Source of the DNA: Bacteroidota bacterium
GTDB lineage: Bacteria; Bacteroidota; Bacteroidia; Cytophagales; Cyclobacteriaceae
DNA: 64,000 nucleotides
Assembly (NCBI GenBank): GCA_037200765.1
Contig: JBBCII010000003.1
Location: 1,040,741 to 1,104,740 of the forward strand
Reading direction: 5' to 3'
The position numbers were made by a program, and so were the translations under genes. Below, one piece after another: positions 1 to 64,000 of this stretch. A model generated the notes under the pieces. That model was not told the DNA's origin, ran no database searches, and saw only the letters and a program-made list of their open reading frames with translations. Position 1 is the stretch's first letter. Every line of letters begins with the position of its first letter.

Positions 1-282
1 AATTCAGTGTTGATAAAAACTATTATTCGAAAGACAACGGGCAACGTCAGCGCTGTCTCTTTTGATTCGGGCGAAGCCATAGCTGAAAAAATTTCTCCAT
101 TTGACACTTTTATCCAGATCATTGAAGGAGAAGCTGAAATACTGATCGACGGAAAATCTGACGTTTTGAAGACCGGGCATTCTATTATTATACCGGCCCA
201 CTCCCGCAACGCCATTAAGGCAAACGAACGTTTCAAAATGATCTCTACTATGATAAAAAGCGGGTACGAGGACGTAAGCTAA
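1..282 (+). CDS. Cupin-domain protein, 5' partial (frame open from base 1)
   Basis: Cupin-like motifs FDSGEAIAEKISPFDTFIQIIEGEAEILIDG and IIIPAHSRNAIKA; no upstream stop within the window. Confidence 0.8.
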   Translation, partial: NSVLIKTIIRKTTGNVSAVSFDSGEAIAEKISPFDTFIQIIEGEAEILIDGKSDVLKTGHSIIIPAHSRNAIKANERFKMISTMIKSGYEDVS

Positions 283-466
283 TTCGCTTGTGAGCGCTAC
301 ATCCGTTTGCCCGTAAAACGTCACGGGGATCAGATGATGTATTTCCATGCAGTTGGAACCGTAACATGTGATAGTTGCAAATGAAGGAGAACGTTGTGTA
401 AGTGTGGCCTTATGAAATTATGGCAATTTCGTGATTCAATTTATTGATAATTAAAATCGACAGCTC

Positions 467-1093
467 ATGGAAAATAGAACAAAGGCAATGGAAAATAAAG
501 GACAGAAGAATACAAAGTGGAGCGTAGACCAGGCGCACAGTGAAATCATGTTCAAGGTGAAGCACCTGATGATCTCCCATGTGAAAGGAATTTTTACGGT
601 CTTTGACGCGAACATTTATACACATGAAAGGGATTTTAGGACGGCCGATATTGATCTATGGATCGAAGCTGACTCAATTGACACCCGCGACAGCAAGCGC
701 GATGAACATTTAAAGGGCGCTGACTTTTTGGACGTGAAAAAACACAAGCAAATTACTTTCACCTCATCCACGATGGCCAAACCAGATGAGAAAGGAAACC
801 TGGAACTCTGGGGAGAATTAACGATCGTCGGTATCACGCGCAATATAAAACTTGATGTTCAGTTCGGTGGTATTGTCAAAGATCCCTGGGGAAATGAGAA
901 GGCTGGCTTTACACTCAACGGGAAGATAAAACGGAGTGAGTGGGAACTTCAGTGGAATACAGTTATGGAAGCGGGCGGTATGGTGGTGGGCGATGAGATA
1001 TTGATTTCGTGCGAAATAGAATTGACCAACACCGTGCAGAAGGATCTCACCCTGGAGTTAGAATCGACAGTACCTCAAAAGAAAATCTTTTAA
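467..1093 (+). CDS. YceI family (polyisoprenoid-binding) protein
   Basis: WSVDQAHSEIMFKVKHLMISHVKG, RDEHLKGADFLDV, DPWGNEKAGF are typical YceI signatures. Confidence 0.93.
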   Translation: MENRTKAMENKGQKNTKWSVDQAHSEIMFKVKHLMISHVKGIFTVFDANIYTHERDFRTADIDLWIEADSIDTRDSKRDEHLKGADFLDVKKHKQITFTSSTMAKPDEKGNLELWGELTIVGITRNIKLDVQFGGIVKDPWGNEKAGFTLNGKIKRSEWELQWNTVMEAGGMVVGDEILISCEIELTNTVQKDLTLELESTVPQKKIF

Positions 1094-1104
1094 GAATTGC
1101 AACA

Positions 1105-2121
1105 ATGAAAGTCCTGGTATATAGTTCGCATGCGTACGAAGAAGTGACGATCCTGAAATCATCTGATTCAAGGCATGAGATCGTCTTTACGAAAGCTAAG
1201 CTTAGTTTGGCAACATCGGATCTGGCTAAGGGGTATGACGCTGTTTCGTTGTTTACTTCCGACGATGCGTCGGCTCCAGTTCTCGAAAAACTGGCGAAAG
1301 GTGGAGTTAAGTTTATTGCGCTTCGGTCAGTTGGATACGATCACGTCGATCTTGACCGGGCAAGGACTCTTTCTATTCGTGTAGCTAATGTTCCGGAATA
1401 TTCTCCATATTCAATAGCAGAACATGCTGTTGCCATGATGATGGCAGTAAACAGGAAGATTGTTGAAAGTCGTTTGCTCATGGAAATTCAAGACTTCAGG
1501 GTCGACACCCTTATCGGTTCGGATATCCATGGAAAGACGGTGGGCATTATTGGAACTGGAAAGATCGGTGTGGCATTAGCCTCAATCATGAAAGGGTTTC
1601 AGGCAAGAATTCTGGCCTGCGATCCGGTTGTTAACCCGTCGGCGATTGAACTCGGCGTTAAGTACGTGTCGTTTGATGAATTACTTCTTCAAAGTGACAT
1701 CATATCGATCCATTGTCCGCTGAATGCAGCAACAAGGAACATGTTGACGAAAGATCAGTTCAGGATGATGAAACCGGAAGTGATATTGATCAATACAGCA
1801 CGGGGCGGAGTTATTAAGACGACGGATCTGATAGATGCCATCGAGGAAGGAAAACCTAAAGCAGTTTGCCTGGATGTATATGAAAACGAGAAGGGATTAT
1901 TCTTTGAAGATCATAGAGAAGATGTGCTGAAAGATCCATTGTTTGCACGACTCCGGAGTTTTAAGAACGTATTGATAACAGGCCATCAGGCTTTTCTCAC
2001 AAATGAAGCGATATCAGGAATTGCGAACGTAACAATTGCGAATATCGATGCCTGGAATGAGGATAGACATTCACCTAACGAGGTACACCCTGTTGAAAAG
2101 GAGCTGGAACTGACTCCATGA
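1105..2121 (+). CDS. ldhA: D-lactate / D-2-hydroxyacid dehydrogenase
   Basis: GIIGTGKIG Rossmann motif, ISIHCPL, INTARGG, LDVYENEKGLFFED, ITGHQAFLT. The likely start is ATG 1105; the track start 1009 overlaps the YceI gene. Confidence 0.88.
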   Translation: MKVLVYSSHAYEEVTILKSSDSRHEIVFTKAKLSLATSDLAKGYDAVSLFTSDDASAPVLEKLAKGGVKFIALRSVGYDHVDLDRARTLSIRVANVPEYSPYSIAEHAVAMMMAVNRKIVESRLLMEIQDFRVDTLIGSDIHGKTVGIIGTGKIGVALASIMKGFQARILACDPVVNPSAIELGVKYVSFDELLLQSDIISIHCPLNAATRNMLTKDQFRMMKPEVILINTARGGVIKTTDLIDAIEEGKPKAVCLDVYENEKGLFFEDHREDVLKDPLFARLRSFKNVLITGHQAFLTNEAISGIANVTIANIDAWNEDRHSPNEVHPVEKELELTP

Positions 2122-2144
2122 CCCATCCATAAGTCCATAAATAT

Positions 2145-2176
2145 GAAAGGATGCCCCGTTTAAGAAGCATCCTTTC
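2145..2176. terminator. Intrinsic terminator hairpin, possibly bidirectional
   Basis: GAAAGGATGC (2145-2154) is a perfect inverted repeat of GCATCCTTTC (2167-2176), just after the ldhA stop and between convergent genes. Confidence 0.7.
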
Positions 2177-2447
2177 AACTCATCTCGTTACACACTATGT
2201 AACGGTCTTTCGAGTAACGCCGGTCAAACCTCCGGGAGACTCACTGTCTTTAAGGTCCCAAACCAATCAAGAAACCTAATGATACAAATGAACCCCTCTG
2301 GGCAGGCATTATAAAATCTCCCACTGAAAAATGAAACGTTTTCCAGGTCACATTTTAGTCATGTTGGTGTAAATCAATCAGTTATAAACATGGGCCGATG
2401 TGGAAAATATAAGGCCTTGTGAGAGACAAAGGGAGAGGTTTCGACCT

Positions 2448-4004
2448 TCAGGCGTGTATCTCCATGATCTTTTTCTCGAACTCTTCGTTCGGAATCATGG
2501 ATTTCCCCTTTACCCTGGCTTTGTAGTTGTAAATAGTGTTGATAGAATAGTCGAGGATGCGGGCAATCTTTTCGGTGTCGTGAATTCCCATGCGGATCAG
2601 CGCAAAAATGCGCAGCTCGGTATTCATCAACTGTCCTTCCTTTAGTTCGATGCGGTTCTCCTCGACAAAGTATGAGTTGAACACGGTAACAAAATCGGGG
2701 AAAAGCTTGAGGAAGATCCTGTCGAAACTCGTATACAGTTCTTCGCGCTCCTTCTTCATGTTCAGGTTATCGAGTGTGCTGCGGATGTCATCCACCTTGC
2801 GCGTCATTAATTTCATCTCGATCGACTTTTTGAACGCTTCGATCTTGTTCACATAGTCTGAATTCAGGTTGAGGTAGTAGCCAATGTACTCCTCCTTGAT
2901 CCTGTTAGATTCCTGGAGCGCTTTCTCGGCAGCCTTCCTTTTTTTCAATTGCAGAAATGTTATAGCCGCGAAGATGAGCACTAACAGGGAGAGCACAGTG
3001 ATAACGCTGGAGTAGATCAGCCATACACGGCGTTGCCCCTCCACATTGTTGAGTCGCGCCGACGCAATCACTGGCAGTATTGAACTAACCTGTACTTTGC
3101 GTTGTCGTGCTCCGTAGTATATAGCGTCCTCCATCGCCTGCTGGATGTAGTCGTAGGCGTGAACGACATCACCTTCTTTGTACAGCATTTCAGCAAGGTT
3201 GGATATCGCTGTAGTTTCTTTTGTTGCCGTCTTGATGTCTGCAATTGCCGCGCGCGCAGAAAGCGGGATTGCCGATTCAAGGTCGCCCTGTAAAACATAA
3301 CAGTGGCTTAATGTGGAAGCTATTATAGCGACCTGGTGTTGCGTGAGCAGCGGCCGGGCAAGCAATTCTTTCAGTTCGGTGACTGCAGATTGACTGTTAC
3401 CGTTCTTAATATTTCGCTGACTGCGGTAGTACACATCGGTGTAGGAGTTTGGTGCAGTCAGCATCAACACTGAGTCAGTATAGATGTTCCCGAGATTCAA
3501 GTACCGTGGTGCGAAATAGGAATCACGGTCGTAGTCGATAAGATCGTAGTGAACACGCACCATGATCTGGTAATAGTCCAGCTTAACGGAATCTGGCACG
3601 TTCTTAATAGAGAGATGCTGGAGCGAGTCGAGCGTTTCCTTAAACAACCCTGATGACAGCATCACAAACCCCAGTTGGTTGGTCGCATATGCGGTCTTTA
3701 CCGGGTCCTTCAAGGCATACGCTAATAGTTGCAGTTTTCTTGTAACGTTAAATGCAGAATCGTACTGAAATGTTTTGTATTCCTCGCAGAGCCGCGAAAG
3801 TAACTTGAACTGTGCTTCAGTCGGAGGACCTTTCAACGTGGAGAGATTCTCGTTGTAGGTTTGTATTCTGTCTCGTCTAAGTTTTTCGTAACCCTTTCGA
3901 TCGCGGATAGTTTCACTCAACTGCCGGTACAGGGTGTCGGACTGGCCATAAGCTGAAGTACTCAACAAAATAATTACCAAAAGCACCACCGGTATCTGCA
4001 TCAA
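2448..4004 (-). CDS. DUF6377-type membrane-anchored transcriptional regulator (TPR sensor + TM + C-terminal HTH; SusR-like architecture)
   Basis: Signal peptide, helical TPR-like region, TM helix VWLIYSSVITVLSLLVLIFAAITFL, C-terminal ELRIFALIRMGIHDTEKIARILDYSINTIYNYK HTH. Confidence 0.85.
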   Translation of the reverse strand: MMQIPVVLLVIILLSTSAYGQSDTLYRQLSETIRDRKGYEKLRRDRIQTYNENLSTLKGPPTEAQFKLLSRLCEEYKTFQYDSAFNVTRKLQLLAYALKDPVKTAYATNQLGFVMLSSGLFKETLDSLQHLSIKNVPDSVKLDYYQIMVRVHYDLIDYDRDSYFAPRYLNLGNIYTDSVLMLTAPNSYTDVYYRSQRNIKNGNSQSAVTELKELLARPLLTQHQVAIIASTLSHCYVLQGDLESAIPLSARAAIADIKTATKETTAISNLAEMLYKEGDVVHAYDYIQQAMEDAIYYGARQRKVQVSSILPVIASARLNNVEGQRRVWLIYSSVITVLSLLVLIFAAITFLQLKKRKAAEKALQESNRIKEEYIGYYLNLNSDYVNKIEAFKKSIEMKLMTRKVDDIRSTLDNLNMKKEREELYTSFDRIFLKLFPDFVTVFNSYFVEENRIELKEGQLMNTELRIFALIRMGIHDTEKIARILDYSINTIYNYKARVKGKSMIPNEEFEKKIMEIHA

Positions 4005-4207
4005 CGAAAATTGGGAAGGCGAAAAGTATTGAAAAAAAAGCGTTCATGGAAAGATTACCCCATAGCTTCCCTGGATGGCTTTTTCATATGCCCATGCGGG
4101 CTCAAAATGAAAGCCGCACGGAAACGGGCGCTTTTTTGTTCTTTATATCGACTCACGCTGCTGACATACCCTTGTCACTATGTAAGCTCCCCCAAAGTAG
4201 ACGTTCG

Positions 4208-4999
4208 TTAATTAGACTTTTTGGTTTGTAATTGTAGTGATATTTGCTGTGGGTTTGTGGGAAACTCCTGAAGAGTTTTCCATAAATCCATGGGACTTCG
4301 GCCGTTCAAGGCATCGTGCGGTCTGTGGTTGTTGTAATCTTCCATCCATTCATCAGTAAGTGTTCTGATTTGTTCGAGATCCTCGAAGAGGTAAGCATCC
4401 AGCACATCTCTTCTGAAACTTCCGTTGAATCTTTCAATGTATGCATTTTGCGTCGGTTTGCCTGGCTGGATGAACTGAAGTGTGATCCCTTTTTGTTCGC
4501 ACCAAAGACCCAGTGACGTTGAGATGAACTCCGGACCATTATCCACACGGATACGATTCGGTTTGCCTCTCCATTCAGTGACCTGCTCAAGTACACGAAT
4601 CACTCGCTCAGCCGGCAACGATGTATCCACTTCTATGGCAAGTGCTTCCCGATTAAAGTCATCCATTAAATTCAGTGTTCTAAATTTTCTTCCAGATAAA
4701 AGTGAATCGGTCATAAAATCCATCGACCAGCTCGCGTTCATACTTTGCACAACTTCCAATGGTCGTAGGATCCGTGCAGGCAATCTTCTTTTGCCTTTCC
4801 TCTTAATGTTGAGCTTCAAAAGTTTATACACTCGGTGAAGGCGCTTATGATTCCATATTAGCCCTTCGTTTCTTATTCGATAATACATCTTCCAAAATCC
4901 TTCGGTTGGTCGCTGCTCAGCCATAACCTGTAGCTTTTCAATTACAGGCTGATCATTGCGATGGCTTTTATAATAGTACACCGATCTTGACAGATCCAT
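4208..4999 (-). CDS. IS3 transposase OrfB (rve/DDE integrase core); C-terminal part of the OrfAB fusion
   Basis: WSMDFMTD, RVDNGPEF, PGKPTQNAYIERFNG, YNNHRPHDAL. Confidence 0.95.
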   Translation of the reverse strand: MDLSRSVYYYKSHRNDQPVIEKLQVMAEQRPTEGFWKMYYRIRNEGLIWNHKRLHRVYKLLKLNIKRKGKRRLPARILRPLEVVQSMNASWSMDFMTDSLLSGRKFRTLNLMDDFNREALAIEVDTSLPAERVIRVLEQVTEWRGKPNRIRVDNGPEFISTSLGLWCEQKGITLQFIQPGKPTQNAYIERFNGSFRRDVLDAYLFEDLEQIRTLTDEWMEDYNNHRPHDALNGRSPMDLWKTLQEFPTNPQQISLQLQTKKSN

Positions 5000-5076
5000 T
5001 AGTTTACAGGCCCGACCCAGACTAACGTCATAAGTCTGCTGAAGATGGGAAACGCGAACACGCTTCTCGGCAGGCC

Positions 5077-5343
5077 TTAAAACTTTTTTCCCAGAACATC
5101 TTTTAGCATCCTGTTGTCCAGGGCCAGATCAGCATACATCGCCTTAAGCTTCCGATTTTCTTCCTCGAGCTCTTTGATGCGCTTCAGCTCGTTGAGCTGC
5201 ATGCCGCCATACTTAGCCTTCCAGTTGTAAATGGTTGCTTTGGATACCCCGTGCTCCCGCGAGATATCCTGGATGTTTTTGCCAGCATCATATTCCTTGA
5301 GAATGTTGAAAATCTGGGCTTCCGTAAATCGAGATTTCTTCAT
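5077..5343 (-). CDS. IS3 transposase OrfA (HTH)
   Basis: MKKSRFTEAQI...HGVSKATIYNWKAKYGG...LEEENRKLK; the likely start is ATG 5343. Confidence 0.93.
   Translation of the reverse strand: MKKSRFTEAQIFNILKEYDAGKNIQDISREHGVSKATIYNWKAKYGGMQLNELKRIKELEEENRKLKAMYADLALDNRMLKDVLGKKF
5083..5089 (-). other. -1 programmed ribosomal frameshift site A-AAA-AAG
   Basis: Minus strand reads GGA AAA AAG TTT TAA at the orfA end; the -1 frame gives KVLRPAEKRVRVSHLQQTY...LMDLSRS, continuous with orfB. Confidence 0.9.
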
Positions 5344-5448
5344 GATTAACAGTTTAAATTTAAGACTTTCGTCTAACCTCAAACTGTCTAGTTTTCAGGG
5401 GAGCTTACAACTAAGTCCTCATTTCTTTGAGGAACAAACCCAAATATT

Positions 5449-5814
5449 ATGACAACTCAAGAAATAGCAACGCGCTACCAGGAACTCGCGTCACAGCGAA
5501 AGTTTATCGAGATTCAGGAGACACTTTATGATGAAAATGTTGTTTGCCAGGAGTCGGAAAAGGCGGAGCAAATGGGGTTCCCCATCTTCACCAACGGATT
5601 GGAGGCCATCAAAGCAAAGGGAATCGCACGCCGTGCTACAATTGAAGCTGTTCATAGTTATACCTGCAGCGTGCCTATTGTCGCCGGCGAATTCTTCAGT
5701 GTTGTTCTCAATCAGGATGTTACTTTCAAGGGCAAGCCGCGGACAACACTAGAGGAAATTGGTGTGTTTCATGTTAACGGCGATAAAATTATTAAAGAGC
5801 AATTTTTTTACTGA
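5449..5814 (+). CDS. SnoaL-like / NTF2-fold protein
   Basis: LYDENVV..E, VAGEFFSV, LEEIGVFHV..DKIIKEQFFY pattern. Confidence 0.75.
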   Translation: MTTQEIATRYQELASQRKFIEIQETLYDENVVCQESEKAEQMGFPIFTNGLEAIKAKGIARRATIEAVHSYTCSVPIVAGEFFSVVLNQDVTFKGKPRTTLEEIGVFHVNGDKIIKEQFFY

Positions 5815-5849
5815 GGATCTGGACGATCCCGACAGGGGCTCTCAAGATT

Positions 5850-7172
5850 TTATTTTTCTTTGCTGAATAAAACACTTTCGGCTCCTTGTTTAAGAGTCAT
5901 CTCGTTCGTGTCAGGATTGAACTCCATGATGATTCCAGCAGGGTCAAATTTAAACTTGTCCTTTTCTGTCGCGTCGAGAGGAAAGGACGATTGTCCGGTT
6001 GCCTGGGCGAACAGCGTTGCAGCGTTCTTGGTTATGGTAATCTTTAATGGAATTTGTGTGCTCGAATAAACACCTAAGTATTTATCTAAGTCCTCAGTTT
6101 TTAAAGAGAATGTTGGAATGGAATACGGTTTGTTGAAATAAATACTTAGGACCCCGATCAGGATGTTATTCATAGGATAGACCTGTCCGTTAGTACAATA
6201 GGCCACGGCTAAACTGTCTTCAGGAAAATAAGCCAGGTTAGATGCAAAGCCGTCGATTCCCCCGTTATGGCCGTAAGCTCGTTTATCGTAAAAAGGAATT
6301 TGAAACATTCCCATTCCATAACCGTCTGTCATTGTTTTCATTTGCTCCAGGCTGCTGCTTGAAACTAATTTTAAGGAGAATAGCGATTCAATAAATTTAG
6401 TCAGATCAGCTGGCGTTGAAACAATGGCGCCTGCACCGGCTGGAATACTCATATCTGTTTCCGGAGCTTGTTCCCAGCCATTTAAAAAGCGATATGAAAG
6501 ACTTTCGTTCTTTTTAGTATCGATCTTTGCGCCAACGTAAGTATTTGAAAGACCAATTTTTGAAGTGATTTTATTGCTCAGATATTTTGAATAAGACTGT
6601 TTAGAAACTTTCTCTATGATGTAGCCCAGGATAACGTAATTCGAGTTGCTGTAGGAAAATTTCTCGTTAGGTTGAAAATCAATCCCACCTTTCGTGATGA
6701 TCGCAAGCATGTCATCCTTTGTTTTCGGTAAAGTCATCCAGGTTAAATATTCAGGATCATCTGTAAAATTGTGGAGTCCGCTCCGTTGATTAAGCAGGTT
6801 GCTGATTGTAATTTTGTTGGCGTTTGGAAGTTGTGGGAAGAATTTATCCACGGTCGTTGTGAGGCTGAGTTTTCCATCTTCGATCAGTTGAAAGATCAAT
6901 GTCGCAGTAAACGTCTTCGAAATCGAACCGATACGGTATCTCGTTTGATTCGTTGCCGGAAGTTTCTCGTTGCCTGAAATGTAGCTATACCCGATCGCCC
7001 TGCTGTAGACTACGACACCATTCCTGGAAATTGTCAAACTACCCATCGCATTGTTTTTTTCAGCAAGTATGTCCATCAGGCTGTCAAGCTTGGGTTTGTT
7101 AAAGCTTTGGGAAAAAATTGTTCCGAAGGAGAGCCCGACAAGGAGGGCTGTTGTGAGGATTTTAGTTTTCAT
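5850..7172 (-). CDS. Secreted serine hydrolase, beta-lactamase/PBP family (class C-like)
   Basis: Signal peptide; SISK (SxxK), YSN (YxN), HNG (HxG) motifs. Confidence 0.9.
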   Translation of the reverse strand: MKTKILTTALLVGLSFGTIFSQSFNKPKLDSLMDILAEKNNAMGSLTISRNGVVVYSRAIGYSYISGNEKLPATNQTRYRIGSISKTFTATLIFQLIEDGKLSLTTTVDKFFPQLPNANKITISNLLNQRSGLHNFTDDPEYLTWMTLPKTKDDMLAIITKGGIDFQPNEKFSYSNSNYVILGYIIEKVSKQSYSKYLSNKITSKIGLSNTYVGAKIDTKKNESLSYRFLNGWEQAPETDMSIPAGAGAIVSTPADLTKFIESLFSLKLVSSSSLEQMKTMTDGYGMGMFQIPFYDKRAYGHNGGIDGFASNLAYFPEDSLAVAYCTNGQVYPMNNILIGVLSIYFNKPYSIPTFSLKTEDLDKYLGVYSSTQIPLKITITKNAATLFAQATGQSSFPLDATEKDKFKFDPAGIIMEFNPDTNEMTLKQGAESVLFSKEK

Positions 7173-7286
7173 TATTTGTTGACTTCATAGTTGATACTTC
7201 TTCTGAAATTTAGACATTTCGAAGCTGCGTGACTGGCTTTTTTATTTCCGGGTGCTTGTAACTATAGATGTAATTTCAGGTAAAAG

Positions 7287-8774
7287 ATGGGTGCGATCAC
7301 AAAACTCCGCACTTTAAGCATGAAATCGATTTGGCTAGTTATAGCGGTCCTGCTTTACACGCCGGCAACTTTTGCCCAGAAGTCACTTGGCACCGAGATA
7401 GATAAGGAGGTCCGTGAGATACAAAGTGTTTATAACGTGCCCGGGCTTTCTGTGGTGGTTGTGCGGGGAACTGACGTAATCCTTTGTAAGGGATATGGCG
7501 AAAGCAATATAGACAGTCACACACCGTTTACCGCCGATACTCCCGCGCGACTCGCATCGGCGACTAAGTTCCTTACAAGTCTGGGTATGCTGACCGAAGC
7601 ACAGAAAGGCACGATCGATCTTAATGCGCCACTCAGCAAGTATCTGCCGGGTCTTCAACCCGAATGGCAGGATATTCGTGTTTACGAATTGCTGAATCTT
7701 ACGTCCGGCATACCGGGAACAGAGAAGACGCCTTTCGATAACATGAGTGATGAAGAACAGCGGAAAGTCAGCGAGAATGACTTGTTCGAAATGCTACGAA
7801 AGCTGCCGTTGGAATCGCGCCCCGGGGAAAAATGGGCTTATCGCCAGACTGGATACATGACCGCTTCACTGATCGTCACCAAACAAACTGGCGAGAGTTG
7901 GCAGGACATTATTCGTAAAGATATTCTTGTTCCAGCCAGTGCAACAAATACCGGGCATAATGATGTAGTAAAGTATCCTGCAGGACAGGAGCCTAAAAAT
8001 TATGTCTATGATGCGACGGGCAAATTTGTTAATGCCCCAATGTTCTTTCCACTGGTATTGGCAACTGGTGCTGGGTATAATACATCGGCACATGACTTGT
8101 CGCGGATCTTTCTTGCCATCAATGCTCATAAGATCCTTTCACCGGAGCTTCTTGCCCAGTATGAGTTCAATAAAAAGTATATGTTTCATAATGATGGAGA
8201 TGATAGTTATAGCATAGCTAGCGAGATAAAAAGTTTTGGGCCTTACACGACCATGGGGCATAGTGGTGGACCTGATCTTGCGGATATTCGTTATGTGCCC
8301 GAAAAACAACTCGGCGTGGCTGTACTTGCATATCGCAATAACACCGGGATAAGTGCAGAGCTGACTAACAGGATCCTCAAAAGAATTCTACTCGATAGTG
8401 CGTTCGATGCCCAGGCAAGGCCTGTCAGTTTTATAATAAGAAGTGTGGTAGCGAAGAGCAACGATCAACAGTTGACTGAGTGTTACGATCAGAATAAGAA
8501 AAGTCCGAAGTACAGTTATACCAATGCAGAAAGTGATTTGAACAGTGCGGGGTATGAACTGCTCAATTCCGGTAATGTCAACGATGCGCTTAAGATCTTT
8601 AGGTTAATAGTGAAAGCTTTCCCAGATTCTGGTAATGCTTTCGATAGCCTGGGTGAGGCGTATCTGAAGGCAGGAGATAAACAAAATGCGCTTGTAAATT
8701 ATAGGCGGGCGTTTGAGTTAAATCCCGAAAATGAGAACGCAAAAAAAATTGTTGACGAGTTGAGTAATCGATAG
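7287..8774 (+). CDS. Secreted serine hydrolase (beta-lactamase family) with C-terminal TPR
   Basis: SATK, AYRQTGY, HSGG; C-terminal LNSAGYELL...NAFDSLGEAYLKAGDKQNALVNYRRAFELNPEN TPR; start may be ATG 7320. Confidence 0.88.
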   Translation: MGAITKLRTLSMKSIWLVIAVLLYTPATFAQKSLGTEIDKEVREIQSVYNVPGLSVVVVRGTDVILCKGYGESNIDSHTPFTADTPARLASATKFLTSLGMLTEAQKGTIDLNAPLSKYLPGLQPEWQDIRVYELLNLTSGIPGTEKTPFDNMSDEEQRKVSENDLFEMLRKLPLESRPGEKWAYRQTGYMTASLIVTKQTGESWQDIIRKDILVPASATNTGHNDVVKYPAGQEPKNYVYDATGKFVNAPMFFPLVLATGAGYNTSAHDLSRIFLAINAHKILSPELLAQYEFNKKYMFHNDGDDSYSIASEIKSFGPYTTMGHSGGPDLADIRYVPEKQLGVAVLAYRNNTGISAELTNRILKRILLDSAFDAQARPVSFIIRSVVAKSNDQQLTECYDQNKKSPKYSYTNAESDLNSAGYELLNSGNVNDALKIFRLIVKAFPDSGNAFDSLGEAYLKAGDKQNALVNYRRAFELNPENENAKKIVDELSNR

Positions 8775-8803
8775 GTGGCCAAGTTCCTGACGAATGTCTT
8801 CGA

Positions 8804-9505
8804 TCACAGCAAAAAGAAATAAACTCCTGCCATCATCAATATTATTCCAATGCCCATAAACACTGCTTCCGCAATAATGAATCTATAGCTGAGCGTTGTG
8901 ATATTATTATGGTTATCGGGAGCGTAGTACACAGTTGTCTGTTCGCCTATTTTATATTCGGGCGGGTTGCTGGCATCCGGAAGCTCCGTCATTACAACCT
9001 TGTCACTGGAGGTTTTGAACTCGACAACCGGCGCAAAAGCAACACCATTGTCCGAGCTGCGCCGGTTATATGCTTTCACCGTAGCAATCGATCGCTCGCC
9101 ATTGTTGATAAGAACATAATGACTATATAGAAAAAATAGCGCCAGCGAGTCACCCGTGTCGGGATCGGTTGTAAGTATGCCCACATCATATCGGTAGCCA
9201 CTCGAACTGCGCGACGATTCTCTTTCTTCGACAAAGGCGACACTTGCCGGAATCACTATCTTTCTGCCGCTAGTTAACAACGCTTTGTATGCCTGTGCTT
9301 CGGCCTTGTCCTCTTCAACACCGATGAATATAGACCAAAGGATAAAACTGGCAACTCCTCCAAATATCAGCAGCACAATAGGGTAAGTCCAGCCGGCCCG
9401 ATGCCTGATAGCTTTGATCAGCATCACCAAACCCGCGACAAACACAAATAATATTATCGCAACGAACGGAAGAAAGGACATGTATTCATTCATTTGTTCC
9501 ATCAT
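8804..9505 (-). CDS. Membrane protein with DUF3592-like domain
   Basis: Several TM helices; FAPVVEFKT...SNPPEYKIGEQTTVYYAPDN motif. Confidence 0.65.
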   Translation of the reverse strand: MMEQMNEYMSFLPFVAIILFVFVAGLVMLIKAIRHRAGWTYPIVLLIFGGVASFILWSIFIGVEEDKAEAQAYKALLTSGRKIVIPASVAFVEERESSRSSSGYRYDVGILTTDPDTGDSLALFFLYSHYVLINNGERSIATVKAYNRRSSDNGVAFAPVVEFKTSSDKVVMTELPDASNPPEYKIGEQTTVYYAPDNHNNITTLSYRFIIAEAVFMGIGIILMMAGVYFFLL

Positions 9506-9878
9506 TTAAATCGTCGGTATCAAGATCATTGTCACTGTCGTCACCGATCGATCGGTTGCGCCAACTGAAGGTGCCCGAGAGACCCAGGATGAATAGTATA
9601 AACCGGAATGCTCTCGTGCGCCCGGGATGTTCGCGTGAATATTTATCGAGCTTCAGGATGCCGTTGCGGGCAGTCGCGATTGGTTTCGGTAGCTTAATTG
9701 CATTCTTTTCTAATTCCTCTATTGCTCTTTGAGCTCCTTCTTTAAATGTGATCTCATCGATGACGACGATACCGTTCTTTGGTTCTGTGCTCGAAAGAAA
9801 AGTGAGATCCACCAAATTGTAGTCCTCAGGTTTCAATGGATGTACCTTCACCTTGATCTTCTTACGCGTATAATACAT
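9486..9878 (-). CDS. Hypothetical protein with C-terminal TM and acidic tail; may be the 3' part of a frameshifted gene
   Basis: The frame is open upstream of ATG 9878 (SQASWSWTDKKTGLKHTLTSKPFLGEQ) to a stop near 9963. Confidence 0.5.
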   Translation of the reverse strand: MYYTRKKIKVKVHPLKPEDYNLVDLTFLSSTEPKNGIVVIDEITFKEGAQRAIEELEKNAIKLPKPIATARNGILKLDKYSREHPGRTRAFRFILFILGLSGTFSWRNRSIGDDSDNDLDTDDLNDGTNE

Positions 9879-10118
9879 TTGTTCACCGAGGAACGGCTTG
9901 CTCGTTAAGGTATGTTTCAGTCCTGTTTTCTTATCCGTCCATGACCAGGATGCCTGGCTTCAATTAACAAAAAGAATATGACGACGTCGAGTGCAGAGAA
10001 ATGAAATGTTATAATTATTGACCACCTACGTAGAAAGGATTACATATAAAGTTGTAGTGAACTTTGCATGACCTGTTTTCGCAGGCTTTTGTATGAAGAG
10101 GAATGAAACAGGTTCAGG

Positions 10119-10139
10119 TAGCTGATTTTTTATCAGCTA
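10119..10139. promoter_or_regulatory. Perfect 8-5-8 palindrome, possible operator
   Basis: TAGCTGAT-TTTTT-ATCAGCTA in the intergenic region upstream of the LytTR gene. Confidence 0.4.
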
Positions 10140-10190
10140 AAAAACAATTAGGACCATAGGATTGCAGGGGTAAACTATCTAAGTTAGTTC

Positions 10191-10236
10191 AAGAGCCCAT
10201 CAAGCTGGAGTGCATACCTCGGCTGGTGGGCTCTTT
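10191..10236 (+). promoter_or_regulatory. Leader hairpin (terminator/attenuator-like) ~35 nt upstream of the LytTR start
   Basis: AAGAGCCCA...TGGGCTCTT outer stem, inner GCTGGAG/CTCGGC stem, loop TGCATAC, then a U-rich tail. Confidence 0.5.
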
Positions 10237-10269
10237 GTGTTTGCGCCAGCAAGTCACTCCTTCTAAACC

Positions 10270-11013
10270 ATGGAAACAAAAATCGATTCCATTATTATCG
10301 ATCAGGAACCTTCTTCGTCGTCGAGACTGAGGAAGTGTTTGGCCGCCAGGTTTCCGAATATCGCTGTGCAAGGCGAAGCTTCCGACTGCATGGAAGCTAA
10401 AAAATTGGTGAAGGCGAAACTTCCAGCTTTAGTATTTCTCGACGTTAACGTATTAGATCGCGCGCCCATCTCGGTTCTATGGGAAAGCGATCATCGATTC
10501 GAGGTGATCTTGCTTTCAAATGCGCTAAAGGATGCGATCACCGCCCTTCGCCAGGGTGCATGTGGTTTTATACTGAAGCCAATCGAGGCAGTCGAGGTTG
10601 TTGCTTCTGTAGAAAGCGCGCTCCTAAAATTAGCTAGCCGTACCCAGCAGTATGCATCGGAAGATCCTGCGCCATTTAATTTCCCACAACAAACACAAAT
10701 GATTGGTGTGCCAACCATAGATGGGATCAATTTTTTATCTACTCATGAGATCATACGATGCGAAGGACTCCAAAAGTGCACTCGTGTAATCTCAACTAGG
10801 AACCGGTGCCTCATCAGTGCATATAATATTGGTGAGTTCAGAAAGATACTCGAGGAATGCGGATTCTTTACGTGTCATAAATCCCATCTCATTAACCTTA
10901 TGTACGTGAAAAAGTTGACCCGCGAGGACTTCATTTTGCTGGGAGACAAAGAGTCCGTACCACTGGCCAGGAGGAAACGTGTCGAGTTTCTTCAACGGAT
11001 CCGCCATCTATAA
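10270..11013 (+). CDS. LytTR-family response regulator (REC + LytTR), no adjacent kinase
   Basis: LVFLDV phospho-Asp motif, GFILKP, IIRCEG, FFTCHKSHLINL, VPLARRK. Confidence 0.9.
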   Translation: METKIDSIIIDQEPSSSSRLRKCLAARFPNIAVQGEASDCMEAKKLVKAKLPALVFLDVNVLDRAPISVLWESDHRFEVILLSNALKDAITALRQGACGFILKPIEAVEVVASVESALLKLASRTQQYASEDPAPFNFPQQTQMIGVPTIDGINFLSTHEIIRCEGLQKCTRVISTRNRCLISAYNIGEFRKILEECGFFTCHKSHLINLMYVKKLTREDFILLGDKESVPLARRKRVEFLQRIRHL

Positions 11014-11176
11014 ATGATCCCGACGCATACTTGCCTGGTGGCAGGTAGGTAGCCGATAGTTCACCAAACACCACCGATGATTCTCAAAGGGTGCCCGAAG
11101 ATCAGATGATCTTTGATCGGCGAAAACAATCCGACTAACATTACTTCGTAACAAATGATGATCGCATCGACAAAGG

Positions 11177-11482
11177 ATGTTTGTCAAAAATATTGTTTTA
11201 ACGGGAGCACTTGATCGCGAAGGGATTGACGATGGAAGTTTGAGCACCGATGTAATTGTCGAACTCGACGATGGACAAAAATACATTGCAACCTTCTATG
11301 CAAGCGACTTTTTGGAGGCAACGATCCGCGAAGAACGATCGACCCCGGTGTACAACTCCGGGCATTACTATAAAATCCTGAACATGGTCCTGGTAAAGAA
11401 TCTCAATTACCAGGAGATGCTGGAAGTTATTGATGAAATGATTGATGAAGGCGACTTCCAACTAGTGTTCAATAAAGTGTGA
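11177..11482 (+). CDS. Small acidic hypothetical protein, first gene of the eCIS operon (immunity-protein-like)
   Basis: 101 aa, D/E-rich, DVIVELDDGQKYIATFY...LVKNL...VIDEMIDEGDF; ends 7 bp before the DUF4255 gene. Confidence 0.6.
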   Translation: MFVKNIVLTGALDREGIDDGSLSTDVIVELDDGQKYIATFYASDFLEATIREERSTPVYNSGHYYKILNMVLVKNLNYQEMLEVIDEMIDEGDFQLVFNKV

Positions 11483-11489
11483 GCCAATT

Positions 11490-12089
11490 ATGATTTATCA
11501 GGCGATGGAACTAATCAGGCGGAACCTCAACACCTTCTTGAGCAACAACGCCGTGGTGGTACCAGAGCCGGTTGCACTGAAGAACGTCGCGTACGCAACG
11601 CCCGATACTCCGGGAGGAGCGACTGATGAGTCAGCGCAGATCTACATGTCGCTAGTGAATGTCGAAGAAGAGCAGACATTGAAGAACCTCAGTGCGGTAC
11701 GTCAGAGTGACATTCGACCGCTGGCCTACGTGAACCCGCCGATGTACATAAACCTTTACCTGTTGTTCTCTGCGAATCATAAGGACTATGATACAGCAAT
11801 AATCACGATTGGAAAGGTCCTTATGTTCTTCCAGGGTAATAAAACATTTTCACTTGGTTTAACGCCTGTGCCGAGTATAGTTCCATTTGCAGCTCCAGGA
11901 GAGAACGATTATAGGATCAAGGTCACGCTGGATCTCGTGAGCCTAACATTTGAGCAGGTAAACTATTTGTGGGGCTCGTTGGGCGGCAAGCAAATGCCTT
12001 TCCTGTTGTTCAAGGCAAGAATGGTAGAGATCGACGCAGACCGGATGTTGAAGGGCGGCACGGTTGTATCAGAACTTCAGATCAATTGA
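11490..12089 (+). CDS. eCIS cap / tail terminator (DUF4255, Afp16/Pvc16-like)
   Basis: MSLVNVEEE, NPPMYINLYLLFSAN, SLTFEQVNYLWGSLGGKQMPFLLFKARMV. Confidence 0.9.
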   Translation: MIYQAMELIRRNLNTFLSNNAVVVPEPVALKNVAYATPDTPGGATDESAQIYMSLVNVEEEQTLKNLSAVRQSDIRPLAYVNPPMYINLYLLFSANHKDYDTAIITIGKVLMFFQGNKTFSLGLTPVPSIVPFAAPGENDYRIKVTLDLVSLTFEQVNYLWGSLGGKQMPFLLFKARMVEIDADRMLKGGTVVSELQIN

Positions 12090-12095
12090 CAAAGT

Positions 12096-13313
12096 ATGAA
12101 ACTGGTCTACAAAAAATTATTTGAGGTTGAGATCAAGCACGATTACTTTTTATTACCGTCAGAGAAGTATCCCCTGGACTATGATATTTCGAAGACGATC
12201 GGAATTGCACCGACCACCGGAACGGAGCAGTTGATGAAGGATTATAAGATCGTCTTCAGGGAAACGAATACCGGTTTTGCTGTTTATATCGCTGCGGAAC
12301 AGGTCGGGCCTACGAGCTATGCCTCGGTGATCGATAGCGATCCAAAGCTGGTCCTTTCGTTCAAGTGGACGTTGGCGAATCCTCATTTCCTGAATTTCAC
12401 CAATCAGCGACTTAAGGAAAGTGACCGTAACATTTATTATTTCTCCAACAGAAGTGCATCACAGGCAAACGGAATCAACTACCTGAGCAAAACACTTACT
12501 CCATCCAGTAGTACATACTTTGGGGAGCCATCATATCGGCTAGGTGATATCATTTCGTACAACAATGAAACTTACGAACTGATCGAAAAAGACTCACCGG
12601 TAAATCCATTTCCGGCCAACGCCTTGAAGTGGGTAAAGTTGAGCACGTCAGTTGTCAACTATGTTAATCCGTCCGACCGGTTGCATTGGTGCACCGACTT
12701 CTTTCGTCACGAACGCAATAACACAATACCAGGAGAGACGATAAGGTATAAGCTCCTCAATGTCGATGGAAACGTTGTCGACCTGGGTGTAACTGTTGGC
12801 ACGGATCAACCGCAGAGTGAATATCGGACGCCTGTCGCTGCCAGCGATCGCGTAAACAACTCGGTCGATCTACAGCATATACCTGCCGGTAAATATACCA
12901 TGCAGATCAATGAGTCGGCAGGCATCAGCAATGATGAATTCTATTTATCACATCGTTCCGAAGCGACGAGGCTAATTGGAGTTTCAGATCTTTTTGTGAC
13001 TGGTGCAGCTGCGCCGTTTCAGTTCATATCGCAAGACCCGGCAACACTTAGATGGATACTCAGCCCAACGCCATTGAAATTTCTTGTGAGATTCCATAAC
13101 CGCCTTACACGATGGAGGTATCTGAAGCAAGACGGAACAGTATTTCATCAGTCACCTGATCCGAGACCTCTTACGCGAAGATACTCTGAATACGAGATCG
13201 CGGTTGCAGCGGGAACATTGAAGCTTCCTGATCCTTCGGTCGACAGCATCATACCTGAAGTAGATGCAGACCTTGTTAAAAACATATACTCTGAAATAAT
13301 TCTCTCCAAATAA
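12096..13313 (+). CDS. Putative eCIS cap-adaptor (Alg16B-like by position), with an internal CBM5/12-like segment
   Basis: Lies between cap and sheath; YKKLFEVEIKHDYF N-terminus and FHNRLTRWRY / LPDPS C-terminus as seen in Bacteroidota eCIS; assignment is by synteny only. Confidence 0.55.
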   Translation: MKLVYKKLFEVEIKHDYFLLPSEKYPLDYDISKTIGIAPTTGTEQLMKDYKIVFRETNTGFAVYIAAEQVGPTSYASVIDSDPKLVLSFKWTLANPHFLNFTNQRLKESDRNIYYFSNRSASQANGINYLSKTLTPSSSTYFGEPSYRLGDIISYNNETYELIEKDSPVNPFPANALKWVKLSTSVVNYVNPSDRLHWCTDFFRHERNNTIPGETIRYKLLNVDGNVVDLGVTVGTDQPQSEYRTPVAASDRVNNSVDLQHIPAGKYTMQINESAGISNDEFYLSHRSEATRLIGVSDLFVTGAAAPFQFISQDPATLRWILSPTPLKFLVRFHNRLTRWRYLKQDGTVFHQSPDPRPLTRRYSEYEIAVAAGTLKLPDPSVDSIIPEVDADLVKNIYSEIILSK

Positions 13314-13324
13314 ATATTAAACAT

Positions 13325-15844
13325 ATGGCAAGTACGTACAGAACTCCCGGCGCTTATGTTGAGGAAATAAGCAAGTTTCCGCCGTCAGTTGCAGCAGTAG
13401 AAACTGCAATACCAGCATTTATTGGTTATACTGAGAAAGCGGAAAGGAACGGAGAGAGCCTCCTGAGGACACCGTTCAAGATCGATTCATTTCTCGAGTT
13501 CGAACAATTCTTTGGAGGCCCGCCTTCGAGGAAGGTCATTGTCAGGCTTAACTCCGTCAACCAGTTTTTGAGGATCGAACGTGATCCCCGGGAGATCCCA
13601 TTTTTGCTCTACGACTCCGTCCGACTTTTCTATGACAACGGAGGCGGCATTTGCTACATTGTTTCTGTTGGCGATTACACAGCTGCTCCGTCGCTTGGAA
13701 ATAATACATCGGGCATTCTTGGTGGATTGAAGATCCTTGAGAAATATGATGAGCCGACACTGATCACGAGCCCGGATGCGGTGAACCTTGATTCGGGTTT
13801 ATATAATTTTCAGCAGCAAGCTCTCGCACAGTGTAACAAATTGCAGAATCGATTCCTCATTTGTGATCTGCTTCGGAGCGATGAGCTGAAGAACGGTGAG
13901 ACACATGAGGAACGCATCGCGCAATTCCGCGACAACATCGGGATCAACTATCTGAAATACGGCGCTGCTTATGCGCCGTGGCTTAAGACCTCCTTGCCTC
14001 TTGATCTTCGTTTCCGTGATGTGACCTTCGCCTACGATGGCCAGTTGAATCCAACGACCGTTACTTCGATAGCATTGCTGCAATCAACAACCTCGAATGC
14101 GGCAATACAACAATTGATCTATGATCTATTCAACGCAAGCAAGACCGTTGATGATCTCAACGCAAAACTCGCACCTGGTGCCGGGCTGGTAGACGCGGGT
14201 ATCAAGGATCTTACCGCGCAAATCAAAAAATTATCCGGAGATTTTAGAACAGCATTTGATACGCCTGCGAACATTACAGTGGCGTTGCTTGGTCCCGCGA
14301 TCAGTCCGATCTACGACAAGATCAGGGATATTATTATAGCTCTGAAAACGATCTCCGATGGATTGCCAGCAGTAGTAGCAAGTTTATCGGCGCCAGATAT
14401 TACAAAGAGCGTCGAATTTAAGTTGGCTAAAGACATTGCGACGTTAGCGACCAAAGCGAAAATATTCTTCAATGTGCTGGCAACACATCACAAGGAGATC
14501 AACCTTGAGCAGAACACGGTGAATCTTCTCTCTGGCACATTCCAGACTGCGATCGATTTTCTTTATGGAACACCAACAACGTTAGCCAACGTTCCAATCG
14601 ATACTCCTACACGGAGATCTTATCGATTGATAGCAGCAAAGAAGGCTATGTACGATGAGGTGTTGAAGAATGCAAACGGTTTAGCAACAGCAAGTGCGAC
14701 CGGACAAGCCGTGACCGACTCAGTACCTGCAAATGCAAGCCTTTTGCAGATTGCGATTAATGCGGCGTTTGGGCCAATAGCTGGTTCGAACCTGACGAAT
14801 GCATTCACGACAGCACCATTTACGACTACATACACGGGCGCGAACGGGATTACAAAGGTAGCTATGATGATCCTGAAGGCTTTAGCTGAAGAAGAGAAAG
14901 CGGCAAACTCTGCTGCTACAACCGTAGGTGCACTCTTTCCCGACTCTGGCGATCTCTTCTCATACATTGCCAATGGTGTGTACCCGGAAATGCAACGCCT
15001 TAAGGTGCTTGCTGAGCAAGCGGCGGCAATCTCCGGTGCAACGCCGGTTCAAGTAGTTGCGGCTGTAACAGTGCAAATGGTTCCTCAAAGAGAATATGCC
15101 TTGCTGGCAGCTGATGGTGCAGTATCCGCTGCAGCTAATGCCATCGCATTCTTTGACGCAATAGTGAACACCGCAGAGACCTATGAGACAACGTTCGATC
15201 AAAGTCTTTCGCAATCATACGGTCTGTACAAAACGCTGCTTACGAAAGCAGGCCAGGAGATAATGATCCTTCCGCCAAGTGGCGGCATCGCTGGCATCTA
15301 TGCAAGCGTTGACAGCGATCGTGGTGTATGGAAAGCCCCGGCCAATGCGAGCTTGTCGTCTGTTGCTGCCCCGCTGGTCGTACTGAACGTTGAGGACCAG
15401 GAAGGAATGAATGTGGATCCAAATGCTGGTAAGTCAATTAACGCCATCCGGCAGTTTACAGGCAAAGGAACTTTGGTTTGGGGAACGAGAACTCTTGCCG
15501 GCAACGACAACGAGTGGCGATACGTGCCCGTTCGGCGATTCTTCAATTATGCGGAAGAGTCGATAAAGAAAGCAACCGAGCCTTTCGTCTTCGAACCCAA
15601 TGATCTTAATACATGGGTAAGAGTAAGGGCGATGATCGAGAACTTCCTCACACTTGAGTGGAGACGTGGTGCGCTGGCGGGTTCGAAGCCCGATAAGGCA
15701 TTCTATGTAAAAGTCGGCCTCGGTGAAACGATGACCGCACTTGATATTCTCGAAGGTCGAATGATCATCGAGGTGGGGATGGCTGTTGTTCGTCCAGCTG
15801 AGTTTATCATACTGCGCTTTGCTCACATGATGCAGGAATCTTGA
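13325..15844 (+). CDS. Contractile tail sheath protein (839 aa, large insertion)
   Basis: YRTPGAYVEEIS...ETAIPAFIGYT; PPSGGIAGIYA..D..RGVWKAPAN; WRYVPVRR; FVFEPND; VRPAEFIILRF. Confidence 0.97.
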   Translation: MASTYRTPGAYVEEISKFPPSVAAVETAIPAFIGYTEKAERNGESLLRTPFKIDSFLEFEQFFGGPPSRKVIVRLNSVNQFLRIERDPREIPFLLYDSVRLFYDNGGGICYIVSVGDYTAAPSLGNNTSGILGGLKILEKYDEPTLITSPDAVNLDSGLYNFQQQALAQCNKLQNRFLICDLLRSDELKNGETHEERIAQFRDNIGINYLKYGAAYAPWLKTSLPLDLRFRDVTFAYDGQLNPTTVTSIALLQSTTSNAAIQQLIYDLFNASKTVDDLNAKLAPGAGLVDAGIKDLTAQIKKLSGDFRTAFDTPANITVALLGPAISPIYDKIRDIIIALKTISDGLPAVVASLSAPDITKSVEFKLAKDIATLATKAKIFFNVLATHHKEINLEQNTVNLLSGTFQTAIDFLYGTPTTLANVPIDTPTRRSYRLIAAKKAMYDEVLKNANGLATASATGQAVTDSVPANASLLQIAINAAFGPIAGSNLTNAFTTAPFTTTYTGANGITKVAMMILKALAEEEKAANSAATTVGALFPDSGDLFSYIANGVYPEMQRLKVLAEQAAAISGATPVQVVAAVTVQMVPQREYALLAADGAVSAAANAIAFFDAIVNTAETYETTFDQSLSQSYGLYKTLLTKAGQEIMILPPSGGIAGIYASVDSDRGVWKAPANASLSSVAAPLVVLNVEDQEGMNVDPNAGKSINAIRQFTGKGTLVWGTRTLAGNDNEWRYVPVRRFFNYAEESIKKATEPFVFEPNDLNTWVRVRAMIENFLTLEWRRGALAGSKPDKAFYVKVGLGETMTALDILEGRMIIEVGMAVVRPAEFIILRFAHMMQES

Positions 15845-15877
15845 TCAAGGAATAATAAAATCATTAAAAAATAATTT

Positions 15878-16312
15878 ATGGCAGATTATCCAATGCCCAA
15901 GTTTCACTTCAGCGTGGAGTGGGCACCAGGCACACGGATCGGGTTTACGGAAGTGACCGGTCTCACGATGGAGTCAGACGTTATCGAATATCGTGAAGGA
16001 AGCAGTCCGCTTTTTCATAAAACTAAAATGGCCGGCCTTCAAAAACTTGCGAACATCGTTTTGAAGCGAGGTATGTTCCCTGGCGACATCGAGTTCAACG
16101 AATGGATGAATACCATCGAGATGAATAAGGTTGAACGCAGAGACGTTACGATCAAGTTGCTCAATGAAAAACATGAGCCAGTGTTCACATGGCAGGTATT
16201 GAATGCATGGCCTGTAAAAGTTCAATCGACCGATCTGAAAGGCGACGGCAACGAAGTAGCGATCGAGACAATGGAGCTCGCACACGAGGGCATCAAGATA
16301 ACCAAGCAATAG
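15878..16312 (+). CDS. Inner tube protein (T4 gp19-like, Afp1-like)
   Basis: FHFSVEW, FTEVTGL..E..VIEYREG, LKRG, NAWPVKVQSTDLKGDGNEVAIETMELAHEG. Confidence 0.96.
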   Translation: MADYPMPKFHFSVEWAPGTRIGFTEVTGLTMESDVIEYREGSSPLFHKTKMAGLQKLANIVLKRGMFPGDIEFNEWMNTIEMNKVERRDVTIKLLNEKHEPVFTWQVLNAWPVKVQSTDLKGDGNEVAIETMELAHEGIKITKQ

Positions 16313-16771
16313 ATGGCCACTTATTATCCGCCTGTTTCTTTTCATTTCAAGGTTGAATTCGGATTCAAGGAGAGCTTTCACGGTGTTCCGCCAAATAAGG
16401 ATGAGATACAATTTCAGTCCGTGTCGGGGCTTTCTGTCGAGTTTCAAACTGAAACGATAAAGGAGGGTGGCGAGAATCGTTTCGAACACGAGCTTCCGGT
16501 AAGGACAAAATTTCCAACGCTTGTTTTCAAACGAGGTCTCGTCAAAGATTCGTCGCTGATCAAATGGTGTCTCAATACTTTTCAGAGCTTGGAGATCAGG
16601 CCGGTAGATCTCGAAATAAAGCTGCTCAATGAGAAGCACGATCCGCTGCTCACGTGGGCAGTGAAGCAGGCATGGCCGAAGAAGTGGGCAGTGGAAGATT
16701 TGAATGCCATGGACAGCAAAGTGATGGTCGAGTCCCTTGAACTTCGATATCAGGATTTTTCTATTCTCTAA
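16313..16771 (+). CDS. Tube initiator (second gp19-like, Afp5-like)
   Basis: YYPPVSFHFKVEF, FQSVSGL, EGGENRFEHELP, AWPKKW, ESLELRY. Confidence 0.93.
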   Translation: MATYYPPVSFHFKVEFGFKESFHGVPPNKDEIQFQSVSGLSVEFQTETIKEGGENRFEHELPVRTKFPTLVFKRGLVKDSSLIKWCLNTFQSLEIRPVDLEIKLLNEKHDPLLTWAVKQAWPKKWAVEDLNAMDSKVMVESLELRYQDFSIL

Positions 16772-16782
16772 AAAGATTCGTT

Positions 16783-16968
16783 ATGCCGATCGAGATCCGC
16801 GAATTGTACATCAAAGCTGTGGTAAATGATCCGAGGGAGAAAAATCCAGATGGCGCCGAAGGAAATTCAAATATGCAAGGGCAAGCCACCGTCGAGAATA
16901 CTGAACAAGTAATTGAATTATGTGTGGAGAAAGTGCTGGACGTCCTTCGTGAAAGAACGGAACGCTGA
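16783..16968 (+). CDS. Small Afp6/plug-like protein (DUF5908-like)
   Basis: MPIEIRELYIKAVV...CVEKVLDVLRERTER, at the canonical position after the second tube gene. Confidence 0.8.
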   Translation: MPIEIRELYIKAVVNDPREKNPDGAEGNSNMQGQATVENTEQVIELCVEKVLDVLRERTER

Positions 16969-16973
16969 ACGCT

Positions 16974-17687
16974 ATGTCATCTGAGCTAACTAAAGTAAAA
17001 ATTACGGCCTATAAATCGGCGGGATTCGAAGATAACAAGAAGATCTCCGATGGAGAGTTCGTTGCTCTTGTGAATCCGGAGGGTTATAACAGGTCATACA
17101 AAGTCAAGTATAAAGATCAACAAGCATCAGGTACCAAGGCTCAGCAGATGACGTTCGATAAGATCGAACCGGAGGATATAGACTTCGAATTCCTGTTCGA
17201 TAAGACCGGTGCCCTTCCGGGTACATTCAAAGGAACAACGGACGCAGAAGTAAAAAATGAAAGTAAAGATGGGATCTGGCCCGACGTCGAGAAATTCAAG
17301 AAAGTAGTTTACGCCTACAAAGGCGAAATACACCAGCCACCTTTCCTCATTCTTCAATGGGGAGAATTGCTTTTCAAATGTGTGCTGCGCGAGATGACGA
17401 TCAACTTCAAATTGTTTCGTCCCGATGGCACACCTCTGCGGGCAGTTGCGAAGGCAAAATTCACTGCAACAGTCGAGAATGAATTGCGGGTACGCCAGCA
17501 GTCGAATGCTTCTCCCGACATTACTCACGTTCGCATCGTGAAGGCGGGCGACACTCTTCCGTTGCTTGCCTACGATGTATATGGAGAGCCGTCTTATTAC
17601 ATCCAGGTGGCAAAGGCAAACAACCTGTTCTCATTCAGACATCTCGAACCTGGGATGAAAATATTCTTTCCCCCGATCAGGAAATAG
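16974..17687 (+). CDS. Tube-baseplate hub protein with LysM (Afp7-like)
   Basis: NPEGY, FEFLFDKTG, PPFLILQWG, FRPDGTPLRA, C-terminal LysM VKAGDTLPLLAYDVYG...VAKANNL. Confidence 0.93.
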   Translation: MSSELTKVKITAYKSAGFEDNKKISDGEFVALVNPEGYNRSYKVKYKDQQASGTKAQQMTFDKIEPEDIDFEFLFDKTGALPGTFKGTTDAEVKNESKDGIWPDVEKFKKVVYAYKGEIHQPPFLILQWGELLFKCVLREMTINFKLFRPDGTPLRAVAKAKFTATVENELRVRQQSNASPDITHVRIVKAGDTLPLLAYDVYGEPSYYIQVAKANNLFSFRHLEPGMKIFFPPIRK

Positions 17688-17690
17688 AAG

Positions 17691-19448
17691 ATGGCCAACG
17701 ATCAGACGATACCGGAAAAGGTAAAAGGAGGTGCAATTACTTGTACGGTGAAGATCAACGGCCAGGTTATACCACAAACGTTCCAGCTCTTTTGTGCCAC
17801 CGTATTGAAGGAAATCAACAGGATACCGTCAGCAAATCTCTCGATCATCGATGGCGAACCGTCGAAAGGTCAGTTCGCAGCAAGCAGTTCATCAAGCTTT
17901 GTTCCCGGTGCTGAGATAGAAATATACGCAGGACAACAGGCACACGAAGATCTCATCTTCAGGGGTGTGATTATCAAGCATGCAATTGCAATAAGAAAGA
18001 ATGGAGTTTCGAAACTCAATCTTGAATGCAAAGACAAGGCGTTCAGAATGACACTTGGCAGGAAGAGCAGCTATTATAACGATGTTGCCGATAGTGACAT
18101 CGCGAACACATTACTAAGCAAGGCAGGACTTACCGTTAACACGGTCGATGATACGAAGACGAAATTTCCGGAGATGGTACAGTTCGATGTTAGTGATTGG
18201 GATTTTCTCGCTACCCGGATGGACATCAACGGAAAGCTGATCGCAATCGATAATGGCACTGCTAACATTACTGCACCGGATTTCTCACAAAATCCCGTGT
18301 TGAAACTTCTGTATGGAAGCACCATTCACGAATTCGATGCGGAAATGGATGCGCGCAATCAATACAAGGCGATAAAGGCAGTAGCATGGGATTGCTCCAG
18401 CCAGGAAGTGCTTGAGGTTTCAGGACAAGAGCCAACGCAGGTAAAAGATAACGGCAATGTTACATCCGGTGATCTTGCGTATGTGGGTGCACTGGACGAG
18501 ATGATCCTTCGTCATGGCGGAAAAGTTTCACAGGAAGAGCTCCAGTCATGGGCAAATGCTTGTTGGCAACGATCGCGCATGGCGAAGATCAGGGGACGTG
18601 TTGACTTCGATGGTTTTGCCGGCATCAAGCCCGGCGATATTCTCGAACTCAGTGGTCTTGGTGATAGATTCAACGGAAAGGTGTTTGTATCTGCGATAAG
18701 ACATTCACTGAGCAAGGGCGGATGGATCACATCTGCGCAGTTTGGCTTAAGTCCAGAGTGGTTTGCAAACCAGTTCAACACTGCGGTTGGTGCTCAGAAC
18801 ACGCTCATCCCAACTATACAAGGGCTTCACACGGGCGTTGTTGCGCAGCTTGAAAAGGATCCGGCTGGCGAGGATCGCGTTCTTGTTAAACTTCCGATGG
18901 TAAACATCGGGGGCAATGGAACATGGGCGCGTGTGTCTACACTCGATGCCGGCAAGGAACGAGGCTCATTCTTTCGCCCTGATATTGGCGACGAGGTGCT
19001 TGTTGGATTTATCAATAACGATCCACGCGACGCGGTCATACTGGGTATGCTTAATAGCTCTAAGCTGCCGGCTCCAATTCAACCCAAAGACGACAACAAG
19101 GAGAAGGGATTTTTCTTCGCGAGCAAGATGAAGATCATTTTTCACGAAGGCGATAAGAGCATGACGTTTGAAACGCCGGGCGGGAACAAGCTGATCATCT
19201 CCGATAGAGACGAAGGCATAGCACTGCAGGATCAGAATGGAAATAAGATACTCATGAACTCTGATGGGATAACACTGGAGAGTGCGAAGAAGATGATACT
19301 TAAAGCATCGAGTGGCGATATTGAAATAGAAGGAATGAATGTGAAACAAAAAGCCCAGGTGGAATTCAAAGCAGAAGGAACGGCGGGACTCGAGGTGAGT
19401 AGCAGTGCCATAGCCAAATTGAAAGGCTCACTTGTACAGATAAACTAA
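17691..19448 (+). CDS. Spike protein (VgrG/gp27-gp5-like, Afp8-like), no effector extension
   Basis: VQFDVSDWDFLATR, WARVSTLDAGKERGSFFRPDIGDEVLVGFINNDPRDAVILGML. Confidence 0.95.
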   Translation: MANDQTIPEKVKGGAITCTVKINGQVIPQTFQLFCATVLKEINRIPSANLSIIDGEPSKGQFAASSSSSFVPGAEIEIYAGQQAHEDLIFRGVIIKHAIAIRKNGVSKLNLECKDKAFRMTLGRKSSYYNDVADSDIANTLLSKAGLTVNTVDDTKTKFPEMVQFDVSDWDFLATRMDINGKLIAIDNGTANITAPDFSQNPVLKLLYGSTIHEFDAEMDARNQYKAIKAVAWDCSSQEVLEVSGQEPTQVKDNGNVTSGDLAYVGALDEMILRHGGKVSQEELQSWANACWQRSRMAKIRGRVDFDGFAGIKPGDILELSGLGDRFNGKVFVSAIRHSLSKGGWITSAQFGLSPEWFANQFNTAVGAQNTLIPTIQGLHTGVVAQLEKDPAGEDRVLVKLPMVNIGGNGTWARVSTLDAGKERGSFFRPDIGDEVLVGFINNDPRDAVILGMLNSSKLPAPIQPKDDNKEKGFFFASKMKIIFHEGDKSMTFETPGGNKLIISDRDEGIALQDQNGNKILMNSDGITLESAKKMILKASSGDIEIEGMNVKQKAQVEFKAEGTAGLEVSSSAIAKLKGSLVQIN

Positions 19449-19456
19449 AAGCAACG

Positions 19457-19750
19457 ATGGCTCAACCAGCAGCAAGAATTGGTGATATGCATGTTTGTCC
19501 GATGATAGGACCACCCAGCGTTCCGCATGTTGGAGGATCGTGCATAGGTCCCGGCGCGCCAACTGTATTAATTGGAGGTATGCCCGCAGCGGTAATAGGA
19601 GATAACGCGGTTTGTACTGGTCCGCCCGACATGATCATAGCCGGATCGGCAACGGTTCTTATTGGAGGAAAACCTGCAGCGCGCATGGGAGATTCAACTG
19701 CACACGGCGGGTCTATCGTGCTGGGTGACTTTACTGTATTAATCGGATAA
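19457..19750 (+). CDS. PAAR spike tip (Afp10-like)
   Basis: Three PAAR-type repeats: PAARIGD, PAAVIGD, PAARMGD. Confidence 0.96.
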   Translation: MAQPAARIGDMHVCPMIGPPSVPHVGGSCIGPGAPTVLIGGMPAAVIGDNAVCTGPPDMIIAGSATVLIGGKPAARMGDSTAHGGSIVLGDFTVLIG

Positions 19751-19763
19751 TGTATACGCAGCA

Positions 19764-20171
19764 ATGAATACCGAACTAACATTTCTTGGAAGAGGCTGGA
19801 GCTTTCCGCCGACGTTTAACGACAAACGTGCTGTGACTATGGTTGCGTATGAGGAAGATATCGTGCAGAGTTTGAAAATCCTTCTTTCGACACGACCAGG
19901 CGAGCGGGTGATGCTACCACGATACGGATGTAGTCTCGATGTCTTGCTGTTTGAACCAATTACTACCAGCTCGATCGCTTACGTAAAAGACCTGATCAAG
20001 ACCGCAGTTCTATACTACGAGCCACGAATTGAAGTTGAAGCGATTTCAATCAATACAGTGGATGTGGACGATGGCTTGATCATGATCGAGCTCAGTTACG
20101 TGATCCTGGCTACGAACTCACGATTCAACCTGGTTTACCCATTCTATATCAACGAGGGCAGTATAGTGTAA
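19764..20171 (+). CDS. GPW/gp25 baseplate protein (Afp9-like)
   Basis: FLGRGWSFPP, DIVQSLKILLSTRPGERVM.PRYGC, YEPRI, NSRFNLVYPFY. Confidence 0.95.
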   Translation: MNTELTFLGRGWSFPPTFNDKRAVTMVAYEEDIVQSLKILLSTRPGERVMLPRYGCSLDVLLFEPITTSSIAYVKDLIKTAVLYYEPRIEVEAISINTVDVDDGLIMIELSYVILATNSRFNLVYPFYINEGSIV

Positions 20172-23100
20172 ATGGAAGATCTGCGTATCATATATCGACA
20201 GCTACTTCGATCTGATGGTGTTGATCAGCTTCAGCGCCTGATGACGGCATTGAAAGAAGAATATGTTCAGTTGGATGACCGGTCTGTTGCAGGATACATT
20301 CGATATCTCTATCAGCTTTCGAAGGAGGTAAGATTTCTTAATCCGGATCTGAGCTATGCCAATACGTGGGAACCGTTGTTCGCAAGGTTCCTTGACGGTG
20401 CGGCAACACCAACTCTTGTTTCGGATGAAAAGATTGAGCAGATATCAGGTGATAAGAATATCGAACCGGCGCTGGCGTTATTGATCACCTTCCTGGAACT
20501 GATCCAGGAAAGTAAAACGAGCATTAATAAAGCGATTCGTAAGCATCTTGAATTCTTTTATAAGAACGTTTTAAAGTTTCAAATTCTTTCAGGTGTTGCC
20601 GACCGGGTACAGTTATTATTTGAGTTGAATAAGAACGCATCGCCCGTATCGATCGTTGCTGGTACTTTATTCGAAGCAGGAAAAGGACCTGATGGAAACG
20701 AACTTCGTTATGCCACAACATCGGATATCGTTGTAAACCGCGCGCGAGTTGCATCGATCAGGTCTTTGTTCGTGGAACGAGAGAAAACAAACAACACCTT
20801 TCAACTCTGGTCGGAGGTGCATGATGTTTTACCACCCACTGCAATACTTCCTCCTTTCGGCAGACCGCAGTCCAAACAACCACCTGCTACACGCACGATG
20901 CAGTATGCCGTTACTGGCTTCGTGATCAGTTCATCGTTGCTCGAGTTGAGCGGCGGTGAGCGCGTGATCGATATCGAGATGACATCAGAGTCATTCGCGC
21001 TGGATATTGTAACGTTCGACGATTTTCGGAGCTACATCCAATTCGAGCTCACTGGCGAGAAGGGTTGGGTAACGCCATTGCTCAGGAGCGTTGCGACCGA
21101 CTATGTGGAAGTTAACAACACGCGGATCTGTACATTGAAGATACAGTTGGCTCTTGGTGAAGCTTCACCCGCGATCATCCCGCACAGCAATGCTGTTCAC
21201 AAGACAGCACTTCCAGATGGGGTGCCTGCCTTAAGAATGATCACGGTGCCCGAAAAATCGGTTTCTGAATTTTTCCAGGCAGTTAGAATATCAAGCGTCT
21301 CTTTGAAAGTAAGTGTAAAAGGGCTGAGAAAATTTGTTGTTCAAAACGAAGAAGGTTTGCAGCAGCCCGATAAGCCGTTTAATCTTTTTGGTTCCATACC
21401 AGCAATAGGGAGCCGATTATATGTCGGTAGCAACGAGGTCTTTTCGAAAAATCTAAAAGGGCTTACGATCAACATAAAGTGGAAGAGTCCACCAGCGAAT
21501 TTCAATAAGTACTACGCGGGATACATGCTACCATCAACATTCAGTCACGCCGAATTCAGTATGTCGGTGGATATGCTGATGAATGGGAGCTGGGATCACA
21601 CATTGTCTGGACGTTCGTCGTTGTTTGATGCACAGAATGAAGACTATCCATACACATTGGCGTTGAATGAAACCGACCTGGCAAGGGCGAATAATTTTTC
21701 AGCCCTTACGCGTGATCAGAACGTGGGTGACGTTTCGGGAGGTTTTCGTCCTGGTGCTGGTCGCGGATTTATTCGCTTCACATTGACTGGACCAAAGTAT
21801 GATGACTTCAGCGCTTTCGGTCATTCGAATTTTACATCAGCACTCATGGAGGCCACCGCTGCGAAAATACAATTCCCAGCGGCTGATATTAAACTTCCTC
21901 AGCCTGCATACACACCGCAGGTAAAGGAGATCTCTCTCGATTATGTTGCATCGGATACGATCTTCCCAGGTACCAATGATCGTGTATTTCATCAAACACC
22001 GTTTGGAATTCGTGAGGTTACGACAAAAGGAACGTCACTCTTTCCGCAATTCGCGGAGGTCGGATACCTGCACATTGGAGTCTCCGATCTTTTGCTGGAA
22101 CAGCAAGTGAACTTGTTATTGAAGCTTGCGGAGACCGGCTTGACGAAGATTGAAAGTGACTCCGATGATTTCGCTGTGCCTGACGTTTCGTGGTCATATC
22201 TCGCTAATGAGAATTGGATTGATCTACGTCAGGATCAGATACCGGTCGATACAACAAAACAATTTCAACAGACCGGCATTGTGTCGTTACAAACCGGAGC
22301 TGATGCGAGCATAAATAATAATTCGTTTCCTGCGGGAATGATCTGGTTACGCGCTACCCTTCGCCAGGGAACCGGCAGAGTACTGCCACTTGAATCCATA
22401 CATACACAAGTAGTGGAAGCTTTACTGACACTATCGAATGATGAAGAGCTCAGCGATTATTCCATACATCTGTCAGCTGGGTTGCCACCAAATAGTGTTA
22501 AGAAGAACGTACGCATTTCGCCGGCTTTGAAGTCGATACTGCAACCTTATGCTTCTGTTGGTGGAGTGCAGCCGGAAACCAGCGATCATCTTATCGCACG
22601 AGTATCTGAACGATTACGTCATCGTAACCGCGCCATCCACACCTGGGATTTTGAGCGTATGGTGCTCAATGCATTTAATGAGATCGCTAAAGCGAAATGT
22701 TTAACAGTTAGAGATGAATTGACACAGGGAACATCGACAGTTATCGTGGTTCCGAAAATACGTATCGATCAACCAGTTTCCCGAAGACTCCAGCCGAAGG
22801 CGAGCAGCTTTTTCCTCGATGAAATCGGAACGTTTTTTAAAGCTCGTGCCTCGGCATTCACCGAAGTAGTTGTAATCAATCCACGCTATGAAGAAGTTCT
22901 CGCAGACTTTAAGGTCAAGTTCAGGGTTGGCTACGATCCGATCTATTATCTCGAAAAGTTGAACGAAGAGATAGTGAGGTTCATATCGCCATGGGCTTTT
23001 GGCGATCAGTCGGACATGCACTTTGATTCGATTGTTTATCGATCGGAGGTTCTGTATCACATCGAAAATCTTCCATACGTCGACTATGTTGCCGACTTCA

Positions 23101-23405
23101 TGTTGTTCCACTTGAACTCACTTGGCGATAAATCACCGAAGATTATCGGCAAGATGAAAGTGGGGAGAACGTTTGTTGTTGCTAGAACTCCAATGCCGAA
23201 CCTGGGAGGGATGCAAATCGGGGAGAATTTTATTGTTGGATTGGACATGGAGGTGATTGAACCATCACGTGATGAAGCGATGCTGGTATCGGTGCCGAAG
23301 CATGCAATCAAAACAACAGATGATCAGCGAACATGTTCCGGAGTATCAGGCTTAGGCATCGGAAGTATGACTATCAACTTTGATTTTATTGTAAGCAGAA
23401 GTTAA
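20172..23405 (+). CDS. Baseplate wedge, J/gp6-like (Afp11-like), 1077 aa
   Basis: HLEFFYKNVL, RVSERLRHRNRAIHTWDFERMVL, FISPWAF, IENLPYVDYV. Confidence 0.92.
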   Translation: MEDLRIIYRQLLRSDGVDQLQRLMTALKEEYVQLDDRSVAGYIRYLYQLSKEVRFLNPDLSYANTWEPLFARFLDGAATPTLVSDEKIEQISGDKNIEPALALLITFLELIQESKTSINKAIRKHLEFFYKNVLKFQILSGVADRVQLLFELNKNASPVSIVAGTLFEAGKGPDGNELRYATTSDIVVNRARVASIRSLFVEREKTNNTFQLWSEVHDVLPPTAILPPFGRPQSKQPPATRTMQYAVTGFVISSSLLELSGGERVIDIEMTSESFALDIVTFDDFRSYIQFELTGEKGWVTPLLRSVATDYVEVNNTRICTLKIQLALGEASPAIIPHSNAVHKTALPDGVPALRMITVPEKSVSEFFQAVRISSVSLKVSVKGLRKFVVQNEEGLQQPDKPFNLFGSIPAIGSRLYVGSNEVFSKNLKGLTINIKWKSPPANFNKYYAGYMLPSTFSHAEFSMSVDMLMNGSWDHTLSGRSSLFDAQNEDYPYTLALNETDLARANNFSALTRDQNVGDVSGGFRPGAGRGFIRFTLTGPKYDDFSAFGHSNFTSALMEATAAKIQFPAADIKLPQPAYTPQVKEISLDYVASDTIFPGTNDRVFHQTPFGIREVTTKGTSLFPQFAEVGYLHIGVSDLLLEQQVNLLLKLAETGLTKIESDSDDFAVPDVSWSYLANENWIDLRQDQIPVDTTKQFQQTGIVSLQTGADASINNNSFPAGMIWLRATLRQGTGRVLPLESIHTQVVEALLTLSNDEELSDYSIHLSAGLPPNSVKKNVRISPALKSILQPYASVGGVQPETSDHLIARVSERLRHRNRAIHTWDFERMVLNAFNEIAKAKCLTVRDELTQGTSTVIVVPKIRIDQPVSRRLQPKASSFFLDEIGTFFKARASAFTEVVVINPRYEEVLADFKVKFRVGYDPIYYLEKLNEEIVRFISPWAFGDQSDMHFDSIVYRSEVLYHIENLPYVDYVADFMLFHLNSLGDKSPKIIGKMKVGRTFVVARTPMPNLGGMQIGENFIVGLDMEVIEPSRDEAMLVSVPKHAIKTTDDQRTCSGVSGLGIGSMTINFDFIVSRS

Positions 23406-23429
23406 CAGACAAATAAATAACACAGTGTT

Positions 23430-24494
23430 ATGGAAAAGCAAAGGTCCGAATTGAAGTTCATGTTCCGCGATGGTGCACGCCCGAACGGAAATGATTTCAG
23501 TGATATGTTAGAGTCGTTCATTCATCGCTCGGATGATGGCCTTACTTTGAGTGCCAGAGGGGCTTTGGTCAACAATTTTACGTTAGGAAACTTCAATGCA
23601 ACTCCGGTGGCTGGATCTATGAAGTTTCTTGCAGGCGAGATCTATTTCTTCGACGGAACGAACTGGAAGAATGTGAGCTCAAACGATCTCGGCTTTCGAA
23701 GGCTTAGTCCGGCTCCGTCGACCGCTGCTGCTCCGGATGCGGCTTACTTTGGAAAGGTTGGGATTAATCTTGGCACTGCTCCGCCCGCCACCCTTGATTA
23801 TGATCTTGAGATTGGCCCGCGAAATGCTGCCGCCAGAATGCGTTCCGGTACCGCATTCATAGGCAATGGCAGTACGTCCGGTCGTGCCTATTTTTCTCAC
23901 AGCAGTTTGAGCAGCAATATCAATGCTAACTACGGCCTGGCTCAGGATACAAACGGAGCAGTATTTATCAACGTCCCTTCGAACAGCCAAGGCGTAACCT
24001 TCGGTACCGGAGATCAGGGACAGCTACTAATTAAGAATGGTCGAATAGTTGTCGGTAACACCATCGCACTAACACCCAATCCAAATCCGCCTGCTACAAA
24101 CCCGACGGATCAGATCATGCTTCATTGTCATGGTCATGCCATAAAGAGCTCTGGTGGAGCCGCGTGGCTCGTAACATCCGACATACGCACGAAAAAAGAT
24201 GTCGCAAAATTTGCCGACGGCCTCGACAAAGTACGAGCATTAAATGCGATCCGTTTCCGGTACAATGGCAAAGGAGGAACAAAAGATGGACAGGAGCAGA
24301 TCGGTCTCTCCGGACAGGATGTCGAAAAAATTATGCCTTATATGGTAACACGTCTTGGCAACAAGACAGCCGATGAAGGTGCCGAAAATTATCCCGACGA
24401 CATGATAGTGCTCGACTCGAGTCCTCTCATCTATGTCCTTCTTAATGCAGTCCAGGAACTCGACAAAAAATTAACATCAATAGAAACAGCTTAA
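23430..24494 (+). CDS. Tail fibre (Afp13-like) with C-terminal intramolecular chaperone (Peptidase S74-like)
   Basis: N-terminal fibre-base motif RSELKFMFRDGARPNGNDFSDMLESF; SDIRTKKD cleavage motif, IGLSGQDVEKIMP, terminal coiled coil. Confidence 0.85.
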   Translation: MEKQRSELKFMFRDGARPNGNDFSDMLESFIHRSDDGLTLSARGALVNNFTLGNFNATPVAGSMKFLAGEIYFFDGTNWKNVSSNDLGFRRLSPAPSTAAAPDAAYFGKVGINLGTAPPATLDYDLEIGPRNAAARMRSGTAFIGNGSTSGRAYFSHSSLSSNINANYGLAQDTNGAVFINVPSNSQGVTFGTGDQGQLLIKNGRIVVGNTIALTPNPNPPATNPTDQIMLHCHGHAIKSSGGAAWLVTSDIRTKKDVAKFADGLDKVRALNAIRFRYNGKGGTKDGQEQIGLSGQDVEKIMPYMVTRLGNKTADEGAENYPDDMIVLDSSPLIYVLLNAVQELDKKLTSIETA

Positions 24495-24505
24495 CCATTT
24501 ATACC

Positions 24506-24700
24506 ATGAATGATCAACTCGAAATACGGATCTCTACTGCCGAAGCAGGAGTAATCTTTGGAGCACTCAGCAATCTTCCATACATACAAGTGCATGAGCT
24601 CATCCACAACCTCCAAAACCAGATAGGTCCACAGCTCGCCGAAAAGGAAAAACAGAAGAATCTCAATAGCACAGCGCAATCTGAGATGAAGACTGCATGA
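24506..24700 (+). CDS. Small helical protein, possible fibre assembly chaperone
   Basis: 64 aa, GALSNLPYIQVHELIHNLQNQ; stop overlaps the next start (ATGA at 24697). Confidence 0.55.
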   Translation: MNDQLEIRISTAEAGVIFGALSNLPYIQVHELIHNLQNQIGPQLAEKEKQKNLNSTAQSEMKTA

Positions 24701-27531
24701 GCCAGGAGATCCAGGCATTTATTTCGGACGGTGTCGATTCTGTAGATCAGGATTACGCCGCGTTACGCCAGAAAGCGATTGAAAAAATTCAGTCACTGTC
24801 TGGACAAACGTGGACTGATCACAACGCTCACGATGTCGGGATCACGGCAATAGATGCACTGTGCTTTGCTATAACCGAGCAGGGCCATCTTAATAATTTA
24901 TCTACCGAAGACCTTCTGAAATTATATGGATCGGAAGATGCCACGACAAGAGACTTTTTTGGCGCAGAGGTTGTTCTGCATAACGATCCGGTTACGTTGC
25001 TTGACTGGCGTAAATTCCTGATCGATCGCACCGACATACGAAATGCATGGTTGAATCCAATCACGGGTAATACAGCGCCGCAGTTGCTGTTGAAAAATAA
25101 TCAATACTCTTTGGCCGATGGCGTGCAAGTAAAATTGAAGGGCTTGTACGATGTATTGATAGAATGGGAGAACGTGCCATCTCTCGGCGAGCTCAACGGT
25201 AATATGATCATGGCTTCGGTAACCGTTGCCCTTCCAAACGGTGTTCAAAAATCATATCGGGCCGACATCACATTTCCATTTGGATGGGATACCGAGGACG
25301 CCAATTTTAAAGCTTTCAGGAACAAGCTCAACATATTTGCCATCACAGCAACGACTGGTTTTGTCCAGCCAAAGCTGGAGCAGATGGGAATTGGCTCGAA
25401 TACGTACTTTTCCGATCTCCTGATCCATTTATCACCAGTATCAGCAATCACTGTTGGTATTATCCTTCGTATCAATACGGAGATCACCAGTGAATTAGAG
25501 CGTAGCATCGTTGAATCCAGATTCGGAGCATTGCTTTCAGCTAACCCTGGAGTTGTTAGTCTTTACAATGACATCGTCGTTAAAGGTTATTCACTTTCAC
25601 AAACAACCAGGGCCCTTTTATCAGCGAAACGAAACCTGGCCGAAGATTTTGTTGCGCTTCGCGCAATCAGTATTCAGGAGATCGCTATTCAAGCAGAGAT
25701 CGATCTCGTTCCCGGTTCGCCAGTCGAAGACATTCTTGCGGAGATGTTTCTCACCTTAGATAGGTTTATCAGTCCTCAATTTCATTTCGAGCCGTATGAG
25801 AATGAAACGCGTGAAGGACCGAAATTGGTAAATGGCTATTTAAGTGATGAACAGTTGACCGGCGCACCGGGGAGAAGCATTTTTCTTTCCGATTTGTTGA
25901 ACATCATGCTGGAGAACAGTGACGGGAAGCGACGCGAACAGATCGTTGCAATATACAATCTCTCAATTCAGAGCTACATCAATAATAAAGAAGCCGGCAG
26001 AAGCCAGGAGAACTGCCTGCGGCTTGTTGATGATCCAGTTTATCGTCCACGTTTAAGTGTATTCAAGTCCCACATTGTTATAAACTCGCGGGATACTGTT
26101 GTGCCTTACGATATCAATAAGGTCTTCAGTAAGTATCTCGCTCTAAAGAATACTGTACCCGCAAGTACAACAGTTTCATCTGTCGCTACCCTGCCAGACA
26201 TGAGTGTTGTAAAGCCCTTGCCCGGGTATCACCCGGTACAATATGAGTTTCCGGCATTCTATCATCTTTCGTTGCCCAGCAATACTGCGATCAACCTGCA
26301 GATGCGCGGTTATCTTTTTTTCTTCGAACAAGTGCTTGCAAATGCTTCAAGTCTACTAAGAAATTCTCCGAAGCTTCTTTCAATTGGTAACAACGACCTA
26401 GAAACCAGTTACCCCGCAAACCTGCGTGAGTTACTTCCTTTTTACAACGACTATCTTAATCCTTCGTATGAGTCGGCGCTCGCAACGAGCACGTCGGCCA
26501 ACGAAGCACGGAGGAGCTTGATGCTCGATCATTTACTTGCGAGGCTGGGAGAGGACTTTCGGTATTTCGCTTCATGGAATTCACTCACTACAAGCCAGGT
26601 CAATACAGCGAAGTATAATTTCCTGAAAGCCCTGCCGGTATTAGCGGGTGCACGGTTTAAAGCATACGACTATAGTTCGCCTGCATGGAACACGATCAAC
26701 GTTTCCACAACAGAGCAAAAGCTCAAACATCTTCTGCAGTTGCCGGATATAACTCAGAAAAAATTATGGAGAGACCCATCGCCGAATTTCAATGTAGTTG
26801 CGACAGCCGGGCCAAATGTAACTTATGGTTTTCGCGTGACCGATGCGGCCAACACTCCACTGCTAAAGAGTGCAGCCGACACTTTTGAATTTCAATTTGA
26901 AGCGGAAGACAACGCTACAGATCTCATTCTGTACGGAAGAGAAATTGGCAACTACAATGTGATCAGAACGGGTGCGGTATTCAGCTTTGCTGTTGTCGAC
27001 CCCGAGAATTATACCATCGCTATTTCAGAGAATACTTTTGCCACATCGACATTGGCTGCGGCAGCCATTCAAAGTACTATCACGTTTCTCAAGCAGTGGC
27101 TTCCCCTCGAGGGATTACATATAGTAGAGAATATTTTATTGCGACCACAATTTTATTCGACGCCTGGTCTTTTCGATACTTTATTAACGATCCCGCTTTT
27201 GGAGGACGGTTCGATTTCTCCGGCCTTCGGGAACGACTTGTATTCACAACAAGTACTTGTTGTACTTCCACGTGGCGGTAATCGCTTCGGTAGCCCGGCT
27301 TTCCAGGATATAGCGCGTGAAGTGATCCGTCGCGAGTTTCCATCATGGATCAAAGTCCGGGTTGTGTGGCTGAACATATTTATGATGCATGAGTTTGAGC
27401 TTGCATACCAGTCTTTTGTTCAAACAAAGTCGAATAATGCAGCGACCGAAAGTGCAATGCGCTTGGCGAAGGGCGGTTTGGTGGATGCATTGAACAAAAT
27501 TTATCGATGGTTGAATATTGAGCTAAGATGA
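24697..27531 (+). CDS. Baseplate wedge (Afp12-like), 944 aa
   Basis: SGQTWTDHNAHDVGITAIDALCFAITE, RNLAEDF, QMRGYLFFFEQVLAN, HIVENILLRP, DLYSQQV, IRREFPSWI. Confidence 0.9.
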   Translation: MSQEIQAFISDGVDSVDQDYAALRQKAIEKIQSLSGQTWTDHNAHDVGITAIDALCFAITEQGHLNNLSTEDLLKLYGSEDATTRDFFGAEVVLHNDPVTLLDWRKFLIDRTDIRNAWLNPITGNTAPQLLLKNNQYSLADGVQVKLKGLYDVLIEWENVPSLGELNGNMIMASVTVALPNGVQKSYRADITFPFGWDTEDANFKAFRNKLNIFAITATTGFVQPKLEQMGIGSNTYFSDLLIHLSPVSAITVGIILRINTEITSELERSIVESRFGALLSANPGVVSLYNDIVVKGYSLSQTTRALLSAKRNLAEDFVALRAISIQEIAIQAEIDLVPGSPVEDILAEMFLTLDRFISPQFHFEPYENETREGPKLVNGYLSDEQLTGAPGRSIFLSDLLNIMLENSDGKRREQIVAIYNLSIQSYINNKEAGRSQENCLRLVDDPVYRPRLSVFKSHIVINSRDTVVPYDINKVFSKYLALKNTVPASTTVSSVATLPDMSVVKPLPGYHPVQYEFPAFYHLSLPSNTAINLQMRGYLFFFEQVLANASSLLRNSPKLLSIGNNDLETSYPANLRELLPFYNDYLNPSYESALATSTSANEARRSLMLDHLLARLGEDFRYFASWNSLTTSQVNTAKYNFLKALPVLAGARFKAYDYSSPAWNTINVSTTEQKLKHLLQLPDITQKKLWRDPSPNFNVVATAGPNVTYGFRVTDAANTPLLKSAADTFEFQFEAEDNATDLILYGREIGNYNVIRTGAVFSFAVVDPENYTIAISENTFATSTLAAAAIQSTITFLKQWLPLEGLHIVENILLRPQFYSTPGLFDTLLTIPLLEDGSISPAFGNDLYSQQVLVVLPRGGNRFGSPAFQDIAREVIRREFPSWIKVRVVWLNIFMMHEFELAYQSFVQTKSNNAATESAMRLAKGGLVDALNKIYRWLNIELR

Positions 27532-29084
27532 TAATGCGTGGCAACCATATCATCGATAAGCAAACTGTGGATCTATCTATTCAGCGCGTAGAAGATTTTC
27601 ATCCTGTGGCCGATAGATTGCAGGAGCTGCTGTATCACCAGGTGTATCCACAACTTTCGGATGAGATGGATCGGCTTTGTGACGATGAGAGCACCATAAC
27701 GATACAACGAGTGGAGATCGATCTTGGTGTGATCCGGTCGGTGGACGAAGCAAACATTGCGGATCTCATTGTCAGAGAGATCTCGAGAAAATTGCGATCG
27801 TCGATACAAATATTGGCAGGACGTTCGGTTGAGCACGGTGTAGCGATCGTGCAGTCGGACGTTTATTCCTGGCGTTTGTGGTGTAAGTATTTGAAAACCG
27901 GTGTGATGCCAAGTGGAGTGAGACCAGAGTTGAATCAGGAGGAATTGGAGAGGGTCTTATTGAAGGGAATTTCATCTTCGTATCGGGAAGAGATCATTAA
28001 CATCATTCGCGAAACATTAATCGATAAACACGCAGCGAAACGTTTGTCGATAGTATTCTCGCTGCAGTTCATCGAAGAGATCGCGATCGCAACATCCATA
28101 ATGATAGAGGATCATGTGGAGATCAAGCAAATGATCAGAGAGCTTGTTGCGTACACAAAGATCGATCATCTGGTTATTGAAAGAGTATTCTGGGAGTACT
28201 TATTGACAAACAGAGGAGATGATCCAACTATCTTCTTCGTAGGTTTCATCAATGCGTTGGTCTTGAAATATTCAAATAAAGATTGGCATGAGATCCTTAC
28301 TAAGTGGATGCAAGGTCGGTCCGAAAGCTCTCGCTCTATATCAAATCAGGGAAGTATAAATGCATTCTTAAAGTTATTGTTAAGTACAACAAGCTATTCT
28401 GATTTTCGGGAACTATCCAGGAAAGCATTCTCAGCTGTTGTCGATAAGATTTCTTCTTCGGCGTTTGAAGTCATTCAGAGCAAAGGAACGATCTCATTCA
28501 TGCCGCGCACTCAATCAAGTGATTCAGTTCGAAGTTCTACGAGTTCGCCACTATGGCGCGATCGCGACGCCGATTTAAAAGAACCTATTTATACAAAGCA
28601 TGCCGGCCTTGTCATAACCGCGTCATTTCTGCCTCATTTCTTCGAAGCAGTTGGGTTGATCAGGAATGATCGCTTCATCAACATTCATGCACAGGAAGAA
28701 GCCGTACGACTCGCTGGCTTTCTTGCAACTGGAGATGTAGGCATGAGTGATTGGGAATTGCTGGTGCCAAAGATCCTCTGCGGTTTGCCAATCGACCACC
28801 CAATTTCATCCGACGAAATATTAGACGATATGAAGCTGGACGAAGGCGTGACACTGTTGAGATCGATCATCAGTCATTGGAATGTGCTCGGCGATAGCAG
28901 TGTGGATGGGTTGCGACAAGGTTTCTTACAACGCGATGGAAAGCTAACTCAACAGGAAAATGGTGAATGGCTTTTGCAGGTGGAGAAGAGGACGATCGAT
29001 ATTTTGTTGGATCGCTTGCCGTGGGGTTTTGGTATGATCAGGCATTCATGGATGAGGGGAATGCTTACGACGGAATGGGTGTAA
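27528..29084 (+). CDS. Contractile injection system tape-measure protein (Afp14-like)
   Basis: HIIDKQTV N-terminus; C-terminal HAGLVI...FLPHFF...GLRQGFLQRDGKL...LQVEKRTIDILLDRLPWGFGMI..SWM. Confidence 0.9.
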   Translation: MIMRGNHIIDKQTVDLSIQRVEDFHPVADRLQELLYHQVYPQLSDEMDRLCDDESTITIQRVEIDLGVIRSVDEANIADLIVREISRKLRSSIQILAGRSVEHGVAIVQSDVYSWRLWCKYLKTGVMPSGVRPELNQEELERVLLKGISSSYREEIINIIRETLIDKHAAKRLSIVFSLQFIEEIAIATSIMIEDHVEIKQMIRELVAYTKIDHLVIERVFWEYLLTNRGDDPTIFFVGFINALVLKYSNKDWHEILTKWMQGRSESSRSISNQGSINAFLKLLLSTTSYSDFRELSRKAFSAVVDKISSSAFEVIQSKGTISFMPRTQSSDSVRSSTSSPLWRDRDADLKEPIYTKHAGLVITASFLPHFFEAVGLIRNDRFINIHAQEEAVRLAGFLATGDVGMSDWELLVPKILCGLPIDHPISSDEILDDMKLDEGVTLLRSIISHWNVLGDSSVDGLRQGFLQRDGKLTQQENGEWLLQVEKRTIDILLDRLPWGFGMIRHSWMRGMLTTEWV

Positions 29085-29130
29085 ATGTATTATAGAAAAA
29101 TTATTCTCTCAGATAATAAAATCCCTGTTT

Positions 29131-31419
29131 ATGAAAAACATACTTCTTTTTCGATCAGCAGTCGTGGTTCTGCTGCAGATAATGTTCATGTCCTTGGCTC
29201 AGGCACAGATCGTTTTTCCGACCTGGCCTTCGGGGACGCCGGCCTTCACTGACTTTTCTGAATCCGATGGGCTTGGAGGCACTAAAACCGGAAAGGAGAT
29301 AACGATCTTTAAAGGAACAGTATCTGTTACGTTTGATTTTAATTTCAGTGGTGGTTCAGGTACCGAAAGCTGGGTTGTTAATACACCAAGTTGTACCTCT
29401 GGGATGTGTCCAACACTTTCGCCGATCAGTTCTACAGGCGTTCTGACATTTACACCATTAAATGTCAGCACGTTGGAGTTTGGGCTTGAAGGCAATGTTG
29501 GTTCATCATCACAAACAATTCTGGTAAGAATCAAAATAGTCGACGGGCCGAACGCACCTCGCCAACCTATCGATCTCGTACTGGTTCTCGATCAATCGGG
29601 AAGTATGAGTTCTTATACCATTTCCCCAACAACCCGGTGGGACGCTCTCAAAACTGCTGTACTTTCTTTTATGACGAAGTTTGAAAACTTCGCTGTGATC
29701 GGTGATCGTGTTGCTATCACTTACTTCGACACACCAGTTGTGAACGGACTGGGCACTGCAATAGCGCCATTTACTCCTATCGTCCCTGGTGTAAAGGCCA
29801 CGGTGGCCACCAGCCTTAGTGGTCATGGTCCGGCAGATCTTACTGCGATGGGTGAGGGCCTTCTTGATGCAAAGGCTAAGCATGCCCTGTTAACAACTTC
29901 AACCAACCGGAAAGTAGTTTTGCTATTTACCGATGGCTATCAGAATGAGGGAAGACTCGTTACCCCCGGAGGCACTACAGTTGACGATGGTACTTCAATC
30001 AACAACAGTTCCGGCAGCATTAAAATTTATACTGTCGGTATCGGCGCCGCTGGATCATTGCCGGCTATACTCGCGTCTATCGCAAACAATAATCACGGCA
30101 CATTAAATTCTCCTGCCACAATATCATCCGGTAACGCATCATGGTCTACCCTAACTGGCAACGACGCAGTATTTGTTACCGACTTTGACAATGCTTTCAA
30201 ACAAATGCTCGAAGGATCAAGTCCGCAGATTGTTGGTATGACCGAAGGAACTATTCAATTTCCGTCGAACACGATTGATAGCGCAACGTTCGTAGTGAAC
30301 AAAGATGTCGACAAGCTCTTGTTCGAATTGTATGCGTCGCCAGCCGCGCAAGTGCGGATCTATAAAAATGGCATCGCGGTGACGCCGACACGCACCGATT
30401 CCGGACCTGGATACAGAACTTTCATTTTTGATTTCCCTCGAAGTGGTGTTGCTGCACAACCCGACGGAACATGGACCGTGATTACATCATTGCCCGGCAG
30501 CGGTGGAACAGCAACGCATGGAAATGTTGTGCGCTTCCAGTATTCCCTTATAGCAATGGTCGATGATCATCGGTTCGACTACACTTGTTCGCAAGGAGCT
30601 ACTTCATTCAAGTCGGGCGATGATTTGAAACCTACTGTCAACATTCACTATAACGGCACTGAAGTTACAAACGCAACTGTGCAAGCAGTTCTGTTAAAGC
30701 CGGGGCAGGATCTCGGAAACCTGTTGGCGACAACAAAAGTTACTCTCGGAACTCCACCAGCCACTGACCCCGGGTCCGCAGGCAATCAAAAGTATGATCA
30801 GCTTCTTAGCGACCCAGCTTTTCTCGCGAAGATGCTTCCGATCAATCAATCAATGACCCTTACTCATACTTCCGGTGGTGTGTATACTGCAACTCCGTTA
30901 AAGCTCGATACCACCGGTGTTCATAGAATAATTTATTTCATCAACGAAACACTCCCGGGTGGCGACATCATTCAGCGTCGCGAGGAGCAAACATTCTACG
31001 TTCAATTCAAAGACATAGACTTGCCCGCTTCCAATCCAATATTATCAGGCAGTGGAACATCATGGACTCTTACACTTCGTCCAGTGACTTTGCTTCATAA
31101 GTTTGTTGGTCCTGCATTTCAGCAAACATTTACGGTGACCAGTCCAGGTCTTGTGCTGAATGATTTGGTTGATGTTGGCGATGGAACTTATAAACTGAAT
31201 ATGACCGGCAGTCCCGATGACAACGTGAAGATCGCACTGCTCGACGTTCCCGTCTACACCGGGACATTGAGTGAGATCCAATGCTACGATCCTAACGCAA
31301 GCTTCTGGACAAAACTCGAATGCTGGTTGCTCAGCCTGGGAATTCCTCTCTGGTTGGCATCGCTTATCGTCGTTATCATCATATTGATCCTCGTGTGGTT
31401 ACTGAGAAGAAGAAGGTAG
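29131..31419 (+). CDS. Sec-exported vWA (MIDAS) protein with C-terminal TM anchor
   Basis: Signal peptide ending LAQA; DLVLVLDQSGSM, TAMGEGL, VVLLFTDG; C-terminus WLLSLGIPLWLASLIVVIIILILVWLLRRRR. Confidence 0.88.
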   Translation: MKNILLFRSAVVVLLQIMFMSLAQAQIVFPTWPSGTPAFTDFSESDGLGGTKTGKEITIFKGTVSVTFDFNFSGGSGTESWVVNTPSCTSGMCPTLSPISSTGVLTFTPLNVSTLEFGLEGNVGSSSQTILVRIKIVDGPNAPRQPIDLVLVLDQSGSMSSYTISPTTRWDALKTAVLSFMTKFENFAVIGDRVAITYFDTPVVNGLGTAIAPFTPIVPGVKATVATSLSGHGPADLTAMGEGLLDAKAKHALLTTSTNRKVVLLFTDGYQNEGRLVTPGGTTVDDGTSINNSSGSIKIYTVGIGAAGSLPAILASIANNNHGTLNSPATISSGNASWSTLTGNDAVFVTDFDNAFKQMLEGSSPQIVGMTEGTIQFPSNTIDSATFVVNKDVDKLLFELYASPAAQVRIYKNGIAVTPTRTDSGPGYRTFIFDFPRSGVAAQPDGTWTVITSLPGSGGTATHGNVVRFQYSLIAMVDDHRFDYTCSQGATSFKSGDDLKPTVNIHYNGTEVTNATVQAVLLKPGQDLGNLLATTKVTLGTPPATDPGSAGNQKYDQLLSDPAFLAKMLPINQSMTLTHTSGGVYTATPLKLDTTGVHRIIYFINETLPGGDIIQRREEQTFYVQFKDIDLPASNPILSGSGTSWTLTLRPVTLLHKFVGPAFQQTFTVTSPGLVLNDLVDVGDGTYKLNMTGSPDDNVKIALLDVPVYTGTLSEIQCYDPNASFWTKLECWLLSLGIPLWLASLIVVIIILILVWLLRRRR

Positions 31420-31435
31420 AAGCTTTCTGTAATCG

Positions 31436-34400
31436 ATGAAATCTTCCGAACATAAGGCATCTCCCAGTGCTTCAAAGGCGCAAGCCAACAAAAGCACGTT
31501 CTTCACAAAGAAGAAGGGAGAGGCTTTTGCCCGTGAGAATGATTCATTGATCCAACCCAAACTCTATGTTCATCCCTCTGCCGATTCGTTTGAACGGGAA
31601 GCTGACGCGATGGCAGAGCACGTCATGCAATCTCAACACTCGAATGAGGTCAACAAGCATTCAACAGTTAGCGACAACATAGGCCGGGTTCAAACGAAAC
31701 GACCATTCGATAGCCCAACCATTCTCGAAACAAACAGTGCTCACGATGATCCTGCGTTGCAACGAAAGGAGGCCGAAGGTCATAACAACGGATCGGAAGC
31801 ACCAGGAGGAGTCGAGTCAAAGCTGAACTCTTCGAAGGGTCATGGTTCTGCGTTGCCTGAAGAGACCCAATCGAAAATGGAATCGGGCTTCGGTAAAAAT
31901 TTCAGTCATGTAACTGTGCATAATGATCACCATGCTGCCGAGATGAATGAAGAGCTCGGCGCGCGGGCATTCACTTATGGTAACGACATCTATTTTAATA
32001 AAGGAGAATATAAGCCAAACACTTCGAATGGCGACCGGTTGATCGCTCATGAATTGACACACACCGTTCAGCAGGGCGGTGGCGTTCAAAAGAAATCGAT
32101 TCAAAAAGAGCCGAAGCAGAAAGATATCATTAAAGCATCGCCCGATGAGTTGTCGGAGGTGACTAAACCGGCTGCTGGCTATCTCGAGAAAAACAAGGGC
32201 GACAAAGTTCCAACAATCCATATCAAGCAGGCAAAGGCAAAGAAGTATTTATCGAAAGGCGATGTGTCGTGGCTTCCGGACCAGGTGTCGTTGCCAAAAG
32301 GAAAACGACATACGAAGCAGGCTGGTCTTTGGAAGGGCGACATTCGCGAAGAGGTTAAGAAGCAAATGGTGAAGCTCGCGGGCAACCCGACGGATTCGCA
32401 AAAACTATTTCAGCTGTCGCTCAAAGGAAAAAAGAAAGGCAAAGGTGCCAGGAAAGGAGAACCGGAAGGTGGAATGGTTGGAACCGTCGATCAACTTGCC
32501 GAAGAGGTGCTTGTTCCCTCCTGGAATGTTGGCGGAGGGACGGCGCTCTTCGATATCGAGCACATGGTCGACTGGCAGATCTGCGGGCCTTTAGCCGATC
32601 AGATCAAGAACCTGATCCTCCTGGACCGAAGGTATAACAGGCAGTTGGGCAACCAGGTACGCGACAACCTTCACACCGCCGTCAAAGCGATCTTCGAACC
32701 CTATCGAAAAAAATTCAAGATCAGTGACGACATCGGTTCGGTGTTGGATGCGCTACCCGCAATACTTTACAAGGCTGGGCTTACCTATACTAACGAGGAT
32801 CTTTCGCCGGATCAATGGTATTCAAATGTTGAATTAAAAACGACAGCCGATAGCGGCAATCCCTTCAAGGAAAAACTTATTACAGTCGACGATCCCGACA
32901 TTCCCGACGGTCATTTTCTTTTAATTACTTCTGACAAACGACCCGGCTATATCCTTCCGTTCGATCTCCCAAAGATGAAGATCGGCGCATTCAACATCGT
33001 CAGCGTTAAGCATAAGAACAATAAGCTTGAGTCGATCAAGGTAGAACCCATTCTCGAAGATGCCAGGAACACCCTAAGTAATTCGAAGAAGCAAACCCCG
33101 ATCGATTTACCATTCGACGACAAGGGCAAGAATACTTATAAGATAAAGAACGGCGACCTTAATCGCGCCTTTGCTGCCAATCTCAAGAGCTTCATCGGTG
33201 GGGTGAATGGCATGAGCCCGATTGAGTTCGCCGAACCCGAGATCGATGGACTGAACGTTAAGATCACAGGAAAGGTCATACCTACCATCAGCATCTTTAA
33301 AGATGTAGATATCACTTTCGGCTACGAAGACGGAATGTTTTTTATCCGGGCCGAGGTACCGTTAACGAAGCTCGCATCTTCTATTCCGAAGCCGTTCAAA
33401 GTAGATGCATGCAGTATTGTTATTGAGGCGAATTCTATCGATGGGCTTCTTATCGCTGGCTTCGCTGCATTCAGTATCGGCTCATTTGGCGAGGGAGAGA
33501 TCTTCGCGAAGAAAGGAAAGAATGTGGAGTTTGGCGGACGCTTCAACTTTAACAACAAATGGTTCGATCCGGCAGAGATCAACTTCGATTATAAAAATGG
33601 AAAGTGGGGTATAGGAGGAAAGATCGGCATTGGTGAAGGGAAGATCAAAGGTATCAGGCAAGCAACTCTTGCGGTAAAATATGCTAACGACACTTTCACA
33701 GCCGATGGCGATGCAACGCTCGATGTTCCGGGAATAAAGTCGGTAAAATTATCGGCGAGTTATGCCGAGGGTCAGGGCTTCAGGTTTATAGCCACCGCTG
33801 ACCTGAAGAAGATGCCTGGCATCAAGAGCGGTTCGGTAACCGTCAGTATTCTCTCGAAGAACGATGGGGACATAAAGCTCGGTGCGGCAGGTACAGCAGA
33901 GCCCGATTTTCCTAAAGTTCCAGGACTTACGGGCACCAGTCTCACCGTAAGCTACGACGATGGGGTATTCGAGATGCGGACGAAAGTCGGCTATAAGAAA
34001 GGCCGCTTTGATGGAACCGTCGAAGTTGGTGTTACCAATAAGAACGTCGATGAAAAAGGTCAACCAACTGGTGAAGCACAGAAGGGTGATAATGTAGTTG
34101 TCTTTGGCTATGGAAGTCTTACGGTCGATCTCTTCAAGGGAAGTAAAGGAACGATAAGTGTCCGCCTCACTCCGGACAAAAAATTACTGGCGGCTGGTAG
34201 CTTTACCATTCAAAATCTTAAACCATTCGGCCCCGGTGTCGACATCTTTAAAAAGATCGTCGAGTTTCCTTCTATTAAGATTCCGCTTGTTGGCGTTCCG
34301 GGTGTAAGCATCTTCTTTGAGATTTCGGGTGGAGCCTATTTCAAATTTGTATGGGATCCACTGGTGCTGAAAGAACTCACCATTGCGTTCACGGAAACCG

Positions 34401-35302
34401 ATATCAATGAGATTGAAACTGCCCAGGTAACGATCCATGGATCGATAGGATCGAAAGCAACTGCCGAAGCATATATGGAGGTGAAAGCGTCGCTTGGCGC
34501 TCAAGTATTGATTGCGGAAATCAAGGGATCGCTCGCAGGCCAGGCTGGTATTGGTGTTGAAGCGGAAGCAGGAGGTGAAGTGGACGCCACATGGAACAAC
34601 GACAAAGGTCTGCAGTTGAAACAGATCACAGCTTATGTAGCCGTTAACCCGAAGGCGATCTTCCGCCTCAAAGGCAGCGTTAGTGTAGATCTCGATCTGT
34701 GGATCACGACCGTCAATCTTTATTACAAAGAGTGGACGCTTGCAGAAGGCGCAGCCGACCTGAGTGGCCTTGCATTGAAAGTAAATTTCCCACTCAAGTT
34801 TGACGACAACGGTGACCTTATACGGCCCGGGTTCGATCAGCTCAGTATAGAGAAGCCAGACTTCTCAGGGGAGCAGGGTAAAGCAGCGTTGGACGGAGGA
34901 ATCAACGCAGATGCGAAAAAAGAACGCAAGCTGGCAAAGGACAAACTCCGTCAGGACATCGCGCGCGACATTCAGGACTCAACGAATGATGAAGATTTCT
35001 CGCCTTCGGAATACGCGAAGAAACTGCAAAAAAAATATAAAGACGATGAAGAGATGAAAACCTTCATTATGGATTCGGTAGAAGAAGAAGTAAAGACCAA
35101 AGAGTATCAGCAGTTCGAAGTATTCAAAGAAGAGATGAGAAAATCGCCACTTACGTTGAGTCGGAAAATGTCGAAGGCGATGCTGTTCAAGCTGTGGCGT
35201 GGACGCATCAGTCCAGGCGACTACTACGCCTTCATCGAAGAGCTCCAGGCAAACGAACAACAAAAACAAAACGCTGCAACTGCGGCACCAGCAACAGTAT
35301 AA
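31436..35302 (+). CDS. DUF4157 (eCIS core domain) cargo/effector with HNH-like motif and beta-rich C-terminal half
   Basis: IQPKLYV..SADSFEREADAMAE, ARAFTYGNDIYF..GEY, LIAHELTHTVQQ; DIEHMVDWQICG...NLILLDRRYNRQLG. Confidence 0.88.
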   Translation: MKSSEHKASPSASKAQANKSTFFTKKKGEAFARENDSLIQPKLYVHPSADSFEREADAMAEHVMQSQHSNEVNKHSTVSDNIGRVQTKRPFDSPTILETNSAHDDPALQRKEAEGHNNGSEAPGGVESKLNSSKGHGSALPEETQSKMESGFGKNFSHVTVHNDHHAAEMNEELGARAFTYGNDIYFNKGEYKPNTSNGDRLIAHELTHTVQQGGGVQKKSIQKEPKQKDIIKASPDELSEVTKPAAGYLEKNKGDKVPTIHIKQAKAKKYLSKGDVSWLPDQVSLPKGKRHTKQAGLWKGDIREEVKKQMVKLAGNPTDSQKLFQLSLKGKKKGKGARKGEPEGGMVGTVDQLAEEVLVPSWNVGGGTALFDIEHMVDWQICGPLADQIKNLILLDRRYNRQLGNQVRDNLHTAVKAIFEPYRKKFKISDDIGSVLDALPAILYKAGLTYTNEDLSPDQWYSNVELKTTADSGNPFKEKLITVDDPDIPDGHFLLITSDKRPGYILPFDLPKMKIGAFNIVSVKHKNNKLESIKVEPILEDARNTLSNSKKQTPIDLPFDDKGKNTYKIKNGDLNRAFAANLKSFIGGVNGMSPIEFAEPEIDGLNVKITGKVIPTISIFKDVDITFGYEDGMFFIRAEVPLTKLASSIPKPFKVDACSIVIEANSIDGLLIAGFAAFSIGSFGEGEIFAKKGKNVEFGGRFNFNNKWFDPAEINFDYKNGKWGIGGKIGIGEGKIKGIRQATLAVKYANDTFTADGDATLDVPGIKSVKLSASYAEGQGFRFIATADLKKMPGIKSGSVTVSILSKNDGDIKLGAAGTAEPDFPKVPGLTGTSLTVSYDDGVFEMRTKVGYKKGRFDGTVEVGVTNKNVDEKGQPTGEAQKGDNVVVFGYGSLTVDLFKGSKGTISVRLTPDKKLLAAGSFTIQNLKPFGPGVDIFKKIVEFPSIKIPLVGVPGVSIFFEISGGAYFKFVWDPLVLKELTIAFTETDINEIETAQVTIHGSIGSKATAEAYMEVKASLGAQVLIAEIKGSLAGQAGIGVEAEAGGEVDATWNNDKGLQLKQITAYVAVNPKAIFRLKGSVSVDLDLWITTVNLYYKEWTLAEGAADLSGLALKVNFPLKFDDNGDLIRPGFDQLSIEKPDFSGEQGKAALDGGINADAKKERKLAKDKLRQDIARDIQDSTNDEDFSPSEYAKKLQKKYKDDEEMKTFIMDSVEEEVKTKEYQQFEVFKEEMRKSPLTLSRKMSKAMLFKLWRGRISPGDYYAFIEELQANEQQKQNAATAAPATV

Positions 35303-35313
35303 CGACAAACATC

Positions 35314-35934
35314 ATGAGACAGAGAAGAGTACGTTCAAGGCACAAACCGTCGTTGGAAAGTCAACGGCCTTTCTTTGAAAAGAAGAGTGCAGAAGGCGAA
35401 AGCTTTTTCACTAAGACAAATGCAGTTCATCGGAAGGCTGACATCGGACACTCGAGTGATCCGTTGGAAGCCGATGCAGATAATGCAGCACAAAAGGTAA
35501 CTTCTCAGCAACAAGTTCAGAAGGCAGAGAAGAAAGAGGAAGAGAAGCCAGTGCAAAAGGCTGCGAAGCAGGAAGAAGAAAAACCTGTTCAGCGTAAAAT
35601 CGATCCCCGTCTCCAAACAGCGAAGGAAACAAGCAACGATGATGGCGGTCATGCGCCGACTTTTGAAACTTTACTTGCGGAACGCAAGGGCAGAGGATTT
35701 CCATTGCCGGATGACATTCGCATCGAGATGGAAAGAAAATTTGGAAGCAATTTTAGAAAGGTCAGGATCCACAATGATCCCGAAGCTTCTGCGATGTGTG
35801 AAACTATTAATGCATACGCGTTTGCCCACGGTTATGATATCTATTTTCAAAACGGATTTTACGATCCTTCATCGAGCGATGGTAAGGAACTGTTGGCGCA
35901 CGAGCTCGCGCACATTGTTCAGCAAAATGGTTAG
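35314..35934 (+). CDS. Stand-alone DUF4157 protein with no C-terminal payload
   Basis: DPLEADADNAAQKV, VQK-E-rich repeats, AYAFAHGYDIYF..GFY, LLAHELAHIVQQNG then stop. The likely start is ATG 35314; the track start 35194 overlaps the previous gene. Confidence 0.85.
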   Translation: MRQRRVRSRHKPSLESQRPFFEKKSAEGESFFTKTNAVHRKADIGHSSDPLEADADNAAQKVTSQQQVQKAEKKEEEKPVQKAAKQEEEKPVQRKIDPRLQTAKETSNDDGGHAPTFETLLAERKGRGFPLPDDIRIEMERKFGSNFRKVRIHNDPEASAMCETINAYAFAHGYDIYFQNGFYDPSSSDGKELLAHELAHIVQQNG

Positions 35935-35948
35935 TTAAAGATCCAACG

Positions 35949-45800: not shown

Positions 45801-47255
45801 ATTGTTGTAGTTGGTGGACTCGTTTTCGCGGGTGTGCTTACGCTGTTTGTAATACCAGCTGTGTATTCATATTTCTCGAGATCTTACGTTCATAAAGTCG
45901 ATGATGACAGGTTGCCAGTCACAAACAAACGCGCTATTGTTGCATCAATCGTTGTACTTATTCTTTTCGTAACACCTGCCTATTCTCAACCAAAACAGCT
46001 TTCGTTAAAAGAAGCGGTAGAGCTGGCACAGAAGAACAATCCTGAGCTGAAGGCAAGCACTTTAGAAGTTTCAAGATCACGGCAGCAAATGGTGATCTCG
46101 AGAGCGTTGGTACTTCCGTCGGTCAATGTTGTTGCGCAGGCGAATCACTACTTCCAGTTGACACCATTCTTTGGTTTCGGCACAACACCTTCATCGGATA
46201 GTAAGATCCCGTACGGAAGATTTGGAGGACAGGATCAGTTCGTTGCCGGTATTTCTGCATTGCAACCTATATACAATCCGCAGGCACAGCCTTCTATGCA
46301 ACGAGCGCGTTTATCGGAACGCGAGGCAATACTTTCGCTTACGTCGAAGCAACTCCTGATCCTTTCGGAGATCAAGCAAAATTACCTCCGCCAACTTGTG
46401 TTGAGTGAAAGGATCAAGCTTCAGCGTGAGAGCATTAATCGCAACCACCGTGTTCTTAAAGATGCAAAAGTGTTATACATACAGGGTAAAGGACTGAGGG
46501 TTGACACGCTTCGTGCATACACATCGCTTAAGAGCCTGGAGCCGGAATTGTTACGTCTCTCGTATGCATACGAAACTGGGTACATTCAACTTAAAACACT
46601 GATAGGTCTCGATTCGCTGCAGGAGATCGAGCTCACGGATTCACTGTATGTTCCAGATGCGGAGATTATTCCAGGGGAAGAAGAAGTATTTCTTTCGGCG
46701 AAGCAAAATAATCCCGACGTACTGAGCGTCGCTATCCAACAGGAGATTGCCGATCAGCAGGTGCGGCAGGCAAATGCTTCGCGGTTGCCCGTCTTATCGG
46801 CGGTAGGATTGTATCAACTTCAAACTCAAACGAGTTCGTTCGACTACAAGAATGCTTATTATCCTTCGTCGTCGTACGTAGGATTGCAGTTGTCGGTACC
46901 GTTGTTCGCCGGCTTAAGTAACCAGGCCAAATCGAAGCAAGCGTCTATAGCGAGAGAGCAGGCGGAACTGCGGACTAAATACAACCACGAGCAATTGAGA
47001 TCGCTCGTTCATCAAACAGTGGCCAATGGTCGCGAAGCTATCGTACGCATGCAGTCAACTGCAATTGTAAACGAGACAGCCAGGCTAACGTATGATATTA
47101 TTCAGTATCGTTATCAAAAAGGAATTGCGTCGCGACTCGAGCTCAACGATGCAGAGTTGGCGCTAACAGCCTCTCAGTCGAACTACCTCGAAGCGGTATT
47201 CGATTATTTGTCGGCGCGAATTGCGCTGGAGCGAATAATGGGAAAGGTTATTTAG
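42825..47255 (+). CDS. RND permease (AcrB/MdtC-like) fused to a TolC-like outer-membrane factor
   Basis: GLVVDDAIVVLENI, GLITKNGILIVEFAN, RFRPILMT in the first ~1020 aa; then LSLKEAVELAQKNNPELK...YQKGIASRLELNDAE OMF repeats. Confidence 0.92.
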   Translation: MSAISQISISRPVLAGVMSVLLILFGIVGYTFLGTREYPVTDSPIVMVTTVYPGASADIIASQVTKPLEEAIAEANGIRALSSVSREQVSIISVEFNLDADLEAAANDVRDKVSKSRQQLPTDIEPTIVEKAGPNDFLVFLTVQSDTKSLEDITDYVTINIKEKLQSIPGVRLVDTYAGKKRAMRLRMDPVKMASYGLTPSDVQDALRRENVDLPSGRIEGENTEVSLRTQGRLVTEDEFNDMIILEKDGAIVRFKDLGTAVMSSQNERTAMIVGEGNTARYGVGTGVAPQRGANSLAIVKEFEKRFKEIVDNAPKDYIVSLGKDFTVPVKNSLSEVEETLFLAFGLVAIIIFIFLRDWRSTLIPLVAIPVSIISAFFIMYIADFSINVLTLLGLVLAIGLVVDDAIVVLENIYTKIEQGMSPIEAARKGSDEIYFAVVSTTVTLAAVFLPILFLGGITGRLFKEFAIVVAGSVLISAFVALTLSPMMSAYLLKKDASQGWLYRKTEPWFIALNNGYERALRWFFRMRWVGFALLLGSFGIAYLLLPKLPSELAPLEDRSLVGLVVLAPEGTSFENMEATMKEINNFVTDSIPDLNGNRTYASVAAGPGTLALPVNTGFQWIFLKDPKDRKSGMTQQQVYEKMVRASQKFRDVMIIPIQIPTIGGFSSSQPLQYIIQAPDLPSLIDVMPKLMGEVYQSPKLFFPDPDFKINRPEIGISIDRQRAAQAGISTQEIGTTLQLALSGRRYGYFIYNDRQYEVIGQLDRRERSAPADLRSLFLRADNGEMISLDNLVKMEETVSPPAIYRYNQSYSATISATPAQGVSLGEAIKEMDNIAMKVLPENFSTDLGGQSRDYSESSSSLIFAFIFAIILIYLVLAAQFESLIDPFIILLTVPMAITGALLSLWMTGQSINVFSEIGIIMLIGLITKNGILIVEFANQRKEEGMSVKDAVLSAAISRFRPILMTTLAMIFGTLPIALSLGTSSGSRTSLGIVVVGGLVFAGVLTLFVIPAVYSYFSRSYVHKVDDDRLPVTNKRAIVASIVVLILFVTPAYSQPKQLSLKEAVELAQKNNPELKASTLEVSRSRQQMVISRALVLPSVNVVAQANHYFQLTPFFGFGTTPSSDSKIPYGRFGGQDQFVAGISALQPIYNPQAQPSMQRARLSEREAILSLTSKQLLILSEIKQNYLRQLVLSERIKLQRESINRNHRVLKDAKVLYIQGKGLRVDTLRAYTSLKSLEPELLRLSYAYETGYIQLKTLIGLDSLQEIELTDSLYVPDAEIIPGEEEVFLSAKQNNPDVLSVAIQQEIADQQVRQANASRLPVLSAVGLYQLQTQTSSFDYKNAYYPSSSYVGLQLSVPLFAGLSNQAKSKQASIAREQAELRTKYNHEQLRSLVHQTVANGREAIVRMQSTAIVNETARLTYDIIQYRYQKGIASRLELNDAELALTASQSNYLEAVFDYLSARIALERIMGKVI

Positions 47256-47281
47256 AAGGAATTCGCAAGGACTTTCGATAG

Positions 47282-48511
47282 TTACGGCGTAAAAAACTGC
47301 GAGCTCAAGTACCTCACAGGGTTCTCTTCCGTCAGCTTTCTCAGGATCTCCCTGCGTTCATTTGCCTCAGCAGTCGACATACCTTTGCCGGGCGTGAGCA
47401 ACCAGTTGGGAAATTTTTGTGCGAGATTTTTTTCACTGTCTTCCTGTTCGGTCATAAAATAGTCGGTACCAAACAATACGCGATCGCCAAGGCTCCTGGT
47501 TTGACCTGCACCATAAGGCACGTTGGTCTTACAGAGATCCACTATCATTTCCCATGTGTCCGAGTCGGAGAGTGTATATGAAATGTCGGTATAAACATTC
47601 TCATAGGTTGTCATGAGGTGCTTCACGTCGTCGAACCACGAGTTCCCGTCATGCCGTTGGAGCATCATGTTCGAGCCGCCCATGTGTGCAAAGCACACTT
47701 TGAGTTTTGGATATGTGGCAAGCAGGCATTCCCAGTTTTTTGGATAGAGGAACACATCTGTCTCCGTATTGTTTCCTTTGTTAGTGAACTGGTGTGGATA
47801 CTGAATGTTCGTGGGTTGGCAGATCGGCGCCGGAGAACCCATTGCAGCAGAGATCTTTCCAACGTAAAACGCACCACTCGGCGTGCAGTGAGTCATGATG
47901 GGCAGATCGTTATCAGAACAATACTGGATCACTTCGCTTAATCGTCCGTCGAACGGGAAAAAGCCAAGAGCCGGGTACAACTTAATGCCCACGAAAGGAC
48001 GTGATGCCATCGTTCCATCGGGTAGTTGCTCCAGGCCAACATATTTTTTGGCAAACATGCCGATCTCTCTCGCACTGCCCATTCGTGGATCGACAGACAA
48101 AAAAGGTAATAATTGATCAGGATATTTTTTCCGGAGCTCAATGATCTGGTCCACTTGTCCCTGGAACGTGAGATCCGATTCACCGGCACCCATGTAGTCC
48201 ATGTTGAGTGACAACACCACGAATCTTGCTTCGGCCGGGTAAAACCGGAGGATGTTGCTGAACACCATTTCCTGGGTCGACATCGTGCCTACACTGGCGA
48301 ACGAAGCGTAACGCGCGGCCGTGTTCAATCTTGAAGATGATTTTCCGCTGAGCCTGCTCAGCAGTCCCGTGATCTTTCTTCCTAAGGTTGTTTCTAAAGT
48401 CGACTTAACCGGGCCTGCAAGAAAGCCAAAGTTACCGAGGCCAACTTCAAGAAATCTTTTCGGTGCACATTGTGCGCTGAAGATGTGTATATGACAATTA
48501 TAGAATGGCAT
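47282..48511 (-). CDS. Amidohydrolase-superfamily (Amidohydro_2-like) metalloenzyme
   Basis: N-terminal CHIH, GIKLYP, IMTHC, CFAHMGG, YTDISY, LFGTDY. Confidence 0.88.
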   Translation of the reverse strand: MPFYNCHIHIFSAQCAPKRFLEVGLGNFGFLAGPVKSTLETTLGRKITGLLSRLSGKSSSRLNTAARYASFASVGTMSTQEMVFSNILRFYPAEARFVVLSLNMDYMGAGESDLTFQGQVDQIIELRKKYPDQLLPFLSVDPRMGSAREIGMFAKKYVGLEQLPDGTMASRPFVGIKLYPALGFFPFDGRLSEVIQYCSDNDLPIMTHCTPSGAFYVGKISAAMGSPAPICQPTNIQYPHQFTNKGNNTETDVFLYPKNWECLLATYPKLKVCFAHMGGSNMMLQRHDGNSWFDDVKHLMTTYENVYTDISYTLSDSDTWEMIVDLCKTNVPYGAGQTRSLGDRVLFGTDYFMTEQEDSEKNLAQKFPNWLLTPGKGMSTAEANERREILRKLTEENPVRYLSSQFFTP

Positions 48512-48523
48512 GGCTATGTTGTT

Positions 48524-49648
48524 TTATTTTTTCTGTGATGAATCTTCTTTAGCTGTCGATGGTATGAGACCAGCGCTTCTTACGTTGATGAATTTCTTCA
48601 ATACATCGAACCAGAACGGAGCCCCGAAGGAGAGAGCGAGGCCGGTTATTAACCAACCAAGCCAGTTGGCTCTGAAATTATCCTTAAACAGTTTGAATGG
48701 CCTTACTACATAAAGATCAATGATGTTACCTTCTCTCACCGGGTACTTGTCGAGCTGATCGCCCCAACCAAATGGCAGCGGCGAAAGTTGTCCCTTCAAC
48801 GCATCAATGCGAATACGCAGCGTATCGATATTGTCGGTTGCTGAATCTTTCACAAACTCTTTATGGGATTCGATGTATTGCTCCGCCGCCTTTGTAATGG
48901 TGGCCCGTGCCTGTGGATCGGTATATAATCGTTGAACAACATTCAATGTATTTACATTGAATACGATCGCGATGATAAGCCCGGTGAAGAACAACCAGGA
49001 CCTTGTTTCTCTCTTATACCAACCGTTGAGACGTTCCATGCTCGAATCGAACCACGTGGCAATCATCGTATTCAGTTGATTTACTTTGTCGGATGTCTTC
49101 GAATCGATCTTACGTGCGATAGATGTAAGCGTGGTCTTCATCTCACTTTCTTTCAGGCGATTTAGCCCGTCGAGGAATTCGTTGAACAGGTAAGTGTCGC
49201 GATCTCCGCTCATCTTCTCTCTCTCTTCAACAGTTAATTCGTTGTCGGGATTAACGTACTCGATCTTCTCCGAATCTTTCTTCTTTACAAAAAGAGGAAC
49301 CTTGTCGTGCTTCACAATGAGGTCGATCATGGCCGATGCAAGTTGATCGGACGGAACATAGGCGGGCAGCCTTCTCTTGGTCTTCAGCTTGTAATTGCGA
49401 AAGATTGAGAACAACCCGTTGCTGAGCGTGATCTCGCGGTGCAACACTTCGAGCAGGGGATGGGAGTAAAGCATCAGTCCCCAGTTCTTGTTGAACTTGT
49501 CGTCCATGTAGCGGATCATGAATTCGTACAGGAATTTTCCCCGTCGCTGCAGTTGCATGGATACGTACTCGACAATCCATGAGTTGATGAGGCTGAACAC
49601 GAGAAACACAAAGAGAAGTGAGATTGCTGTTTCGATGATAGGGGCCAT
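48524..49648 (-). CDS. Conserved uncharacterised 3-TM membrane protein
   Basis: N-terminal TM, HPL..PAYVPS, WFDSSMERLNGWYKR, second TM, LPFGW, GWLITGLALSFGAPFWFDVLKK..NVRSAG. Confidence 0.8.
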   Translation of the reverse strand: MAPIIETAISLLFVFLVFSLINSWIVEYVSMQLQRRGKFLYEFMIRYMDDKFNKNWGLMLYSHPLLEVLHREITLSNGLFSIFRNYKLKTKRRLPAYVPSDQLASAMIDLIVKHDKVPLFVKKKDSEKIEYVNPDNELTVEEREKMSGDRDTYLFNEFLDGLNRLKESEMKTTLTSIARKIDSKTSDKVNQLNTMIATWFDSSMERLNGWYKRETRSWLFFTGLIIAIVFNVNTLNVVQRLYTDPQARATITKAAEQYIESHKEFVKDSATDNIDTLRIRIDALKGQLSPLPFGWGDQLDKYPVREGNIIDLYVVRPFKLFKDNFRANWLGWLITGLALSFGAPFWFDVLKKFINVRSAGLIPSTAKEDSSQKK

Positions 49649-49672
49649 ATGATTTTGCGTTTTGGAATCGAC

Positions 49673-49718
49673 AAAAAAAAGCCCGCAACTCTGCGTTATG
49701 CAGAATTGACGGGCTCTT
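49673..49718 (-). promoter_or_regulatory. Leader hairpin/terminator 25 nt upstream of ATG 49648
   Basis: Minus strand AAGAGCCCGTCAATTCTGC-ATAAC-GCAGAGTTGCGGGC-T8. Confidence 0.6.
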
Positions 49719-49754
49719 ATTATAATCTCAAGATAATGAAATCCCCTGAATGAT

Positions 49755-49920
49755 TTGTATAACCTGGAAGTAATCCTCGGGCTAAAAATACATCTCTATG
49801 TGACCGGATCTTGCGAAGAAAGCCGGGTACGCCAGCGTTTCCTGGTAATGCTTGCACATGTCGACAGGCATTTAAGACAGATCAAGAGGATTAAATCGAA
49901 TCGAAATATCCAAAGAAGTA
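49755..49920 (+). pseudogene. Possible DinB-family 3' remnant
   Basis: QRFLVMLAHVDRHLRQIKRIKS resembles the DinB C-terminal H..RH..QI helix; no convincing start. Confidence 0.3.
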
Positions 49921-49963
49921 AGGGTTCTTTTATTATTCTAATTTCCCATCGGATCTTTCTCGA

Positions 49964-50353
49964 TCAGTCCGTAGGTGAGTTGTGAATAGGAGTAGTTTGC
50001 GCTGCCCTTTTCAATTTCGTCCACCAGTTTAGGATTGGAAGAGAGGAGAATGGGCCTGATCGTTTTCCATGGAATGTGAATGATCTGTCCATATCATACG
50101 CGGCGAGAACTGTTATCGAAAAATCGATCGGTTCGAACTTGCCGATCGTTCCACTACCCGAACCGGGTGTTTTTTCGTAGCTGGCCCAGCACTCATAATA
50201 TTTTCCTTCATACGAAACGAGATCATAAGCCCAATACTGACGACCTTTTTCCCAGGGCTTTGGTATGGACTCCGGGAGCACGGGCGAAAATTCTACCCGC
50301 TCCACAACGCCCCATGTGTAATGTGAGCTGGGGAGCCGGTAGTGAATATACAA
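49964..50353 (-). CDS. Hypothetical fragment with a CBM5/12-like motif
   Basis: PWEKGRQYWAYDLVSYEGKYYEC; TTG start, no signal peptide, likely a gene fragment. Confidence 0.4.
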   Translation of the reverse strand: MYIHYRLPSSHYTWGVVERVEFSPVLPESIPKPWEKGRQYWAYDLVSYEGKYYECWASYEKTPGSGSGTIGKFEPIDFSITVLAAYDMDRSFTFHGKRSGPFSSLPILNWWTKLKRAAQTTPIHNSPTD

Positions 50354-50359
50354 CCAGAA

Positions 50360-51596
50360 TTACTTCCTATCAATAAACGACTTCAATCCGCCCAACGCAA
50401 TTTCGTGTGGCTTCGATTTATCCTGCGCATCCAGATCCAAATAAGCATCCGGATCAGCCGGCCATCGTCGTACTTAAACGTTGCGGTAAAGTTCTCAATG
50501 CTGTAAGTTCCCGAGCCGGTCATTTGATCCTGCATATCGGTGTTGTAACCCCGCACGTGTCGCAACCAATAAATGGCCCCATGGTCGTCGAATCGTCCAT
50601 TGGAGTTGAATGTGATCGTTGGCTCCGGCCCGTTGTAAGCAGTAGGATTTTTTTCGGCTGTAAAAGTGCCGTCAAACTTCATCCGTCTATAGACGAAATT
50701 TTTCGCCAGGCTATATCATCGTAAAGAAGGTGCTCGTTCTCGATCTTGAACTCGTTGTTGGTATTGAATGCATCCCAGTCAATGATTCCCTTCCCGTTGG
50801 CGAATGTATACTTGCCCCAATAGTTGGGATCACTGGCTCGCTTCGTTGGATAATCGATCAGGCCACCGTCGGGCATGATATTGCAAAATGTTCCGTCGTC
50901 GAAGAATACGACCTGCTTTGCTGAAAGTGAATTGCTAAAGGTTATGCTCGCGAACCCAGTGCCGGCTGCATTGGTCACTCCGGAAATTGTAGTGTAAGTT
51001 CCGAAGCCTCTCCATACACCAACGATAGCGCTATTGCTCTTAAAATAAGATCCGGTTGAGACATTTGTCGGCGTAACTATTGTAATAGTCTGCTGCTGAC
51101 TCGCTTGTTGTTGGGTGGCTTGTTGCACCTGTGGCTTGATGCTTACTATGAATTTTTCGATGTCTGCGTTGAACTCATCGCTATTAACATCGACACTAAT
51201 GCTCGTTACACGTCCGTGCCCGATAACTGAAATGATCATTGTTACATAATCTCCTTTTTCATATTTGATCGGGGCCGTTCCCGTTACGTACGACCAACCA
51301 TCGAGTGGACCTTTCTGGATTGCGTTCGAAGGCGCCTCAACGTTCTTCGACTTTTTAACGAGATCGTTCCATTCGGCGATGAATTCCTGGCGAGGTTCTC
51401 CATTGCCGGCGCGACTTGCAAATACGGCGATCTGGCAATAGTGTTGCCCGATGCTTTTAAAAAACAGGACGTAGTCGGTGGTCTGCGTTCTCTTATATCC
51501 AACCGGATCCTGGAATGTTAAGATGTCGAATGTTTCTGTTTGCGCGAATGAGGAAATTGAAATGAGGATGCATGAAAGAGATGCCAGGGCTTTCAT
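50360..51596 (-). pseudogene. Secreted protein gene split by two 1-nt deletions (or sequencing errors)
   Basis: ORFs 50679-51596 and 50383-50682 join if one A is restored at GGA(A)TG; restoring one T near 50440 gives YLDLDAQDKSKPHEIALGGLKSFIDRK*; total ~412 aa. Confidence 0.6.
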
Positions 51597-51634
51597 AGGG
51601 TGGGGTGGTTGTAAGTAAAGTTAGCAGAGTTCGG

Positions 51635-51994
51635 CTAACTTTTATACTGCTGCATTAACCACCACGCTCCCCAGATCAATAAAAATTGCACGGGCAGTCG
51701 AATGATTGCGAGCAGACGTGAGCCGATAGCGGGTCGTTCCCTGAACAGGTCGATCACATGCAGCGGAAGAAACAGGATCATAAGAATGAGAATTCCTGCA
51801 GCAGACCAGTACCTCGTTTCAACAAACGCGACACCGGCTCCTAAAAGTATTTCGAGAATTCCAGAGACATAGTTGACAGTTAATTTTGGCAGACCTCCGG
51901 GAATGAAATACTTATAGAATTTTGGATTGAAGATGTGATTGAGGCCTCCTGCAAGAAAGAGTATTGCGAAGAATACGATGAGGGTAACTGTCAT
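51635..51994 (-). CDS. DoxX/MauE-like membrane protein
   Basis: GLNHIFNPKFY, SGILEILLG, FLPLH, RLPVQFLLIWGAW. Confidence 0.75.
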   Translation of the reverse strand: MTVTLIVFFAILFLAGGLNHIFNPKFYKYFIPGGLPKLTVNYVSGILEILLGAGVAFVETRYWSAAGILILMILFLPLHVIDLFRERPAIGSRLLAIIRLPVQFLLIWGAWWLMQQYKS

Positions 51995-51999
51995 TCTAT

Positions 52000-52587
52000 T
52001 TGATCTCCGAATTTGGCAAAAATTTTTATACTTTCGCCCTCGTGCGGCCCCGCAGAATTGTAGCTACATTTTTCCTTGCTCTTATCCTTTGCCAGATCGG
52101 AGGTTACTACGGCGTTTTGGAGTTTGTCAAAAACCAGATGTCTGATCACACCGCGCAGCGGATTATTGCCGAGAACGCACCTATAGGTGGCCAGCTGATC
52201 TTGCAAATTCCTTTCGCTTCGAAAGAGCTCAATGCTAAAGAATACTACGTGGGCAACAGCTACTTCTCTTTCGAGAGAAACATCTATCACGTAATCGAAC
52301 GTCACGTTTACAAAGACATTCTGTATGTTGTGTGTATGCGTAACGACGAAGTTACCGATGCACAACAGACCATCGAAAGTCTTGTGCAATCCCTTAGCGG
52401 CAAGCCCGGCGAAGAGGGCACAGGCGTCAAATTTTTCGAGAACCTTTCTAAGTATTTCTTCTCTGAACAATATTCTTCGAAGACCATTGCAGCCGGATGG
52501 ATGGCCGAACAACCTTTTGGTGTATTGGAACCTTTATACCATCACCTCCAGCCAGCACAACTTTTCCGTCCTCCCAGGATCAGCTAG
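52000..52587 (+). CDS. Hypothetical periplasmic protein
   Basis: Hydrophobic N-terminus, YHVIERHVYKDILYVVC, LFRPP C-terminus; start may be GTG 52042. Confidence 0.6.
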   Translation: MISEFGKNFYTFALVRPRRIVATFFLALILCQIGGYYGVLEFVKNQMSDHTAQRIIAENAPIGGQLILQIPFASKELNAKEYYVGNSYFSFERNIYHVIERHVYKDILYVVCMRNDEVTDAQQTIESLVQSLSGKPGEEGTGVKFFENLSKYFFSEQYSSKTIAAGWMAEQPFGVLEPLYHHLQPAQLFRPPRIS

Positions 52588-52666
52588 ATTTTTTCTGTAG
52601 TCTTAAGCACGTCATCGCAGATCATGTGTGATGTGTTAATCATTATCATTTTTAAAGGAAGAAATC

Positions 52667-53995
52667 ATGAAAGCTAAAATTGGCTTTGTAGCCATATTAA
52701 TTCTACTAACAACGTGTTCAAAGCAAACGAACAACTATAAGCGAGTTACAGAAGATCCTGTATTCATACACCGAAGCATCAAGACGGTAACGGATCGTAT
52801 CGTTCACGATATATTCTCCCCACCGGTGGCAAGCCGCATCTACGCGTACGTTAGCGTTGCAGGTTATGAAGCCGGCAGGCATGCCGATCCAAATCTTGTA
52901 TCGCTCGGAGGACAATTGAATGGATTAGCCGATGTTCCGCAGCCCGAGACGCAGGCAGAATATGCATGGGGACTGGCCGCAACACAGGCTGTTCTCGCAA
53001 CGGTCAAAGCATTTATTTTCACCGAGGCTGTACTGCTTGATTTTCACGAAGACATACTGCAAGAGTACAGGCAGGCTGGAATTCCACAGGACGTCTTCGA
53101 TCGGTCAGTCGCCTACGGTAATAAAGTGGCGGCGCATATTATCGCATGGTCGTCTAAAGACAATTACAAGCAATCAAGATCATTCCCGAAATATTCCATC
53201 CAGCAGAGCCCTTCTACATGGAAGCCTACACCTCCCGCATACATGGATGCCGTCGAACCTCACTGGAATAAGATCAGGACATTCGCGATCGACTCTGCCT
53301 CGCAATTCAGATGCTCACCGCCTCCTGCATTTTCGCAAAACAAGAACAGCGAGTTCTTTAAGATCGCGAAAGAAGTATATGATGTTGGAAAGAATCTAAG
53401 TGAAGAACAGGAAGGGATCGCGCGATTCTGGGATTGTAATCCTTTCGTGATGAATGTTCGTGGTCACGTGATGTATGCTACGAAGAAGATCTCGCCGGGT
53501 GGCCACTGGATGAACATCGTGCGCGTTGCATCGAAGACTGCTAATGCAAAACTTGGTACCGTTGTAGAAGCCTACGTGTATACTGCGTTGTGTCTCGCCG
53601 ACGGATTTATTGCGTGTTGGGATGAGAAGTACAGAAGCCTGTTGGTCCGCCCCGAAACGTTCATCAATGAGAACATCGATCCAAACTGGACACCGCTTCT
53701 TCAAACACCTCCGTTTCCAGAATATATCAGTGGACATAGTGTAATTTCTGCAGCCGCTGCTACGGGACTCACACACGTGTTCGGCGACAACTTTGCATTT
53801 ACCGATTCCACGGAAGTTGAGTTCCGTCTCGGTGTGCGTTCATTCAAATCGTTCAATGATGCTTCTGGTGAAGCCGCAGTTAGCAGGTTATACGGTGGCA
53901 TTCATTATCGACAAGCATGTGAGGTTGGAACAGCAATGGGCACCGCCGTCGGAACCTTTATTTCGGCGAATATTCATACGCGTCGTCAGCAGTAA
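52667..53995 (+). CDS. Vanadium-dependent haloperoxidase / PAP2-superfamily lipoprotein
   Basis: LTTC lipobox; WDEKY..LVRP, PPFPEYISGHS, SRLYGGIHY vanadate/phosphate site. Confidence 0.9.
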   Translation: MKAKIGFVAILILLTTCSKQTNNYKRVTEDPVFIHRSIKTVTDRIVHDIFSPPVASRIYAYVSVAGYEAGRHADPNLVSLGGQLNGLADVPQPETQAEYAWGLAATQAVLATVKAFIFTEAVLLDFHEDILQEYRQAGIPQDVFDRSVAYGNKVAAHIIAWSSKDNYKQSRSFPKYSIQQSPSTWKPTPPAYMDAVEPHWNKIRTFAIDSASQFRCSPPPAFSQNKNSEFFKIAKEVYDVGKNLSEEQEGIARFWDCNPFVMNVRGHVMYATKKISPGGHWMNIVRVASKTANAKLGTVVEAYVYTALCLADGFIACWDEKYRSLLVRPETFINENIDPNWTPLLQTPPFPEYISGHSVISAAAATGLTHVFGDNFAFTDSTEVEFRLGVRSFKSFNDASGEAAVSRLYGGIHYRQACEVGTAMGTAVGTFISANIHTRRQQ

Positions 53996-54010
53996 CGAAA
54001 TGAATGTGTT

Positions 54011-54775
54011 ATGAATTTGAGTCTGACAAAGAACCTTCACATAATTTTTCGCATCGCATGTGCCATGTGCTTCATCGGGCATGGTGCATTCGGGATTATC
54101 ACCAAGCAGGTATGGTGTAACTACTTTGCCGTGTTTGGTATCGGCCAGGACATGGCATACCAGCTGATGCCCGTGGTTGGCACCGTGGATATAATTTGCG
54201 GAATCCTGTTTATCGTTTATCCAGTCAGGGCCGTTGCCGGCTGGTTGATCATATGGGGACTGTTTACAGCTTCGCTGCGACCATTATCTGGTGAACCACT
54301 TGCTGAATTTTTCGAACGAGCAGGAAATTACGGTGCACCGTTAGTTCTCTTGCTACTGTCGGGCACAGCATGGTCGTGGTTTCAAAAAATGGAACCGCAA
54401 CAATTGAATGCAGAAGAACAAGAAAGGCTGGAGTTATGGCTGAGAATAGTCGCGTGTACATTATTGTTTGGTCATGGATGGCTGAACGTGATTGAAAAAG
54501 CCGGACTTCTAAAACAATACGCGTCTCTCGGAATTGGAGACACGATACTGATGGCTCATGTTATCGGCGGGATCGAGATTGTTGGTGCACTGCTGATACT
54601 TCTGAAACCGACCAGGTACCTGGTGCTCGCATTTTTCGTGTGGAAGATGGCGAGCGAAGTTCTTTATCCAGCATATCCATTCTTCGAGTGGGTAGAGCGT
54701 GCTGGAAGCTATGCTATCTTGTTTGGATTGTGGTTGGTTCTACGATCGGAATTTAAATTTGCCATGTCGAAATGA
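54011..54775 (+). CDS. Membrane protein with two internal DoxX-like repeats
   Basis: RIACAMCFIGHGAFGIITK and RIVACTLLFGHGWLNVIEK; FFERAGNY and WVERAGSY. Confidence 0.7.
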   Translation: MNLSLTKNLHIIFRIACAMCFIGHGAFGIITKQVWCNYFAVFGIGQDMAYQLMPVVGTVDIICGILFIVYPVRAVAGWLIIWGLFTASLRPLSGEPLAEFFERAGNYGAPLVLLLLSGTAWSWFQKMEPQQLNAEEQERLELWLRIVACTLLFGHGWLNVIEKAGLLKQYASLGIGDTILMAHVIGGIEIVGALLILLKPTRYLVLAFFVWKMASEVLYPAYPFFEWVERAGSYAILFGLWLVLRSEFKFAMSK

Positions 54776-55326
54776 ATAAACTTATCTCGCTGGGCGCAGC
54801 CCTGGTACTCCTGATGAACATCAGGTGCAACACAAAGAAACTATCTAACGATGAAGTTGGGCGATTGCTCAGTGAGGCTAAAGCTTATCCTCATGTTGTT
54901 GAAGCAAAGCTGTTTATTAATGAAGGAGAAACGGCGAGTAAGATTATCGCCAGTAACCTCGACGACGATGGATACGTAACGGCGCAACCCCGTCATACAT
55001 CCGACGACGTCGGGCAATCGTTGATTCATTTTACCGACAAATCAGCACCTTATCTTTTACCCAAACCAGATTCCGTTGAGTCAATTGAGATTCAACTGGT
55101 GAAGGTGGGAGATGAGGTCTTTTCTAAAGTGGTTAGTGTCGCATATTCGAATGATGGCAATGAAGCTGAGGTGGCTTACGAGATCAAAATCGAGAATCCG
55201 ACTCCGTTTACATCTTTCCTGAGACCCAACACTCCAACACTGCAATATCGTCGAACAGGTTTCATAAAAACAGCAGACGGATGGCAATGGAATAAGAAGG
55301 TTGTTATCACCGCGAAACCAAACTGA
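54772..55326 (+). CDS. Hypothetical lipoprotein
   Basis: Hydrophobic leader then Cys (MNIRC); ATGA-type overlap with the upstream gene. Confidence 0.6.
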   Translation: MNKLISLGAALVLLMNIRCNTKKLSNDEVGRLLSEAKAYPHVVEAKLFINEGETASKIIASNLDDDGYVTAQPRHTSDDVGQSLIHFTDKSAPYLLPKPDSVESIEIQLVKVGDEVFSKVVSVAYSNDGNEAEVAYEIKIENPTPFTSFLRPNTPTLQYRRTGFIKTADGWQWNKKVVITAKPN

Positions 55327-55357
55327 ATCCCGAAAAGGTTGCGACCAGGTGAAAAAA

Positions 55358-56167
55358 TTATCTCTCCGCCAGCTTCGTAGGCGCGTATCCGAAATGTTTC
55401 TTGAATGCATAGGAGAAATGAGACAGGTTTTCGAAACCTATCTCGTAGCAAACTTCAACGGGACGACTCTTTTGTTCCGACAGTTTGTAGTGCGCAAGCT
55501 CGAGTCGCTTTTGTGTGAGCCACCGCTGAGGCGTGGAGTTGAAAGCCTTCTTGAAATCTCTTTTGAAACTCGTGAGACTTCGGCCCGTGAGATAACCAAA
55601 CTTTTCCAATGGCATGTTGAACATGTAGTTCTTCTCCATGTAGCTGATGAGATCCACCTTGTGAGGATCGTCGAAGTTGGAGAGAACGCTGTCGATTGCC
55701 GGATCGATTGTGCGAAGTATGCTGATCGCCTCAGTAAGTTTTAACGAAGCGAGGTTCTTTGGTAACTCACCTTCGATATCGAAGTATGGAATTAACGACG
55801 CGAGGCAACTCTGGAGCAGCGGGTGATTATTGTAACTCCGGATACCTGGCACAGGGGCGATCTTTGTTTTCACTTCGACATCCTTATAAAAATTCCGAAG
55901 GATGTCGGTGGTCAGATGCATAACCACGGTCTTATGCGGCAGCCCGTCTTTCGGGTAGTTGATGATGGTTGCCGGCTTGTTCCTTGGGATCAGGAAGATG
56001 TCGCCGGCAGTGAATGTTCGCGTAACCTCCGACTGAACGATCTTTGTTTCGCCGGAAATAAACCAGATCAGCATGTGTTGATCGAAGACGATTTCTGTTT
56101 TGAAAAACTTGTCGTCGTAACATGAGAGTTTTATCTCCGGTGTGAGATATTTTGATATGTGATCCAT
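55358..56167 (-). CDS. AraC-family transcriptional regulator
   Basis: GYLTGRSLTSFKRDFKKAF, EIGFENLSHFSYAFKKHFG. Confidence 0.93.
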   Translation of the reverse strand: MDHISKYLTPEIKLSCYDDKFFKTEIVFDQHMLIWFISGETKIVQSEVTRTFTAGDIFLIPRNKPATIINYPKDGLPHKTVVMHLTTDILRNFYKDVEVKTKIAPVPGIRSYNNHPLLQSCLASLIPYFDIEGELPKNLASLKLTEAISILRTIDPAIDSVLSNFDDPHKVDLISYMEKNYMFNMPLEKFGYLTGRSLTSFKRDFKKAFNSTPQRWLTQKRLELAHYKLSEQKSRPVEVCYEIGFENLSHFSYAFKKHFGYAPTKLAER

Positions 56168-56199
56168 CTCTAAATCAATTCCAAGATATTCAATCTTTA

Positions 56200-57192
56200 T
56201 TACCCGATCTGAAATTTTATACCGGCAAATTCTTCACCCAACGTCCAAAGTCTTTTTGCATTGGTTTCATCGAGCGAATATTCCTTTACGCCGCCGGGTG
56301 TTGCGTCAACTGAAAGTCTCGCGATGTTTACGTCTTCACAATAAACACCGCCGATAGAATTGAGCAGGGGACTTGTGGCACACCACACCGTTGTTGCAGC
56401 TCCTTGTGGGATTGTCTTTAACGCTTTTAGTACTTCCGGAAGTATGTTGCCTTCTGCGTCTGCAATGCCAAGTCGTTGAAACTGTTCTTTCGAGGCTTCT
56501 CTCGCAAGCTCCGTTCCACCAATAGCACCAGGATGTAATGAGTATGCTCTCACGTTGTACTTCCTGCCGCGACAGTCTAATTCGAGAGCAAACAAGTTAC
56601 TCGCCGTCTTCGATTGTCCGTAGCCTTGCAACGATTCATAATCGCGATGTAAAAAATTAGGATCTTCGAAGTTGAATGGAGCAAACTGGTGTCCTTCCGA
56701 AGATACGTTTACAACCCTGGCCCCGTTTGCTTTCGCAAGCGCCGGCCATAAGCGCGCTGTGAGTTGAAACTCTGCCAAATAGTTAACGGCCAATTGCGAT
56801 TCAATGCCGCGCTCATCCCTGCGCAAAGGGACCCACATGATACCTGCATTATTAATAAGTAAGTGAAGCGCACGGCCCGACGCAAGAAACTTTGCAGCAA
56901 ACGCGTCGATAGATCTTGGGTCGAGCAGATCCATGGGTTCCAGTTCCACATTTTGAAGCCCGGCAAGATTCCTCTTTGCCTTTTCGATGTCGCGCGCTGG
57001 TACGATTACCGTTGCACCTGCCGACGCCAGCACCCTCGTTGTTTCAAGTCCGATGCCTGTGTTGCCGCCAGTAACGATGGCAGTCTTTCCCGTGAGGTTG
57101 ATGCCTTCAATGACTTCGGAAGCAGTCGATGCTGCGCTGAAAGGAGAATCAATTGGATTCTGCAGTGCGCCCTGGTAGTTGTTTTGTCTCAT
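56200..57192 (-). CDS. SDR oxidoreductase (retinol dehydrogenase/WWOX-like)
   Basis: VTGGNTGIG, LINNAGIM, NVSS, YGQSK, LHPG. Confidence 0.93.
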   Translation of the reverse strand: MRQNNYQGALQNPIDSPFSAASTASEVIEGINLTGKTAIVTGGNTGIGLETTRVLASAGATVIVPARDIEKAKRNLAGLQNVELEPMDLLDPRSIDAFAAKFLASGRALHLLINNAGIMWVPLRRDERGIESQLAVNYLAEFQLTARLWPALAKANGARVVNVSSEGHQFAPFNFEDPNFLHRDYESLQGYGQSKTASNLFALELDCRGRKYNVRAYSLHPGAIGGTELAREASKEQFQRLGIADAEGNILPEVLKALKTIPQGAATTVWCATSPLLNSIGGVYCEDVNIARLSVDATPGGVKEYSLDETNAKRLWTLGEEFAGIKFQIG

Positions 57193-57215
57193 TTGTAATT
57201 GCTTTGTTGTTGAGA

Positions 57216-57276
57216 CAAAAGTACCGGGCGCACAAGGGACTGGCTTTGTTTAGCGGACCAACTTTGCTTTGTTTAG
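57216..57276 (-). promoter_or_regulatory. SDR/AraC promoter: -7 element plus two 11-bp direct repeats
   Basis: Minus-strand TACTTTTG at 57216-57223; GCTTTGTTTAG at 57243-57253 and 57266-57276 (23-bp period). Confidence 0.6.
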
Positions 57277-57287
57277 AAGATCATATT

Positions 57288-59924
57288 TTATTCGCTTCTC
57301 AACGAATTGACAGGATTTCCACGTGCTGCTTTGATTGCCTGGAAGCTGATCGTGAGCGCTGCTATGAGCACTGCAGCGAGTCCCGCTAAAACGAATACCC
57401 AGAACTGTATTGTCATCCGGTACGCGAAACCTTCGAGCCAGCGATCCATCGCATACCATGCCGCCGGTGTAGCAATAATGATGGCAACGAAGATCAGTAT
57501 GATGAATTCTTTCGACAGCAACCCAACGATGCTGTTTACACTCGCACCCAACACCTTACGGATGCCGATCTCTTTCGTGCGCAGCTCCGCCGTGTATGTT
57601 GCAAGTCCAAACAAACCAAGGCACGCAATTAATATCGCGAGTGAAGAGAAGATGGAGAACAGGCTCCGGAAATTGAAATCTTTCTGGTATTGACGATCGA
57701 AATCATCGTCGAGAAAACTATAAAGGAACGGACGATGCGGAGCCAGTTGCGACCAAACTTTTCTAACATCTTCGATCGCAGCCGTCATGTCTGCCGATTT
57801 AACTTTCACCGACACATAACGGCAGGCGAAGGGTTCGAGCGGTAAAGTCAGCGGTTCGATAGTATTGTGCAGTGAGATGTAATTGAAGTCTTTCACTACA
57901 CCAATAATTTCTCCTTCACGTCCCCATTGACTGTATTTTTTGCCAACGATATCTGCAGGATTTGAATAGCCATACTGGCGGGCAGCAGCTTCATTGATCA
58001 CAAGTCCACCTATAGTATCGGAAGGAAAATCCCTGGAGTAGGAGCGACCTGCGGCAAGTTTAAGATCATAATGATTGATGAAGTCCATACCGACCTGGAA
58101 GATCGGTTGTGCCATGCCTTTCATTTGTCCTTCGGGCGATATGATCTCTGTCCACGCATTCGGGAAATAACTTCCGGGAACGCTCCTGGAGAAAGCAACG
58201 GAAGAGACTTCTGGTAATTTTTCAAGTTCATTCTTGAGTACCTCACGCTTTCTATTCACGTCTTCGTCATAATTATAATCGAGGATCAGCATTTGTTCTT
58301 TGTCGAAGCCGAGCTGCTTGTTAAGAATATGACTCATCTGCATTGCGACCACGATCGTACTTGCAATCAAAGCAATTGAAAGACTGAACTGGAAAACAAC
58401 GAGTCCCTTGCGGAGAAACACGCCGGTCTTATTAGTAATAATGGATCGTTTCAAAACCGATACTGGGTTGAATGACGATAATACGAAAGAAGGGTAGGAG
58501 CCCGCGATGAGACCGATAAGGATTGTCACTGCTATTAATAACGCGATGTTCAGCGGCGTTACGAAGTGCATAAGTTCCATCGGGCGTCCCGTGATGTTGT
58601 TCATAGACGGGAGGGCCAGCGCTACGAAGATCACCGCCATGAGCATGGAAAATCCTACGATCACAAACGACTCGCCCAGGAACTGAAACACAAGGTGTGA
58701 TCTCGCTGCTCCGATCGATTTTCTTACGCCAACTTCTTTGCTGCGTTCCATCGACCGTGCTGTCGACAAATTCATGAAGTTGACCATAGCGATCGTGAGA
58801 ACGAACAGACCTATTACGGAGAATATGTACAGGTTCGCGATGCTCCCCGTTTCGCCCGGCTGACGTTGAGCAACGGTTCCCAGGTACATTTTACTGAGTG
58901 GCTCGGCAATAATCTTGTATTTGCTTTCGGGGTCTTTCCTTACTCGCTTAATGAAATCAGGAAGTTTTGATTCGAAGTTGGCGAGATTGAACTGGTCGTT
59001 TGCCAGGAAGTAAGTATAAAAATCTGCGTAGCCCCATTCATTAAAGATCTCTGGCCTCGATTTGCGGAAGGTGCTCATAGACAGTAGTGCATTGAACCGG
59101 AAATGTGAATTGGGCGGAACATCTTCCATCACGCCAGTCACCTGGTACTCGCCACCTTCGGCGCGTCCTGCGGAATTACTTCCTTTTAGTGACTTGCCGA
59201 GAGGATCTTCGTTACCAAAATATTTCTTTACAGTGCTTTCGGTAAGAACGATACTGAATGGTGCACTTAATGCTGTTTTTGGATTTCCTTTCAACAGCTT
59301 CCAGCTAAAGACGTCGAACACTGTGGAGTCCATGAAGAACACGCCTTCTTCCTGGTGTGTGATGTCGCCATTGGTCAATAGAAGATCTGCACGACCTGAA
59401 AACTGAACGACCTTATCGATCTCCGGAAAGTTGTCTTTCAATGCCTGCCCGATCGGCGCATTATTCCAGACCCAATATGTATCTTCTGTTTGCTCGGTCG
59501 ATCCGTGAATGACGCGATAGATGCGGTCGCCTTTTTCATGATACCTGTCGAACGATCGTTCATAGTCGACATACATGAATATCAATATGCAACATGAAAT
59601 GCCCAGGGCGAGACCGAAGATGTTGAGAGCCGAGTATCCTTTCTTTTTGAGAAGATTTCTCCAGGCGATAGCGAGATAATTCTTGAACATGGCAATGCTG
59701 TTATTATGGAATGACGACTTAAAATTTCTTAATAGTATCGGGCGAAGAAGACGTAATAGTTCGCGGTAATACATTCGTTTTGCAGCGGCTGGTGACTCTT
59801 CTTCTGCGGTGGCATAGAAGGTTTCTTCCATGTCGCCTTCAATTTCTTCGATGTACTTTCCCTTTAACAGGAAGCGCAGCAATCTAACGGGCCACTTTGG
59901 TGGCTGTAGCTCATCCGGTTTCAT
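57288..59924 (-). CDS. ABC transporter permease (duplicated MacB/FtsX type) with N-terminal permease-prefix domain
   Basis: EEIEGDMEE prefix, RSKEVGVRKSIGA, RTKEIGIRKVLGAS, NPVNSLRSE. Confidence 0.93.
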   Translation of the reverse strand: MKPDELQPPKWPVRLLRFLLKGKYIEEIEGDMEETFYATAEEESPAAAKRMYYRELLRLLRPILLRNFKSSFHNNSIAMFKNYLAIAWRNLLKKKGYSALNIFGLALGISCCILIFMYVDYERSFDRYHEKGDRIYRVIHGSTEQTEDTYWVWNNAPIGQALKDNFPEIDKVVQFSGRADLLLTNGDITHQEEGVFFMDSTVFDVFSWKLLKGNPKTALSAPFSIVLTESTVKKYFGNEDPLGKSLKGSNSAGRAEGGEYQVTGVMEDVPPNSHFRFNALLSMSTFRKSRPEIFNEWGYADFYTYFLANDQFNLANFESKLPDFIKRVRKDPESKYKIIAEPLSKMYLGTVAQRQPGETGSIANLYIFSVIGLFVLTIAMVNFMNLSTARSMERSKEVGVRKSIGAARSHLVFQFLGESFVIVGFSMLMAVIFVALALPSMNNITGRPMELMHFVTPLNIALLIAVTILIGLIAGSYPSFVLSSFNPVSVLKRSIITNKTGVFLRKGLVVFQFSLSIALIASTIVVAMQMSHILNKQLGFDKEQMLILDYNYDEDVNRKREVLKNELEKLPEVSSVAFSRSVPGSYFPNAWTEIISPEGQMKGMAQPIFQVGMDFINHYDLKLAAGRSYSRDFPSDTIGGLVINEAAARQYGYSNPADIVGKKYSQWGREGEIIGVVKDFNYISLHNTIEPLTLPLEPFACRYVSVKVKSADMTAAIEDVRKVWSQLAPHRPFLYSFLDDDFDRQYQKDFNFRSLFSIFSSLAILIACLGLFGLATYTAELRTKEIGIRKVLGASVNSIVGLLSKEFIILIFVAIIIATPAAWYAMDRWLEGFAYRMTIQFWVFVLAGLAAVLIAALTISFQAIKAARGNPVNSLRSE

Positions 59925-60268
59925 TGAAACTTCAGATGAAGGGTAAGCTTACCGATGCTGTCCCATAAGCTCGAGCGGATCTGTTTCATTTCCGATAATA
60001 CCCTGTGGGCGTATGTTGTGGCGGAGTAAATACGTTTGCGTTTGCCGCCTCTGCGCAGTGTTGCTTCGCCGAATTCGGAGGTGAGAAATCCTTTTTCTTC
60101 CATGCGTTTCAGGGCAGACTGGATGGAGCCTACGCTGAGTTTCGTTTTCATTCTTTTCTCGAGTGTGCGTTTTATCTCGACACCGTAAGCGTCCTGTTGC
60201 AGGCTGACGACAGTGAGGAGTACGAGTTCTTCGAATTCTCCGAGCTTTGTCTTTCGCATTTTAATCAA
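59921..60268 (-). CDS. PadR-family regulator
   Basis: LGEFEELVLL, AYGVEI, LKRMEEKGFL, RGGKRKRIY; translationally coupled to the permease. Confidence 0.92.
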   Translation of the reverse strand: MIKMRKTKLGEFEELVLLTVVSLQQDAYGVEIKRTLEKRMKTKLSVGSIQSALKRMEEKGFLTSEFGEATLRRGGKRKRIYSATTYAHRVLSEMKQIRSSLWDSIGKLTLHLKFQ

Positions 60269-60546
60269 TATTATTCGTGATTGCAGTAAATATACTCGTG
60301 GGATTGAGAAGAGTTACAGGATAGGGGAGATTAATTTAAGGTTGGGGAAAACGTCTTTAAACAAGTCGGCCACGCCCCTTTCCGTCGATCATCATTTGAT
60401 ACACAAATGTCTCGCCCGCATTCACTTCTTCTTTCTTCAGGATCTGTCAGTTCGAATGTCCCCGTTGCATCATCTTCAGATTCACTGGGGGAATAGTGAT
60501 GTAAGCTTTGGAAGATAGATTATCTTGCATTTACTAAAAAATAAAT

Positions 60547-61827
60547 ATGTTACGCTCCTCCCGCCCGGTTGCTGTTGTAGGTTACAACCGCATACCATTT
60601 GCACGACACAACACTAATTACACTACATCCAGCAACCAGGACATGATGATTGCTGCTCTCAATGGTTTGATAGAGCGATACAAGCTGCAGGGTCTGTTAC
60701 TTGGTGAAGTGGCAGGCGGAGCGGTGATCAAACACAGCCGCGAATTTAATCTTATGCGCGAAAGTGTCTTGGGTACTTCGTTGGATCCGGCAACACCGGC
60801 TTGCGATATCCAGCAAGCGTGCGACACCGGTATCGAAGCTGCGATCTATATTGCCAACAAGATTGCGCTTGGCCAGATTGAAGTTGGGATCGCGGGCGGT
60901 ACCGACTCCACCAGCGACGTTCCTCTTGTAGTAGCCGAACCGTTGCGGAAGATCCTTCTTGCAGCAAGACGTTCAAAGACTTTCTCCGGTCGGTTAGGTC
61001 AGTTTATGAAGATCAGGCCCGGTAACCTTGTGCCGATAGCACCGGGCATTAACGAACCGCGCACCGGTCTCTCAATGGGAGGTCACACCGAGATCACAGC
61101 TCAATATTATAAGATCAGTCGCGCCGACCAGGATGCTTTCGCCTTCGAGAGCCACCAGAAGTTAGCGAAAGCATACGACGAAGGATTTTTCTCCGACATG
61201 CTTTCGCCTTATGCGGGATTGAGTGCCGACAACAACCTCCGAAGAGATACGACTATCGAAAAACTTTCGAAGCTTAAACCTGCATTCGATCCAAAGAACG
61301 GAACACTGACGGCAGGTAACTCTACACCGTTCTCCGATGGAGCTTCGAGTGTTCTTTTGGCAAGTGAGGAATGGGCGCATGAACGAAATCTCCCCGTGCT
61401 GGCGTACATCACTTTTGCAGAGATCGCCGCCATCGAATATGTAAAGAACAAACACAATCTTTTATTGGCGCCCGTGTATGCGTCAACGCGGATGTTGAAG
61501 AAGGCAGGAATGAAATTAGAAGATTTTGATTTTTACGAGATCCACGAAGCATTCGCGGCACAAGTGCTCGCAACATTAAAGATTTGGGAGAGTGACGAAC
61601 TCATGAAATCATTCGGCTTTGAAGGACGCCTCGGTACGGTCGACAGGTCTAAGTTAAATACAAAAGGAAGCAGCCTTGCGGCAGCGCACCCATTTGCCGC
61701 TACCGGCGGACGTGTTATTGCAACGATGGCGAAGCTTCTTCATCAGAAAGGCAGCGGCCGCGGATTTATATCCATCTGTGCTGCCGGCGGGCAGGGCGTT
61801 ACGATGATCATGGAAAAGAAAGTCTAA
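60547..61827 (+). CDS. Thiolase (acetyl-CoA C-acyltransferase, FadI/TFE-beta-like)
   Basis: QQACDTG active Cys, IHEAFAAQ, AHPFAATG, ICAAGGQG. Confidence 0.9.
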   Translation: MLRSSRPVAVVGYNRIPFARHNTNYTTSSNQDMMIAALNGLIERYKLQGLLLGEVAGGAVIKHSREFNLMRESVLGTSLDPATPACDIQQACDTGIEAAIYIANKIALGQIEVGIAGGTDSTSDVPLVVAEPLRKILLAARRSKTFSGRLGQFMKIRPGNLVPIAPGINEPRTGLSMGGHTEITAQYYKISRADQDAFAFESHQKLAKAYDEGFFSDMLSPYAGLSADNNLRRDTTIEKLSKLKPAFDPKNGTLTAGNSTPFSDGASSVLLASEEWAHERNLPVLAYITFAEIAAIEYVKNKHNLLLAPVYASTRMLKKAGMKLEDFDFYEIHEAFAAQVLATLKIWESDELMKSFGFEGRLGTVDRSKLNTKGSSLAAAHPFAATGGRVIATMAKLLHQKGSGRGFISICAAGGQGVTMIMEKKV

Positions 61828-61920
61828 AAAACGCGGTTTTATATAAGTTAATCTATGGAATTGCAATTCCCTGTTGCTGGAAAATGAAATTTCTTTGCTG
61901 AAACGAAACAAAGAAACACG

Positions 61921-62376
61921 ATGGAAAAACTTGAATTGAAACGCGCTCTCGCCAGGCTGCTCAGGAAAGACATCAGTAGCCGCCTTCAAATATTGCTCGA
62001 ACAGGAGCGTGAGCTTCTCAAGGCCGGTAACGATGAGCGTTATTCGGGCGACAATCAATACGACTCAACAACGGAAGAAACGATGCAGTCCAGCGAATAT
62101 GCGTCCGATCTGCTCGATCATTTCAGACGTGTATTCAATTCGCTATCGGCATTTCCTTCCAGTCACCTTACGGAGGAGGTACAGTTGGGTGCGGTCGTGA
62201 TCACAAATCATAACTCGCTGTTTATTGCAGCCGATAGTCAGCCCATTTCACTCGACGGCACTGTGTACAACACAATATCTACAGCTGCGCCGCTCTTCGG
62301 AATGCTGAAGGGGAGGAAGAAGGGGGCAGAGGTCTATTTCCAGGGCGTTACTTTCAGGATCGTGGACGTGTTTTAG
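61921..62376 (+). CDS. GreA/GreB C-terminal-like domain protein
   Basis: N-terminal coiled coil, EVQLGAVVIT, ISTAAPLFGMLKGRKKG. Confidence 0.65.
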   Translation: MEKLELKRALARLLRKDISSRLQILLEQERELLKAGNDERYSGDNQYDSTTEETMQSSEYASDLLDHFRRVFNSLSAFPSSHLTEEVQLGAVVITNHNSLFIAADSQPISLDGTVYNTISTAAPLFGMLKGRKKGAEVYFQGVTFRIVDVF

Positions 62377-62399
62377 AACCTGACTACTAAATCTTAAAT

Positions 62400-62777
62400 T
62401 TGGCCATGCAAAATCTCGCACTCAATCTTGTTCGCTTTGCCGCTTCGGGCAATCTGTTGATCCATGGTATCACTCGTATCATCCATGGCGGCGTGAATCC
62501 TTTCGACGAGTGGCTGAGTAGTCTCGGTTTTCCCCCGTTCACTGCGTGGTTCATTACTGGGTTCGAGATTCTTGCTGCGATCATGATCATAGTTGGCAAA
62601 TGGGTGACGCCGCTGTGCGCGGTGTTTGTTGTGGAGTTGGGTATGGGAATTTTTTTACTGCATCGTCACGAAGGATGGTTTGTAGTGGGTGGTGGAAGTA
62701 ATGGGATGGAGTATAGTGTGCTTTTGATCGTTTGTTTCGCCGCGACAGCTCTTGCGTGGTGGAAGAAGAAGGGGTGA
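62400..62777 (+). CDS. DoxX-family membrane protein
   Basis: IHGITRI, FEILAA, HRHEGWFVVGGGSNGMEYSVLL. Confidence 0.85.
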   Translation: MAMQNLALNLVRFAASGNLLIHGITRIIHGGVNPFDEWLSSLGFPPFTAWFITGFEILAAIMIIVGKWVTPLCAVFVVELGMGIFLLHRHEGWFVVGGGSNGMEYSVLLIVCFAATALAWWKKKG

Positions 62778-63147
62778 GATCCCCGATCTGGTTTTCCTTA
62801 CAAGTACTTTTTTATCAGAATTATTTGAGGGTCCGAATGAGTGGAACGGTTGGTTGGTGACTATTAAATTGATTGCATTGTTGATTTTTCTAACCCTGAC
62901 AATCTCCAGCTTCAGCCGCGCAGATACTAAAATTGACGAAGATAGTGAGTAGTTAAATCATCAAGTTACTCAACAACTAGTCAATATGGATCTGGGTCTT
63001 TACCGGCAAACATCCTGTCAGGAAACGACAATCCGCGCGTAAGAAACCGTTGTCGCCTCCCGAACAGGACACCATCAAATAGTTGACGAAAACATACAAT
63101 ATCATACCGCGGTATTTTACTAACTTAGTATAACCATTTCCCGGTTT

Positions 63148-63624
63148 ATGCTCATCCACTTTGTTCTTTTCCTGCTGGTCTGGCAATCGCCGGAATCAAC
63201 GCCCAATCGTGCCAAAGAAGACTATACGGTAAAACTCAACTACGACATCCGGCAACGACAAGCAGTGGATAAAACCGTCATCAACTGGGAATCACATAAT
63301 GCCGGTGGAAGAGACGACCGCATGAAGACCGGCATGTTACCTTACCTTATCGTGAAGGTCACTATTCTCAATCGCAAAGATGAAGAGTACCGTATCAAGT
63401 GCCAGGACAATCGCGGTACAGTCGTGCTCAATAAGAAGATGGGCAAGGTCAGCGAGTATGAAGTCGACATGGGTTTTATCGACGACATCAAAGATCATAT
63501 CAGCGCCAGCGCTTATACTATTTATATCCTCGACGAAAAGAAAAAGCCACTCAACCAGATCGAAATGCTTGTGACTGATGAAGCAAAGTTTTTGGTGAAT
63601 GGTGAGGAGCGCGGTCGTTTCTGA
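63148..63624 (+). CDS. Hypothetical secreted protein
   Basis: Short hydrophobic leader, 158-aa ORF, no recognised domain. Confidence 0.6.
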   Translation: MLIHFVLFLLVWQSPESTPNRAKEDYTVKLNYDIRQRQAVDKTVINWESHNAGGRDDRMKTGMLPYLIVKVTILNRKDEEYRIKCQDNRGTVVLNKKMGKVSEYEVDMGFIDDIKDHISASAYTIYILDEKKKPLNQIEMLVTDEAKFLVNGEERGRF

Positions 63625-63669
63625 TTTCGTAATTCAACCACTCTCTCATTTTTTCCTATAGGTTTAGTA

Positions 63670-63696
63670 GGATTGTTAAACAATGGTTAACAATCC
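63670..63696. promoter_or_regulatory. Perfect 10-7-10 palindrome, possible operator
   Basis: GGATTGTTAA-acaatgg-TTAACAATCC, ~55 nt upstream of ATG 63751. Confidence 0.45.
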
Positions 63697-63750
63697 GAAA
63701 TTACCCCATACCGTCTTCAGCGTTTCAGCTATTTAATTGTTAATTGCATC

Positions 63751-64000
63751 ATGCAAATCAGTAGCATGCGGCAACTCGCCTGGTTATTTCTTCTGCTTCC
63801 TTTAGTCTCTTATTCACAAAAACAACTTAATGCTTCCGAGATCAGGCTTCGACTTAAGAAGCTCAACTTTCTTGGCTCTGTTCTTTACGTAGCAGCACAT
63901 CCCGATGACGAGAACACACGCGTGATTGCTTATCTCGCCAGCGAACGATTGGCGGCTACAGCATATCTATCGATGACACGCGGTGATGGTGGACAAAATC
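63751..64000 (+). CDS. PIG-L/LmbE-family deacetylase, 3' partial
   Basis: Manual translation: signal peptide, then VLYVAAHPDDENT...YLSMTRGDGGQN; runs off the window end. Confidence 0.88.
   Translation, partial: MQISSMRQLAWLFLLLPLVSYSQKQLNASEIRLRLKKLNFLGSVLYVAAHPDDENTRVIAYLASERLAATAYLSMTRGDGGQN

Follow-up and report, generated by a model that had tools for sequence, protein, structure and literature searches.

eCIS are regarded as particles that are built in the cytoplasm and released by lysis, and they are being engineered for protein delivery; about 2585 eCIS loci have been catalogued (PMC12923769). The locus described here raises the question of why such an operon would encode a protein that appears to be exported and fixed in the cell envelope. 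The operon lies within a 64,000-nucleotide stretch of Bacteroidota DNA (hereafter the window), and the gene in question, which we refer to as the vWA gene, is located between a tape-measure gene and a cargo-type gene. The operon features that bear on this question are the following.

11490..37316, + strand: complete eCIS operon (Pfam; metatranscriptome coverage).
23430..24494, + strand: tail fibre gene; its product has an N-terminus of the eBAP2 type, ends in a Peptidase_S74 chaperone domain and is a candidate partner of the vWA protein (Pfam, alignment A5).
27528..29084, + strand: CIS_TMP tape-measure gene (TMP), immediately 5' of the vWA gene, which marks the conserved slot (Pfam, E=1e-98).
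29085..29130, no strand: TMP/vWA spacer of 46 bp, with neither a terminator-like site nor a Bacteroidota -7 motif, and spanned by a metatranscriptome contig.
29131..31419, + strand: vWA gene, 762 aa plus a stop codon, with an ATG start (ORF list; Pfam VWA and VWA_2; homologues down to E=1e-185).
31436..35302, + strand: DUF4157 (eCIS_core) cargo-type gene, which starts 16 bp 3' of the vWA stop codon (Pfam).

According to Pfam, the operon encodes cap, sheath, tube, spike, gp25, baseplate J, fibre and Afp12-like proteins, the TMP, the vWA protein, two DUF4157 proteins and an AAA ATPase, and it is covered by contigs from wood-decay metatranscriptomes. An earlier note, made from the sequence of the window, had placed the vWA gene 46 bp after the tape measure and 16 bp before the cargo gene, with which both the ORF list and Pfam agree, and had considered co-transcription very likely. 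The latter view is supported by the spacers flanking the vWA gene (46 bp and 16 bp), neither of which contains a terminator-like site, and by a metatranscriptome contig covering 28935-29204 that crosses the TMP/vWA junction, although DNA carry-over is possible for this contig. Scans for sigma-70 and Bacteroidota -7 promoters gave counts at or below chance. Thus, the vWA gene is a tightly linked member of the eCIS operon and is probably co-transcribed with its neighbours. The public gene call (P0001) comprises 741 aa and begins at a TTG at codon 22, whereby the signal peptide is lost; the N-termini of homologues support the ATG at 29131 as the true start. Among the 17 operon proteins, a signal peptide or TM helix is found by sequence and hydrophobicity only in the vWA protein, which is the sole predicted envelope protein of the operon. 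Its regions, all encoded on the + strand, are listed below.

29131..29205, +: Sec-type signal peptide, residues 1-25, with predicted cleavage after A-Q-A (sequence, hydrophobicity, homologues).
29206..29559, +: N-terminal Ig-like head, residues 26-143, with Cys88/Cys93, common to all post-TMP slot proteins (HMM; AlphaFold2 beta strands of low confidence).
29560..30216, +: vWA domain, residues 144-362 (Pfam; PDB profile search).
29590..29604, +: MIDAS motif D154-Q-S156-G-S158, completed by T238 and D268 (sequence; alignments A1 to A3).
30217..31266, +: family-specific stalk of about four beta-sandwich domains, residues 363-712 (AlphaFold2 pLDDT 65-93; Foldseek; stalk HMM).
31267..31347, +: juxtamembrane helix, with Cys718/Cys731 (C-x12-C) and GIP ahead of the TM helix (AlphaFold2 helices 713-735).
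31348..31416, +: predicted TM helix, residues 740-758, followed by the predicted cytoplasmic tail RRRR, residues 759-762 (KD(19)=3.2).

The N-terminus, MKNILLFRSAVVVLLQIMFMSLAQA followed after the predicted cleavage site by QIVF, has a basic n-region ahead of a core that is hydrophobic (Kyte-Doolittle 2.2-2.8), and A-Q-A occupies positions -3/-1. As an equivalent N-terminus is present in 28 of the 29 eCIS-linked homologues, the Sec signal proposed in the earlier note is well backed as a prediction. The head that follows is represented by an HMM that matches CIS-slot proteins only, including five that have no vWA domain. The idea that this domain is unique to eCIS is nevertheless weakened by a remote relation, detected by hhalign with a probability of 89-93%, to the N-domain of a non-CIS clade that carries a beta-barrel anchor; between the head and the Bacteroidales clade described below, hhalign found no relation.

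The MIDAS, also reported as intact in the earlier note, is complete (DxSxS, T, D), and its residues D154, S156, S158, T238 and D268 are invariant or nearly so across 20 eCIS-linked homologues. Residues 148-322 score above the Pfam cut-offs for both VWA_2 (36.6 bits; cut-off 27) and VWA (31.7 bits; cut-off 23.8), and a PDB profile search with the domain returned solely adhesin vWA domains (PilB, Mfa5 and CLCA1). PHROGs and PADLOC gave no match. In the AlphaFold2 model, strands alternate with helices over residues 147-361, with pLDDT mostly <60. The model was built on an alignment of 10 sequences and is weak in its N-terminal half, and the geometry of the head and of the vWA domain was therefore left out of our conclusions. 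The beta-rich domains of the model lie at about 30-140 and 366-712, with confidence values of 65-93 in the C-terminal half and low values in the N-terminal half (pLDDT <60 for head and vWA domain). The stalk has no Pfam model, a stalk HMM matches every homologue, and Foldseek matches are tandem Ig-like arrays (DUF4785, SpaC, invasin and alpha-2-macroglobulin). These models thus favour the several beta-sandwich domains that had been proposed from the sequence.

The C-terminus had been described in the earlier note as a Cys-containing motif, a TM helix and RRRR that form either a stop-transfer anchor or a sortase-type sorting signal. The Cys residues, the helix and the basic tail are all present. 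Searches with the NCBIfam C-terminal sorting models, using either the whole protein or its last 51 residues, gave no match at E<=1, and no cognate sorting enzyme was found among the window genes searched against Pfam. A C-terminal TM helix is found in 22 of the 29 eCIS-linked homologues and in 107 of 150 family sequences scanned (147 of the top matches and 3 earlier homologues), and just 27 of these 107 carry a GLPxW-type motif, which is restricted to a subclade, as are the Cys residues. Other homologues carry a 2-TM hairpin or an OMP beta-barrel domain in place of the helix, or have no anchor at all, and tandem pairs whose anchors differ also occur (L017, L070, L074 and L108). We therefore rejected a sortase, exosortase or rhombosortase signal, given the lack of an NCBIfam match or a sorting enzyme in the window, the subclade-limited motif and Cys residues, and the interchangeable anchor.

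The predicted topology places about 715 residues in the periplasm, one C-terminal helix in the cytoplasmic membrane and only RRRR inside. The basic tail obeys the positive-inside rule, which supports this arrangement. The Cys pair, kept in L009, L010, L108 and P0118 and missing in P0002, looks like a juxtamembrane disulfide; its conservation within a subclade, beside the membrane, fits an oxidising compartment and thus also supports the exported topology. We infer that the vWA protein lies outside the particle that is assembled in the cytoplasm.

How firmly is this envelope protein tied to eCIS? Homologues were found by pattern scans of genomes and metagenomes, with search patterns derived from subsets A2 and A6, since A1 and A5 were too divergent; word-index searches returned 7 to 45 matches, dominated by generic vWA proteins, and missed the eCIS clade. 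The best match in GTDB representative genomes is 48% identical. Linkage to eCIS, on which the earlier note had staked its reading, proved strong whether approached from the family or from the operon. A homologue is present in 78 species-level GTDB genomes, in 22 of which the gene directly follows CIS_TMP; these post-TMP loci span Bacteroidota, Acidobacteriota, Gamma- and Alphaproteobacteria and Cyanobacteria (counted as five phyla). Culturable bacteria with the locus include Nibrella viscosa, Chitinophaga rhizosphaerae, Maribacter and Aquimarina algiphila. Seven further homologues occur in two other CIS lineages, immediately 3' of a DUF6519 (eBAP5) fibre gene in Sphingomonas and, as two homologues, between the Baseplate_J/Tail_P2_I genes and the AAA gene in Lysobacteraceae, which brings the CIS-linked total to 29 of the 78 species-level loci. 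The remaining 49 have no CIS linkage, and the family as a whole comprises at least 1210 clusters at E<=1e-30, including members with other head types, among them proteases and tyrosinase. From the eCIS side, all 15 metagenomic eCIS loci found via the fibre gene encode an exported head-domain protein in the post-TMP slot, with a vWA domain in 10 and VWD-like or lectin (ricin lectin) modules in 5. Over 25 loci, the distance matrix of the vWA protein follows those of the baseplate, fibre and TMP proteins (r = 0.78-0.83), and such co-divergence with structural proteins marks an operon resident that is not reshuffled like cargo. On these sequence comparisons, the vWA gene is a stable, co-inherited accessory of one eCIS lineage, that with eBAP2-type fibres.

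A link to fibres is suggested by relatives outside eCIS. In 23 Bacteroidales loci, such as those of L023 and L049, a total of 49 Peptidase_S74 fibre genes adjoin a vWA homologue with no other CIS gene, and most of those fibre genes whose start is present encode a signal peptide. A rough NJ tree puts this clade in a sister position to the Bacteroidota eCIS-linked members, and other non-CIS clades (21 loci) have essentially no S74 fibre genes. S74 fibre genes are thus found with the family in two settings. In eCIS loci, the vWA domain and the S74 fibre do not covary, with counter-examples in both directions: L022 and L063 have the vWA domain and a mini-fibre without S74, and L098, L110 and L123 have S74 fibres, yet VWD-like or lectin modules instead of vWA. 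Nor is there a mirror-tree excess with the fibre (partial r = 0.18, compared with 0.39 for the TMP), which shows, at the level of sequence distances, general operon co-divergence only and not fibre-specific co-evolution.

We propose, with a probability of about 0.35, that the vWA protein, fixed in the envelope, serves as a metal-dependent dock for particles or fibres of its own system. Following Sec export, the C-terminal helix would fix the protein in the cytoplasmic membrane, with head, vWA domain and stalk reaching into the periplasm. The head and vWA domain would bind a partner via the MIDAS metal and so provide a docking or recognition site, and the likeliest partner would be the system's own particle, by way of its fibres. 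Contact would be made after lysis of the producer or upon arrival of an incoming particle, and as a result particles may be tethered to envelope remnants of the producer, or the envelopes of kin may be marked. The C-terminal element would need only to hold the protein at the envelope, and this would explain why it can be exchanged for a 2-TM hairpin or an outer-membrane barrel. The topology, the conserved MIDAS, the synteny, the co-divergence, the occurrence in other CIS lineages, the Bacteroidales S74 link, the likeness to adhesins and the expression of the operon are all in keeping with docking. Against it, an inner-membrane protein of a diderm cell is hidden from free particles unless the outer membrane is breached, vWA and S74 do not covary, the co-divergence is not specific to the fibre, the fibre is a candidate partner only, the head/vWA model is poor, and the signal peptide and topology are predictions from sequence. 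More tentatively, the family may represent CIS accessories of a new class, namely MIDAS receptors that are fixed in the envelope, span the periplasm and physically engage fibres or particles, and the pairing may have been taken up again in Bacteroidales, where exported S74 fibres and the anchored vWA protein would form a stand-alone module. If so, a MIDAS receptor would add an envelope step to eCIS biology, be it tethering, the arming of kin or self-recognition.

The same topology could instead serve self-protection, which we consider unlikely though not far-fetched: the protein would mask the fibre receptor, or intercept incoming particles or cargo in the periplasm, so that kin cells and producer debris would be spared or would not use up particles, a role comparable to that of phage T5 Llp or the periplasmic T6SS immunity proteins. 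A predicted periplasm-facing protein that is conserved in the operon and encoded directly upstream of the DUF4157 cargo gene would suit this role, and the variation of the binding modules (vWA, VWD-like, ricin lectin) is what would be expected if they matched variable surface structures. However, at 762 aa and with a conserved head, the vWA protein is unlike the small, toxin-specific immunity proteins; it stays constant despite highly variable cargo C-termini and co-diverges with the structural genes; nothing points to bacterial targets of this eCIS, and the loci of the Bacteroidales relatives are toxin-free. That the protein is a general adhesin, which binds prey, host matrix or substrate and not the particle, and keeps targets near when particles are released, is quite unlikely. 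Signal peptide, vWA domain, Ig stalk and C-terminal anchor do follow the layout of a pilus-tip adhesin, the nearest structures are SpaC, PilB, Mfa5 and invasin, and both the slot alternatives (lectin, VWD-like) and the heads of the wider family, including proteases and tyrosinase, would fit such a role. An inner-membrane anchor in a diderm cell would nevertheless leave an adhesin beneath the outer membrane, and the strict, co-diverging tie to one operon slot exceeds that of a loosely co-regulated adhesin.

The earlier note had suggested a trans-envelope anchor that makes the particle a cell-attached weapon, alongside a prey-capture adhesin and a self-recognition or decoy receptor. A CisA- or T6SS-iv-like anchor that would grip the baseplate from within the cytoplasm is disfavoured, since RRRR alone is cytoplasmic and the operon encodes no other TM protein. 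A related possibility is a strut that crosses the periplasm over a baseplate attached to the inner membrane, giving cell-attached systems like T6SS-iv or that of Aureispira. As judged from the domain count, an extended ectodomain might be some 20-25 nm long, which is close to the periplasmic width; some homologues bear OMP beta-barrel anchors, the tandem pairs combine unlike anchors, and the Aureispira preprint does not name the proteins that make up the T6SS-iv trans-envelope complex. The strut is nonetheless improbable, as four cytoplasmic residues and no second TM protein are available for coupling to the baseplate, Pfam and NCBIfam searches give no homology to TssJLM or CisA, and fibres, as typically borne by released particles, are encoded in the operon, while systems thought to be cell-attached are without typical tail fibres (PMC12210884). 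It is very improbable that the gene is a passenger without a functional tie to eCIS; such a reading draws on the 49 of 78 species-level loci that are not CIS-linked and on a family of more than 1200 clusters, but it must contend with a slot that is filled in five phyla and in 15/15 loci sampled from the eCIS side, with co-divergence with the structural genes and with recurrence in two further CIS lineages. AAA+ ATPases are frequent partners of vWA proteins, and a cytoplasmic, MoxR-vWA-like partner of the operon's ATPase in assembly or cargo loading can be envisaged, the AAA gene being 4.5 kb downstream here and immediately downstream in L035, L079 and L086. This is hard to credit for a vWA domain that is predicted to lie outside the cytoplasm, for an ATPase that matches PF00004 and no MoxR-type model, and for a slot in which some proteins have no vWA. 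Equally remote is an injected anti-eukaryotic toxin or cargo, which takes its support from the enrichment of VWA in eCIS loci under the class 'anti-eukaryotic toxin' (PMC8213781): a protein with a Sec signal peptide and a TM anchor could not be packed into a tube lumen in the cytoplasm, neither DUF4157 nor a disordered N-terminal packaging region is present, and the gene keeps a fixed slot and co-diverges with structural genes. In sum, the evidence speaks against sorting by a sortase, against anchoring of a baseplate from the cytoplasm, against a toxin carried as cargo and against pairing with the AAA+ ATPase.

An eCIS lineage with the vWA protein thus seems to need an undescribed step at the envelope of the producer. 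An exported, anchored operon product implies an envelope step, such as docking, retention, self-recognition or protection, that is missing from current models. Our analysis also defines an operon slot and a family that numbers at least 1200 clusters and is not covered by Pfam in its stalk. Cryo-ET has revealed densities associated with the envelope in related systems, for which the vWA protein is a specific candidate. In the Bacteroidales loci, where exported S74 fibres are encoded next to the same anchored protein, the partnership could be probed independently. The earlier note had seen here the sign of an undescribed system; this goes too far, as the system is of a known kind and it is one of its accessory proteins that is undescribed; the enrichment of the domain of this protein has been published under another label.

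That enrichment, 8-fold for VWA_2 and 9.7-fold for VWA in eCIS loci, was classed as 'anti-eukaryotic toxin' (Geller et al. 2021, PMC8213781). The genes concerned have the same Pfam domains as the vWA gene and were handled as a 'cloud' toxin domain. By contrast, the vWA protein is exported, anchored, confined to a fixed slot and equipped with a conserved head, so the toxin label does not fit and the published domain-level label is corrected for this slot protein. BatA and BatB are also membrane-anchored bacterial vWA proteins, and the sole NCBIfam match of the vWA protein is a weak one to BatA (28.9 bits; cut-off 380). It differs from the Bat proteins in topology and size, has no bat operon around it and possesses an Ig-like stalk that is absent from Bat.

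Among CIS-associated envelope proteins, CisA of Streptomyces coelicolor (PMC12237407) is likewise bitopic, resides in the membrane and is encoded by a CIS cluster; purified particles do not contain CisA, yet function requires it, and its cytoplasmic N-terminus is predicted to contact the CIS (PMC12237407). No sequence relation between CisA and the vWA protein was detected. Whereas CisA presents a cytoplasmic domain in a monoderm host, the vWA protein would be almost wholly extracytoplasmic, with RRRR alone inside, in a diderm. The T6SS-iv/tCIS systems, namely those of Amoebophilus, Aureispira with its trans-envelope complex and antennae, and Anabaena with its thylakoid-anchored CIS, similarly combine envelope structures with a related CIS lineage. 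From their descriptions, they are set apart by docking via baseplate extensions or TM proteins, whereas the present operon keeps its fibres and encodes no other TM protein. For the T6SS membrane complex, Pfam and NCBIfam searches with the vWA protein gave no match to TssJ, TssL or TssM.

The top fold and sequence matches of the vWA protein are pilus and fimbrial adhesins. Like it, SpaC (Lactobacillus rhamnosus), PilB (Streptococcus sanguinis) and Mfa5 (Porphyromonas gingivalis) carry a MIDAS vWA domain on Ig-like domains, and the Gram-positive pilus adhesins also share the signal peptide, the C-terminal hydrophobic segment and the basic tail. Unlike SpaC, PilB and Mfa5, the vWA protein has neither LPXTG, nor a T9SS C-terminal domain, nor a pilin context; it ends in a plain TM helix, belongs to a diderm and is encoded in an eCIS operon.

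The vWA protein encoded in the eCIS operon is an adhesin-like membrane protein that contractile injection systems (CIS) have taken on as a conserved accessory, with a function that we infer. Its gene is a real ORF (762 aa in the ORF listing), and the operon around it is complete according to Pfam.

Genes of the eCIS operon (single numbers are gene starts)
11490: Pvc16_N cap protein
12096–13313: 405-aa protein, encoded between the cap and sheath genes
13325: sheath
15878 and 16313: two gp19 tube proteins
16974: CIS_tube
17691: VgrG-like spike
19764: gp25
20172: baseplate-J-like protein (1077 aa)
23430: fibre, C-terminal end a Peptidase_S74 (S74) chaperone domain
24697: Afp12-like protein (944 aa)
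27528–29084: tape-measure protein (TMP), CIS_TMP
29131–31419, + strand: vWA protein
31436 and 35194: two DUF4157/eCIS_core proteins
35949: AAA ATPase

Searches of Pfam, NCBIfam and PHROGs found no match for the 405-aa protein. The spacers that an earlier, sequence-only note assigned to either side of the vWA gene, 46 bp and 16 bp, proved exact, and neither contains a terminator-like site. The window derives from a wood-decay metagenome. In two metatranscriptomes from that sample the operon has low-depth coverage, and a metatranscriptome contig (28935–29204) bridges the TMP/vWA junction; in both cases DNA carry-over into the RNA libraries is possible.

Just 5′ of the operon start lies a LytTR-type response regulator gene (10270–11013), a candidate eCIS regulator, while a zinc ribbon and Peptidase_Mx gene (37587–38660) 3′ of the AAA ATPase gene is only a candidate member of the system. 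The second DUF4157 ORF (35194–35934, GTG start as listed) overlaps the 3′ end of the 1288-aa cargo gene by ~109 bp, and its true start is probably further downstream. An AcrB-type RND transporter and an outer-membrane efflux protein (OEP) domain share a single 1476-aa ORF (42825–47255), which is either two genes read through as one or an unusual fusion.

The anatomy described in the earlier note (signal peptide, intact MIDAS, beta-sandwiches and a C-terminal Cys/TM/RRRR segment) was confirmed from the sequence and an AlphaFold2 model.

Regions of the vWA protein (residues)
1–25: classical Sec signal peptide, MKNILLFRSAVVVLLQIMFMSLAQA followed by Q
26–143: beta-rich Ig-like head
144–362: vWA domain, exceeding the Pfam cut-offs
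363–712: stalk of about four beta-sandwich domains
713–739: juxtamembrane helix with Cys718 and Cys731
740–758: strongly hydrophobic helix (KD 3.2), then RRRR

The MIDAS is complete (D154, S156, S158, T238 and D268). Pfam lacks a model of the stalk. In the AlphaFold2 structure this is the region modelled well (pLDDT 65–93), and the Foldseek matches of the model are tandem Ig-like arrays (DUF4785, SpaC, invasin and alpha-2-macroglobulin). Together, the positive-inside rule and the signal peptide predict ~715 periplasmic and four cytoplasmic residues. When all operon products were scanned, no other contained a signal peptide or TM segment. The public gene call (protein record P0001, 741 aa) begins at a TTG, codon 22, a start that cuts away the signal peptide (window 29131–29196). 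However, the N-terminus is signal-peptide-like in 28 of 29 eCIS-linked relatives, which argues that the ATG is the real start. As the TTG start of P0001 illustrates, the family's export signal may go unseen in automated annotation.

GTDB genomes, one per species, were scanned with a degenerate pattern; this yielded 78 loci encoding relatives, which were then searched with the window's own eCIS proteins. In 22 of the 78 the homologue lies directly 3′ of the tape-measure gene (the slot), within the order gp25, baseplate J, fibre, Afp12-like, TMP, vWA, DUF4157 and AAA. These loci are from Bacteroidota (Chitinophaga, Nibrella, Spirosoma, Maribacter, Aquimarina, Psychroserpens, Saprospiraceae and Lewinellaceae), Acidobacteriota, Gammaproteobacteria, Alphaproteobacteria and Cyanobacteria. 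Seven further loci represent other CIS lineages. In Sphingomonas, gp25 and baseplate J are followed, in this order, by a 1362-aa protein, a 177-aa protein, a DUF6519 (eBAP5) fibre and the homologue; Lysobacteraceae homologues are flanked by Baseplate_J/Tail_P2_I genes on one side and an AAA gene on the other, an arrangement with which homologue locus L074 was grouped by tblastn gp25 and AAA hits only. The homologue is broken into two or three ORFs in L057, from a Leptolyngbya MAG, and in L072, from the complete genome of Chitinophaga sp. E66, where baseplate J and the fibre also match only in fragments; both look like decaying loci or sequencing frameshifts.

From the eCIS side, scanning metagenomes with a fibre-protein alignment gave 15 loci that extend beyond TMP. 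In all 15 the slot ORF encodes a signal peptide and, at the N-terminus, the head domain of the family; 10 of these proteins carry the vWA domain and stalk. The remaining five (L092, L098, L110, L112 and L123) keep the head and have, where the vWA domain would be, a ricin-type lectin, Big_3_5 or a VWD-like segment that contains a GDPH motif. L110 and L123, the two vWA-less proteins with C-terminus present and anchored, retain the TM helix and basic tail. Co-occurrence with eCIS loci, the check proposed in the earlier note, amounted to CIS linkage in 29 of the 78 species-level loci and in 15 of 15 loci sampled from the eCIS side. In distance matrices for 25 loci the vWA protein tracks baseplate J, fibre, Afp12-like and TMP (r = 0.78–0.83), indicating that the gene travelled with the operon and was not shuffled like cargo.

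The wider vWA family comprises at least 1210 clusters (50% identity) at E ≤ 1e-30 in a full HMMER search, and its best 150 matches all align from the vWA domain via the stalk to the C-terminus. A C-terminal TM helix is present in 107 of 150 sequences scanned (147 top hits and three earlier homologues). Alternative N-terminal heads include subtilase, trypsin-like, M14 and tyrosinase domains, and the anchor may be missing or replaced, either by a 2-TM hairpin or by an OMP_b-brl barrel of the outer membrane (L074, by a Pfam hit). Because heads and anchors vary in this way, the part made up of vWA domain, stalk and anchor has the look of a general scaffold for display on the envelope. The head domain sets the eCIS members apart, its HMM matching CIS-slot proteins only; however, hhalign relates it remotely to the head found in one non-CIS clade, and it is therefore not strictly unique to eCIS. 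One homologue clade (L038, L052 and L058; also L036, L054, L065, L078 and L082) has an outer-membrane beta-barrel-like C-terminus and resides in a conserved operon of ~12 genes, mostly without Pfam match, including a caspase (C14) and a papain-like (C1) peptidase.

In 23 Bacteroidales loci (L019, L023, L030, L034, L044, L049 and 17 others) a homologue is present with no other CIS gene. These homologues have a 2-TM anchor, often occur as two tandem copies (one or two vWA proteins per locus) and are surrounded by 49 S74 fibre genes, one to five per locus; the 21 loci of the remaining non-CIS clades, an internal control, contain essentially none. Among the Bacteroidales S74 proteins with their start present, most have a signal peptide and a conserved FNYQAVxRD motif at the N-terminus; YadA-head or collagen repeats occur in some of the S74 proteins. 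The eCIS fibre of the window's lineage has an S74 end as well, but no signal peptide. A rough neighbour-joining tree, without support values, places the Bacteroidales clade as sister to the Bacteroidota eCIS-linked members. We found no description of this S74-fibre and anchored vWA module. It is mainly this context that makes fibres the suspected partner of the vWA protein. The idea is weakened, however, because vWA and S74 do not covary among eCIS loci (L022 and L063 have vWA and a mini-fibre without S74; L098, L110 and L123 have S74 fibres and no vWA) and co-divergence of the vWA protein with the fibre is not specifically elevated.

The statistical association of VWA domains with eCIS loci is already known: Geller et al. 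(2021) (PMC8213781) reported 8-fold (VWA_2) and 9.7-fold (VWA) enrichment, under the classes 'anti-eukaryotic toxin' and 'cloud'. A 2026 eCIS fibre catalogue names VWA only as a domain of eBAP4 fibres, and the Aureispira ixotrophy preprint names none of the proteins in the trans-envelope complex and antennae that it describes. The portions of text searched in the AlgoCIS paper, the dbeCIS paper and a 2025 metagenome survey mention no vWA, signal-peptide or transmembrane protein; PHROGs, PADLOC and NCBIfam return only a generic vWA match. The architecture, topology, conserved slot and S74-fibre parallel appear undescribed in the literature searched.

The features read from sequence are an export signal, a single anchor, an intact conserved MIDAS, an Ig-like stalk, a fixed slot and co-inheritance with the operon. 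Our tentative main reading, with a probability of about 0.35, is that the vWA protein would be fixed to the envelope and, beyond the cytoplasm, bind a ligand in a metal-dependent way; the likeliest ligand would be the system's own particle or fibres, and the anchor would do no more than hold the protein in the envelope. That the protein instead provides self-protection or masks a receptor is possible but unlikely, a role as a general adhesin is doubtful, and a trans-envelope strut seems improbable. An injected toxin is poorly compatible with the data, given the protein's signal peptide and TM helix and its fixed slot. The same is true of a partnership with the operon's AAA+ ATPase, as the predicted topology puts the two proteins in different compartments. 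The earlier note's observation of an exported, membrane-anchored vWA/MIDAS protein embedded in the injection-system operon stands and its interpretation survives in part, but the CisA-like anchor that it considered is disfavoured. CisA has a cytoplasmic N-terminus (PMC12237407), whereas the vWA protein is predicted to place only four residues in the cytoplasm, which is poorly compatible with a cytoplasmic baseplate anchor of the CisA kind.

What the first reader, a model, noticed from the sequence alone, without database searches (positions are those of the whole stretch)
32549..32650. HNH-like nuclease motif in the DUF4157 cargo
FDIEHMVDWQICGPLADQIKNLILLDRRYNRQLG fits the beta-beta-alpha-metal pattern (D/E)H..(W)Q..G.....NL.LL....N...G. 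It follows the DUF4157 domain and a Lys-rich stretch, consistent with a DNA/RNA-degrading toxin loaded into the tube. It sits mid-protein, unlike typical C-terminal toxin tips.
Basis: partly seen in the sequence, partly recalled or inferred. Interest (0 to 1): 0.72.

Follow-up and report, generated by a model that had tools for sequence, protein, structure and literature searches.

The report
HNH-like nuclease module in eCIS cargo
A large protein in a phage-tail-like injection gene cluster carries a real, strongly conserved HNH-type nuclease active-site domain, and this domain is a fixed part of a widespread, unannotated cargo-protein family rather than a one-off toxin tip.

Summary
It is the core of a ~190-aa domain (aa 283-475).

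- **Spread and conservation:** a profile search found the domain in at least 290 protein clusters. In 159 aligned copies, [D/E]375-H376, N392 and N401 are essentially invariant.
- **Predicted structure:** an AlphaFold model built on 100 sequences (pLDDT 91) gives strand-(short helix)-strand-helix. His ends strand 1, Asn precedes strand 2, and Asn sits in the first helix turn. That is the beta-beta-alpha-metal layout.
- **Sequence signal:** Pfam HNH is the only recurrent weak hit (32 of 100 relatives, one above the curated cutoff). The only PDB profile hits are Cas8f-HNH fusions, at non-significant E-values. Foldseek found no match for the whole domain.
- **RHS relative:** hhalign (98% probability) links the core to the C-terminal tip of an RHS toxin that has an adjacent immunity gene.
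- **Architecture:** disordered N-terminus, DUF4157, HNH-like domain, then a beta-rich region. This whole architecture is conserved. It sits between the tape-measure and AAA+ genes, as AlgoCIS Cgo2 does. Long relatives add separate toxin tips.

The nuclease reading is likely but unproven. "The toxin" is less certain.

The parts
11490..37316 (+). eCIS gene cluster that provides the context. Order: Pvc16-type cap, sheath, tube, VgrG-like spike, baseplate J, fibre-like gene, CIS tape-measure protein, VWA protein, two DUF4157 genes, AAA+ ATPase.
   Evidence: Pfam hits. Pvc16_N 11490-12089; Phage_sheath 13325-15844; CIS_tube 16974-17687; Phage_base_V/GPD 17691-19448; Baseplate_J (weak) 20172-23405; CIS_TMP 27528-29084 (E=1.3e-98); AAA 35949-37316.
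31436..35302 (+). Gene for the 1288-aa large DUF4157 protein (Cgo2-like scaffold) that holds the finding.
   Evidence: ORF. Full-length homologues at 42-66% identity.
31436..31840 (+). N-terminal region (aa 1-135). Low complexity, with the conserved FF..QPKL..P.D..E.EAD..A..VM block. Presumed loading sequence.
   Evidence: Conserved block visible in the alignments. The loading role is inferred from AlgoCIS Cgo1/Cgo2 deletion experiments (bioRxiv 10.64898/2026.05.27.728243).
31850..32083 (+). DUF4157 / eCIS_core zincin-like domain (aa 139-216). HExxH is at aa 205-209 (32048-32062).
   Evidence: PF13699 E=1e-30, 106 bits. HELTH is invariant in the family.
32282..32860 (+). HNH-like domain (aa 283-475): a ~190-aa alpha/beta domain built around the beta-beta-alpha-metal core.
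   Evidence: AlphaFold2 on a 100-sequence alignment gives mean pLDDT 91.0 and pTM 0.84. The profile finds 290 cluster representatives. Invariant Q295, W299, G349, P361, W363 and G367 lie upstream of the core.
32399..32473 (+). Lys-rich stretch (aa 322-346). It is a length-variable surface loop within the HNH-like domain.
   Evidence: aa 335-341 fall in insert columns occupied by only 13-35 of 163 homologues. This is among the two lowest-confidence 10-residue blocks of the model (pLDDT 75).
32549..32650 (+). The finding itself: the beta-beta-alpha-Me core (aa 372-405). Strand 1 is FDIEH, followed by a short inserted helix, strand 2 is LILLD, then the start of a long helix.
   Evidence: Translation. 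DSSP of the model: E90-94, H98-105, E111-115, H116-145, where model residue 1 = aa 283. hhalign to an RHS-tip HNH core gives 98.1% probability.
32558..32563 (+). E375-H376: predicted metal-ligand acid plus general-base histidine at the end of strand 1.
   Evidence: [D/E] 159/159 and H 159/159. Aligned to the HH of the Cas8f-HNH motif.
32609..32611 (+). N392: predicted structural Asn of the H-N-H/N motif, immediately before strand 2.
   Evidence: 157/157 conserved. Position relative to strand E111-115 in the model.
32636..32638 (+). N401: predicted metal-binding Asn in the first turn of the helix. It takes the place of the last His of classical HNH, as in Cas9-type D-H-N-N sites (the Cas9 comparison is from my own knowledge).
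   Evidence: 157/158 conserved. In a relative, Pfam HNH profile positions 12-42 of 47 align across this residue.
33233..34840 (+). Beta-rich conserved regions C1 and C2 (aa 600-1135). Function unknown. They contain long amphipathic strands.
   Evidence: Local HMMs detect them in most family members. Period-2 hydrophobic alternation is seen in 39% of 11-residue windows, against 4.4% in shuffles. No Pfam or PDB match.
34841..35299 (+). C3: charged (Lys/Glu-rich) C-terminal tail (aa 1136-1288).
   Evidence: Conserved in closer relatives. In long relatives it is followed by a second DUF4157 domain and a toxin tip.
35314..35934 (+). Small DUF4157-only gene (206 aa, ATG at 35314). It ends right after its HExxH domain.
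   Evidence: Sequence. PF13699 E=1.6e-28. 45% identical to the large protein over the DUF4157 region.
35949..37316 (+). AAA+ ATPase (Afp15/Pvc15/Alg15-type), the presumed cargo-loading ATPase.
   Evidence: PF00004 E=7.9e-26. The role is inferred from the PVC and AlgoCIS literature.

Best explanation
The 1288-aa protein belongs to a widespread, conserved family of large DUF4157 proteins encoded between the tape-measure gene and the AAA+ ATPase gene of extracellular contractile injection systems. That is the position occupied by the experimentally proven lumen cargo Cgo2 in AlgoCIS.

Its architecture runs in this order:
- a disordered N-terminal loading sequence;
- the DUF4157 zincin-like domain;
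- a ~190-aa domain (aa 283-475) whose core (aa 372-405) is a His-Me-finger (HNH, beta-beta-alpha-metal) active site of the D/E-H...N...N type;
- ~650 aa of amphipathic beta-rich sequence;
- a charged tail.

Most likely mechanism (inferred): the AAA+ ATPase loads the protein into the tube through its N-terminus, and sheath contraction expels it into a target cell. The HNH-like domain then binds a divalent metal through E375 and N401, uses H376 as general base, and cleaves nucleic-acid phosphodiester bonds.

Shown here: the motif, its near-invariance, the beta-beta-alpha secondary-structure order in a confident model, homology to HNH cores including an RHS toxin tip, and the conserved architecture and synteny. 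Inferred: loading, delivery, catalytic activity, substrate and toxicity.
For: - **Motif and position:**
- **Family size:** 290 cluster representatives at E<=1e-3 and 89 at E<=1e-10. The module is nearly always at about aa 300-600, after DUF4157.
- **Invariant catalytic set:** [DE]375, H376, N392, N401, plus Q381 and G405.
- **Structure model:** AlphaFold2 pLDDT 91, pTM 0.84. The strand-helix-strand-helix order places His, Asn and Asn where HNH sites have them.
- **Pfam:** HNH is the only recurrent family in per-member scans (32/100). GmrSD_C hits 14/100 and every other family hits 2 or fewer. One relative scores 21.8 bits against the cutoff of 21.4.
- **PDB:** the profile hits only Cas8f-HNH fusions, aligned on the motif itself, but at E~1.1.
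[quoted passage not shown] P0161 lies in a toxin/immunity cassette array, directly upstream of a T6SS_Tdi1_C gene; that this family acts as an immunity protein is from my own knowledge.
- **Synteny:** TMP, small DUF4157, large member, TPR, AAA in Mariniflexile. AlgoCIS has the same order and gene sizes: ALPR1_12700/12695/12690/12685/12680.
- **Cargo evidence:** Cgo2 was shown to be lumen cargo (PMC8894135).
Against: - Foldseek found no solved or viral structure matching the domain (best E=2.0; Cas9 at E=4.4 is not significant).
- The window protein itself reaches only E=0.065-0.13 against GmrSD_C, and gives no HNH hit on its own.
- No immunity-like gene was recognised next to the gene. The Tdi1_C-like protein of the RHS locus has no relative in the window or in six related eCIS and scaffold loci L001-L006.
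- Relatives with separate C-terminal toxin domains show that the scaffold can act as a carrier.
- In AlgoCIS, only Cgo1 was reported toxic on expression. Native or retargeted particles showed no toxicity. This would weigh against a potent toxin if Cgo2 carries this module.
Confidence: 0.6

Rival explanations
1. The HNH-like domain is a conserved accessory part of a DUF4157 'carrier chassis' and not the toxic activity. It might bind nucleic acid or metal, help processing or release together with the adjacent zincin domain, or help refolding or translocation. Under this reading the damage to the target comes from the beta-rich C-terminal region or from separate toxin tips or genes.
For: - The whole architecture is conserved, unlike variable toxin tips.
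- Long relatives append a second DUF4157 domain plus Ntox4 or a deaminase at the extreme C-terminus.
- Geller et al. noted 'linkers' of more than 1000 aa between DUF4157 and toxin domains.
- No immunity gene was found.
- Native AlgoCIS cargo showed no toxicity.
- Many invariant residues lie outside the catalytic core: Q295, W299, G349, P361, W363.
Against: - The full catalytic set is invariant in ~159 divergent copies. Non-catalytic HNH derivatives would be expected to lose these residues (my own knowledge).
- To my knowledge no non-nuclease enzymatic role is established for His-Me fingers.
- The same core serves as an RHS toxin tip with an adjacent immunity gene.
- Most family members (median length 1230 aa) carry no other recognisable toxin domain.
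Confidence: 0.25
2. The nuclease acts in the producer cell rather than in the target. For example, it could degrade producer DNA around the lysis event that releases the particles, or work during particle assembly.
For: - eCIS particles are reported to be released by producer-cell lysis (Geller et al.).
- There is no immunity gene.
- The gene is a quasi-core, syntenic element of eCIS clusters.
Against: - The N-terminal loading-sequence architecture is shared with proven lumen cargo.
- AlgoCIS particles still assemble without Cgo1 and Cgo2; they are just empty.
- No data here point to a producer-side role.
Confidence: 0.07
3. The motif is a chance resemblance or a degenerate, inactive relic.
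For: - The single-sequence pattern match is only mildly unexpected: 1 observed against 0.12 expected.
- There is no significant Pfam, PDB or Foldseek hit for the window protein alone.
Against: - Near-absolute conservation across 159 copies.
- A confident model with the right secondary-structure order.
- A family-wide HNH signal.
- hhalign at 98% probability to an RHS HNH tip.
Confidence: 0.03

Closest known systems
AlgoCIS cargo protein Cgo2 (ALPR1_12690, 1228 aa) of Algoriphagus machipongonensis
   Same: - It is a large DUF4157 protein with a disordered N-terminus and is encoded between the tape-measure gene and the AAA+ gene.
- The Mariniflexile family member P0155 (1234 aa, HNH-like domain at aa 361-530) sits in a locus with the same gene order and near-identical gene sizes as AlgoCIS.
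- Cgo2 is experimentally shown to fill the tube lumen.
   Different: - Cgo2's sequence could not be obtained, so the presence of the HNH-like module in it is inferred from synteny and size only.
- The window lacks the TPR gene. Its small DUF4157 gene lies after the large one rather than before it, and has no C-terminal domain.
- No function or HNH domain has been described for Cgo2 in the papers read.
HNH endonuclease family (Pfam PF01844), His-Me finger superfamily; D-H-N-N variants as in Cas9 and Cas8f-HNH
   Same: - [D/E]-H at the end of strand 1, Asn before strand 2, and Asn in the first helical turn.
- GG/G after the His, and an NL.LL pattern.
   Different: - There are no CxxC zinc-binding pairs.
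- A short helix is inserted between the two strands.
- The core is embedded in a ~190-aa family-specific fold with no Foldseek match.
- The window sequence itself scores below every Pfam threshold.
Tox-HNH / Tox-HNH-CIDE (DHxxE signature) / Tox-DHNNK toxin domains of PVC-metallopeptidase polymorphic toxins (Zhang et al. 2012, PMC3482391)
   Same: - They have the HNH fold and are associated with the DUF4157 (= PVC-metallopeptidase) delivery marker.
- The family consensus VDHIVELQ contains DHxxE, and the D-H, N, N residues match the published signatures.
   Different: - Those domains are variable C-terminal tips, usually with immunity genes.
- This module is internal, fixed and part of a conserved scaffold, with no immunity gene recognised.
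- Membership could not be tested because no model of those families matched or was available.
RHS-type polymorphic toxin tip P0161 (338-aa ORF in a toxin/immunity cassette array)
   Same: - The 42-residue catalytic core aligns with 98.1% hhalign probability: DVDHIVELQLGG..NNLQALDKSVNRSFG.
- This shows that the same HNH subtype is used as a toxin, with a downstream Tdi1_C-family gene.
   Different: - Only the core is shared. P0161 has no DUF4157 domain.
- P0161 does not align with the N-terminal part of the 190-aa domain, and it has no beta-rich scaffold.
GmrSD_C / DUF1524 (PF07510) His-Me finger nucleases
   Same: The NLxLL....N segment gives the window protein's only Pfam hit (E=0.065). 14 of 100 relatives also hit this family weakly.
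   Different: All scores fall below the 23-bit cutoff. The domain context is unrelated.
Pne1, the nuclease effector of MACs (Rocchi et al. 2019, cited in PMC8894135)
   Same: It is a precedent for an eCIS delivering a nuclease from the tube lumen (reference seen; details from my own knowledge).
   Different: Pne1 lacks DUF4157. No sequence comparison was made here.

Membership tests
HNH / His-Me finger (beta-beta-alpha-metal) nuclease superfamily | Two strands followed by a helix, with the catalytic His at the end of strand 1. | tested here: met
   AlphaFold2 model (pLDDT 91): strand aa 372-376 (FDIEH), short helix aa 380-387, strand aa 393-397, helix aa 398-427. Only the secondary-structure order was available, so strand pairing was not checked.
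HNH / His-Me finger (beta-beta-alpha-metal) nuclease superfamily | Conserved general-base His preceded by an acidic or His residue; a structural Asn; a metal-ligand His/Asn in the helix. | tested here: met
   [DE]375 159/159, H376 159/159, N392 157/157, N401 157/158 among aligned homologues.
HNH / His-Me finger (beta-beta-alpha-metal) nuclease superfamily | Significant sequence or profile match to a curated HNH model. | tested here: inconclusive
   The window protein gives no HNH hit; GmrSD_C scores E=0.065-0.13. Among relatives, 32/100 hit PF01844 weakly and one scores 21.8 bits against the cutoff of 21.4. The PDB profile search hits only Cas8f-HNH fusions, at E~1.1. hhalign to an RHS HNH-like tip gives 98.1% probability.
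HNH / His-Me finger (beta-beta-alpha-metal) nuclease superfamily | Structural similarity to a solved His-Me finger protein. | tested here: not met
   Foldseek against PDB gave no match with E<1 (Cas9 6o0y_A at E=4.4, probability 0.03), and none against BFVD. The core is only ~35 residues of a 193-residue query, so this test has little power.
HNH / His-Me finger (beta-beta-alpha-metal) nuclease superfamily | Divalent-metal-dependent nuclease activity. | not testable with these tools
   Requires biochemistry.
GmrSD_C / DUF1524 (PF07510) | Score above the Pfam gathering threshold (23 bits). | tested here: not met
   13.6 bits (E=0.065) for an 80-aa piece, and 12.6 bits for the whole domain.
DUF4157 / eCIS_core-marked eCIS cargo (EAT; Cgo1/Cgo2 type) | PF13699 domain with HExxH. 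| tested here: met
   E=1e-30, aa 139-216, with HELTH at aa 205-209.
DUF4157 / eCIS_core-marked eCIS cargo (EAT; Cgo1/Cgo2 type) | Encoded within an eCIS operon next to the AAA+ loading ATPase. | tested here: met
   Gene order is TMP, VWA, large DUF4157, small DUF4157, AAA+. The same neighbourhood appears in L004-L006 and in AlgoCIS.
DUF4157 / eCIS_core-marked eCIS cargo (EAT; Cgo1/Cgo2 type) | Disordered N-terminal loading sequence. | not tested
   The N-terminal 135 aa are low-complexity and align with the family N-terminal block. No disorder predictor was run.
DUF4157 / eCIS_core-marked eCIS cargo (EAT; Cgo1/Cgo2 type) | Physical presence in the tube lumen of purified particles. | not testable with these tools
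   Shown only for AlgoCIS Cgo1 and Cgo2.
Classical polymorphic-toxin C-terminal HNH tip (Tox-HNH and relatives) | Located at the extreme C-terminus, variable between otherwise similar proteins. | tested here: not met
   The domain lies at aa 283-475 of 1288 and is present at the same relative position in nearly all of the 155 family proteins examined.
Classical polymorphic-toxin C-terminal HNH tip (Tox-HNH and relatives) | Adjacent cognate immunity gene. | tested here: not met
   The downstream genes are a DUF4157-only gene and the AAA+ gene. There is no relative of the Tdi1_C-like protein of the RHS locus. Other immunity families were not searched for.

The most novel reading that the evidence does not exclude
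The stretch described in the literature as a 'very long linker' after DUF4157 is really a conserved enzymatic chassis: zincin, then HNH nuclease, then an amphipathic beta-rich (possibly membrane-inserting) region. It is shared by hundreds of eCIS from several bacterial lineages and probably includes AlgoCIS Cgo2. On this reading, a catalytically intact HNH nuclease is a default warhead (or an obligatory processing enzyme) of this eCIS lineage, and other toxin tips are optional additions.
Probability: 0.35. Interest if true: 0.7.

Novelty: new variant of a known kind. Interest (0 to 1): 0.55.

Why it matters
- **A testable function for an unassigned cargo family.** DUF4157 proteins are the main marker of eCIS cargo, yet most have no assigned activity. 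The native function of AlgoCIS cargo is unknown, and no toxicity was found for native or retargeted particles. A conserved HNH-type active site in the Cgo2-like family gives a direct hypothesis that point mutants can test.
- **A reinterpretation of the 'linker'.** It recasts the long stretch between DUF4157 and toxin tips as a conserved multi-domain scaffold.
- **An annotation gap.** The module is absent from Pfam and NCBIfam annotation; records name these proteins only 'DUF4157/eCIS core domain-containing protein'.
- **Relevance to engineering.** Groups adapting eCIS for protein delivery would want to know whether the native cargo scaffold has nuclease activity.

Tried and rejected
- **Word-indexed homologue searches.** A search with aa 219-667 found nothing. 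With the 4-sequence alignment it found only 5 proteins, and with the 100-sequence domain alignment only 3. The exhaustive HMMER search showed that the family is in fact large.
- **PDB sequence searches.** Searches with the full protein and with the 6-sequence profile gave nothing relevant.
- **Pfam on the window protein's middle region.** Only a sub-threshold GmrSD_C hit.
- **First AlphaFold run.** With 6 sequences it was unusable (pLDDT 47.7). The second run, with 100 sequences, was confident.
- **Foldseek.** No significant match against PDB or BFVD.
- **Obtaining the Cgo2 sequence.** Cluster look-ups of ten similarly sized members found Mariniflexile and an Alteromonadaceae bacterium but no Algoriphagus. 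Viral-contig scans failed. Only gene coordinates were recovered, from a supplement.
- **C-terminal region C2.** Profile against PDB and Pfam gave only hints: CEL-III at E=0.24 and OMP_b-brl in 2 of 27 members. I did not build on these.
- **Immunity gene.** No relative of the RHS-locus Tdi1_C protein was found in the window or in the related loci L001-L006.
- **Rejected readings.** It is not a chance motif (conservation argues against it). It is not a homing-endonuclease insertion, because the module is present in nearly all family members at a fixed position. It is not a GmrSD family member, because the score is below the cutoff.
Full report
**1. The observation**

window:32549-32650(+) translates to FDIEHMVDWQICGPLADQIKNLILLDRRYNRQLG. 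This is aa 372-405 of a 1288-aa ORF at 31436..35302.

The ORF carries a DUF4157/eCIS_core domain at aa 139-216 (PF13699, E=1e-30; HExxH = HELTH at aa 205-209). It lies inside a complete extracellular contractile injection system (eCIS) cluster. The genes, in order, are a Pvc16-type cap, sheath, tube, VgrG-like spike, baseplate J, CIS tape-measure protein (E=1.3e-98), a VWA protein, this gene, a small DUF4157 gene and an AAA+ ATPase.

A generic HNH-like regular expression hits only this site in all six frames. Shuffled ORFs give 0.12 hits on average. That is suggestive on its own but not decisive.

**2. Relatives**

Word-indexed protein searches nearly failed. A genome scan gave three Bacteroidota/Chitinophagaceae MAG loci, and five full-length homologues were found at 42-66% identity. 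In all of them the motif is conserved, although the surrounding middle region is the least conserved part of the protein.

An exhaustive HMMER profile search with aa 262-535 against 1.84 billion cluster representatives found 290 proteins at E<=1e-3 and 89 at E<=1e-10. These proteins are mostly 1000-3400 aa long, and the match is almost always at about aa 300-600.

I re-aligned the 150 best hits, the close homologues and the window protein locally. Conservation was as follows:

| Position | Conserved in |
|---|---|
| H376 | 159/159 |
| [D/E]375 | 159/159 |
| [E/D]379 | 157/159 |
| Q381 | 156/158 |
| G384 | 138/159 |
| D388 | 112/140 |
| N392 | 157/157 |
| L395 | 156/158 |
| L396 | 143/158 |
| N401 | 157/158 |
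| G405 | 155/158 |

Upstream of the core, Q295, W299, G349, P361, W363 and G367 are also near-invariant. The family signature is [DE]H-x2-[ED]-x-Q-x2-G ...

**3. Is it an HNH / His-Me finger?**

- **Structure prediction.** AlphaFold2 with six sequences failed (pLDDT 47.7). With a 100-sequence alignment of aa 283-475 it gave pLDDT 91.0 and pTM 0.84. The DSSP assignment gives a strand at aa 372-376 (FDIEH, with His last), a short helix at aa 380-387, a strand at aa 393-397 (LILLD, with N392 just before it) and a long helix at aa 398-427 (with N401 in its first turn). This is the beta-beta-alpha-metal order with a helical insertion in the hairpin.
- **Foldseek.** It found nothing significant in PDB or BFVD. 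Cas9 at rank 2 has E=4.4, which is not evidence. The 193-residue domain as a whole therefore has no close structural relative in those libraries.
- **Pfam.** Scanning the 100 members one by one, HNH (PF01844) was hit by 32 and GmrSD_C by 14, while no other family was hit by more than 2. In a focused scan, 9 of 10 mostly proteobacterial-type members had HNH as a hit (top hit in 8 of them). One scored 21.8 bits against the curated cutoff of 21.4, with profile positions 12-42 of 47 aligned across the motif.
- **PDB profile search.** The 100-sequence profile hit only Cas8f-HNH fusion proteins, aligned exactly on the motif ([24 protein letters not shown]), but at E~1.1.
- **RHS toxin tip.** hhalign matched the core (42 columns) to the C-terminus of P0161 with 98.1% probability and E=8.8e-14. 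P0161 begins with a sequence I read as an RHS-core tail (...YYPFGL...DPQIGRFIEIDP...); this is my reading, not a tool result. It lies in an array of toxin/immunity cassettes (NucA/NucB DNase, Imm26, a CDI toxin with CdiI, SUKH, Colicin-DNase/WHH), directly upstream of a T6SS_Tdi1_C-family gene; that this family acts as an immunity protein is from my own knowledge.

Conclusion: membership of the HNH superfamily is well supported by residues, secondary-structure order and convergent weak-to-threshold profile signals. Relative to classical HNH, the site lacks the CxxC zinc pairs and ends in Asn rather than His. That is the D-H-N-N arrangement known from Cas9-type HNH domains (my own knowledge). 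The DHxxE signature in the family consensus is the one Zhang et al. give for the Tox-HNH-CIDE clade (PMC3482391). I could not test membership of that clade.

**4. What the whole protein is**

Local HMMs built from the full-length alignment show that most of the 155 family proteins examined share the entire architecture: N-terminal block, DUF4157, HNH-like domain, (mid), C1 (aa 600-850), C2 (aa 850-1135) and sometimes C3. The HNH-like domain is therefore a fixed internal module and not a variable tip.

The Lys-rich stretch (aa 322-346) is a length-variable, lower-confidence loop inside the domain.

Twenty-five relatives are 1800 aa or longer. In those checked, the scaffold is followed by one of:
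- a second DUF4157 domain and a further region, for example Ntox4 at the C-terminus of P0023;
- a C-terminal XOO_2897-type deaminase (P0011);
- a complete tandem copy of the scaffold (P0015, P0017).

They match, and explain, the remark of Geller et al. that DUF4157 and toxin domains are sometimes separated by 'linkers' of more than 1000 aa.

**5. Genomic context and the link to proven cargo**

Family members from an Alteromonadaceae bacterium, from assembly GCA_004173355.1 and from Mariniflexile sp. AS56 all lie in eCIS clusters next to CIS_TMP and/or AAA genes.

| Gene | Mariniflexile | AlgoCIS |
|---|---|---|
| Tape-measure | TMP, 510 aa | ALPR1_12700 (afp14) |
| Small DUF4157 | eCIS_core, 282 aa | ALPR1_12695 (Cgo1) |
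| Large DUF4157 | P0155, 1234 aa, HNH-like domain at aa 361-530 | ALPR1_12690 (Cgo2), 1228 aa |
| TPR | 289 aa | ALPR1_12685, 289 aa |
| AAA | 433 aa | ALPR1_12680, 435 aa |

The AlgoCIS order comes from the supplementary gene table of Geller et al. The AlgoCIS TPR and AAA lengths are calculated from the gene coordinates in that table. Cgo2 is thus the positional counterpart of a confirmed family member.

Cgo1 and Cgo2 were shown by cryoET and mass spectrometry to fill the tube lumen and to leave on contraction (PMC8894135). Their N-terminal regions are required for loading, while DUF4157 and the C-terminal part are dispensable for it (bioRxiv 10.64898/2026.05.27.728243).

I could not obtain the Cgo2 sequence, so the presence of the module in Cgo2 is inferred and not shown.

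**6. Mechanism and its weak points**

The best-supported reading is a lumen-loaded cargo whose conserved HNH-like domain is a metal-dependent nuclease: H376 as general base, E375 and N401 as metal ligands, N392 structural. The near-absolute conservation of exactly these residues across very divergent copies, and the use of the same core as an RHS toxin tip with an adjacent immunity gene, argue for catalysis and for toxic potential.

Against 'the toxin':
- the module belongs to a conserved chassis that can carry other toxins;
- no immunity gene was recognised;
- in AlgoCIS only Cgo1 was reported toxic on expression, and native or retargeted particles were not toxic to the cells tested.

Alternative roles cannot be excluded. 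The domain could be an accessory or processing enzyme working with the neighbouring zincin, or it could act in the lysing producer cell.

**7. Comparison and novelty**

HNH-fold toxins on DUF4157 (PVC-metallopeptidase) proteins are known as C-terminal tips (Zhang et al. 2012). An eCIS-delivered nuclease is also known (Pne1; reference).

What I found no description of is this internal, conserved HNH-like module directly downstream of DUF4157. Full-text searches returned four papers that mention both DUF4157 and HNH; judging by their titles, abstracts and one or two mentions each, none appears to concern such a module, and I did not open them. The eCIS papers I did read, which discuss DUF4157 proteins at length, do not describe it either. 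Pfam and NCBIfam have no model for it, and database names for family members are only 'DUF4157/eCIS core domain-containing protein'.

I rate it a new variant of a known kind. It is moderately interesting because it gives a concrete, mutationally testable function for the Cgo2-like cargo family.

Noticed in passing
window 33983-34840 (aa 850-1135 of the same protein), especially aa 994-1093: The conserved C2 region is built of long strands with strict period-2 hydrophobic alternation: 39% of 11-residue windows pass the threshold, against 4.4% in shuffles. There are weak hints to the pore-forming hairpin of the hemolytic lectin CEL-III (E=0.24) and to OMP beta-barrel models (2 of 27 members). 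It may be a membrane-inserting or translocation module, but nothing here is significant.
   Followed up: partly
window 35314-35934: The small DUF4157 gene (206 aa, true start ATG 35314, 12 nt after the stop of the large gene) ends immediately after its HExxH domain and has no C-terminal effector part. In long relatives, a second DUF4157 domain at the equivalent position is followed by a toxin tip. This gene may therefore be a 'tip-less' or truncated cargo.
   Followed up: partly
window 29131-31419: A 762-aa VWA-domain protein sits between the tape-measure gene and the cargo gene. It has a hydrophobic N-terminus resembling a signal peptide and a C-terminal hydrophobic stretch followed by RRRR. 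This is an unusual insertion in an eCIS operon. Locus L001 has a 1325-aa ORF at the same place.
   Followed up: no
window 42825-47255: A single 1476-aa ORF combines a full AcrB-type RND transporter (ACR_tran, aa 4-1017) with an outer-membrane-factor OEP domain (aa 1290-1473). This would be an apparent RND-OMF fusion, next to an HlyD-type adaptor gene (41717-42796).
   Followed up: no
P0015 and P0017 (relatives, 2408 and 2639 aa): These proteins contain two complete tandem copies of the scaffold (N-terminal block, DUF4157, HNH-like domain, C1, C2). They are either true duplications or fusions of two adjacent genes in the assemblies.
   Followed up: no
L007 (ena:ERZ12298642 scaffold_198_c2), 1-13017: A dense array of orphan polymorphic-toxin tips with immunity genes: NucA/NucB DNase, Imm26, an HNH-like RHS tip with Tdi1_C, an EC869-like CDI toxin with CdiI, SUKH/SMI1, and Colicin-DNase/WHH. 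The HNH-like tip has no dedicated Pfam model.
   Followed up: partly
window 37587-38660 and 10270-11013: A zinc-ribbon plus Peptidase_Mx metallopeptidase gene lies directly downstream of the AAA+ gene. A LytTR-type response regulator lies just upstream of the cap gene and is a candidate regulator of the cluster.
   Followed up: no
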